A stretch of 59,949 nt of DNA, filler included, from Bipalium vagum (lineage: Eukaryota), in the NCBI GenBank assembly GCA_037834085.1. It is 3 parts of 3 records of this genome, joined end to end, with 100 filler letters (N's around TTAATTAATTAA, not from the genome) between each part and the next. Parts side by side here need not be neighbours in the genome. Positions count along the whole stretch, not along the records: positions 43,330 to 59,949 come from JBBMKC010102311.1; 2 more parts are not named here. One strand, written 5' to 3'. Positions 1 to 59,949 of the stretch are shown piece after piece. The position numbers were made by a program, and so were the translations under genes. The notes beneath the pieces were generated by a model that was given only the letters and a program-made list of their open reading frames with translations, did not search any database and had not been told where the DNA came from. Position 1 is the first letter of the stretch, and each line of letters starts with the position of its first letter.

Positions 1-245
1 TGCTGTATGGGATGTTGCAGAATTCTGAAATTTCTTTTACTGATCTTTCAGCACGAAGACAAACCAATATGGCCGCTGTTATCTCGAATTGTTTTGACAT
101 ATGTAAACAAATGTTTTATTTTGTAATGGATTTTTGTAATACTTACTTTTCTTTATATAAAACTGATTTAAATTTTTAATGACAAAATTAAAATAAAATT
201 TTATTTAACGTTCAAATTTATTCCGAAAATATCGCACGCACCATG
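1..245 (-). mobile_element. 5' end of a Tc1/mariner-superfamily (maT/DD37D-like) transposon, cut by the window edge
   Basis: Minus strand from ATG at 100 reads MSKQFEITAAILVCLRAERSVKEISEFCNIPYS, which resembles a transposase N-terminal HTH. The terminus reads TA|CATGGTGCGTGCG on the minus strand (compare CAGGGTG-type TIRs). Confidence 0.6.
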
Positions 246-743
246 TATATATATATATGATTCCTAAGACGTCCTGCATTAACACGATCTTAGTCTTCAG
301 TTTCCCCCAAATCGATTCAATTCTTTGGATCATCTTTAGATGTTTGAGAATCGGCTCTCCATTCCGTGTAGAAGCACAATTAAACACAATCAGTGTTTCT
401 TTTTGATGTACATTCTTTGAATATTTTGTATTTCTCTATAAAACTTAATAAGGTAACATAAGTATTATGAATCACCTGATAATAATAGCAGGCTATTTTC
501 TCTTAAAATCAGATGGAACATCCATTACTATGATATTTATTAATTTAATATCCATTTAAAAATATCCATATAAAATCGGTCAAAAAATACTTGTTAGTCA
601 TTTCGGGCAAAAAAATAATGCAAATGTTCTTTTATTTGTCAAAAATTTTTAAATTTATTAACATATATATATATATAATATATGCAAGTAATAAAATCTG
701 CATTAAATTTTTATTAGTAAAACTAGAGTTTATAAATTATAAA

Positions 744-2068
744 TAGGGGTCCGCAAAAAAACTTCGTTTTTTCTAAATTATTTATTATACTACAAAAACA
801 TAAAACATACAACTCAAAATTGGTAAATTAAATGTAATCACCATTGGCTTCAACAATATTTTCCAAATGTTTAATAAATACATCAAATTCTTTTGAAAGT
901 TTATGGAGATCAAGTGTATCCATAAATTTTTGTAAACTATCTGCGACTTCTTTTGAGTTTGTAAAAATTTGGCTTTTTTGGTATACCTCATAGTTTCTGA
1001 ATATAAATCTATCCAAAAGGTTAGTATCCGGAGAATATGCTGGCTGTTTCAGTAATGAAATGTGCTCTCCTTTAAACCATGCATTATCAATCCGGGCGAT
1101 ATGTGGTCTGGCGTTGTCGTGCTGCACAACTAATTCCCATCTAGGAACAGATGTCTCAAAAACTTTTATCATATTTCCTAAAAATGGGAGGTACCGATGA
1201 GCATTGACTGACCCTCCGTCATGCAACACTTCAATATGAACTAGAGATTTCGCATAATTTAACGCAACAATGGCAAGAACCTTAAGATCTGAAATAATTC
1301 TTCGAGGAAATTGTGGCCTGTCTACTGCGCTGTCAACCCATGCTCGCATGTTGTCTTTAGGTGGTACATGTTGGAGATAAACCCACTTTTCATCAATATT
1401 GATGATATTTTACTGACCTCTTCGCTTTGAATAGGTATTTAACATTTCTTTGCAGCATTCGACTCTATCAGCTTTATTACGTTGACTCAACTCATGCGGT
1501 ATCCATTTGCAGCACAAGGATCTCTTCTTTAAATCCTTAATCAATATCCTATTAACAGCATCTTCATCAAAATCTAGCTGCATTCCAATTTTTTTTATAG
1601 CTGAGACGATTATCCTGTTCTATCATTTCAAGAACTCTCTCTACACTTGCTTCACTGGTACATGTCCTTGGTTACCCGGAACCAATTTTTTTGTCATGGT
1701 TTTCACGAATACCATCTTCATATTCCTTAGCGATTTGCTGTATTCGTCGAAGACTTATAATTTTATCTTCTCCCCAACGTGTAACCAACAATCTGTGGAT
1801 GTCGGCGCATGAAAAATGATTGCCAACCAGTGTCAATAAAAAAATAAATATCACTTTGTGATGCCATCTATAATTGAAAAAAAATATAAATGCAATTTAA
1901 ATTGGTATACATAGATTATCAAATAAAATTTTCAATTGATTTATTCAAACAATAAATCTTGTAATCATAAATAACGAAATTTATTAAATCTAATAAACAT
2001 ATAATTATTTATTAATTTATAGTAAAAATATAATTTTGTACAAACGAAATTTTTTTTGCGGATCCTTA
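744..2068 (-). mobile_element. Full-length but defective mariner (DD34D) element with TIRs
   Basis: TIRs taggggtccgcaaaaaaacttcgttt (744) and the reverse complement of caaacgaaattttttttgcggatcctta (2041-2068). Minus-strand transposase has HTH (ADIHRLLVTRWGEDKIISLRRIQ), WIPHEL, IDEKW and HDNARPH...YSPDTNLLD, with 34 residues between the 2nd and 3rd Asp. Internal stops present. Confidence 0.93.
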
Positions 2069-2907
2069 TAGAAAATCACTATATGATCCAGTTTAAAATC
2101 ATTATTTTTCACCCAAAAACTACCGAAAACAGATGGTTATTTCTACTGGTAATTTTATTTTAGCTGACCAGGAGTATCCTAGCACACTTGTTGATTGTTA
2201 AATTTTGCTTGAGCTGTTATTAATAATAATAATTTATAATTAAGAGTTATACCTTCAATAATAATAAATAAAATTATTTTTAGATTTTGTTTTGCTTTAT
2301 GAGCTTAAGTTAAACTTATTCCACAGAAACCACTAGATTGGTTAGGTGAGCTGTTAGAGTTATGCCAGTATATTAAAAAGAAAACTTTTACACAAAACAT
2401 CTCTTGAGAAATCGCCTAAATTCATTCTAAATCTTGAAGGTATTTTTCCATAAATTATACATTTAGCTGGTTAAAGACATTTAATTACAGATCTGTATCA
2501 TTTATCGTTAACAATTTTTAGATTAACAATCAAGTAGATTATGAAACTAAAAGTATATTTATATACAGAAATTATAACCAAAATATTTTAATAAACTTTA
2601 TAAAATAAAGAGAAGTATAAAACAAGAAAAAAAGTCAATCCCAATAATATAATATTAATAATTAATATTAATAAAAGATTTTCAGACTTGATTAATTTTG
2701 AAAAATTTGGCAACATTAAAATTTGTCTTAGAGAATTCAAACAAAATAATATTCATAACAATACGGAAGAAAAGCTTTACTTGCACGAACAAAGACATAA
2801 TATTTATAACGAAAGACTTTGCAAGACAAAATGATCAAGACAATGAAACATTGCTAAATGATTTCACAAATTGAAGTTATTTGTAATCCACAAATCATAA
2901 TCTTTAA

Positions 2908-3010
2908 AATAATAATCATAATAATAATCATAATAATAATAATAATAATAATCATAATTATAATCATAATAATAATCATAATAATAAGGATAATAATATT
3001 AATAATAATA
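2908..3010. repeat. Imperfect (AAT/ATC)n microsatellite in the SNX14 3' region
   Basis: Direct reading of aat/atc triplet runs. Confidence 0.8.
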
Positions 3011-3133
3011 CGTTAATAATTATAAATCACTATAATTAGAAAAATAGAAATTACAAAAACATTGCATAAACGGTAACTATGTGATTTAATCAACAAGAAA
3101 TCAGAAAAAAGAACACTGAAGAAAACAATAGAA

Positions 3134-6100
3134 TCATTTGTTGGTTAATATTTCATCTTTGATATGAGCAAGGTCGTCAGTCAATTCTGGAAAAAGTTCA
3201 ACCAGAAGAATATCAAAGAGCACATAGGATAATTGCTTGTTGAACTTCGGCTGTTGAAGACAATCGAATATGCGTTCGTTATACAGAAACAGGTTTTCTT
3301 TAAGAATGTTCGGAAGAACTGTCATCAACCAATCTGGATATATAAATTATTAACAATAATAACAACGGGCTCGTAAAAAACCTGGCAAAATATGATGGAA
3401 ACATTTCAAAGCTTCGCTGCGACGCTCTAATTTTTCGTCATTTGTTCTACAGTAAAAGACCTTTTAGATATATCATTTAAAAATATTGTTGTGCCTAATT
3501 CACAGATAATATGAACAAAATATTAGAAATAATCCACAAAATAATATATTATATACAGGGTAGCCATAAGTGAGTTAACCTTTAAATCAATCATTTATTG
3601 AAGGCCATTTTAAATAATTTATGAGGAGGCTAATCAGACCTGGGGAATTTTTTAATTATTTTAATTATTTATTTTAAATATTTTATAAAGTATGAATGAA
3701 AAAGGAATTAAAAAAATAAAAAGGAATTTCAGGTCTGAGAAAATTTGTTTAAATATTTTTTATCACTTAAAAAAATCTATTCAAAAAATGTCTTCTAATT
3801 CCGATTACAAACCGATTGATATTCACATACATTTAATTGAATAAATATTTAATTTTTGTTTGAATATTTAATGGGAATTTATGATAATTATATTATTATT
3901 CAGTTTAGAAATTTCCAATTGAAAGTTTTAAAAGAAAAGCACCCAGATGTTTGAGTTCGTCAGAATAATGATCATTTTCGATCCTTATCCGAACACTTGG
4001 GGTGATATTAAAAACAGTTCCCCCGATATTATACATAGAAAACGTTAATTCGAAAATTAAAGTCTAACAATACCTGGTGATTCCTGACAATAAAGCCACA
4101 TCTAAAAATTACAAACAAGTCAACAACAAAAATCCTTGAAGCAGACGACAAACCTCTGAGGTTGTGAATAATTTCTATGGCCAATTTTTCTGAACACATT
4201 TTTTCAATTCCTTTATTTATGATATTTACAACGTATCTTTGCAAAAGATCGATCAAAACGGTCCGAAGACGATAAAAGAATGTTAGGAACAAGTCGGAGT
4301 ACCGGATCGTTTTGGTGACCATTTGACACAGGTAACATATTGCGTCATAGAAAGAGAATATATGACAAGTGGAAAATGAGCAAGCCTAAACCGTTGGTTT
4401 TATTTTCAGTGACATTAGCTGATACGTTACCTCATTCATAAAATTGTCCCAGTTGACGCTTATGAATTCTGCATTGTTCCAAAACATTTTTGAATGCATT
4501 CTTTTTTCAATGACCGAGCTGATCTGTGTTTCAGGAACTGTGCTCGTGGAAGAAGAATTCTGGTCACTAGACAAAGAACCGGACGACTTCGACGGTGCAA
4601 CTGATTCACAGGAAACATGGAAATTAAACAAGAAGTGTTCCAGAAACTGTCCCTTCTGGAAAAGAGAAAAATAAAGATTTTTATTCTTTCTTCTTCGTCT
4701 TGTTCACAGCGTACCTCCTTAGCCAACTTCATGGGCATGGCCTTGACAAATCTGCCAAGATTAATATCGATGAGAGTATTGTTATTAAATTCTGACGGAC
4801 TGGTTAAAAATGTGTACAAAAGTTGACTATTTTTGAGAAATGAGCGATTGAGTAAAAACTAAATATTTAATTATTATTAATTATAAAAAATAATACATGA
4901 AGAAATTATATATATATATATACTCTAGACGATAAAAAACCAAATTTATTTATTTTAGAAAATAATTTGAAAGTCTAGTTTGTTTAATTGATGTAATATT
5001 CATTATTATAGATTGCGCTATCTAATGAAATGAAAATATTAATCTTAATCCACTATGAGAGAATTCTCATAAAAATTGGCAAAGTACAGCCACAATACGA
5101 AACTTTTCTAATATTATTTATGAAGTATCTATATAAATGTATATATAATATTCAATAATAATTTTAATAATATATTTATTAAAAACAATTTTTACCAATA
5201 AATATGTTTCGAACTCATATTTGCAATTATCTAAAAAATCAAGCTTTTTATTATCCCAAGGTCGTTTCGAAGGCAAATTTCGGCCAATGTTTCCATGAAA
5301 TTCAATCAATTTTTGTTCCAGAATATAAAATTCAATATATTTTCTGTTGCAATGACAAAATAAATATCGAAAAAAATAAATAAAATATTTTCCAAACCTA
5401 TGAACTTTGAACAATAATTCATCTGAGTCGATTTTGTAGGTATGTACAGAAAAGCAGAAGTCAATCTTATTTTTACTGCTGGCATATGGCTGTGAGATCG
5501 AGGGGATCTTTACCCTCCAGTTTGACAAATTTGGCAAATCTGAAAAACTACCGACTTTATCCGTCCATAAATTTTCGGAGAAATATTCATTATTTCCATC
5601 ACTTTCACACGAAGGTTGATAAACAGAATCATCTAAAATTATTTTTTATTTTTATTATTATTATTATTATTATTATAATTATAAGATTGTTTCACAAACC
5701 TTACCATTATTAAAACTAAGGGCGTTTTTAATCGATGTTCCGATATTTAGCATGGAGAAATCTTTGGGTTTATCACTAAATTTCAATACATTAGAAAATT
5801 ATGAGATGAAATAAAAACATAATAATAATTTTAAGTCACGTAATTGACAAAAAGATATGCAATAATTTGTAATAAATAAAATTAAAACTTGCATATTAGA
5901 GAACTTTCTTTTTAATAAGGTGGGATTCCTATAAAAATAATCTAAAACATGAAAAAAATTACAAAAACATTATTATTTATTATTTGAATACTTTACTTCT
6001 GCAATATATTTTTGACACAACTATAAATAAATAAATTTAAGAAATGAGAAAAAATAATTAAATTATTAAATATAAATAATTTAGAAGTGAGGAATTATTT

Positions 6101-9100
6101 TTTTATTCCAAAGCCGATTTTGATATGAAAAATAAAATTAATGAAACAGTTCAACATTTAAAGAACATTTGCATGTATCCAGTTTATTTTATTTAATAAA
6201 ACAAAATATTGCCTGTCAGCATATATTTTTTTAATAATACAGTAATTTATTTCGTAAATATTTATATTAGTCCTTCATATTTTTATAAAACCTGTCATGG
6301 AAATCTCAATTTTTTATAATGGGAATTTTTTTCACTTCCTTCATTATTAAAATATTAATAATAAAAATTAATGAATGGAAATTAGGCCCTAATCGAAAAA
6401 TTGACAACAAAGTATTGAAAACCAGATCAATATTTCAAAAAAAAAATCAGATAATAAAACTTTGATAATAGATCAGTTTTATAAGAAACTTGCCAAAAAT
6501 CTGATAAAAAACTATCATTATTAAAACAAAATTAATATAAGCTTATTTTATTTGACTTCTATAAACTGAAATATTTATTATATTAATTTATATTAAATTA
6601 AAATATAATATTTTACATTATATAATATAATATTATATATTATGATTGTTACAAAAAAGTGGCGGTTTGATAAAAATAGTTTAATTATATTAAATTTTTT
6701 AAAATAATCAATTATTTTCAATACCAAGAGATTATCTTAAGCATAAGTTAAACATACACAATCATTTTAAATTTAACCTTATAATGACTTTCTTTTTCAT
6801 TATTTCCTTAGATTAATTGTCTAAAATGAAGATCACACATTTCCAAGTTCACACACCATTTTACAATTTGCTCCTAAGAGGATGTTAAATTTAAATGGTA
6901 TGAGGAAAACAGAACAACAAGATGACATAACTGGATTTTTAGCAATGAGATCAGATTTGAGCTGTGACATGAAAGAAAATGCTAGGCCAAAACTACACAT
7001 GAGGTATGTGCTCCGAAATTTGGACCGTCATTAATGAGATGGAGTGCCATTAGCTCTACAGGGATTTTTATCATAGGTGCAGTCAACAGTCAAGGTTGGC
7101 AGAGGCTAAAGACTCATTAAAAACTCTTCAACCAAAATCATTCGTCTTTCAAAAAGATAGTGCAACATGCCATACCTCAAAATTTAAATCAGAATGGTTG
7201 CTGGAATACAAATGGACGGTATCTTTATAGTCAACTAATTCCACTGACCTCAATCCCATTGAAAATCTTTGGGGACTAATGAAAAAAGAGGTTCGAAAAA
7301 GACATTTTGGATGAAATCTCTGTTGAAACTATCAAGTCATTAATTCGAAGCATGCCAACAAGAACTGAAAGCTGTGTTAAGAAAAATAGGGAACATATTA
7401 ATATTAATATTTATTGTTTTATTGAAATAAATGCCTGTGAAATATTTATCAATTTTTTTTAATTAAGGTCTATTTGCCTTGTAAATTGATAAAAGCTAAC
7501 CGCCACTTTTTATTGTGACAACTGTGTATATTATTTATTAAATGAAAAATTTATTTAATATAACATATTAAATATAATATTTTACAATATAATAATAACC
7601 ACAAATAATCCGTTATTGATTTTATGTTTATTTTTAATCAGCGTCAGTCATGACCAGCGTGACTTTGTATATAATGTACATGAGTACATTCGACTGTATT
7701 CGAGTACATTCACCAACATGTTTACCAATAATCGATCAGTGATAATAAATAATGTAATAATCATTTTAAATAAATATTCTAATTAAAAATTTGATCCAGA
7801 ACTTTAGCTGCCTTTTTTAAAAATAAATTACGTTAAAACAAATTTTTTAAAAATATCTGAATATTATTCACTTGTAATTTAATTTAATTTATTTTATTTT
7901 TCATCAATTATTTATCTTATTTTATAATATTATTTATTTTTTTTAATTACATCAAGTTGATTTGAGCTGTCATAATTACCTAAATTTTTTATTTCATTTT
8001 TCATTTGACATTTTTTATAGAAAAGTGTAAATATTTTTTTTTTAAAAAAATTAATGATTAATTTTTAAATGAAATAACAAATTTTTATCACATAAAATAA
8101 AATAATAAAAAACGTTGACAATTAAAGACCCAAACGCATGCAAAATTAAAAAAATAAACTAAAACTAAAATCCTGATTATGTTCATGGTCATAAAATCAA
8201 AGTCGAAAGATTCAAAGGAGTAAAAAAGACAACTTGAAAATGATTGACGATTAAGGTAAAAGAAAACATCATACATTACTAAGAATTCTTTTTCCTTTTG
8301 AAAGATGGACTGAAAAAACGGTAACGTTGGAGTGGTCAATTTATCATAGGTAGAGAAAGGTGATACTGGTTCTTCCATAACGGGAGATTTATGGTCGCTA
8401 TTAAAATCGAAACTGAACAGGTCTAAAGACATTCGTTTGAAAGAAGAATAATGGTTGGCAGGATGAGATTCCTGTTGAGTGATTTTAGTGTCATTCACAT
8501 CGTCAGGATTGGCAACATTGAAACAATCACCAATGACATTGATATTTTCCCATTCACATTCATAACTACTCACCATAATTGGCCATTGAGAGAAATCGAA
8601 TGAAAAATAAAAAACAACATTTAATTCGATAAATAAACATTGATTAAATTCAAAAACTGGTACATCAAGCCATTTTTATGCTTTATAATACCATTATTTA
8701 CCAAAAAGAAATCTGTATATTACGGTATCATTATCATTAAGACATGCCTGGAGTCAGTTAACTTTTTTACTGGGTGCATTTAGTGTGCTGATTACGAATA
8801 TGAAGTTACTTTTTTTCATAGGAGATCGATTTCATCAAAGAATCTCGATCATTGAAAAGAGATATTCCGGTCGTTACGATGAGAGAATGGCGGGAGAGGT
8901 CTTTCGGTTGTTTGAAGGTCAATAAATATTTCTATTTAAAAAGTTATTTTCGCTTTTACCATGTTTACTTTTAATTTATAATGATGTAATATGGAAATCA
9001 CTGGCGTAATTAACAGTTTCTATATCAAAATATAACAGGAAAAGTAGACGTAATACAAAAAGTTAAATATAGATTTAAAATCCGCACCATTTAATTACCC

Positions 9101-12100
9101 ATGAAAGATATTTAGTACCAGGAAAGAATTTTTTTCGTCGAGCAGCGTAATTTTACCCACATAGTAACTCGTCTTTTTCCAGTTTATGAAATGAGCCTCA
9201 CACAAAGGCCATAACAAAATTGCGATGGCTAAACTACCTTGATGAAATATTAGAAATGATCACAATATTATGGAATCTCCTGATAACCCGTTCTCATTTG
9301 AAGATATTATAATGTTTCCAGAAAGAAATCATTTTATTATTACATTTTTAAAATAAAACCCTATACATCTCTGAGGTGAGTTACACCTGACCTGTTAATA
9401 CAAGTTGACATCAACCAGATTCATATTGTGACCACCAAACTTTTAGATTATACAAAATATAGTCTAGACAAAAATCGAAAATTCTTTTAAGTGCGATTAA
9501 TAGTTTAAAGGTTTTTGGAATATCCAAAAAATGGATCACTTATGGATATAAGAGACGATTATTTTTTAATAAATATTTACAATATTAACTTTTCAGTCAT
9601 TCAAACCAATAACTGAACCATTTATTCCAATACAAAGGCATGCTCTTCATGATATGAAAACTGTTACCCATGCGGTTGATTTTTGAAGATAGAAAGTGTT
9701 GTCACATGGTATCATGTCAGAAATATGAGATGGATGTATTACTATTTAAATATGTTTACTCACCAGAGATTTTGTTGACTGTATGAGTTGTGGGTTTATC
9801 GTTTGAAGAATGATTGAGTTCCTTTAGTTAATTATTCACCATTCATTAAGGACTCTACGCAAACCAACTTTGATACACTAATCTGCACTAACTCTACGAC
9901 GATTTTTCTAGAGGAATGGTACGACCTTGTCAGATTTTACTACAAACTGTGTTTTAGAAATTCTGCAAGTTCGAAAAACTTTGACTGGAACATCGAAGAA
10001 ATATTTATTAAAACCTGATTTATAAGATATGCTGTTTGGCAGTCTCTTAACATAATTCTACAAACCAATTGTTTGAATGTTGTCATCAACAACAATTTTC
10101 GATGCATAACCAAGTATTGATTTATAAGACAAAGAAGCAATCGACATTTCAAATCCTTAAAACATCGATAAACTGAAATTTCAAATGATCCCCCTTCATC
10201 AAAGTTTTCAAATCACATACAAAAAATTGAAAAAGCAATTACTTTTACCTTTCCTTTTGTCAGATTTATTTTTTGAGACTTTAAGCCGATATCATTATTT
10301 CAACAAATGACCTTTTCAAACTAACAAGTTTTATTCAACAACTCTTTCTCTCATACACCATTTTTCCAAACAATTTTTAGAATGATCCTCATATCAATTT
10401 TTATTAGTTTCGACTAATCAAAAAATATTTATTTTCTCACTCATTTTCCACTTTTATACTTATCCTCATCCCATCCCATACCATTGTCCATATTTATGTA
10501 TAATAATCTCTGTGATATTCAGAAATGTCAGATACCTAAGCAAGACGAAATAGAAAAAATGGGATAAATCCTTATTAGAAGGCCGAATCTCAAAAAGTAA
10601 AATATAAAAAAATGTTTTAATATATTTTATAGTTCCTTGATTACAGCTGTTGTCTGCCAGCTGGAAGATCTTTACTCAAGTGATGCTGGTGATATAAAAC
10701 GCTAACATTATTATTATACCATGATAATATAATAGAGGCCAAATGTTAATTATTTATAAATAAATGTTATCTGACGTACCTTTGGTCGATGTCGGACTGC
10801 CTGTCTCCATAAATTGTGGCCAGATAGAATTCACTCTCGAAATACTGGGCCAAATACAGTGACTGCGTATGTTGGCAAATGGAGTTGTAGTTTCTGTTTT
10901 AAAAAAAATATTCAAAGATCCGACAGATCATTTCTTTTAAGTTTTGTTTAAAAATCATTAATGATAATTGAAAACTATCAATAAATAAATAAAATTATAT
11001 TATAAATATATTAGTAAATAATACATAACGTAAATTGAATTTTGAGGATATAATATATCAGTAGAGTGCCGATCATATGTTAGCAAGACCCCACTTTGTT
11101 CCTGAACCAGACCAGACAATATGTCACACATCAAACATTAGAAATGTTCAGTGTGTATTATTTTCTGGACCATTCCTCAATCTCGATTAAGGGTCACTCC
11201 TGATTAGGAAAATATTTACCCGTGTAAACCTCAGTACAAAATCTGCTTTCGAAAAAGTCACAAAATTTAGTGAAACTCGTTGGGATAAATATGAAATTAA
11301 AATTGAATGATTTTATTAAATCAATTTTCGAGTCGTAGAAAGTTTTCTTGAGTCGCATTTTTCAAGCTAGTCATCTTGTTCTTTTTACTTTTTTTTGCAA
11401 TATGTAACAGTGTATTAAAAATGAAATTAAAAGTGGGTCTCTAATATAGAACGAAAAAAGCATTGGAAAATCAATTATGGTAGTCTGGTAACCGGTCCAA
11501 AAGCAAAATTACAACAAAGAAGAATAATGTCGAGTCTTTGGTGGAATTGGTCGGAGAGAATCGATCGTAAATTTCTACCAAAAAACAAAACAATGAATTA
11601 GATATGCTACTGTGCACAATTGGACAATCTGAAAGAAACCCTTAAATTAAATTTCCATGTCTGACCAATATAAATATAGTGATGTCTCACAAGAACAATA
11701 CAAGACTACACAAATGTATGTTCGGACTCCTCATAAATTGAATGAATAAAGATGGAATCTTTTTATGCCCATCCATATTCTCTACGTACCATACCTTTTT
11801 AATATTATTTGTTTCGATAGATACAGACCTATTATATCAGTGACCCAGTTTTCTTATTTCTAACTTCTCTATAGTGCAAAAGAGACTTTCACCACTAAAA
11901 ATGATTATTCTTCTGTATTTCAATTGAAAGATTTTGTGGTAGAAATTCTTGTTGAAGATTTTAAAAAAAATTTTGGATTTTTTAAAAATTTAATATCAAT
12001 TTGGTTTGTTATGTATAATTTAATTGTATAATTTCATTTTTGACTGTAAATGATGGTATATCATAGAAAGCTTCATAGAACATTTGCAACAAACACTAGT

Positions 12101-14281
12101 CAAAAAACCTGATTAATGTTTTACATTTAAATTAATGGAAATCGATATGCAAAAGTGTTACATTTCTCTGCTCTGACGGAATAAGAGTGATCCATTTATG
12201 CATCGTATTGCTATGTGTCACGAAAAGCCGATCCTATAAGACAACCATAAGCTATCTACATTATGTTTAGAAGCAGATAAACCTCCCAGACATTGCCCAG
12301 TCTAAGATTCATTAAAAAAAACTGGTGGTTACTGTTTGGTAGACAAGTGATGGGTTGATACACTACAGCTTCATGAAACAAGGTCAATCGATCAGGGCAG
12401 AAATATACTGCATTCAATTGGCTGAGATGATATAGAATCTTGCAAAAAACACCCGAATTTTACAATAAAGATAGACCAATAATCATTCATGATAATGCCC
12501 GTCTGAATATTGAAAATCGAACTGAATTGAAAATTTAGGAGATGGATTTGAAAACCATTTATCATCCTGCTTATTCATAACCTAGCGATTACCATTTTAT
12601 TCGGGAATTTGGAAAACTTCTTACAAGAAAAAAAACTCCGATCCAAAGTGACTTTATGAAATTTACTCAAACTAGAGTTATATGATAAAGGCATCTCCGA
12701 ACTGCCGACACTGAGTGTAAAAGTCTATCCTTGCCGAAGACGTTTACTTTGATTAATTCCATTGTTCTTTGTTAAAGATTTCATTAATAGAATTTTGGTA
12801 CTGTTTATTTCAAATTCCATGACATAATATTAATGGAAAACTTATTCAGCTTATGAAAAGAACTTCATTATTTAAAATACTGTCCTTAAAAAGAGATTTA
12901 TTTGACATTTTTTAAATTTATTATGTAAAGTGAAATGACCTTTGATGATGCATTCCGATAAAGTTATATTATACATTATATTATTAACATTTAAGATTTA
13001 TTTGGTTTTGAAAACTTAAAACAGTGCGTTTGGAGACGTTTCAAGGAACCCTGTTCGCTCACCAAATGACTTAAAACTGTCAATAATATAACGAGGCGTC
13101 ATATGGATCGTAATTCTTTTAAGTGATCTACAATGGACACCAAATGAGTAGACTTGCTTTGCATTTCAAAATATTCAGATTCAGATCACATTCCGTTCTT
13201 TTTAACATTAATACAATCATGATCAAGATCTGTGATTAATCAAAAATTATTATATTTTTTAATTTATATATAATATTTTATATTTTATATATGATTATAG
13301 GATATAATACAAAATAAAACAACATGATTACGAATGACCAAAATCTCAAGAATAATTATACCACTGCTTAGTATGCAGTGATTCAATGTAGATTTGTATT
13401 TATACTTATATTATCTTATATTTAATAATTAACATTATTATAAAAAAAAGTTTTACTTATTTGTATAGAAATTAAGGTATATAATTTTCAACTGTCCTTG
13501 TACTTATTGCAAATATTTTAAATAATAATTAATAATTAATAATTAATAATAATAGATTTTTTATAAAAAATCAATCGTAAATGTGTAAAAAAATATCTAA
13601 AATTTTGTTCCCAAAAATAAATTAAAGCATATGTTAAAAATGGATTAAAAAATGTTCTCAAGGATTATTAAAAAATTGTGAATTTATATTGAAAAAAAAA
13701 TCAATTTTTCAGGAAAATAATTTGATTGAAATAATCATGGGAGTTAATTAATTAATGACTTACATAAAGTAACTATTTAAAAAATCATTAAAAAATGCAA
13801 AGTTTTATTTTGAAACAATTTTTAAGCTACTTTATTTTACAAACTTCAAAAATGTAATAACAAAATTGTTATGTTAATTGATTTTTAAAATTTAATTTTC
13901 ATAAAAAACTTAAAAAGTAAAAATTAAAATTAAAATACATTTTAAAGAAAAACCTTATTATTAGGTTGGGCAAAAGTTACTTAATTAAAGAAAATAAACA
14001 AAGAAAGGAAATATTATTTGAAATAGTCTCAAAATTTAGATGTCAAGAAGTACAGGATAATACTTACTCCATCCAAATATCACAATTTATTAATTGTACG
14101 ACATTTTTGTGCCCATCAGCAAGAATTTCTTTAACTCTCTCATGAAAAGTTGAAGAAATATTAAGATCGGAATACTCATCGGCATTCTTCATAAGGTCTT
14201 CTAAACGTTCCAGGTCTTGATAAAGATGAATGGTTGCGGCATCATCAATGTCGGGGTTGAGCAAACTCATGGTAATTGAAT
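3134..14281 (-). CDS. SNX14: Sorting nexin 14 (RGS, PX and Nexin_C portion), 5'-partial. Exons 14281-14068, 10893-10780, 5775-5705, 5632-5398, 5343-5196, 4858-4715, 4655-4431, 4385-4154, 4101-4074, 3446-3382, 3333-3134
   Basis: All junctions are GT-AG and phase-consistent. Translation matches SNX14 motifs: RGS (LLNPDIDDAATIHLYQDL...), PX (LSNWRVKIP...RKYIEFYILEQKLIEFHG...LPSKR), DINLGRFVKAMPMKLAKEKGQFLEHF, and C-terminal [31 protein letters not shown]/PXA exons were not found before the 17460 spacer. Confidence 0.93.
6643..7526 (+). mobile_element. Internally deleted Tc1-like element in an SNX14 intron
   Basis: Inverted ends ttgttacaaaaaagtggcggtt / aaccgccactttttattgtgacaactgtg. Remnants FVFQKDSATCHTSK, DLNPIENLWGLMKKEVRKR and LIRSMPTR. 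Confidence 0.88.
8770..9148 (+). mobile_element. Non-autonomous Chapaev3-like (CMC superfamily) remnant
   Basis: 8821-8896 translates to GDRFHQRISIIEKRYSGRYDERMAG (compare the GERFHQDI..ME.RYQGRW C-terminal motif). Subterminal motifs gtgctgattacgaatatg and gatttaaaatccgcac. 3' end ttttttcgtcgagcagcg (compare ...CAGTG). Confidence 0.7.
11400..11960 (+). mobile_element. Highly decayed mariner remnant
   Basis: Degenerate KWVS*YRT...KSIM (DEKW region), KNNTRLH (HDNARPH region), HPYS and YYLFR in the expected order. Confidence 0.6.
12060..12850 (+). mobile_element. Decayed mariner remnant
   Basis: RIAMCHEKPIL*DN, IIHDNARL, HPAYS...SDYHFIR and terminal YFD*. Confidence 0.8.
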
Positions 14282-14383
14282 CTGGAATTTTCAGAGTTAA
14301 ATCATAAAGTATTTCATTTCTGGAAATATTTCTTATTCACAAACCACAATAATTAATTATATTAATATTAATAATAATAAAGT

Positions 14384-15127
14384 ATTAGTGTATCAAGTCT
14401 TTTCCCCATAAAACAACACTTATTGAACCAGCTTAAAACTGATAATTTCCTCAAAAGTATACCATATGCTTAACAGAATCTTCTTTCCAAATCAATACTT
14501 TTTTGACACTTGCAATGTCTTATTGACAGCAGATATCCACTGAGTTTTCCCGTCCTAATCGTTAAAGAATATTCATTTCTCATTCTTAGTTATGGTCTGT
14601 TTCCAGAAACGATAATTAAGTGGATTTTCTAGCAATTTTTCGCAAATAAATATTCTGCAATTAGCTTGTAAAATACTTAATTCATTTAAATCTTCTTTTG
14701 ATACTTTCCTTGAAAATCCGAGTTTGGGTTAGTGTCTATTTATAGTATGTTTGGATTTTTCAAGTACTACTGGTAAACTTCACGTGCTTTTAGGCGAATT
14801 ATTTGCCATTATTATCAGTAAAGCAGGAGGAACGAGGTCTATCCAACAATAACATCTCCCTCATTGAAATATTTAAACCAATCATTACCTCCTACTACAC
14901 ATTTCTTCACCTGCAGCCTTGGTACTGAGGCCTTTTTTCCTCAGGTATCCTAAAATGTTGTTTTTTCGTCACTTATAATATATGAAAAAGATAGAAACTA
15001 TAAATATTCTGCTTTAAAAACCTTTAAATTGATATATTCAAATTTATTGATTATTTTATTAGCTTTTTAAAATATTTTAACTAAGATATAGATATCATTA
15101 TGGGAAAAGACTTTCGATACATCCCAG
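14384..15127 (-). mobile_element. Internally deleted mariner element with TIRs
   Basis: TIR pair gtatcaagtcttttccccataa / ttatgggaaaagactttcgatac. Minus-strand remnant LENPLNYRFWKQTITKNEK. Confidence 0.8.
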
Positions 15128-17459
15128 TCATCTCTATGAATATTGATAATGATAATAATGATAATAAGAATAAGAATAAGAATATTATGTTATGATAACA
15201 ATCTCTTTTGTCTATTTTACATATAATATAGATTTGATTGTTCTGAAAAAATGTACAAGAAGCTTAAGATATAAACACAAAAACTTAGACACCAATTAAA
15301 ACAAAACAATAAAAACGTAGATGACTAATAAAAAATGAGTAAATCAAATAAAAAATTGAATGCATTTCTTTGAATAATTTTTGTCTGCAGAAACAGAAAT
15401 AAAATCATAAAATCCATTAAAAAACACCTGTCTCCATTTCCCCAAAATTAAAGAAAAGGAAAAAACTTTTTTCAATAACTCAATAACTTTTCACCATGTG
15501 ACAAATAGAATAAAAAAAATGTCCAATGATTCTAATAAATAGTTATATAATTTATTGTATAATATAAATAATGATATAATAATAAAAAATACATTCAACA
15601 CAAGAGACAGATGTTGTCTTTGGATTTTATAATTACAATTTCAAACAAAAATATCGAAAGGTAGACTAATGTTGATATAAGTGAAAAAACTTTAAATAAA
15701 ATATTTGAAATAAAAATTTACTTCGTTAATTTCTAAAATATTACAAAAATAGATTTGAACATAAAATAAATTGTGAAATAATGATTATAAGACAATGTAT
15801 AAAACTTGAGCTATTTAATTTTTTTATATTCATTAAAATTCATTATTTAATTTAAATTAATAATTAATTTTTTTTAAATTTAATATTTAAATTTAATTTT
15901 TATATTCTTAAAAATTCTTAATTTAATTTCATAATTCAATTTAATTTATTTCAATTTTATTAAATTTTTTTAATAAAAAATAATTATTTGATTTTTAAAA
16001 TTTAATATTTAAATCAAATTTTTATATTTATTTTATATTAATTTAATTCAATTCAAATTTTCTAATAATAAATTATTTTATTTAATTTTTTTAATTAATT
16101 ATTTTATTTTATTTTTTAAATTAAATTTTTATAATAAATTTCTTAATTAAATGTTATAAATTTATTTCAATTTTTAAATTACTTTTAAAAATTATTTTTA
16201 ATTTAATTTAATTTAATTTTTTAATGAAAAATGTACTGCTTCAATTTTTAAAAATTTAATAATTTATATTAAATTTAAATCAGTCCATGATTTCAGATTT
16301 CGATATACACATGAGTTATTTTCATAATTAATATTTAATAAATTTCAATATAGAAAATTACTTTAAAAAGAGAGAGATCGTGCTCCAAAAATCAGAGCTT
16401 AAAATATGTTAATAAAGTAAATGAGAAGATTTCTCTTTAAAGATCTGTCTCATATTTTTTTGCAATTCTCCTCATCTGCACTTTTCTGCACCCTCTACAT
16501 TGGACATTGGTGTCTGAAGGATCAGTAGTTTGGTACAGTTAAAATGTTAAAGGCTGCACAGCTTCTCTTTTATATTTTTTTCATTAATGACAACTTATTT
16601 CAGGGGAACCTTAATGTTTTATGCTGTGCATATTATATTTTCTTTGATGGATACAAACATAACTTGGATTTAGAATTGTTTCACATTCTCGAGTATTATC
16701 TTGGAAACACGACTTCCTTACTATATAATAAATATAAATACATACAATACAGACAATCCTCAGATCTTCTCACTGACAATTGTCTCGTTTACTTTAATAT
16801 CCCTTTTCACCAATATTATGCTGTCACCTGCTATAAAATGCTGTTATAATATAAATATAAAATAAATATAAAATCACAATGTTTATAATAAGTTAGAACA
16901 CATAATTTATTATGAAATGTGCATTCAGAAATATTTTACTAAATGAAAAGTATTAATAAAAACAAATCTGGTGACATTTTGTAAATAATAATTTCGGTCA
17001 CTAGATAAAAAAAACAATTTTAATTCATTTAATATTTATAAATTATGCAAGTACTTAAAAAAGGCCGATTTACATTTATTACATTCTTTGTTTTAAATTT
17101 TATTAATTTTTTCGAAATTAATTCATATGATTCATATTGTATTAAAATTAAAATTATTAAAATTATTATTATTATTATTATTATTGATTATTTTTTTATT
17201 TTACTTAAATAATTATGATTATATTTTTTAAGATAATTACTATTATTTTTTATTATAATCTGTTTTTCTGATTGAGACTACGTTACCGAATAAAAGTACA
17301 AGAACATAGCCAAAAGTAATGGAGAGATAATATTTTATTTATCTTTTATCTTATCTTTCATTATATTTCATTTATTTATTTTGTGTAATTTTTAGTGACA
17401 GGAAAAATTATTAATTTTTTAAATTGAACATTTCTATAAGAACTAGATAATAATAATAA

Positions 17460-17559
17460 NNNNNNNNNNNNNNNNNNNNNNNNNNNNNNNNNNNNNNNNN
17501 NNNTTAATTAATTAANNNNNNNNNNNNNNNNNNNNNNNNNNNNNNNNNNNNNNNNNNNN
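17460..17559. other. Artificial scaffold spacer N44-TTAATTAATTAA-N44
   Basis: Exactly 100 bp. The palindromic 12-mer has stops in all six frames, and an identical copy is at 43230. Confidence 0.97.
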
Positions 17560-18189
17560 TTATTATAAATATTTTAATTATATTCATAATTTATTTCTTG
17601 CTTTCTTATTAATTTTCTATTTGTCACGTGTTTAATTTTTTTCTGAAACATTTTCAAAATCATGAAATATTGATTATTATTTTTTTAATCAATAAATAAT
17701 GTTGAGAACATTACCCGTTTTCTGAATAATATTATTAAATGAAAAACATTTTTTCATTTTTCAAAAATGTAATAAAACTGACAAAATGGTTTTCAAAGGG
17801 GTTGGTATCAATTTTATCTGTTTTTTCCAATTTAAAAACTTTATCAATATTTTACTGAAATATTTTTAAAATATTAAATCAATAAAAGCAATTTTTGCGC
17901 TTATTTTGTTTAATTTTTTTTTTGTTATTTTTTGAGATTAACTAAATTTCATTATTTGATTTTAAAGTCAGTCATGCGAAAAAGTAAAAGAAATCGATAA
18001 AGACATTTTTTCGAACCATGTACAAAAACATTTTCTCACACAAAAATGATAATCGATTCCTAATGTGATCCATTCTAAATGTGCTTCGGTCTAAATAAAT
18101 AGCCAGTCAGGCTATATAAAAAGGAGAAAGTGATCGAAACTTTTATAACCACGACAAGGTTGGAGAGATATTCATTGTTCACTGTTAAG

Positions 18190-18957
18190 GTAACTTCGAA
18201 CTCAGTACTCGCAGCCTTATACAGCAGTGAAGGATCGGTATTGGAAAGACATCACTTCAACCAGACGATCTGTATTCTCAATACGGAAGGCTGTAACATT
18301 TTCGAGAACCTTACCAGGCAGGTGTGATAAATTGATCTGGAACACAAATCGTATGTTTCGTTCAGGAATATCAAAAAGCGCTCGATCTTATTCGAGACAT
18401 CATTTTGGCCACAGATCTCGCTCATCATTTTCGAGTCATCTCCCACCAACGACAAATGGCAGAGACCGGCTATGACAAGACCAATGTCGAACATCGCAAG
18501 CTGCTTCTGTTTCTACTGATGACCTGTGCCGATTTGAGCGATCAAATCAAATCGTGGGAAAATGCTCGCAACGTTGCCCGACTGATCTATGAGGAATTCT
18601 TTACCCAAGGAGATTTGGAAAAGGCAATCGGCCAGAAGCCGGCCGAACAAATGGACCGAGAACGGGCCTGTATTCCCAGCTTGCAGATTTCGTTCCTCAA
18701 CGGAGTGGCCATTCCGTGTTTCGAGTACGATGAGCGTTTCGTTAATCGATTTCCATCGTCATGACGTTGATTGATATTTCAGGATTTTCACGAAGCTCTA
18801 CTTCCAGTACGGCGACCCAATGTTGAAAAACATGAGAGACAATCGTTCGAAATGGGAAAAACTCAACAATGACATCAAAGACGGCAAAATTACGGCCAAC
18901 ATATTCCAGCTGTTTCAAAAAGACATGTCTCCCTTTCACTCAGCTCCGATCCAGTGA
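18190..18957 (+). CDS. PDE2A: cGMP-stimulated cyclic-nucleotide phosphodiesterase 2, C-terminal catalytic exons (5'-partial): 18190-18321, 18366-18724, 18783-18957
   Basis: [19 protein letters not shown]...[10 protein letters not shown]...[11 protein letters not shown]...[15 protein letters not shown]...[15 protein letters not shown] closely follows the PDE2 family. Introns of 44 and 58 nt are GT-AG and phase-consistent. Stop TGA at 18955-18957. Confidence 0.93.
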
Positions 18958-19108
18958 TACCCTTTGATGGTGTGATTGTGACTGTGACTATGATGATTGA
19001 TTTCTAGATCTTAATCAGTAGAAAGAAATTTTTGGTCATTTCTATTGTTATATTTTTACCGGATGAAAATCAATAAAACAAATACATCTTTACATAAATT
19101 ACAACATT

Positions 19109-19241
19109 NNNNNNNNNNNNNNNNNNNNNNNNNNNNNNNNNNNNNNNNNNNNNNNNNNNNNNNNNNNNNNNNNNNNNNNNNNNNNNNNNNNNNNNNNNNN
19201 NNNNNNNNNNNNNNNNNNNNNNNNNNNNNNNNNNNNNNNNN
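19109..19241. other. Assembly gap (133 N)
   Basis: Run of N that probably hides the KIF26-like stop codon. Confidence 0.97.
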
Positions 19242-22200
19242 AAGTTTTCTGTGAAGTTTCGGTGACCCCAGGAAACTGGACTCCAGATGTATCAAGCTTT
19301 TATAGAAGGCTATGGAGTCTCGGATGATGTTTGTGTCTTCCTCCAGCTCGTCCAGGTATTGATTGTCAAAGAAAAGGCGATCGTAATTGACGGTAGACAC
19401 TGGAAAAGCGGTGGAAAATAAATTACGGTTATCATATGACTGTCGATTAGTTTTTACTTCGAAGAACGTATTTTGTATCGTCGTTCGTTAATAAAGGCCT
19501 TGTGGTCTTGTAAAAGTCGCCGATCATTAGTTCCTGGTGTTGCATCAAAAGTATGGCCTTTTCTTGTTTGACGAGATTGGCATTTCGCTACGCATATATA
19601 TGTGACATAAGTGGGCATCATTAAAGATGGGTAATACTTCGGCTATGACGTCTGGACTCAGTTCGCAAGGTACCGATCCGTGACCTCTGGTGTGAGTGAA
19701 GGAAATCGATTGTTTGATGGGTGGTTTGGAGAAACTGTGAATGGATTGGTCACTGTTGGAGTCTAGATGGGAGGATATTTCGCTGTCTTTGGTTATGACA
19801 CTGCCATACCCACTACTACTAGATCGTTGACGGGTTGGATGAAGTGAGTTGGACGTTAAGTGTGATCCTGCTGGCAATGGGGCACTTGGTGGGCGAAGCG
19901 TGTTCGGCTTGCCTACTGTAGCTTCTAATCGGTTTTTAAAAGTCTAGATATAGTCTAAATGTGCCCAGCAATAATCATTCAGTGGGTTACTTTCATGTTC
20001 CTAAACCACTGGTTACACTCACTGTCACTGCTGGAATCAGAACTGTCTTCATTATTATTACTTATTGGGACCAAGTATCGAATTTCTTGACAGTTAACTA
20101 AATTGTTGTTCGTTTCGTTGGACAATTCCGGAATATTCATCTTTTTCTTGGCAGACTTGCTTTGGAATAAGGTTTTCTTTAACAATCCCAAAGGACTTTT
20201 TGAAATGAAGCATCGCAACTTTGAAATATCCTGAAAATGAAAACATGGATAAGAACATCGGCCCGATTATTATAACACATTCCAACCCTCGTCAATAAAT
20301 TGTCAATATCATTTTCAAGCAAAGAATAAGTGTAACGTTTGTGGACACAGGACTGTTAAGGTTTTGAGGCATAAATTATTGATTTTTTTATCTTTTTATA
20401 AAAAAATTGGTTTTGAGAATCAATGCCAAAAAGAAACACTGGTGGAGATAAAACTAAAACCTTGAAACATGTCGAAAACAATGATAAGACCGTGACGAAG
20501 AGCAATTGTGAAAGAGATATTTTAGGAAATAAAAACAGATTGAATATGGTTTTTGTGGTAATCTTTTCTAGAGAAAGTTCCAGAATGATAAAAATATAAA
20601 TAAATGAAACGAAATTGGCAAAAATGTAATCCTTCAAGTTTGTATGCTAATAAAAACAATTCCCTTTCCATTAACACATTGGCTATCAAGGACGAACGGT
20701 GCTCGTCAACTTTTCCTAACAATTACAGTTATATGGTCCCATTTAGCGAATGCACACATGATTCGTTTCAACTGAAAATTAAATAATCTTTATGACACGT
20801 TAATAATTGGTCCAACTGTTAATATTTGGGTCTGATTATAAGACACTGGCGAAAAATGTCAACGAAAAGTTACTAGATCTTATAAATGGTCTTTTTAAAA
20901 TGACATAGTAACAATAAAATTCCAATAATTAGTCGCGTAACTCATAAAAATTCAAATTTAATGTCCCTCACAAGCTTATTATTAGATTTATAATAATCTC
21001 TAAATTCAATTAAGAGTTGTTTGTTTAAATTGTCATTATCTTATATATGAATATTATTATAAGGAGTGGTTCGAACAATTAGTTTTCTTGAATTTGTTGG
21101 TTTTACCCAAGACACCCCCCGGGGAAAAATAAGTAATAAAAACTATAAATAAGGTATAAATAATAATAATGATAATAATAATAATATTAATAATTAAAAT
21201 TAATTAATACTCGAATGTAATTGAAAAAGTCCCAGGAATTTTATTTTGAAAATACTTTAAAAAAATAAGATAATCTTTGAAAAATAATTCGTATTTTTAA
21301 AAAGCCTGAAAGAGGTATTTTAATAAAGAATAAGGGTCATAATGAAATAATTTTTAGGGAATTCTTAGGGAGTTTTGGAATTTTGATAGAATTTTTAGAA
21401 TTTAAAGTATAATTTTGAGAGTATCTGAAGAATATTTCCCAGATGAAGATCAGTCCCAAATAGTATATAACCTAAGGGATTTCAGTAGATTTTCACCCCT
21501 CAGAAAACGAGCTTAGATATATTATCGATTTGCAGAGTCTTGCTAAAGCAGATATATTATCGATTTGCAGAAATATTACTAATTCACCAGGTAAAGATAA
21601 TTGGAGAACATCAGGTTTTAATGTCTGGACTATGCTTAAAATTCCCCATCAGAGGGTTATCGGTGAGCAACCGTTAGGGTTCAGACGATAACTCGGGAGT
21701 TTTAACGACAACTTAAGACTTTTCCTTTTTGTTTTTTTTTATCTTAAGTAAATAGTAATTTTATAAGTAATATTTTGTTGTAATTGTGTTAAACATTTGA
21801 TTATTAATATTGATTAAATATTATTTGATTTAACGTTCATTTTGACGATATTTGATCATTATTATATTTGACCTTCACTTATTTTTGGTGTGTTGTGTTT
21901 TGATCAGATAGTGTAAGAGTTGTGTAACATTTCAGACATTCATTGTGATCCCAGACTTTTGCATTATCTTTTTGAATTTCAGTGTATTGTATTTAGTGAA
22001 GGTGTGGTATAAAAACAAGTGTTGCTTTACTGATTGTTTTGATTTGCACCACCGAAGATTTGGAGTCAGATTTAAATTTGATACCCTAAATATTGAACAA
22101 ATTTGTTTAAACAAGGACCTCGCGCCTAAATTAACTATTACTAAATTTTTTAATTTAAAGTTTTTAAAAATTATAAAATTACACTTTTTTAAATAGTTAA

Positions 22201-25200
22201 TAAAATATTTTAATAAATGTTGGTAAATTTTTATAAAATAATTTAGTTTTTAAAAAAAGGTGAGATCCATATTTGAAAAGTTTGTTTAAGTAATCGGATG
22301 TGGTGAAATAAATCATTGTTGATTTGATCTTGTATTATTATTAAAAATTACAACACAACAATATAACTATTATTATTAAGCTTTTCTTTTTTGAATTGAC
22401 TATCATTACATGAATGCTTTTTAAGCATCGAAAAACTTCTTTTGACAGCTGACGTACTCGGCTGACATTTTTAAAGCATATCATAAAGTTCCGGGGAAAT
22501 TTCATTTCTATGTAATTCTATAATTTCCTTTATTTAGTTATTCTCTAACCTCTTTTCAATATACATCTTCAGTTCACAAGAGTTTCCTTCAAAGAAAAGG
22601 GATTTTAAAATATTGAAGACGGTTTTAATCGAAATAAAACAGATTTCGCAATTTCCATAATTGAATATCAGCAACTAGGATTGCTTTTGTTATATTTCTA
22701 GTAAAATCCTCATTGTTCTTTGGCAAAAATTGCTGTTTGAAAAGTTTCTTTGAACTTGTTTTGCTATTATTTTGCAGAAATTTTAAATGTTTAATTGTTG
22801 CTCGATGTTTATCAACAACAATTTTCTGACACATGATGTATGTATTGCAACACGAACAAAGAAGATTACTTTCATGTGAAATTGAAAATTCGTCCATATA
22901 TTTTCTTGTAATTTTTTGAGTCTTACTTATTTTTTTTTGCAATTTTCGGCATTTTAAAAATATAATTATATATTATTAAAATATTGCTTTATTGTTATAA
23001 CAAAAAATTTTAATTTCATTGGCTTTATTGACTATATAATTTTTTTATTTACTTTATTGACTTTAAAAATGTTTTTTGACATTATTGACTTTTTTGAGGC
23101 CCTAATTATTATGTTATTAGGTGTCTTTACACAATTAAATTAATGACTTAAAATAAGATGGTAATAATAATAACTAATTATGATAATAATATTATAATCA
23201 ATACTCAATTATAATAATAAAGATAAAATTCGTTTCTGTTATAAAAAAAATCGAAAAAGCATGTACGAAATTTAATCACTTTTGATAAAAAATATTTTCG
23301 TAAAACCAGGTCAAGCTGTAATCAATAAGAACCTTGCCCAATTAAAAAAAACTTTACTGGAAAATTTTCTTAAATAAAAAAACTTTTTTTCCTCCTTAAG
23401 GCTGACAGTCAATCAACAATACTGCCTCGATTCATCTCGAGACGAACGTTGGAGCAATTCATAATTGGAACAAATCGAGACATGGTCTTATGTCATATTT
23501 CTTTTAATAATTTGTCTAATCAATTTCTGTTTTAATTCTGAATTTGATCTACGTCCTTTTGGAAAATAATTGAAAAATATTTTATATTTTTCTTACCACA
23601 TTACCTTTCAAAAGTAATATAATAATATTTTAATAATACTATGGAAAATTATTTTTTGATTTTAATTTATTTTTCATTTCTTTTAATTAGAGAAATTGGC
23701 TGATTATTAAAATTTATGGGTTTAAACTTCATCAGTTTTTATTATTTAAATTTTCTGCCATATTCAATACGAATATTCAAACAACTTGAAATTATCAAAC
23801 CATTGGAAATTATTAATATACATTAATACAATTAATTGAAATTCTTTATTAAGTTCTAAAATTAAATTATTAAATTAATAAATGTTATATATTTATTTAA
23901 TGTTTCGCCTTATTATCCAAATTTTTAATGACTCTAAGCATTATAATTTAATTAAGATGTAAAATTAAAAATCTTCATTATCCTATTGATAATTCTCGTT
24001 ATTTTTATGAAATGATTTATTTAAAACAGAGGCTTATTCCACCCAAAATAGTCTATGGAAAGAATTTTATTCTCTTTGTTACTTTCCGAATTTATTAAAT
24101 TTATACTTAAAAAATCATTATTTTTTCCTAATAATTAATAATAATTTTCTAAAACAAAATAATAACAATTTTTTCTAACTTAATATATAATTTATTATTT
24201 ATAAATCTTAACATTTATTTAAGAAAAACTAATTATTTTTTTAAAAAAACATTGAATAAGATTGAAATTTTACGAAAAAAAATAATTAAGAAAATAAAAA
24301 TCGAAAAAACGTAACTCACAATTCCCATTTTGATATTGAGTTGAGTGGCGAGATTAATTTAAGTAAACTTTAATTAAATTTCATTTCTCGTCTTTTTTCT
24401 TTATTTTTAATTTTTGAATTATTCTTTTCATCTCATCACAAGAGCTGAAGATGAAATTTTTGGGGCCTGGGATAAGAAAAAATTTCTCCATCTAAAATCA
24501 GTAATGTCGAATTGATTTTTGATTGTTTTTGATGGTTTAAGGTTTTATTTCTTACGGGGTTGGACAGAACATTTTTAAATTTGGCCAACCAATCTTTGAA
24601 ATTAGACATTTCATTTTTAATAATAAAGAGCTGGTTCTCACAGTATGGAGTATATCAAGTATAAACATTTCTGAAATTACAAGACAACTGTATCATTTTT
24701 ATGAATTGTAATTCCAAAAAAAGCTAGGAAAATAATCGTTCAATGATTTTTCTAATAGACACACAATCGTAATGAAATAAAGTCGAAATTTGAAGATTCA
24801 AATCGTAGGCCAATATTTCTTCTACGTATATTATTTTTCCTTCTTCAAAACCTCTTATACAAGTGGAAAATTTTTATTTATGCTAGTTGACCAAATCACG
24901 AACCCAAATTGTTATATCTAATAGAAACTTGCTACCGCCAAATTAAAACGGAGAATCGCATGGAATTCTTCTGGAATTTGTTTTCATTCCTTCCATAACA
25001 AAGTTGAAATAATCGATGGTTGATGTAACTGTAATGCTGATACAAATACACTTCGTTGTTTATTTCTACTTGCAATGGAAAAATCAATAATATTTGTAAA
25101 AAATTAAAAATGACCTGTCAAATCCTGCCTTGTTTTAATTAACCAATTTCCCTTTGATATTTCTACCAGTTACAATTGAAAGTACAATTTGTATTGACAT

Positions 25201-28200
25201 AAATCAATTAAAGACCCATAAAAGTCATCTTCATTATGATCAATACATTTTCTTAAAATATTCGGAATTTTACAGAATTACTTCTCTTGAGATAAGTGAC
25301 TTTTCTGTTTTTGGGAAGCATCAATTTTTCCATAATTCACTTAAACTCAAAGGAAGCGAGCGGTAAAAAGGCAGATTTTTTTCTCCAAGAAATCCAATAA
25401 AATTGCGTTCCAAGGAAAATCTCTAAACAGGAAACCAAAGAAGAAAATTGTTCACTTTTCAATGGAAAATTCGAGCTCGTTGATTGTTTGTTTCCCAAAC
25501 CATTCTTTTCAACAAGACGGGGACAAGAATCCACAAAGACGATTTAATTATGTGAATTTATGATATCGTCTCTCAGTAGAACAAAATTAAATTTTTCCCG
25601 GAAAACAGATCGATTTTATTTTTCAATATCGGACAAATTTAAATTTGGGAAAATTTGATTTATCTTTATTTATATAGAGAATCAATATACAATGAGTCTC
25701 CAGAGTTCTTTCTTTTTTATCAATGAACTAATTAATGAGGAGCCAATTATACTTTGTTCTTAATTATCATTAAATAAAAATACAACAATATCAATAAAAA
25801 TGATAAGAAGAAAATGAATATGGGTATGTGTATGAATATGGGTATGAATATCAGTATGAATATCGGTATGAATATCGGTATGAATATCGGTATGAATATC
25901 GGTATGAATATCGGTATGAATATCGGTATGAATATCAGTATGAATATCGGTATGAATATCGGTATGAATATCGGTATGAATATCGGTATGAATAAGAGAA
26001 ATAGGAGGAAGTAAAAGATAAGCGAAATTGAGAGAAATAAAAAATATTGATTAAATTGAAACAAAAACGATCGTTAAAATGAAAAATTCACTTTAACAGA
26101 AAACTAATTTTATTTGTCGACTGAACTGTTTTGACGTTAATTTTTGTAAAGATATGAAATATACCTCAAACGTAGTGATCGTTCCTAATATTTTAGGCAT
26201 CCTGTTCATTTGTGACAACAGTGTTCCTTTAGAATTTCATGAACTCAGCAGAAAAAAAAGAAATGTACGGATTTTTCTTTTCGCGCTTGTTAAATTCGCA
26301 TTCTCTGTTCAATATGTCAGAAAAATCCAAGGAATGTGGTTTGAGACACGCAGGGAGATTCTTACGGAGATGATCCGTTCGTACTTAGTTTTATCTTGAA
26401 GGAATTTTTCTAAATATATCACAAAATGCATTTCTTCCTGAGATCGCAATCTTGAAATAGGAAGGGGATTTCTTGATCCAATTTGTCAAAATAAATTACC
26501 GTTATGGTCCACTTATATTTATGAAGTAACAGCGTCATAAAAACTTCATTCCTGCACTGATTAGTTCAACCGGGGAGGAGTGCATTCCTCCATGGTGGGG
26601 TGGTTGCATTTGCTCGCTGCATTGTGGTGCGTCGATAAAAATGCCTGATCAGATCACGGTGGGGAATGTTTCAGAGATTAATTGCCTTCGTTATTGTTTT
26701 CAGTACTTGCTGCTTTTCATCAAGGGAAATATTGATTTTCGGGGTTTATTTTTCCTTAATAAACTCCATTCCGTTTACTATAGTATCTCTCCATGAAAAG
26801 TCCATCTTGACTAATCATTGTGGTTTTGTTTCATAATCCCATATCTCAAATTATTTTCCATGATTACAATTAAAGACTGAATTTTTATTTATTTATTTTC
26901 TTAGTGGTCAAGTAATAAAAGTCTTGAAAATAATATTAAATATTTATAATATTTAATATATACAGTAGAAACTCGCTATAACGACTACGGTTATAACGCT
27001 ACGCACGATATAACGACTTTGGAAATAATACCGTAAAAATTTACACTGATTTTTCGGGCGAGGAAGTTGCTTTTGGCGATTATCGTTATAACGAATTCCT
27101 CTTTATATCGACGAAATAGACGACAAAAGTCGTTATAATTTTTTTGAAATGTGTTTAAATTTGATGTTGCATTTACAATTTTTGAAATGTTTCGATTAAA
27201 TTTGAATTCAAATAAAATTCGATAAATTAAATTGCCGTGAAATTTCTTTAAATTTGATGTTGTATCTTTAATTTAATTTTATGTGTATTTTTAGTCAGGT
27301 AAATAACTCATCTAAAGGCATGAGTGATGATAATATGCCTTCAGAATCTAACAAAAAAATAGTATTATTATGCCTGGCTGTTGAAATGGCTGAGAAGTTT
27401 CAATAATTTTTTGCTATCTCGAGCTAATGTTCCTTCCCAAGCTTTACATGGCATTGATAATATGTTGGAGTATCTGCTAACAAGTAGATCTGATCAATTG
27501 GTTCAAAGAACTATTACTGGTTATTTTAAATAAATGTTTACTTGTTTGTTGTTAAATAATTTAAATGCTATGTACAAATTTTATAAACTATGAAGCGAAT
27601 AATTCATATTTTATGTAGTTCGGTTATAAGGACAACATTAATATAACGAGGATTTCGGCTGGTCCCTTGAAAATCGTTATAGTGAGGTAATATTTAAAAT
27701 ATTAATAACATTTAATATATAATGATTCTATTATATTTTATCAAATGTTTCATACTTCATTCTCTTCTTTTAATAGCTTGTAAGTCGTATTACATAACAA
27801 TCTTATAGATATAGGGAGGGTCTTATTAAAAAGACCTTAAAATAAACAAAATGTAATATTAACTCAACTTTACAAATAATAAAATTGAAAGATATTATTT
27901 TGGTTAAAAGTTAATAATCCTTTTCTATATTACTCATCTTTAAAATATTAATAATAAATAATAATAATAATAATAATAAAATCGATTTTCTGATCATTTT
28001 TCTTATTTTATTTTTTTTTGCATTAACTTAAATTGTTGTCACATCGATGATTTTATTTATTACACAAAAAATAGAACATTTCAAACAAATCAAATTTTCC
28101 CACCACAGGATTTTCAATTGTATATTATTTCAAATTTATGAATTTAATTTCATTATTATTATAATTTTTATTATACTACTATACTTATAATTATTTAACT

Positions 28201-31200
28201 TTCAAGATTCTATTGATTTTAATTTTCAACGATTTAATTGTATTACAACATTAATTAACATCACAAAATGTAGTTTCTTTTCAATTTGATTGATTTCTGA
28301 TATTCTGCTTTTTGATTGATTGTTTATGTTTTTGTTTTTAAAATATTTCTTTTCCATTCAATCTCAATTTAGCTGATCGTTCTAACTTGATTTAAATGTT
28401 TGTTATTTATTTTTCAATTTGTATTAATAAAATTTGATTATTTTAATTTATTTCATTTAATTTATTTTACAAATTAACACTTTATTATATGTCAAAAATT
28501 ACCTTTTATTTAATTATTATTATTTTGTAGTTATCGCAGCTCCTTAATTATTTTGGATAAATTACCGTATTTCATGAAGAAATGATAAAAATAAAATAGA
28601 TGAATATTAAAAATAATAATATTGAAATGTCAAAACTATTTCATGGATTGCCTACGCTTTGTGAATCTAATGAACTAATAAAGATTGACGAATATTTTCC
28701 CATGCCATATCCGATAGAGGAAGCAGAGAAATGAAAGCAAAATGTCAATAAAAGAATATGTCTGCTAAACAACTTTTCAGATGTTGCTAAACATGTTGTT
28801 GAAGAGGCCAAAAAAGAAGAGGAAATCTGTTACACTTTCACATAGCAAGGTTTTTTGGTAAACTTTTCGTGGTAAAACGAGAAAAAGATATAAATAATTT
28901 CGTCCAATGATCAAAAACGATTAATTGCATTAAATATATTTTCTATTTTTGCTTGGCTTGTCATTTACTTTTGCTTTTCTCACATATGTGACGGGAATTA
29001 TTTGACGGAATGAAAGCTGTTCAATAATTATAATAATTAATGTTTTTATCATCTTCATTATCTCTTCTTAACTGAGGTTCAGTGCAATAGATCTTCCAAT
29101 TTGGAAACCATTGGTATTTCTTGTACAAATTAATGGTTTTCCTGCTTCTCTCTCTGAGATATCGAAATGGCAATAATTGTAAAGAAAAATAAGTATATGA
29201 ATTAGTTTTGTTTAACTAATCTAAAAAATAAATATTCAGAAAGATGTCATTTGAAAAAATATTCGGCAGTCATTGTTATTTTTCAACGTAATAAAATAAC
29301 ATAGGAAATCGTAGAGTGAAATACGAATCGTTATCGAGAATAAACTTTTTATTGGAGAACTTTCTCTACAAACGGTCACATTTCCGCTTTATTTGAGAAT
29401 TTTTGGTTTGGTTCGTTTATGTTTATCTTCTTTCTTCTGATATGTAATTGGTGTCTTTTTTTTAATGTTTTGTACAAATATGATTTCGAAACATTAGTAT
29501 CATCAAAATGAGATTTGATCTGATTTTGTTTTGAAAACCATGATATTTTTTTTCTTTACATCCCCTTTCTGGCTTCTTGTTATTGTTTATGAATTATTGT
29601 TATCTGTTTAAAATGAAATAAATTGTTTGCTTTGGGACATTTTGTTGTGAAAATTACAATACATTATATTATTTATCACCATGGAAAATTTATACATGTT
29701 TCCTTAATAATTCTTTTATTTTAGTTATTATTAAATAAGTTTGATTAATATTTAAAAAGGAAATATAAATCAATTGAATCTATAAAAACTATTACTTAAA
29801 TTGGCAATTACATCAATCAATTATCACAACGTTATAAACTGTTATTTTGCATTACATTATACTGACATTTTAGAAGACACCCGTTATCAAAATTATTTTC
29901 GACAATTTGATAGAAAGCTTGACGATTTACCAGAAAGAAGTACAAATTTTTTTTATCCATTTGAGAATCGATAATTTATTTTGGTAATTAGAGAAAAAAG
30001 ATCTGATTCTTTTAATCGATTAAAATGTCAGGTGTGTAATAAGCTTTCCCAAAAAATCAGGTCTCTCAACCATCAACACTTCAACTTTACAGAAAGATGA
30101 TCAAAATGTATTTATTAGGTGTACAAGTTGAAAATGACGATTTAATAAACAATATTTCCATTTATTAAAATAAATTGTTTTAATAGTCATATTGATTTGT
30201 TTACATAATAGTTTTCTTGCGCTTTAATTCAAAATATGTCCGGTATCATAAATGAGAATATAATATATACTTTTTTCAAAAAACATGTCTTCATTTCAGG
30301 TAAATAAATATCATTTGTTGCACATTTAAATTGTTTGTACATCCAATGAAAAAATCAGCTGAGAGTTATCGTATTATTATGGTGACAAAGCTCTATCTCA
30401 AAAAACATGCGAACGTTGGTTCGATAGATTTGAAAGTGGAAATTTCCATGTTCAAGACACCAAACATCCAGGTCAATCAAAAACTTTTGAAGATACAGAT
30501 TAGCATATATCGTTGAATAAAGACAAAGAACAAACTCAAAACCTTGTAACAAGCAATTTCTGATCGATTACGAGCACTGAGAAGATTAAAAATGCAACGA
30601 ATTTGGAGAAAATGAATATTTTTCGATAACCCAAAACTTATAAAATCTTTGTGCAACTTGATCAACCATCATCGTCGATTACAAAAGTCAATATTCATGG
30701 GAAGAAGACAATACTGTGCCTATGGTTGAATTAAAAGGGTGTGTTGTACTATGAACTTTTGCAACCTGGTCAGAGGATTACCGATAACTGTTTTCAACAG
30801 CAATTGTTTAAGTTAACTGGTGCATAACAATTTTAATTGTTTTAAGTTTTAAGGATTGTAAAAATGTCCTGTTATAATTTCTATAAAACTTATCATCAAA
30901 TAATCTCACCTTGATATCATTTGAGCTTTCCTTCTTTTTGTACCTATTGAAAAGTTTTTTATCACTGATCAAAGTATTTTTTTGCTCATCATCATTGATG
31001 TAACTGATTTGTTTGGAGTCCTTCTTTACAGTGGGAAACGTTTGTTTCACAGGCGAATACAGTCGAGGGTAAGTGCCGTAATCGTCTTGACTTTCCAGAT
31101 CGTAATATTGATAGTTATGGTTGATGTTGTTGTTAAGGTGTGAATTTATGGACTGTACATTATTGGGAGATAGAAACGGTTCGGGATATGATTTTGAAAG

Positions 31201-33766
31201 AGTAATTTGATTTGATGTTAACTGGCTCACATCATTGATCCATTGAGAAACCTTGATAACATCATTCTTAGAAGACCTTTGTTAAAAGAGGAATCAGGCT
31301 TTGATTTTGACAAAACTGAAAATGACTTACAAATGATTGTTGAGATTGTGATCATCGGAAAACTGGCGATTAACTGTGCAAAGAAAAAATTAGGAAAATA
31401 ATGAAAATCAGTCAATATTGATTATTTACCCTGAGTAAATGGAGAGTTGAGACTGTTGTAATGAATTTCGTTGAGTTCGGCAAAACTTTCATGGTATTTG
31501 ACAGTATCTATTTCGTCTGTGATTTCACTGATGTCGGCAAGCTGGTGGAAATCTGGTTTCAAGTCATTCGAGCTAACCTTTTGATACTCATATTGCGTTT
31601 CCTTATACATCATAGGTTAAATAGATTGAAAAGTTATGATGTCACAAGAAAGTACTTGTGATATCATAATGGCTTTTGTCGATTCTCCTATTGCTCCGAG
31701 AACTTGCTTAACGGTCTCTGGTGTTGAAATGGTACTGAACGAATAGTTCTTTTTGTCAGAAACCGTTTCCGATTTCTCATAAACATTCGGACCATCAACC
31801 CACATTTCCTGACCAGTTAAAATAGCTGTTTTGGCCATACGTATAGCCGATTTTGGCCATGCCAAAGCGTTAGTTCTCGGATGACTTTTTCTCTTAATAA
31901 AGTTGACCGGTGTTCCATCACGAGAATAGCTCGACTGAGACAGTCTCAGGTCTTTGCAGCCCTTTAAAAGATGTTTCATTAAAGAAAGAACATCACAGAA
32001 TTCCTAACCGAATCGGAATCCGAAGAGATGAAAACCGACCTCAGTCTCCGGGACATGAACGACTCGTCGTCGCTGTTCCTCCGTTTTTCTTCTCGGAGAC
32101 AAATGACGGTTTCTGCACAGGAAATTTCACTGTTTGATGTTATTTCTGAATCGGAAAATTTTCCCGATTTCTTAAAATTGTATTTGCCCATTCTCATATG
32201 ATTGTTACACTGACCGATGAAGCCGGATTCACTGTGACAGACATTCCAGTTTTTCTTGAATTTTATCTTTAAACGCTGAATACGTCCCGACAATTGCAGC
32301 AGCTGCGTTTGTTTTAAACAGGGTTTTATTTTTTGATGAATTAAAACAACAACAAAAAAACATTCTCACCTGATAAGAGTCGGACAGGTTTTTTTCTTTC
32401 CCTGAAATCTGTATGATAAAGGAATGGCAAGCGATGTTTTGTTGGAAGATCTCGGAAAACAATTTTTGGAAGTTATTCTCGATCCTCGTTCGTTTTGTGT
32501 CCTTGTTCAAGTGAGATATGATGAATTTCGAGACCAGTGGAAGCGACATGGAATTTTGAAGATTTCTGTATTTCGTTAAATCCAACTGTAACAGGAAGAT
32601 TTTCGAACATTTCGATGACACTAAAACGTTGGTTGATAATAAATAAAATCTAAAGCACATTTGTTTTAATCAATAAACCTGTACAAGACAGAGATTTAAG
32701 ATTGGTCTGCTGATATAAATGAAACACATATAGAACGTGTTTTCGAATTTTGTCGTCTTTCGAATCGAAACCCTTTTCAAGTTCATTGAAAAACCCTAAA
32801 GCCGTATTTACATCATTGCAACGTCGACAAAAAGAATTGTCAAAGGACCAAAAATCGTTTTGTTCACAGGATTCGTTGCAATTTCCTTGACCCTGATCAA
32901 TTATCTTGTCGTTTTCTTCATCGATTTCCAATGCTGAGATTCGAACCGAATATTTAAGAGCTCGTCTTTCTTCACAAATATCCAAATACTGATAAAGCCA
33001 TGTGGTCAACGTTTCCAGGAAATGTTTGTTCCATAACCGAGAACTTTTCTTCATGCCTAAATCATGAAACAATCATAAGATCAAAATGGATTTTTTGTCA
33101 TTTATGACCTCTGTTAACTGAAAGGATAAACGAATTTTCATTCTCAACGATTCTCCTTATGACAGAGACCAGAATATCCTCTGATATGGAATCCTGTGGA
33201 ATAAAACCATTGATCAATTGTTAGATTTTAAACTTGTGAACAATCTGGCGGTATCACTACTTTATTAGTACAATATTAAGTGAATTTTTTTAAACCGCAA
33301 CATTGCTCATCTACATTATATTCTTTCAACATCTTTCCTTACTTGGACCGATATCGAATCCAGTAAAAATGTTCTCTGGACCTTTTGGCTGAAATAAGAC
33401 TGATTTGTCCCTGGATGGTTAAGGATGATACTATTTGTTTTAGTATTGACCGTAAAATTATTATCCAAGCTTTCCTGATAATGATGAACTTTGACCACAT
33501 TATAAATCTAAAATATTTATAAAATATAAATATAAAATGTAATTATAATTATGAAAAAACACAACTTCACCATTTTTTAATATTATTATTTTTATACATT
33601 TTCATAATAATACTATTATTAGTAGTACAATTTGTAGTAAAGGAAAAGTGAGTACAAATATTCCTATTGTCAAATTTACCTTGTCATAATAACTAGTTGA
33701 ATAAACATTTGAAAAATTTTCCAATGCTGGGGGCAAATTTTTCTGCGGCTGTTGAGAGCTTTCCAT
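19242..33766 (-). CDS. KIF26: KIF26/vab-8-like (kinesin-11) protein. Exons 33766(or 33812)-33680, 33507-33343, 33193-33109, 33056-32679, 32620-32370, 32302-32009, 31961-31656, 31601-31430, 31373-31331, 31276-30910, 20230-19991, 19943-19638, 19587-19458, 19399-<19242
   Basis: Phase-consistent GT-AG model. KIF26 hallmarks: WLYQYL..CEERRALKYSVRISALEI, HVLYVFHLYQ, LLQLSGRIQRLK, NSEISCAETVI (compare SSEQSCDTVI), EMWVDGP, SSSSGYGSVITKDSE (compare SSGYESVMRDSE), C-terminal YLDELEEDTNIIRDSIAFYKS. The true start may lie further upstream. Confidence 0.87.
22113..23103 (-). mobile_element. Internally deleted hAT-like element with a CGGBP1-type zinc-finger N-terminus
   Basis: ORF 22625-22942 has C-x2-C...H-x5-H (LLCSCCNTYI...VDKHRATIKH) and FTRNITKAILVADIQLWKL. 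About 22420-22470 gives an STSAV.RSFSML remnant of the hAT dimerisation motif. Right end agggcctc with repeated ttattgac subterminal motifs; the left end is approximate. Confidence 0.72.
25814..25993. repeat. 12-bp minisatellite (ATGAATATCGGT), about 14 units, in the KIF26 intron
   Basis: Direct reading, with GGGT and CAGT variant units. Confidence 0.97.
26963..27690 (+). mobile_element. pogo/Tigger-like non-autonomous element
   Basis: TA|CAGTAGAAACTCGCTATAACGA start, repeated tataacg subterminal motifs, decayed right TIR tcgttatagtgagg, and Tigger-type C-terminus VQRTITGYFK*. Confidence 0.85.
30113..30825 (+). mobile_element. Truncated mariner remnant
   Basis: TIR tattaggtgtacaagttgaaa. 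Remnants CERWFDRFESGNF and IHGKKTILCLWLN*KGVLYYELLQPGQRIT. Confidence 0.85.
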
Positions 33767-34855
33767 TTTTCTTAACGACAAGCAAAATTCAGGGCGATCA
33801 TGAAAAAAAATTCTACAAAGAGAAAAAGGGGAAAAATAAATCCATTTGTTTTTCTGTTATTAATTAAATATCTTTCCAGCAATACACACTAAACTGTGTG
33901 AAAGCTCCATTTTCATTGGTCGATAATATCAATATACAAAATGGGCCAATAGAATTCGACTATCCCTTTATTTTGTTAATATATAGAATTTATCAATATA
34001 ATGTATCAATGAAATTGGGCTTTAATTAATTAATTTATATATTTTTTTTTATTTATTTATATATTCGACTGAAATCCATTTGATGGAGTTAGAATTCAGA
34101 TTTTTCTTACCAACACGCAGTCACATATCTACCATCAAATGGACAGTTGAATTTATTTCTACCAGTCTCTTGGTTACAAATAATAAAATGTTAATTTTAT
34201 TTTGTTTCCAGCTTGATGGAAAATAGTGATTATTGATCCTCTTTCCCCAACAAAACCGCTGGGTTTCTTAACACTAAAATCACTTTAGGGCGAGAATCAG
34301 CAATTCACTTGTTACATGCAAAATGTACTGATTAATAAATTATCGATAAATTGTGATCTTTTTTTTCTCGGAAAATTATTTATTTTCCCCTTTTATCAGC
34401 AATGGATGAAACCATTTCTCATTCCGAAATTGTCACCTTGAAGTGCAGTGGAGTTTCACACGTGGGAGTAGAATGACAAAGATTGAGGAATTTTTGACTC
34501 ATTAGACAGGGCAAAAAATTTTCTTTTCTCTTTTTTAAATGGTCTTTCGTTTTTCTCTCCAAACTTTTATTCTACTTTTGCTTGGCTATTTTTCGTATAA
34601 ATTAATTAATCGTTGTTTGTTTATTTTTTATAATAAATAATAATTTTAATAATTAATATATTATTGAAGAAAATCCCTAACAAAATATTTGTTACAAGAC
34701 ACATTAAATTGTTTCAGCAAAAATTATTGTTTTAAACTGAAAATGAATTTTTGTTTAAATTTGTCGCTTATTTTTGTTTAAATTTATCGGTTATTTTTGT
34801 TTGGAAGCACAACTGTTAAAATTGACTGGTGTTTTTAATACTTTATTTAAAATGA

Positions 34856-35907
34856 TATTTGGCTGTTAAATAAGTCCATCCGGTTTTTAAGAATGAAATT
34901 AAACTGCTGCTTATTGTTTCAAAAAATAATTTTATTGGTAAATTTATTGATGTATTATCGAATAATTTTTTGTTTGAATAATCTATTTTTTATCGAATTT
35001 TTAAGTAAATTAATTTGGGAGATATTTTTTTTCTCATGAATATTTGTTCGTATTACTTTAAGAAGGATAAGCGAGCTTCTGGTGCTATTAAAAATACTTG
35101 GGATGTATATGGTGATGATATACTTACAGATCATGTGTGCCATAAATGGTTTTTAAAATTCCATGCTGGAAATTTTAATTTAAACTTATCACACCACTCC
35201 GGTCGTGCAGCTAATTTAACAGAAAGTTGAATCAATCTGTAATTCCATTCTGAAGCGTGAACAAGACATCCCATTTATAAAACAATTATTTACAGGTAAT
35301 GAAAAATGAGTAGTTTTTAACAACGTGATGCGAAAGAGATCATGGTGGCATAAAGACTATCCGCCACAAATATCAAAGGCAGGATTGCAAATCAAAATAA
35401 TCCTTTTATTTTGGTATTAAGAGTCAAATACTATGAGCTTTTGCCACTTGGCATAACGATCACTTCGGATTTTTACTGCTTGAAATTAACAAAGTTGATC
35501 AAGGAATAACCAAGAAAAGCATTCAAAAATGTCAAGTCATCAGTGCATGATTTTTCAACATGACAGTGCTAGACCCAATAAATTTCTGCTCATCTGGAAC
35601 AATTTACTGAGATTTTAGTAAGATGTTTTACCTCATCTATCATACTCACCAGACTTGTCTCCTGCAAGCTGCCACTTGTTTAGATCAATGCAAAATTCTT
35701 TAAATATGAAATCTTTCAGTGATCATGACTCACTTAAAACACATCTTGACTTATTTTTGGAAAAAACTTAAGGAGTTATACGAGCGGAAAATAATGAAAT
35801 TCGTAGACAGATGACAGGAGGTCACTAATCAAAATGGATAATACATAATTGATTAAAATTCTTTTAATTAATAAATTTTCAATATTAAGTTTTAATGAAA
35901 CCCAATA
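34856..35907 (+). mobile_element. Decayed mariner element
   Basis: TIR-like tatttggctgttaaataagt. [52 protein letters not shown] and QNG*YIID*. Confidence 0.9.
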
Positions 35908-38900
35908 TATCATCTTTGTATAGTCAGATTAAAAAAATTAGAAAATATTAAAGATGTTCGAAGAAATTAGCAAACGATCTGTCTACTGGGAAATTAAACC
36001 TGGTAGAAACCCATGAAAACAATGAGCTGTTTGCATCGAAGACTAATTGTTGAAACAGATTCTTTGAAGCGACATAAAGCATTAGGAATACGACAAGTTA
36101 CGGTTAATGGTGGTGGACAAACCATTCGTCAACTGTTCGTTGTTTGTAAAAATGTAAATCTCGGTTAACTTAAAAAACACCAATAATTTCATAAAGGTTA
36201 ATATTGATATAAATATTTTCTGATGGCGTTTGATGGAGACTGGTGTAAATAAGAGGAGTCCTAATCGAATTGTTTATCAACATGGCAGGGTTTAGTGACA
36301 ATTTGAGCAGTGGCTCTAATTTTTGCTGATATTCTCACACTAACAAATATGAGATAAGCTATTAAAACGGCCAGCCGCGATCATAGACTCGACTGTAATC
36401 GAATTTCCATTTTCTCTTTCAAACTTTTACTGTCTGTTTTGGATACGACTCTCTAAATGGCGACAAGTCCAATAATGAATCTATTTTCATTTTTTCCAAA
36501 AAATTTCCCTTCAGTCATATACTTTTTTTGTTAATATGACATTATTAATCTTGTGTTAAAAAGTATAATTAATTTTTTATATTAGTTCCAGTAATAAATG
36601 ACCTAAATTTTTATTATATGATGTAAGTATTGCAATTGTTTTAACAAATCAATTTAAAATTGATTTTCAGATCAAATATTCAAATGACAAACATTTTAGA
36701 AAATAATAATGCACACTTTAACAAATTTCTTTCCCGCAATGTCCAACATGAGAACATATAAGATACACTTTGGTCATTGTATCTTCTATGAATTTTAACA
36801 ATGCAAAAATGTAACAGGAGGAAATGAATCAATATAAAATAATATTTATTTTATTTAAAATATAAATAAATTGGAACTCAATTATTTCCGAGTACTATTT
36901 CATGTCATTTTCTCATAAAATATCTTTAAAAAAATCATAAAAGATTTTGAATTTTCAAATTTGTGTTTGATTAATTTATAAAATTTCACATTTCTTTTAA
37001 ATGTCACCAAATCGATACTAACAGAGAAAATAGTCAATCTCAATCATTTCTTCCAAAATCACCCAGATTGCTTACCATTACTTCGACATAGGTCGCCACC
37101 AAACACTAACAGGCCAAAACTTCGAAGAAGGAACCAGTCCCTTTCATCCGAGAAATTGTTCCTTCTACCAAACAAATTAAAACCAGTTACCCAAGTAAAT
37201 GATGATTGTGTTCTGGAATTGGTATAAAACCTTGATTTTTATCTTGTATTATAATGTTCGATATAATAATAATTATAATGTCAATTTGCTTAATTCATTC
37301 TTCTTTTATTGGAAAAGATTGTTTACATGATGGAGATTCGGTTACCTGGTAACGGTATCAGGTATGAAAATGGCACAGTATTGTCAAGACGATTTCTGAT
37401 TGGTTATATAAATTTCAATAAGAAATGTTACGATAACGATGGGGATCAGTGCCTCTTTAGTGTCTATTTAAATCTCTCACCTACGAAAATCAATCACAGA
37501 AATGAATTGCCCCCGAGAAAAGATAAAATTAGAAATGTACTGGAAAATTTATAATTCTTTTTTTATTTCTCTATGCTGAATCGGAAGTTTATGTCAGATA
37601 TTTTTCGAAAATTTTTCAGATTTTTTCTTTAATTGATTGCTGTGATTTAAACAATTAATGGAAATATGATTTTGAAAAATTATGAACTAATCTTGAACGA
37701 TAATCATCAAAAGGACGGTAAAGAGACAATGGGAATTTTTAAATCATTTATATTATATTAGGTTGTAAAGAAATTAATGGTGGTTTATGAAACTTAATTT
37801 TTGCAGTATGAATTAATAAAGGAAAATTTGTTTTATTAATATAAATTTGTTTTCATATTGAAGCGTAACTTTTAAAAAGGTATTACAACAAAAAATTTAA
37901 TAAATAATTAATATCTATAATTTTGTAGGCATTTGAATAATGATTGACGACTCCCAAATTTACAATATTATTATACAGGGTGTTTAATAAATAAGTAAGA
38001 ATATTTATAATTTTTATTAATTAATTATTAAGACGGCAAAAGGGTCAGAAGTGTAATAATAATAATCATAATATTTTTAATTTGTGAATTTTATTTCGCT
38101 CTGCAGATATGAGCGTTCTTTTTTGTAATCTTAAAATTTAATTCTGCTTTGTTGGGATAATTTTTACAAAATGTAGAAAATAAAAGGAGACCGCCACCAT
38201 TGTCCCATGTACAGAGCAAACACTTTTACAAAGCTCTTCCAAAATTCTCAGCCAGTTTGACTGTTGGAGAAATATCAATTGTGGGCAGTTATTGTCAATG
38301 TGAAACAAATGATCCCAGAAAGTTGTCCAGTTATCGATTGGTCTCCGGTCGGGAAAATTGGGGGGGCTGAGAAAACTTTGGGCAAACGAGGCATTTTAAT
38401 TGAACCAATAAAGGCTGAGATTTCATTGAAATCTGGAAAAAAGTCAGAGAAATAATATTTTTATTATTATGCTTGGAAAAACTGCTACTTAATTCCGGGG
38501 AATTTTTCTGAAAAACTATCAGAAATTAACCAGTGATTTGCCATATTTTAATTTAATTTTTCACGAAAAAATTCTTCCACTTTTCAGCGTTACATTCATT
38601 ACTTTGATGAAAATTTTTTTATTTTATACAAAAATATTCCCGTGGAAAGTTGGAAATTTTCTGACCCTTTACGATTCTCCATTGATTCTTTTTCCTAAGA
38701 ACTTCGTATAATTATTTCCTCCCAGAACATATCCCACCCTCGAATCTGTGATGACTTTAATAAGTAAAGATCCAATATATTACCTTAATCAAATTGAATG
38801 TTATTAGAACAGATATGTCATTAATAAATCATCAGAAGCTGTCAAGTTAGAGAGAGTCGTAAAATAATGATATAACCAAGCCAATTGGGACTTAATAATT

Positions 38901-39087
38901 TAGTGTATCACTGCTTCCAATATTTTATCTTATTATTTTATGGAAATATTTTTCAGGATTCCACAAGTATTTAAAAGAGATCTTTATAATATCACGAAAT
39001 CAAAAAATTCTACAATAATTTTGGCAATTATTATCATAAGTTTTTATTTTATTTAGAAATTAATTTTCATCATTGTTCCTTGAGGAT

Positions 39088-39580
39088 ATTAGGTTGAGGA
39101 AAAATTATTGTCGCTTTTCTACATATAAGCTTTAAAACAAAACTATATTAAGATTTCGATTAATATTTTTATAATTATTGATTTATAGAATAATATCAAC
39201 CTCTATTGAAATATACCTTTATTTTGCTATTTTAGGTTTGTTTGATTAATATAAAATTCCGTATAAGAGACAATGACAACGGCTCAAATTTATCTGCTAT
39301 ATGAATTTAAATTAATGAGAAATGCATCAGAGGCTACATGCAAAATTTTCCAAGCTTTGGATAAAGATTCAATGAGCAAACGAAATGTTCATCATTGGTA
39401 TAAAAGATTCCATTCTGGGACACGTCTGTGTAAGACGAGTATCGTGCAGGGCTATTGGTAACAGTTCAATCTTGAACAATGAGCTCGTTCACTTGAGGAC
39501 ATATTTTGGATTGGCAAAACCATAGTTTGCGAACATCGCCGACAAATTGTAAAGGTTAAAAAGCTTCAAAAGAGGGTTAA
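39088..39580 (+). mobile_element. 5' fragment of a mariner element
   Basis: TIR tattaggttgaggaaaa. ORF 39273 LYEFKLMRNASEATCKI...VHHWYKRFHSG is a mariner HTH. Confidence 0.82.
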
Positions 39581-41939
39581 GAGTAAAATCTCATTTTGAT
39601 AATTTCGAAATTAAAAATTAACCAGATTTGTGAAAAACAAATAAAAAGTACATCACTTGATAAAATATTTACTTTATTTCCTTTTAAGCTTTTATTAATA
39701 AATAATAATTAACATTTAGCTCGACTATTTTGACATTATTTTTAAAACTGGCTGCAATCATTTATGATAAAAATATAAAACGAAAAGAGTTCGAACTGCA
39801 ACCTATATCATTCAAAGATAATTTTTCTGTAAAGGTTGCTCAGTTGTGATATTCAGACATATTTACTCTTGAAACAAGCAGAAAAGGTAGTTTTACTTAT
39901 ATTATATATATTTTATTATATTATAATATAAAAGAAAAGAAGATTTATCAATAGTCTCAGGTGACTTTAATGAAGTTGAAATGGGAAAGTATGTTTGAGA
40001 AAAGTTACTATGAGACATATAATGAAAGGGTAATAATGTTAAAGTCTTTTTGAGGTATTTGTCAATCGAATTGAATTGATAATTTTTTTTCTTTTTATAA
40101 AAGTACTAACATTTTTCTGAAACATTTATTATAAAATTACTGTAATTTATTATATACGAGAATTGTATAATTTGTGGGTTTATTTCGGAAAACCGATTTA
40201 AATGGATTTATTATTCAGATAAAGTTAGATCCAAACTTTATTTAAAAACGACTAAAAATTATTTAAATAAATAATAAATAAATTATTATTAAAAAATTAC
40301 TCAAATTATTATTGAGTTAAATATATATTTCAATTCATCGATTTTGACTCGCTTTTCAACGCTGTCTGTCATTATCCGATAATCGATGCAAAATCTAAAA
40401 TAAAAATATTTATATTACATGTTAACCTACACGTGGCAATAGTTCAGCTAAACAAATCTAAATATTCAAAGATTTTTTACACTCTAAAGCTGTAAATCTA
40501 CTTAATTGATACCATGTATAATCATGTCACTGTTTCTTTTTAACTTTAAAGAAAAATTGCAATAATTTTAATAATAAATAATATTTTAATAACCCAAAAA
40601 TTTCTAGAGAAATTAAAATGATAATCAAATATTTTATTCTACTACAAATATTTTCCAATTGTAGGAAATATTCCCTTCCAATAATCAATGAAAATAAGCT
40701 TCATTCCAGTAATACTCGAATGTTGGAACATACCGTTCATACTTCACCATCAAAGACAATGTACTATTGCAACGATGGACTGTCCCCATCCCTGTCAGCG
40801 GTTAATGATTATAACAATTTTCTCAAAATAATTCTCCTTTAATCACACGACTTCAGGAGACTGTAGAATATCATCTCTGTTAATCTCTTATCAAGTCTAT
40901 CAGATGTTGCTATTGTACTTTACTGCTGAATGTATCATCGATCCGATGCCTGTCTGTTCTGAAATCCACTGACGTCATATCTATCCAGCGCCCCGGGTCA
41001 CATGGCTCCATTGCCTTAGAAACGACAGAGTGTGGAACAATTATATGCTATAGAATATCTGCTGCTACTGCTGCTCTAGCTATTGTTGAGCGCAAAAAGA
41101 CCCACCCATTGATATAAATATACATATGAGGAAATTGTTATCAACAAATTCCTCACTGACTCAGTTAGAAATTCCAACCATGAAACGTTGCGATGACAAC
41201 TGTTCCAGTTGCTTTTGTTCAATGTTACAAATTCATCACCGTTACGCGTTGGACGGTTACGGTTTATAGCAGTCGACTCAAATTCTCTGCCGAAACCGTT
41301 CATCGATCGATTTTCCAACATCATCTGCCGAGGGTCATTGGGGCGTAGCGATAGATATTTTGTGATTTCTGACATCTGTTACACTTTTCAGTCTTGAACA
41401 ATCAAGCTGACAATGATTGATGATATCGTCTCTTTGCTGACTTTGGCTGCATTCACGCTTGAATGACTAACGTGGTGAATTGAGACGGACTCGATAGTGG
41501 GGAAAAAACGTTTTTTCTTCTGTTAATTAATTATTTTTCGTCGATTTTTCTGAAAGCGATTTTTATTGCCTACTCGTTTTAGATAATTATCGTAGAAAGA
41601 AATTCATAAATTACAGTTCAATTTATTCCTCATCGTTTCTCCGGGGTCGAGGGCAAAGATTTGATTCGGGAAATATTATTCCACGTGAATGGCAATTTTA
41701 ATAACTATTATTAATTATTATCAATGTTTCAAGCTACTGAAAAGGGAGATTTATTTGTCACTTAGACGTCTTTCCATCATAGAGTATTAAAGCATCGAAA
41801 TCGATCATCACTGAAATCAGTCACCGTGACGTAGTCTGAAAACCGTGAAAAATTTCCCCGAAAATAATAGATTGTCCCAAAAGTACGTCAACCGTTAAGA
41901 GAAATTATTTTAAAAACACCAGCATTGTTATTCCAGGAT

Positions 41940-42260
41940 CAATCCCTCATTATCGGCCACTTTCTGCCATTGGTCAGCAAGCCTCCAAAACTGTTTAAAA
42001 TACCATTCCGGGTTCTTTTAAATCACAACACTGTTGAAATTCTTCTTCAACTTTATTAATTGATTCAAAACGACGGTCATTCAAAAAACACCCGTAGTCA
42101 GATGACACGACGTCTGGGCTGTATGGCGAAATTTCGTTGACGCCATCTAAGTCTTCAGACTTCTGCTTAATCTTCTTAGAAGTTTGTGACTTGACGTTGT
42201 CCAGAAAGAAAATTAAAAAAAAGAGAATTCGTTCTCCGTTCTCTTTTACAATTAAAAGTA
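41940..42260 (-). mobile_element. 3' fragment of a mariner transposase
   Basis: LDNVKSQ...ISPYSPDVVSSDY...LNDRRFESINKVEE and WQKVADNEG. Confidence 0.75.
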
Positions 42261-43136
42261 CAAGCTGAACTGGGACCAAACAACCGATAATATTGCAAAC
42301 GTACCAGATCTCTTTGACCAGATCGCGATGCAGAGATCAACCAAAAGTCCAGACATGCCATGAATAATATTTATCCCATTTCTGGTGAATTGATGATAAT
42401 TGCCTTTGAGATCTGGTCCAGCCCGTAAATGTCACATTTCATTCCCAGATGAATTTGCCGCTTCCCACCGGCTAAACGGACAGCGCTGTTCGACAGCGGT
42501 GGTTTTAAAGATCGGTAATTAAGCGTTACATGGCAATGGTCCATTGGATCCCCAAACGATGACAATCAAATTAATAATGCACTTCAAAGGCGCAAGAAGC
42601 CCCTGATAATGGACTCAGCAGAAACTTTGATGTATTTGTCAAAATTTCCAGCTTCAACACAATAATAAATGCGCGACCGTTTCCACAGAGAAAAATCAAG
42701 TTATTAAAACTATTTTTACGCGCCATGCGAAAAGTTGAAAATGAAATAATGATGCTTGAAAGAGAACATTGAGAAACATTTGAACTATAAAAATGGACGG
42801 GTAGAGTACTTTTAATAATAATTTACCGTAAATGACGCGGTAAAATTAAAATATAATAATATTTCTTGTACTTTATTTTATATTTTTCACTTTTAATTAA
42901 CTTTTGATGAAAACTAAAAATAACATAAAAATTATTAATTAAAAGCCCATTATTAAATAAATAAAACCAATTCAATTTCGTTGCTTATTAATTGGTTAAT
43001 AATTATCTTTAATCTGTTCTATCAGAAAAAAACTTTTATTTAATTCTTTTTATTAATTATTTGTATTATTATTACCATTTTTAGTACTATGGTCATTGAA
43101 AGCTTATAATAATAATAATTTGAAAAAGATCGAGAA

Positions 43137-43152
43137 AATAATAATAATAATA

Positions 43153-43196
<44 letters not shown>
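43137..43196. repeat. (AAT)n/(ATT)n microsatellite near the contig end
   Basis: Direct reading. Confidence 0.9.
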
Positions 43197-43197
<1 letters not shown>

Positions 43198-43229
43198 AGG
43201 AATTATAAAGATTTTACGTAATCTTTATA

Positions 43230-43329
43230 NNNNNNNNNNNNNNNNNNNNNNNNNNNNNNNNNNNNNNNNNNNNTTAATTAATTAANNNNNNNNNNNNNNN
43301 NNNNNNNNNNNNNNNNNNNNNNNNNNNNN
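43230..43329. other. Artificial scaffold spacer N44-TTAATTAATTAA-N44
   Basis: Identical to the 17460-17559 spacer. Confidence 0.97.

Positions 43330-43392
<63 letters not shown>
43330..43392. repeat. (AAT)n microsatellite at the contig start
   Basis: About 21 perfect AAT units. Confidence 0.95.
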
Positions 43393-43531
43393 TTAAATGT
43401 TAATAAAAATAATGTAAGAAAATTAAAAGGATAATAAATAATATATTTAAAAATTGACTAAAATATATATTAATAATAATAAAAGAATTATTTTTGAAAT
43501 GATCAATTAAAACAAGTAAAAAAAATCATAC

Positions 43532-44009
43532 CAGTTTCCTGGTGGTATTCGTTTATGGAAGAAATGATGACGGATGCGTGTTGTTCCGGTTCTTTGGCGT
43601 ATTCCATGAACACGACGAGCAGTTTCAGAGCCAATTTCACGACAAGCCGAAACTGGAAAATAAGAAGAGATCAAACAACAGAATGAAGACAACCATTCTC
43701 TTTCCAGTCGAAATCGTTACAGTCATACCTTGCCCTGTAACAGACTGTAGAGCCACTTGAGCGTCTCCGAATCCTCCAGGACCCCATTCATTCCATCAAC
43801 GTAAAGCATCAACTGGCCCAGGGCTGAAATAGGTATAATTGTCGGTAGTATGTCATTGGGCCACAGATATTATACAACAGATATTATACAACAGACCCCT
43901 CACCTCGCAAAATATAGTTCTGGTGGTTCTGGTCGCTCTTGAGCCCAATCTGTCGCAGGCAGTGTAGCCCATTTCGGGCCACGAATTCCTGGACCAGATC
44001 CTTATCATC
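43532..44009 (-). CDS. FHOD3: FHOD-family formin, FH3/armadillo-region exons (partial): 44009-43904, 43823-43729, 43652-43532
   Basis: [85 protein letters not shown] matches FHOD1/FHOD3. GT-AG and phase-consistent. Invertebrates typically have one FHOD, so the paralogue number is nominal. Confidence 0.92.
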
Positions 44010-45744
44010 CTGAAAGGTGCAAAAGAAGAGTTTTATCAAGAAAAGTTATTATCATCCATTTTAAACCAATCGAAATCATCAAAATCAATATAATTATTTT
44101 ATTGGCTAACACTCCGAAATGGTTAGAGACCGGTGAGAAATAGGAACATGAAGAAAAAGGTTCTTAATTGTTCATTACAGCTTTGGAGAAGATTAAAAAG
44201 TAGTTTCTAGTCAAGACCGATAATCCTCTGAATCTCTGAACAACGGCAATACTTTTCCAGCCGACAATTCTCGAACTTCTTTGTATTTGTTCGCCGATAC
44301 ATGACCCTTGCTTCTGGTATTAAGGTTTAACCAATTGAATTCAGTGATACATCCTCAACATAATATTCTCTGTCACTGATTGGACCATCTGAGACAATCA
44401 TTGAACGATATCTTTGAAATCGAAGAAAACTGCTTCTTTGGATCTTGATCCGAGTTTCTTTAAGGATCATATCTTTTGATCTTTGGAAAAACGAAAAAAT
44501 GATGATGAGCATCTGAAACGCCTGCAAATTTCCCGTTTCCTTTAATTTTCAGTCCTTGAGTTTTCCATTGGTTTTCGATTCATTTTCAGATATTAAATAT
44601 TTTCTTTCAATCACAGGTCGTCCCCCAAGCGAGAATTTCCTTGAATATTCTCTTCTTTTGACAATTCTGCTGTAATACTTAAACAAATTCTCGCGACAAC
44701 AGAGTGTGTTTACAATAAACAGTTTTAATCTCCTGCTATGAACCTTTATCGATCTCAATACAAAATTTGGTACTTATCCTGTTCCATCGAATGAAACAAC
44801 AAGAAATAAATGTCATTAGAAATGTTGCAAGGAACGAACACTTGAAATGTTCAATGATGATATCCAGATAGTGCGCACACATAATGAAATTACTTATTAG
44901 AGATGCAATCCCATTGGTTGATATTTAATAACAGGTACTATTGCCGAGTTGGTGTCTGTTTTTGAAAGGAGAGGAAATTTCAAAGTAACAACAATAGAAA
45001 GAAAATGTTAATGTTGCTACGACTCAAAGATGGAAGTGACGAGATAATTTGAGCCAAGTCTAAAATATTTAAAAATGAAAAGTGGGAGGAAACAGCCAAA
45101 AATGATGAGGAAAGAAAACAGACGAGAAACAGTGGTCTTGGAATTTGCCGAAGAGGTGAAAGCCTTTAAAATGTGAAAGATTTCCGTTTCCTATATTTTA
45201 CACGTAAAAATTGAAAAATATTTGATCTATTAAATATCACGGTATGTGTGCCATCAGATTTAATTGATTTTTAATCATGCCGTCAGGTTTAATTGATCAT
45301 AAGTTTTAAATAATCATGCCGTCATATTTAATAGATCCAAAATATTTTTCCTCCAATGACTTGAAATCGAATTTTCGCAGCGCAGTTTGATTTGCAAAAT
45401 TACAGAGATAATAATAAATCAATGTTCAGGTAAAAAGCGAAAAATAAATCAATGTTACCTATTCTTTACCTTTTTGGCAGACTTTCGGAACTTAGGATAC
45501 CAAAAGTGGAGATAAATCCAAATTGTCGACTAAAACAATACGTAATATTCATTTGACTTTGACCTTAAAAGTTTTTAATGACTGTGGGGGACGGAGATGT
45601 TCGTCATTATCAATAGTAAATTGACGCTGACCAGTTCTTATTGATGGAACTGGCATAAAGCCTACTATAACGATTAATATAACCATACAAAAATGTTGAT
45701 TATTTCTTAAGAACATTACAAAACGATGTGGATGTCACCAATTA

Positions 45745-46994
45745 TTAGGTTGTAAAGTTCTAAATCCAACTTATTATAAACTAATTTTTGAGACCATATT
45801 TCTCAACAATAAATAAAAAAAATTATAATTACTCCTATTTGTGTAATGTTAGTAACATTTTGTTTTACTGAATAGTTTGATTTAATAATTTTGCGACATT
45901 TTAAATAATTAGATAAAATTAATTTTAGATGAATACTGAAGAAATTTATATCAAGCATTGTTTGATATATGAATTTAGAAAGGGATCAACCAGCTTAAAT
46001 GCATTTAAAAACATATCAACAACATATCCTGAATGTAATCTGTCACTAGATAAATGTCAAAGATGGTTTAGAAGATTTAAAGGCGGAAATTTTGATATTT
46101 CCGAAAGAAGAGGAGAAAGTTCATCAAATTTGGATAACAATGTTCTTCTATCTCTTATCGAGGGAGATCCTAAGTGTTCAACGCGTCATTTGGGAGATCA
46201 CCTTCAGGTCTCCCACTCTACAATTGCCACTCAACTTCATAAATTAGGCAAAGTCCATAGGCAAGGGTTATGGATTCCTCATTGCTTACGTGAAAACAAC
46301 AAAAAGCGCAGATTGTAGACTTGTTCTTCTCTTCTCCAAAGATTCAATAACGATAATTTTTTAAAAAGAATTGTAACAGGAGATGAGAAGTGGGTGTGCT
46401 ACGTCTACATGAAAAAAAAGGAATGGCTTACGCCTGACCAGAGGCCGATACCCACTGTCAAACCAGACCTTCATCCTCGCCGAATTATGATGTCTGTTTA
46501 ATGGGATTATCGTAGAATAATATATTACGATCTTTTACCACGTAACATAACTATCACAGGACAGGTTTATTGAGACCTATTAGGAAGACTTGAGGAGAAA
46601 TTAAAAAAATCCCGACTAGGATTGATAAACAGAAAGAATGTCATCATTCATCATTCAGATCCCATATTTCAAAAATCATAAAATAAAAATTAAAGGCATT
46701 AGAATGGGAAGTTCTTCCTCATCCGGTGTACTCACCTCATATCGCGCCTTCAGATTATCATCTGTTCAGTTCTCTTCAAAATTATCTGAATGTAAAAGAA
46801 TTTTCTAAAGAGGTCGATATCAAAAACGCCTTGGACAATTTCTTTATGTCTAAGTCCACCAGTTTTTATGAGGAAGAATCATGAATTTTCCTATAAGGTG
46901 GCAAAAGATCATAGATAACAATGGAAATTATCTATGTAAAAATTCATTTTTTTAGATAAATTGTATTAGTTGGATTTTGAACTTTACAACCCAA
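45745..46994 (+). mobile_element. Full-length defective mariner element (1250 bp) with TIRs and TA target duplication
   Basis: TA|ttaggttgtaaagttctaaatccaact ... agttggattttgaactttacaacccaa|TA. Transposase 45929-46939 has WIPHCL, IVTGDEKW and YSPHIAPSDYHLF, with stops and frameshifts. Confidence 0.96.
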
Positions 46995-48599
46995 TACAAT
47001 ATGATGTAAAATTCTAAATTTTTTTAAAAAAATTGAAGACCCAAGTGCACATTTTGAAAAAATGTATCCAAATTTAGAAAATAAATTTATTTATTAAGAT
47101 GAAAAATTTGAATCTGATAGATTTTCTAATCCAATTATTGATCAATTAGAAAAACTAAAAATTGAAAATTTTATGAATGAAAAACAAGTTTTAGAAGATT
47201 AATAAATAACACATTATAAAAAATTAAAATTTAAGTACACTAAAATAGATTCTCATTTAAAATTAGGAAGTAATTGTATAACAGGAATTGTTGGAGTTGA
47301 AACAGCAGTAATGACAGGAATTTCAACTTTAAGAGTTTGATTAATATTTTATATTCCTATTGGTACTGCAATTTTTGGAGCTGTATTTATTTCTGAAACA
47401 ATTTCAAAAAATATTACTTTAAAACGAAAAAGACTTTATAGAGAAAATTTTGAGTCTATAGAAAATTCAATTAATACATTTTATATTTTTCAACTTAAAG
47501 CTACAGAAAAATAAAACTTTAACTAATGGAGAAATTAAACAAGCAAAAAAATAATTCAAGAATGTAGAGAAAATATTAAAATAAAAATGGAAATGTTATT
47601 GAAAACGTTAAAAATGAAACTAAGAAGTTGAAAATAGAATTGAAAAAAGAGTATCTAAAAAAAGTTAAAAGTTTATAAAAATTAATTCTTTTTTAAAAAA
47701 TGAGTGCTTTATATAATGGTAAAATTTTTGAATTAAATAAAATTTTATATTTATAAAAAATTTTCCCAATTTTAAAAAATATTGAAATTTAATCTCTTCA
47801 AGATATTTATGATTTTTTGGAAATTGAATATTATAAATTTCCTTGAGAATAATTATTTTAATTTTTTATTTTAAAAACATATTATGGTGCTTCTACTTTT
47901 TTCAAAAAAATCGAAATGGATGCAAATCAAAATTCAATCGATGTTAAAAAAAGAATAGAAAAATTTTAAAAATTTCAAGAAGTAAAAAAGAAATTTGAAA
48001 CTAATCAATTAAATCAAGGGAAAGAAGAAAGAGGACATAAACAAGATTTTAAAATTTTTCATAAACCTGCTACTGGTACAGTTATTAAATCTAAACAAGA
48101 AATAAAAATTTTACAAAAGGAAAAAGAACAAACAGACAATGATAAAGTAGATAAAAATACTTTTGTTATAATAGAGGAAATTGGAGAACAAAAAAGGATC
48201 GAAGCTAAAATTAAGGATGAAACAACTGATTATCTTTTCAATAAAAAGATTGAACTTCCTCCTAAATATGAAGATATTAATTTTGAAAAGTATTTTCGTA
48301 TTAATCAAGAATTACCATTAACAATAAAACCATCAAGTGAAAAAAATATTTTAACAATAAATAAAGTTTCTTTTGAGATATTTAAAATTAATAATGAAAT
48401 TAATTTTACAAAACAAAATGAATCAATGTCAGGACGACTATCAGAAGGTTTAAAATCATTAATTGAAGGTGAAAATTATAGTAAAATTTTTTATAATAAC
48501 TGGACAAGAGATTATAGTTAAAAAAATTTGAGTAATTATGTATATCTAACAAACTATGTTAAAGGAGTAATGAACTTAAATTATGTTAAAAATATTAGA

Positions 48600-48795
48600 A
48601 ACCGTTCCATTTCCTAAAGAAAATTCTTTAGCTACCATTTTAGGATTTGAAACTAAAAAAACTTATATAGAAGGAATTCATGAATCTAAACCAGGTAATA
48701 TTTCAAATATAAATAGAATTATGATTGATTGTAATATTGTTGAAGGAGCATTTTTCAACGGTGTAAGAACTAACATAATTTTTGATTTTCCTTCA
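48600..48795 (+). pseudogene. Polinton-type minor capsid (penton) protein fragment
   Basis: SLATILGF...HESKPGNISNINRIMIDCNIVEGAFFNGVRTNIIFDFP resembles the LGF...CNIV.GSY.NG....I..F motif of Polinton minor capsid proteins, from memory. Confidence 0.65.
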
Positions 48796-49395
48796 ATAAT
48801 AAAAATTGATGATTACTCCAGGAATCCAGCGAAAATTTTAGATTTTATGGGAGAATATAATGTTTAAATGAATGAAAATAATGCTTCTGTAGGAAGCAAA
48901 ATTCTAAAACTGCAAATATATATAAAAGGGGCAGCAAGAGACATAAATTTCAAATTAATGGATGATCTAACTACACCAGCTACATTCAATGATTTAAGAA
49001 AGTTAATGGCAGAACAAATAGTAGATTCAATTACAAATAAAGCCATGAGGCAAAGATTTTATGAAAGAAAACAGAAACCAGGAGAAAAATTAGAGAAGTA
49101 CACCTACCAACTAATGCTGCTGGCGGATTATGCCTTTAGGGTAAGAAATACATGGAACCGATCAATGTTGGCGGTGGAAAGGATCAATGGTGGTAGCAGT
49201 ACGTCCATCAATAAGAAATGCATTAAAAACCTTTTCAGATCAGGATTTAGGAAAATTAACGGCTATATCAAAAAATATAGAAGCCAACATGAGTATTGGA
49301 TCTTTAGTACATACATCGGAAAATGTACAAACTTTTTTTTACATTCCATAAAGAAGGATATTTGAGTCCAAACTGTCCACAAAGAAAGGAAAAAA
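48796..49395 (+). pseudogene. Retrotransposon-like Gag fragment with a decayed CCHC knuckle
   Basis: KILKLQIYIKGAARD...FNDLRK...FYERKQKPGEKLEKYTYQLMLLADYAF is MHR-like (R.Q..GE....Y...L..LA). After frameshifts, FFTFHKEGYLSPNCPQRK is an eroded CX2CX4HX4C. Confidence 0.72.
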
Positions 49396-50659
49396 GTATT
49401 TCTTTCGCACCAAGGATTAAACCAGTGATAAAAAATTACACTGGTCTACATCATTTTTATTATGCATTTCTGAATCGTGTTTTCATGCTAATTTCACATA
49501 TTTTAGTCATTTTGCTCCATCACCTAAAGTTTTCATTTAATATGTATATTTTAAATAACTAGCAAAAAAAGAAAGAGAAAACGTAAATAAAGAAAGAACA
49601 CAACAGACATCAAACGAAAGGCAAGGCGCGAATCAAGAGAAAAAAAAATATTGTTTATGCTTTTGAAATAGTAAATTTTGTTATTTTTATTATTGTTAAT
49701 AACTTGTTATATTTCCATAACAAAGTTGGTAGATATAAAATTAATATTAGTAGTATTAAAGTAACACTTAATTTGATAATTATTTTATATAATCCTATCT
49801 GTTAGAAATTACAATTACTTTACAACATGTGGCACCAGTGTAACGAAGTTTGTTATTATAATATTTTCAATAATAATAACCATAATAAAAACTAGCTTGG
49901 AACTAAAAGTTCACAAGAATAGCCTCGATTTTTAGTAAAAATAATAAACCATTTGATATTTGAATTTTTACCGGAGCTTTATTAAAGAAAAATTCTCTCA
50001 TTTTTAGGTTCAGATGTCCTCAATAAAGAAAAAAATGGTTAAAATTCCGTTCTCATACCCCCTTGTTTATATGTTCTAAATTATTTATTATGTATCTATG
50101 CAAGTCTTTAAATTTAAGTATTTTAATTTTAATTTTTAACTAAACTATTTACATAACCTATTTATACGATAATCTCGGTTAAAATTCTGTTAATAATTAA
50201 AAAATCTACGATAAAATCTAAAAAATTTTTAATTCGGACCGATTTCAAAACAGGTGTTCATTAAAGCATTATTATTATTATTGATTCCATTCAGTTCAGA
50301 TAAAAAGACGCTGCTGATATGACATACTAATTAGAATTTAGAAATGTAGAAATGGATGATATTATCGCGTCTCAAGATGAAATACGATGAAGGATCTGGA
50401 AGATGACTTTATTATTGATATTTCACAGTGTATTATGTATCTATAATAATTTTTTTATTTTAAACTGTTAAAAAATTTATGATAAAATCTAAAAATTGTC
50501 TATCTACCGAAATTTGTATGTATAAAAGTTATTCAACAATTATATGAATACATTTATTAAATGCATGTTATACAATGTGTTTCTGTTGATTATCTAAATT
50601 TTTAAACTTAATATTAATTTTTTATTAGTATTAAATTACTTACTAAATGCCCATCAATA

Positions 50660-51500
50660 CAATCTTTATTTGTTTCTTAGTCTTATTTGCATTTTGGGAC
50701 CATTCCACATGCCTTTAATGGTATTTGTATGGACCAGTAACAGGATTTTTATATGTTAATGAATGGTTAAATGTTTCATGTCCATACCCATGTTTGCTAA
50801 GTCATTTATAGGCTTTCCGCATGTCAGTATAAATGATAGATACTGGTCTGACATGTTTTGTGATTACGTCCTATAAAGTATTCGAGGATCGGTCTGGTAT
50901 CTTTGTTAAAAATATCTTTTTCCCCTTGTTTTTCAATACCACCGAGTACCCATGCCCCTTCAACGTAATGTCCTCGATGATATTTTCTTTTCCCCATTTT
51001 TGTCTCATCTATTTCTACTATTATCCTTTCACCCTAATAATAGTATCTTCGAAATCCAATGAGTTGCTTATTATTGTTCCAAAACAATTTTTGAAAGTGG
51101 GAAACAGTTTTTGGACTTGTTTTCGTGTAATCCTTGACGGATACTGTTGGCATTTTACTTAACCAGTAATATGCAATTAACAATAATTTGGAGCATTGAA
51201 TAAAATGCCCTTCAAAAAAAGAATCCTTTCTGATTGGTACTGTCTTCTTGCATATTTTGATTCCACACCTGAATCTTTTATTCCTTATTTCTAGATTCAT
51301 GGAATTCTGCATTGTGGGCAAATTCTTGCAATTTCTAATATATTCTTTTCGAATAAAAATTCGATGCATTTATCTTCATTTAATAATATTTCTTGAATTT
51401 TGCGAAAATCCGGAAGATTTAAACACAGCTCTACATATTTCACATCTTTTAAGATCTTAACAGAACTACTACTTTTAAGGATCATAATATATATCATTTT
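50660..51500 (-). mobile_element. Merlin (IS1595/ISXO2-like) transposase pseudogene
   Basis: Minus strand: ICPQC zinc ribbon; IRKDSFFEG; IIVEIDETKMGKRKYHRGHYVEGAWVLGGIEK; PDRSSNTL; YTDMRKAY; HETFNHS...NPVTG. Frameshifted. Possible TIR starting GGTGCAACCGCAAC at about 51616. Confidence 0.9.
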
Positions 51501-51889
51501 ATGCTTTCACAGATTTCTCCAATTTCTTTTTCTTTATAGAAATAATATCGATACTAATAGTTTAGTAATAGATAGTAATAGATAATATTATTTCATAAAA
51601 TTGTTGCGGTTGCACCTAAACCATTCTTTATTTAAATAATTATTAATATTATAATATTTATATTTATAATATAGAATTTCTGTATTATATAAATTCTTAC
51701 TTTTTATATAATAAAACTTATAATATTTAATTATAATAAAACTTTAATTAATCTAAAAAAATGATCAATAGGAAATCTAAAAAAGTTTTTGGCAATGAAC
51801 TTTAAAGGAAATAGTAGAAAAATTATAAAAATTCTTAGGATTTAATCTAAAAATTTGGAATTAAATTTTGGCAAAATAAGAAAAAATTA

Positions 51890-52230
51890 CGGAAAACCCT
51901 CATTTTCCAAATCAGATTCAATTACAATAAATAGAAACATGGTGTTAAAATATTTTTCAAAACATTTTAAAAATATGTTACTAATGTAGAAATGATTCAT
52001 AAGATGAACGATATTGAAAATCCAACAGCAAGAGAAAAAACTGAAAGAGCAATGATAAAATTAATAATGAAAAGAAATATTAATTGAGAACCTAGAATTC
52101 AATGAACTACTAAAATTATTGAAAATGAAAAACTATTTAAAAACTCAAAAATTAAACCTCCTGAAAATGAAACAATTACCAATCGATCTTCATAAACAAT
52201 TTAGAAAACAGAAAAATATTTCTTAAAACT
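51890..52230 (+). pseudogene. PLA2-like C-terminus followed by a retroviral-type integrase N-terminus (Polinton arrangement)
   Basis: EMIHKMNDIENPTAREKTERAMIKLIMKR, then KQLPIDLHKQFRKQK..YFLK (compare QLA.ELHKP.RK). Confidence 0.55.
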
Positions 52231-53324
52231 TAGTTTGGCTAATCCAGTGAAGTTAAAATTAAATTTGATGAAAATATAAATCTTATAAAGTACTAAAAGA
52301 ACCAGATTAAAATTGGTTCGACAGTTCTCTTTAAAATGATTTTTAAATTTTAAAAATTAAAAATAATATTATATATTATTATTTAATATAAAAAAAATAT
52401 AACAGATTTATTAAATAAAATTACTGTAAATAGAAAAATAATTCTTTCTTATTTAATATTCAAAATCAACCAAAATCATTTGAAGAAAAAAAAACATTAT
52501 CTAAAATAGAAAAAATTGAAAAAGACATTTACAATATAACACTTAAGATGAACAAAAAGATTTAAAAGTAATAGAAATGAAACTTGAATTAAAACATGAG
52601 AAGTTTAACAACGAACTTTTTTTTTGAATCACTCAAAAATGGCAAATTAATTTTAAAATTCAAATATAACAGATTTTATATTGCAATAGCTATAGAAAAA
52701 AATAACATTTTAAAAGACGGTATCACAAAAATACCAAAAGAATATGAAGATGTTTTGAAATTCAAAAAACATACGAAGATAAAAAAAAATTTTTGTAGTT
52801 TATTATTATAAAATGAAGTATGAAAAAGTAAACCTTTTGTTTTTTGGTATTCCTTTTGGTAATCTTTAAAAAGAAGTAGTATATATTCTGAACTTGGAAA
52901 TAAATTTTACCAATTTCGAATATTTTGAAGAGTAAAAATTATTTATGAAAAATTAATTTATAATAATATTAATTACAAACAAAGATTATACATTTTATTT
53001 CAAGTTTCACCCTCCATCAAGTAAAAGGAATTTTTTCATTTAAATTCTTGCTATTATTTTAGGAGTTGTATTACACTTTGAATTTTCGAGTGATTCGAAA
53101 TTTGTTTCGTTGACAGTGTATGTGTAAACCTAGGTTTTAGAAGAAAGTGTCATTAATCTATGATTATGTTTCCTAAGTGAAAAGGTAATCTTGATTTGAA
53201 AAATATCTTATACTATGATATTTTATGTACCAAATGCAAATCAGAGTTACATGTTATCTCAAATTTACTGATAATATTTTCAAAGATGTCATTGAAGTTT
53301 TGTTTCTATGGACCTGTTGCCAAA

Positions 53325-54112
53325 CTATTGTGGTGAACACCATATTTTTTGCTAAATTTTAACCTTTTTTGATATAGAAAGAATTTTATCAACATTTTGT
53401 TGATATTCATTTTTGACAATGTTATAAAATTGGAAACATATCTTTGAACATTAAATTCAAAATATATTTAGTCAAAAGAAGTTAATAACAAGCATGAGTC
53501 TTAAAAATGTACAAGACATTTTATATTTATCTGTTTTCAATAAATTAACAGTTTTTGAAAGAGCAAAAATGTAAAAAAATAGTTTTTAATATATGAAAAT
53601 TAAAATACTAAAATTATTTATATTAATTGCTATTAAAATAGTATTTTTTTTAAAAACACTTTACGTGCGTATTGTAAAATTTTTGGAATGAATACAAAAA
53701 AGGATATCTATCCAGGAAAATTTTTATATATTAAAACATAGCTTCTTTTTCATATGTTTCAAAATCATTGGTAAGTAAATTGAAGGTAAAAATTCGAGTC
53801 GATAAGTGTGGACGACATAGCATCACTACTGCTCGTACTGATCGTAAGCTAAGAGATATATGCATAGAAAACAGGTTCCAAAGTGTATCCAGACTTATTA
53901 TCTTGGTGAATAATGAAGAAATAAACATTTCAAAGAGAACTGTTCAAATGAGATTGACTGAGGCAGATCTGTTTAGTTAAACGAAGGTCCATAGGGTATT
54001 ATTTCAGGTTTTTAATTATTTGTTATAATAATTTGTTAAAGTTACTTAGTTTATACTAATTCCATTAATTTTGTATGTTTTATAGGGGGTGAACAAACTT
54101 TTACAAGGACTG
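53325..54112 (+). mobile_element. Internally deleted Tc1-like element
   Basis: ORF 53768 KCGRHSITTARTDRKLRDICIENRF...ISKRTVQMRLTE is a Tc1 HTH. Right TIR ggggtgaacaaacttttacaaggactg|TA. The left boundary is uncertain. Confidence 0.8.
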
Positions 54113-57100
54113 TATACTAAGTTTATCAATTTTTTTTATTAAATTTATTTATTAGGTATCCTTTAAAGGAACAGATATGAGAAACCTAAAGAATATTGCT
54201 TCCCATTTATACTACTGAGGATATATTTTAGTCAATAAACATAATCTATCCGTTATTTCCTATGGCCACTAAGGTTATAATTATGGCAGAAAATCTTTGA
54301 TATGGTAGATCGAGGAGCAAGTGTTACTGTCAAAGATAAAACAAACGAGGTTTCGATAAAATTATTTACCTAAAACTGAAAACATTTGCTAATTAAATAA
54401 TTTAGGTCTTTTTCGTTTTCCTATTTGTTTAATGATGTTGATCATCACCCGAATGCCAGAGATTTGGAACTATTTGATTGATGAATGCTTTATTTTATAA
54501 TGAAAATATTTTTCTTTTAAAATTTAGTATAATAGTTTAAAGATTACTATAGTTTCTTAATGTGCTTTGAGTTCAGCTTCGTTTGTTTACAAAAAATTCA
54601 AATGTTTCCACAATTAAGGGTAAAATATGATAAAATATTTAAAAATATAAAACTATAAGTATATAAATAAATAAATTTATTTGTTTAATGAGCACCGATC
54701 GAAAGGGAAGACAAAATAGAACTGCATAATGGAAATAAAGATTCAAACCCAATGTTATTTGTAAAATTTTTAATTAAATCATTGATTTCAGTAAGGACTA
54801 AACTTCATAAAATATCATCACGAATTAATCAAAGCAGAAGGTAAAGGAAATTTGGCTAATTTCCTCAAATAATTTCTAGATAGAAACCTTCGGTCAGATG
54901 TTACTAAACTAGGAAATTTGTGGCTTCTATGCAAAATATTTTTGAAAGATCGAAAAAATTACTCCATAGAATATGAAAGAAACCCTGTCATAAAGTATTT
55001 TTGTTAAGGAATAATAAGGCACTGTAGTATCTGTTCCTCCGTTCAATTGTATATTGATCAAGAGTAATTGGAAATCAATTTATATTGTTTTCATTTTAGC
55101 TATAATTTGTGAATTATCGATTTATTTTTATTGTTTATAATTATTGATTATTTTTGTAAGTTTAAATTTTGTTGGTTTTTTACCTTTTGAACCAATTGTT
55201 TGACATTGGTTAAGAGTTATAAATTGATCCAGTTGATCAGGATAACGGAAATTGATTTGACATTTTGCAAACTATTGCTTTATTGTGAAGACTCAAGAAA
55301 GAAAATGATTAATCAAAAACAGTTATCCCTGTATTAAATGATTAAAAATAATATTGTCTTAATACTGTGATTTTGCCCCTTTTGTTATGTTTATTTTAGA
55401 ACTTTTTTAAAGAAAATTCCCCAAAAAAGAAATATAAATTTTAATTAAATTAAATAATTCAGAGAAAATTAATAAATGCAAAATTGTTATTATTAATAAT
55501 TTTTAATATTTTTTCTGATAAATGTTAAAGTAAGGTTATGTTACTAAAAATATATTGTTTGGAAAAATAGTTACTAAAAATAGAAAATTGTAAATAATTT
55601 ATCATAATCTATTTTTAGGACATAAATAGTTTTTATAATTAGAATTATTAAAATAAAACAAAGGAAATACATTGATTTATCAGCATAACACACAAAAAAT
55701 TAGAAATCATGTCGAACAAATTATGTTAATGAATACTGAAACAGTAATCTTTTATCTGAATTTATTTATTTATTTCGTCAGAATTATTAATCTCTGAACA
55801 GTTGTATTTTAATTTATTACTACTGTTATTATTGCACCAGTAAAAATTTTTATATTAAAAACTTAATTTTGGCATTGAATAGTTGTGGTCATTTCAGATC
55901 TTCAATGATTTTATTCATTCTCAATGAAGTTAGGAATGCTAACCTTAATTCAATTCAATATCAATCTATCTATTTATCCAATTTCTATCAGTAGATAAAT
56001 TATGCAATATATATATAAAATAATAATGTCAACTGTTTTATGAAATTTAAAGGTTTGTTTTATCAGGCTTTTCAAATGATTTTTTATTGTGCAATATAGT
56101 TTTTTGGCAAGATCTTGTATATCCTATTTTCGTTCAGTATTGGAGTTATTATTGATTATTATAATAAAATTTTTCATCTATCGAAAAATTCGTTTTTATT
56201 CTTATTTGATCGATTTTCTTTATGTAAGAATTTTGAAAGGATACGTTCCCAAATTTTATTAAATAAGATAATCTTACAGTTAACAAAAAATAGAAAATGA
56301 ACCTGCCATTATTTTTACTATCTTACTTATTACTAGCGTATATAAAGTGAAAAAAACGTATACTGCCTTATTTTAAGTTTCTAATGCGTTTTCCGACTTT
56401 TTTTGTTTCAATCACCACAAAGAATTGACAGAACTCTGTGTTAGGATTATATTTAAAAAGATCATAAGCTTGATTGTGGGTTATTAGTGCATTTTTTATC
56501 TGAGAGGGAATCTGTACAAAAGTGATATTTTCTCTATATAACTGGATTTCAGACAATACATAGAATAACTTTAATAAAAAATCAAAAGTAACCTGAAAGA
56601 ACAACATGAAGTCCTGAAAAAGCACACGAGATCCTTAAATTGCAGAACGAGACTTTCAAATGGCAGAATGATTCCCTCAAATATTGTAAAACTGAACTGT
56701 AAATTTCAAGTAAATTGTTTAGTGTTCAAATGTAAAGACATGTTCGATACAAGGTTTCCAAATAAATCTTTATCAAAGTATCGCAGAAAAAGAAAATTTT
56801 CTTAAATGTGTTACTATAGTTAATTGGTTAAAACTGGTTGATTCTTCATTTTTATCTTTTTTTACAGTTCCACCTAACTACTAAGTTGAAACTTAGTTCT
56901 TATCATAATGAATTTTCACTTATCTTCCAAATGAGATTATTCTTAACTTTAATTGAAATATATATAATTACTTTTTTGTTGCAATAATGTGTAGATTTAA
57001 AGTTCATCGTTTGACAGACAGCGGTTAAATTGAAATACAACTTGAGCCTCAATGAAACCTCATCAACAGTTAAAAACTTTGAGAAGCTAAATACATATTT

Positions 57101-58159
57101 ATAATTGCCAATAAATGTATACTTAATAATGTATTTTAACCGTTATGATTATCATTAATGATCATTTTTATTATTAGCTTAAAGATCATTATTATTATAC
57201 TTTATGTTGACAAAAATAAAAAGTCGCAGTGTTTCCTCTATAACTCTTAGTTTTAAACTCATAAATATTTTCTTTTATTGAAAATTTTTTTTGTCGGGTT
57301 CTGCGAAAATTATTATTTTTATTGTCGAACACGGACAAATTTTGCCAATAATTTCGTTTTTCTCAAGTTAAAAACACTATTTCTAAAATGAAAATTTTAA
57401 AAATTAATTATTATGAATATATGTAGACTTCGAAAAAACTAATGATTTTCATGATTTAATGATTGGCTATATGAACTTTGATTCCCTTTTGTTAACTCGA
57501 TGTTTGATTATATGTCTAACCTCTTAAAAGTTTTTTAAAATAATCATACAAATTATTAAGAATTATAATTATTATTATTAGTATTAAGACAAAAAATAGA
57601 AATATTTTAAAATAGAAACCTCAAGTTTCTAAAAATAGAGATTACGATTAAAAAAACTATTACAAAAATATTAAAGTAGAAGAATATTGCGTTATGCAAA
57701 AAATTGAAACAACCTATTGCCAAAAATGAGTAATATTTTTAATATAAATTTAATGAAATGAAAAAAGAGAGCACAAACAAACAACCAGACAAAGAGAAAA
57801 CATCAACAGATCAAGTTTCAAATCTAAGGTATTTCAAGAATTCACAAATTCGTATATCAATTCAGCAAAATAACTATGAATTGAACGATCAAACACAAAA
57901 CAGACTCACGTAGGGTAATCGATTTACCGGCATTTTTATTTTTTTGATAACCGGATATTCGGTAAATGATAAATAAATAAAACTCACTTTGATTTAAAAG
58001 ATCATTGATGCATATTGGAAACAATCTACAGCATTATTATTTTAATACTTTGTAAATAAAAAATTTGAGTAAATTTAATTTCTTAAGGAAAAGTTTATAT
58101 TTTATGAAAACAATAACTATTTATTCAGATAAATAATTGTCTCTCATGTCTGGTACTCG

Positions 58160-58380
58160 TTGAAAATTTACTCTCAGTAAGCACTAGTCATCTAGCGTTT
58201 CGTCGTTTAATCTCGAAAGAATTTTTGTACAAAATGTTTCCGCTACAGAAAAGGCACGTTCCGATTCAACACTTGTAGGCTGAATTGTACTAAAAAAAAT
58301 TAAAAGCAAGTTCTAAATAATTTCTTCTGATGTTAACGGCTTCTAAATAATTCATTTCCTTTATTATTATTATCATAATT
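58160..58380 (-). mobile_element. hAT transposase C-terminal (dimerisation domain) fragment
   Basis: KEMNYLE...RRNYLELAF.., then TIQPTSVESERAFSVAETFCTKILSRLNDETLD. Confidence 0.85.
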
Positions 58381-58489
58381 ATATTACCGTTTTTACTTCT
58401 ACTCACTTCCACTAATGGTTGTTTTTTCCAGTGTTCAATTGTAAAATTTAGTTTTTCTTTCACTGTTAGCATAGTTTGATGTGAATATA

Positions 58490-58520
58490 CAGTACGCTAA
58501 TTAAATTTGTTCACCCCTTA
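58490..58520 (+). mobile_element. Tc1-type left TIR related to the one at 54112
   Basis: TA|CAGTACGCTAATTAAATTTGTTCACCCC versus CAGTCCTTGTAAAAGTTTGTTCACCCC. Confidence 0.6.
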
Positions 58521-58731
58521 ATTAATTTTATATAATTGTATACTTGAAATTAGAACAGTTTAAATGAATTAATATAGATTTCATATTGATGCTTTTATTT
58601 AAATTTCAAATTAATGGTTTTTTATTAAAAATGATGATTTAATTTAATGGAAATTGTAGCACTTAGTTGTGCGACCAAAACCTGGAGTGAAGTTATTTTA
58701 TTCCGAAAGATCCTCGGGCTATGCAAAAGTA

Positions 58732-59339
58732 TATATCCCCCGTTTTTTACATAATATATAACAAACATTATTTACAATTTACAAGAATTTATTTTTGTCT
58801 AATTAAAGTCACTAAATTCCAGAACCTGTCAGTTCTGTTTACTTTATAATAATTATTGATTGTATAATACATTATCAGTTACATATAATTATTAAAAAAT
58901 TAATTATATTATATTAAAATTATAATAAAGAATAATATATCTAATTAATTTTATAGTGAAATTTAATAACTTTTATAAATAGTTAAGTAGACTTAAGATT
59001 TTAGGTAAATTTTAATTAAAAAAATCTAAATTAATTTAAAAATTTAACTTATAAAAATTAGTTAATTTAATTTTAAATTTTTTAGGTAATTTTATTGTCT
59101 CTAACTTTTAAAAAATTGATTTTCAGGTACTTTTATGAACATTATTAATGTGTAACACTAAATCTATCAGTCAGAAGGGAGTGGAAAGTAAACATAACTG
59201 ACAGGTTCTGGAATTTAGTGACTTTAATTAGACAAAAATACATTCTTTAACTGTCTTAATTTTCTTGTAAATTGTAAAATATATATGCTGCATTAAAACA
59301 TGTTTGTTATATATTATGTAATAAAAAACGGGGGATATA
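58732..59339. mobile_element. MITE/foldback element with long (about 110-150 bp) terminal inverted repeats
   Basis: tatatcccccgtttt...tatttttgtctaattaaagtcactaaattccagaacctgtcagtt is mirrored at 59186-59339. The interior is AT-rich and non-coding. Confidence 0.9.
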
Positions 59340-59876
59340 CTACAGTGTTACCTATAAATCACAAACAAGTATATTTAAGTCTGTTCAACCTGAAATTCTT
59401 AAAAAGTCAATAAAAGCCTTTATCATACTGATATTTATATCAGTACTAAAGGCTTCTGAACTTTAGATAATTAAAAATCTTTAAAGAATTATTCTTAAGA
59501 GGATTTTTATTATAGCATTTTTTAATTAATTCCCTTCTGTCTTAGCGGGTCGGACTTTGTTAATAAATTTCTGAATGATAACTGATGCTGTCTAAGATGT
59601 CTTTATGTTACAATTGGTGGTTTAAGATTTCTCTTTGGTTACCAGTAATAAATAAAACTTCTGATTCGTCATTTTCAACCATTCAAAGGCTAACACAGGA
59701 AAGCAAATAAATCAGTAGAAAAATAAATTTTTGTTGATTGAAAAAAAGTTACTGCCTGGCACAGCTGTTTGGTTACTAAAAGAGCAGACCAATTACTTCA
59801 GTAAATACATATTAAATATATTTGTGAAAGTCGATTGATTTTATTGTAATTATTCGCATTTTATAAATTGATTACT

Positions 59877-59949
59877 ATTAGGTTGTCCCATATGAAATGT
59901 CCGATTACAAAACGAATTTTTTAAACTATTATAATTCATATAATATTTA
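59877..59949 (+). mobile_element. Left end of a mariner element, cut by the window edge
   Basis: TA|ttaggttgtcccatatgaaatgtccg, a TTAGGTTG-type mariner TIR. Confidence 0.65.

Follow-up and report, generated by a model that had tools for sequence, protein, structure and literature searches.

The described systems closest to the locus reported here are the Polintons or Mavericks, which correspond to the adintoviruses (Polintoviricetes). In the available parts of two publications, a phospholipase is described as frequent both in group 2 and among Alpha-class virion modules (PMC8502044; bioRxiv 10.64898/2026.06.19.733378), and SLATT genes are shown on published adintovirus maps according to supplement text of the former (PMC8502044). 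In vertebrates, 96% of 3,511 Maverick loci are degraded fossils, as stated in the accessible portion of PMC8097293.

We analysed a window of 59,949 nucleotides (filler included) from the genome of Bipalium vagum. We concluded that it contains fragments of a minor capsid (penton) gene, of the usual neighbour of that gene and of a phospholipase A2 (PLA2)-like gene, which probably represent one inactive Polinton/Maverick (adintovirus) lying in an FHOD intron of the animal. The matches to these genes are all on one strand, show stops and truncations, and have foreign transposon pieces between them (Table 1). An earlier sequence-only reading had proposed a run of intronless plus-strand frames broken by stops. 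All five of its peptides were found in the plus-strand translation where it had placed them, (i) from 47020, (ii) from 47700, (iii) in 48580-48867, (iv) near 52004 and (v) near 52167, and its identification of a Polinton/adintovirus relic is supported, firmly by the penton (iii), also by the PLA2 tail (iv) and weakly by the integrase start (v). The frames are real and poor in stops, but the run is not continuous, because about 2.8 kb from 48796 to about 51570 is unrelated transposon debris, and the frame of (ii) belongs to two genes.

Table 1. Features of the locus (positions count along the whole window)
Feature	Position	Strand	Basis or remark
Three internal exons of host FHOD1/3-type formin	43506..44009	-	PF24959, E 1.6e-11 and 3.8e-6
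Mariner transposon, left flank, outside the Polinton	45743..46996	+	PF17906, E 1.1e-14
Piece (i), putative broken former membrane-protein gene	47020..47640	+	Stop depletion, hydrophobicity; left end abuts mariner
Small broken gene, homolog of unnamed 55-aa P0011	47697..47843	+	33/48 identical, phmmer E 2.6e-10
Piece (ii), unnamed Polinton gene usually before the penton	47916..48599	+	P0010 residues 1-192; 2 stops; 3' part absent
Piece (iii), middle of minor capsid protein (penton)	48604..48795	+	P0004 residues 138-201; both ends absent
Retrotransposon gag-like fragment, later insertion	48796..49365	+	Starts where the penton match ends
Broken ISXO2-like (IS1595 family) DNA transposon, later insertion	50139..51566	-	Ends approximate
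Piece (iv), C-terminal helices of PLA2-like (parvovirus-type phospholipase A2) domain	51977..52084	+	Conserved front absent
Piece (v), likely first residues of RVE integrase	52164..52214	+	Other frame than (iv)
A-rich broken frames	52230..52810	+	GC 0.16-0.20, plus-strand A excess as in the relic

Piece (iii) aligns with a 258-aa homolog, P0004, at E 1.8e-22 with 49 of 64 residues identical, a profile built from 10 pentons matches it at 7e-21, and the model predicted for P0004 (pLDDT 77.8) has the mavirus penton as its best match in the PDB (E 1.7e-10), minor capsids of virophages, PLVs and giant viruses being also among its structural matches. The minor capsid claimed before is firmly supported, and the single jelly-roll minor capsid (penton) gene typical of Polintons is present as a fragment with no stop in 64 codons. 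The next relatives P0005, P0006 and P0007 share 45, 36 and 33 of the 64 residues, and together with P0004 they form a group that includes the window piece, with a support of 91/96, in a tree of 10 relatives, none of them named. The nearest relatives are all single-member clusters, and among the Atlas neighbours of the penton the label Nucleocytoviricota is commoner than Preplasmiviricota. Queries with P0004, the penton alignment, the major capsid of contig L001 and P0010 gave no match in the viral contigs searched, the penton alignment gave none in the genome contigs searched, and the scan with the L001 PLA2-integrase yielded no locus. Among sequencing runs, one was listed as sharing 0.29 of the words, which we do not count as evidence, and no RNA run was listed.

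Piece (ii) matches a 270-aa homolog, P0010 (phmmer E 3.1e-16; 33% over 228 columns), which is itself similar to the L001 pre-penton gene (E 9e-9), and a profile of the family matches the window at 8e-19. A Pfam search gave no family for this gene, which may be the one labelled DUF8207. It precedes the penton in five of the seven penton-matched loci (L001, L002, L004, L006 and L007, in the last two assigned by eye via a C-terminal motif; not in L003 and L016). P0004 and P0010, the best homologs from separate searches, are ENA proteins, each from a contig of 3,496 bases; therefore, the contig is probably the same and carries the two genes intact. The main part of (ii) has 2 stops in 228 codons, against a best-frame mean of 20.2 in base shuffles, none of 2000 being as low, in a region that was picked after the fact, and 47970-48521 is open for 183 codons. 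The missing ends of the penton and the pre-penton gene were not found elsewhere in the window. The small gene beside (ii) has 2 stops in 49 codons; its homolog P0011 came from a search of 1.84 billion proteins, and position only ties it to Polintons.

Piece (iv) aligns with residues 114-147 of L001 (44% over 34 aa), and its score of 83 was reached by none of 300 shuffles and none of 39 other window tiles. Pfam gave no direct match to the piece, a profile of 7 PLA2 relatives matches it at E 0.006, and the PLA2 query domains carry PF08398. The PLA2-like gene proposed earlier is accordingly upheld as a tail fragment, and the parvovirus-type PLA2 gene of PLA2-bearing (group 2 / Alpha-module) Maverick-Polintons is present to that extent. 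The proposed integrase fared less well. In the expected place, 17 residues of piece (v) match an integrase N-terminus, collinear with L001 residues 158-174, and the L001 query gives a score of 44 that 2 of 394 tiles attain; when four other integrase starts serve as queries, the numbers are 7, 99, 116 and 166 of 394 tiles, so four of the five queries give no clear lead and the match is not significant alone. No catalytic core was detected after (v) with Pfam or the integrase profile. Profile searches recovered the penton and the PLA2-like protein, but the integrase profile had no match within the relic.

Translation of piece (i) suggests a former two-helix membrane gene. It has 4 stops in 164 codons, against a best-frame mean of 13.5 in base shuffles (0 of 2000 as low; region again picked after the fact), and Kyte-Doolittle means over 19 residues exceed 1.0 for window starts at residues 82-112, with a peak of 2.2. 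A weak lead points to SLATT-like proteins: in comparisons with those of L006 and L007, 14 and 15 of 1000 shuffles scored at least as high, as did 7 and 2 of 564 natural frames, giving a pairwise p of about 0.015 to the two Polinton proteins, uncorrected for many comparisons; hhalign gave a probability of 0.4% and Pfam no SLATT match. No homolog was found among 96 candidates, in phages or in PHROGs, and nothing above chance in PDB sequences, and the single-sequence model (pLDDT 37) was unusable. GasderminX, considered as an identity for (i), found no support in the searches and was dropped. The A-rich frames on the right are possibly more of the Polinton element; Pfam, PHROGs and Atlas gave no match there.

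The gag-like fragment is matched by Pfam PF03732 (E 1.7e-4; 22.2 bits, under the curated cut-off of 24.1), and GC rises to 0.39 within it. The ISXO2-like transposon, presumably what is called Merlin in eukaryotes, is matched by PF12762 (E 1.8e-10 at about 50745-50930), its ends being marked by just a short imperfect inverted pair, and the mariner has 32-nt inverted ends (45743-45774 and 46965-46996, 91%). Both relic blocks have a GC of 0.15-0.26 and a plus-strand A excess, which the inserted pieces lack. In the host gene, exon 43887-44009 aligns with human FHOD1, beginning at residue 135-148 of solved chains, and has a pyrimidine tract and a CAG acceptor ahead of it. The relic, whose pieces are antisense to FHOD, lies upstream of this internal exon; this position, with the acceptor signals, fits the suggested placement in an upstream FHOD intron. 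A search of 44010-59949 with six FHOD motifs revealed no exon further upstream, and Pfam, applied to 82 frames of at least 36 aa, revealed none either.

The sequence-only reading also held that pPolB, ATPase, protease and major capsid were deleted; none is detectable in the window by profile. Major capsid profiles of 2 and 4 relatives gave no window match better than E 0.85, the best window match for an A32-like ATPase (E 0.17) is far from the relic, and there was no match in the window for an adenain-type protease or the pX profile. Nothing in the window was found by a pPolB profile of 4 large replication ORFs (three with a pPolB-associated Endonuclease_7 match, one helicase-like) or by tblastn with the L005 pPolB. 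Around the relic there were no Polinton-type terminal repeats or 6-bp duplication, the inverted pairs found being the mariner ends, AT-rich chance pairs and one far 63-nt pair. Since no Polinton-type ends were found, we regard the locus as a remnant derived from a Polinton/Maverick and not as an intact member.

The ancestral element would have carried pPolB, major capsid, ATPase and protease and would have integrated via its own RVE integrase, with neutral decay thereafter. A single deletion would have brought residue 192 (of 270) of the pre-penton gene up against residue 138 (of 258) in the middle of the penton; the gag-like fragment and the ISXO2-type transposon would now occupy the expected place of the penton end, the major capsid and the PLA2 front, and the integrase core and both element ends would have been lost. 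Such a relic can neither make a virion nor mobilise itself. The pieces follow the order in L006 and L007 (pre-penton gene, penton, major capsid, PLA2, integrase; one strand). Collinearity is limited to these two, because gene order differs among the relatives: PLA2-integrase is upstream of the penton in L001 and on the other strand in L016.

Two separate Polinton fragments, the penton block and the PLA2/integrase block, might instead have ended up as neighbours in an intron rich in transposons. The blocks are about 3.2 kb apart with other transposons filling most of the gap, they have no shared ends, and their best relatives, P0004 for the penton and L001 for PLA2, belong to different elements; however, strand and composition are the same in both and the L006/L007 order is kept. 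Profile searches of the remainder of the 60 kb brought up no further Polinton-like piece, and two chance neighbours are therefore unlikely. A left block passively captured from another jelly-roll virus (a PLV without RVE integrase, or a giant virus) would agree with the range of minor capsids among the fold matches and with Atlas clusters mostly labelled Nucleocytoviricota. We consider this very improbable, since all gene-rich relatives with context (L001, L003, L006, L007, L016) are RVE-integrase Polintons, with which the window has the pre-penton gene in common. The stop-free penton piece and the 183-codon open stretch in (ii) might also recall a piece domesticated as a host gene or exon, but an open stretch of 64 codons is expected at the stop density of its neighbours, all longer frames have stops or are cut by deletion or insertion, and the pieces are antisense to FHOD; this is hardly credible. 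The likely origin is a single decayed Polinton/Maverick. It is an ordinary genomic fossil, which bears witness to an unnamed Polinton lineage and links it to an animal host.

The related elements gave a side result. L006 and L007 measure 14.6-15.3 kb and have inverted ends and pPolB, and L001 carries PLA2-rve, major capsid, pX and A32 ATPase. PLA2 and integrase are in one reading frame in L001; in L006, L007 and L008 they overlap at -1, with an in-register A_AAA_AAC, 5 bases and a 12-bp hairpin, and we predict this junction to be a candidate programmed frameshift, of which literature searches found no description. A pair-shuffle control (260/500) contained 2 distinct sequences only and was hence uninformative. 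Scanning for the frameshift pattern gave three loci. Two of them, L015 and L017, match by chance in DNA that is not from an integrase. In the third, the Polinton L016, PLA2 runs into integrase, but the -1 frame has a stop downstream of the heptamer and a hairpin is lacking (74-87 of 200 shuffles were as stable), so that it was rejected as a programmed shift. The sole heptamer of the window is out of register. The single frame of L001 and the predicted -1 shift of the other three tentatively suggest that the unnamed lineage of the relic makes a PLA2-like entry enzyme and integrase as one protein. Taken jointly with a gag-pol-like packing of a set amount of integrase into a DNA-virus capsid, and with a lineage still active in animals of this kind, as the unbroken close relatives P0004 and P0010 would imply, the fused reading has somewhat less than an even chance. 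An integrase hung on a likely capsid-borne enzyme, by frameshift or fusion, would point to packaging; the side result bears on how Polinton integrase is delivered, including whether it comes from the virion, and is weightier than the relic.

Like the vertebrate Maverick fossils and the adintovirus relic of human chromosome 7, as described in the available parts of PMC8097293 and PMC8502044, the relic has stops, frame changes, insertions and lost ends; unlike the vertebrate fossils, it lies in a very AT-rich animal genome and has a gene set of the PLA2-bearing type. The mavirus penton (PDB 6g41, 6g42), compared together with Polinton protein PX (PMC4028283, as available in part), is the best structural match of the model of the nearest whole relative, with 12% identity and a TM-score of just 0.39, the fold being predicted for P0004 and not for the 64-residue window piece. 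In the accessible text of Starrett et al. (PMC8502044), PLA2 forms one protein with pX (PLA2X), an arrangement also present in L003, whereas in L001 the domain is joined to integrase and pX is a separate gene. The nearest sequences, P0004-P0007 and P0010 (ENA, Logan) and contigs L001, L006-L008 and L016, have unbroken genes, unlike the window. Compared with Polintons/adintoviruses as a whole (PMC8502044; bioRxiv 10.64898/2026.06.19.733378, both in part), the window is without pPolB, major capsid, ATPase, protease and ends, but has in common with them a penton, a PLA2-like gene, intronless genes, a likely RVE integrase start and insertion in an animal genome.

Translation of the window recovered all five peptides of the sequence-only reading on the plus strand, in the places where that reading had put them; the analysis rests on the window itself and on relatives from public collections. 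In piece (i), of a membrane-type gene, 164 codons contain 4 stops; in the main part of piece (ii), from an unnamed Polinton gene that usually lies directly before the penton gene, 228 codons contain 2. The best frame of base shuffles had 13.5 and 20.2, respectively, and such low counts occurred in none of 2000 shuffles, both regions being chosen after the fact. The frames of the relic pieces are former genes.

The proposed minor capsid protein was borne out. Piece (iii) matched residues 138-201 of P0004, an unnamed database protein of 258 aa (49/64 identical), the sole match for this piece among 29 candidates, through which five further relatives were reached. Among solved structures, a model of P0004 built from the relatives' alignment (pLDDT 77.8, pTM 0.55) matched the mavirus penton best (E 1.7e-10, TM 0.39), with adenovirus pentons and a Sputnik chain next; among predicted structures, its matches were minor capsids of PLVs, giant viruses, adintoviruses and MELD viruses. 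Krupovic et al. (PMC4028283) assign this Polinton gene as the penton. Penton residues 1-137 and the last 57 were found nowhere in the window.

The frame from 47700, with X at its stops, was searched against 1.84 billion proteins and gave three matches, namely P0011 (55 aa) for a small gene and, for the pre-penton gene, P0010 (270 aa) and P0012. Since the P0010 alignment stops five bases 5' of the penton match, about 78 pre-penton codons and 137 penton codons have gone at one junction. ENA lists P0004 and P0010 each on a contig of 3,496 bases, probably one and the same. P0010 is akin to the gene preceding penton in the 6.7-kb relative L001 (E 9e-9), and its C-terminal motif is common to loci L002, L003 and L004. 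The pre-penton gene lies directly 5' of penton in five of seven penton-matched loci (L001, L002, L004, L006 and L007; not L003 or L016).

The PLA2-like assignment of piece (iv) also held: its match to L001 (44% identity) scored 83, where the best of 300 shuffles scored 69 and the best of 39 other tiles of the window 57. A PLA2 profile from 7 relatives gave E 0.006 against the window, and Pfam gave no direct match for the tail. Piece (v), lying in a different frame, had a score with the L001 query that was equalled or beaten by 2 of 394 tiles, and its scores with four other integrase starts were reached by 7, 99, 116 and 166 of them. A profile search found no integrase core downstream. Piece (v) is thus likely an integrase start by position, but is weak by sequence.

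For piece (i), which has a long hydrophobic stretch, Pfam, protein, phage, PDB and PHROGs searches found no significant homolog. An alignment of about 110 residues pairs it with the SLATT-like proteins of the relatives L006 (Pfam SLATT_fungal, E 1.2e-5) and L007; 14 and 15 of 1000 shuffles and 7 and 2 of 564 natural frames, respectively, scored as high, and hhalign gave no support. With 75% identity between the two queries and a large number of comparisons behind it, this match is a lead only.

Features located in the window and in related loci
Feature	Position	Strand	Remarks
Small gene	47697-47843	+	P0011
Pre-penton gene, piece (ii)	47916-48599	+	P0010 residues 1-192; P0012
Penton, piece (iii)	48604-48795	+	P0004, E 1.8e-22
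PLA2 tail, piece (iv)	51980-52081	+	L001 residues 114-147
Integrase start (likely by position), piece (v)	52164-52214	+	L001 residues 158-174
gag-like fragment	from end of penton match		PF03732 E 1.7e-4, under cut-off
ISXO2-like transposase		-	E 1.8e-10
mariner	45743-46996		32-nt ends; adjoins piece (i)
Three FHOD1/3 exons	43506-44009	-	
Phosphodiesterase (cyclic-nucleotide) exon	18336-18764	+	PF00233 E 5.7e-33; between assembly gaps
DNA transposon debris	828-1409	-	DDE_3, E 7.8e-5
DNA transposon debris	41995-42336	-	mariner-like end, seen by eye
DNA transposon debris	53735-53980	+	HTH_Tnp_Tc3_2, E 2.4e-4
DNA transposon debris	58187-58312	-	weak hAT dimerisation match, E 0.02
Likely small non-autonomous transposon	58743-59325		nested inverted repeats (63 nt at 97%, 32 nt at 91%) flanking ~340 bases
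Tandem array	25800-26000		12-nt unit, ~14 copies
PLA2-like/integrase -1 overlap	L006:9137-9317, L007:8792-8972, L008:2088-2244		no ATG before conserved ELHK motif
PLA2 and integrase domains in one frame	L001:148-1473		441 aa; PLA2-like and rve

L001 also encodes a double jelly-roll capsid protein, pX, A32 ATPase, the pre-penton gene and penton. Each about 15 kb long and bounded by inverted ends (L006:174-15451; L007:273-14906), the elements L006 and L007 encode a pPolB that shares 47% identity with its counterpart in locus L005; on one strand they carry SLATT-like, pX, protease, ATPase, pre-penton, penton, small gene, major capsid, PLA2 and integrase, in this order. The contigs that contain these two whole elements are recorded as bacterial metagenome-assembled genomes, and the Polinton-like integrase genes of L008-L013 are likewise in prokaryote records; this filing likely reflects mis-binned eukaryotic DNA. 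In L010 (1-2649), a big helicase-like frame (PF13245 AAA_19, E 1.5e-5) lies directly 5' of integrase, where other elements have pPolB.

We consider it likely that one Polinton integrated at this site, decayed without selection and has no present function. The window order of pre-penton gene, penton, PLA2 tail and integrase start is that of L006 and L007; since L001 and L016 are arranged otherwise, gene order is supporting, not decisive. The blocks at 47001-48800 and 51801-52800 share a GC of 0.15-0.26 and a plus-strand A excess, and much of the DNA between them differs; that they are two separate Polinton fragments is unlikely. An origin in another jelly-roll virus, a group to which the P0004 model also has structural matches, is very improbable beside the pre-penton match to Polinton relatives, and domestication of these stop-broken frames is hardly credible. 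Decay of the single Polinton would have combined deletions and point changes with nested insertions, the gag-like fragment and the ISXO2-like transposase being later arrivals. Its ancestral cycle, judged from relatives and literature and not from the window, would have comprised protein-primed replication, a capsid, a packaging ATPase and integrase. Profiles from relatives for major capsid, ATPase, protease, pX and replication genes matched nothing in the relic, in agreement with the reported absence of pPolB, ATPase, protease and MCP, and no long inverted ends were found in the window.

The placement in an upstream intron of the host formin gene FHOD fits as well. The exon nearest the relic starts about 135-148 residues into human FHOD1, behind a clean acceptor, and no earlier exon was seen as far as the window end; the relic therefore likely occupies a long FHOD intron, in the orientation opposite to the gene.

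Among 12 motif-found integrase starts in the loci, an in-frame upstream methionine is present in 8, including L001, whose frame includes PLA2, and absent in 4 (L006, L007, L008 and L016). At the PLA2-integrase junctions of L006, L007 and L008, A_AAA_AAC in register is followed by 5 bases and a 12-bp hairpin; the 70 bases downstream gave -18.0, -18.0 and -24.2 kcal/mol, respectively, stabilities reached by 0, 2 and 1 of 200 base shuffles. The L006 and L007 junctions are identical at 416/420 positions and are therefore counted once; that of L008, 76% identical, keeps all 12 pairs through one two-sided (compensatory) and two one-sided changes, giving two independent elements, a number too small for a shuffle control of the pairing to discriminate. 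Their sequences make these junctions candidates for a programmed -1 frameshift. In L016 (2382-3961), an IMG/VR Polinton found by pattern scan, PLA2 continues into integrase, the reading frame changing exactly where the two meet. It was rejected as a programmed-shift case, the hairpin being absent and a stop blocking the heptamer, and it supports the PLA2-integrase link, not a programmed shift. No description of this junction was found in the Polinton, Maverick and adintovirus literature within scope, most subscription papers lying outside it; in the accessible text of Buck et al. (PMC11071296), predicted -1 shifts are confined to the ends of the adintovirus penton and to hexon-protease junctions. 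In the window itself, decay of the junction has gone too far for fusion and shift to be told apart, and the candidate concerns relatives only.

The relic works like, and derives from, Maverick-Polintons/adintoviruses; a 2026 preprint (10.64898/2026.06.19.733378) uses the two names interchangeably within Polintoviricetes and describes phospholipase as common in group 2. The accessible parts of PMC11161782 and PMC3671162 hold nothing further on its genes. Since it lacks pPolB, capsid, ATPase and protease as well as both ends, it is classed as a remnant and not as an intact member, and the sequence-only reading of a Polinton/adintovirus-like relic is supported as a fossil of known kind; the unnamed lineage and the frameshift lead in relatives add a little to its interest. 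Human chromosome 7 carries a relic too, according to the portion available of PMC8502044, and in the accessible text of PMC8097293 fossils make up 96% of 3,511 vertebrate Maverick loci, so that the fossil state seen here is the rule among them.
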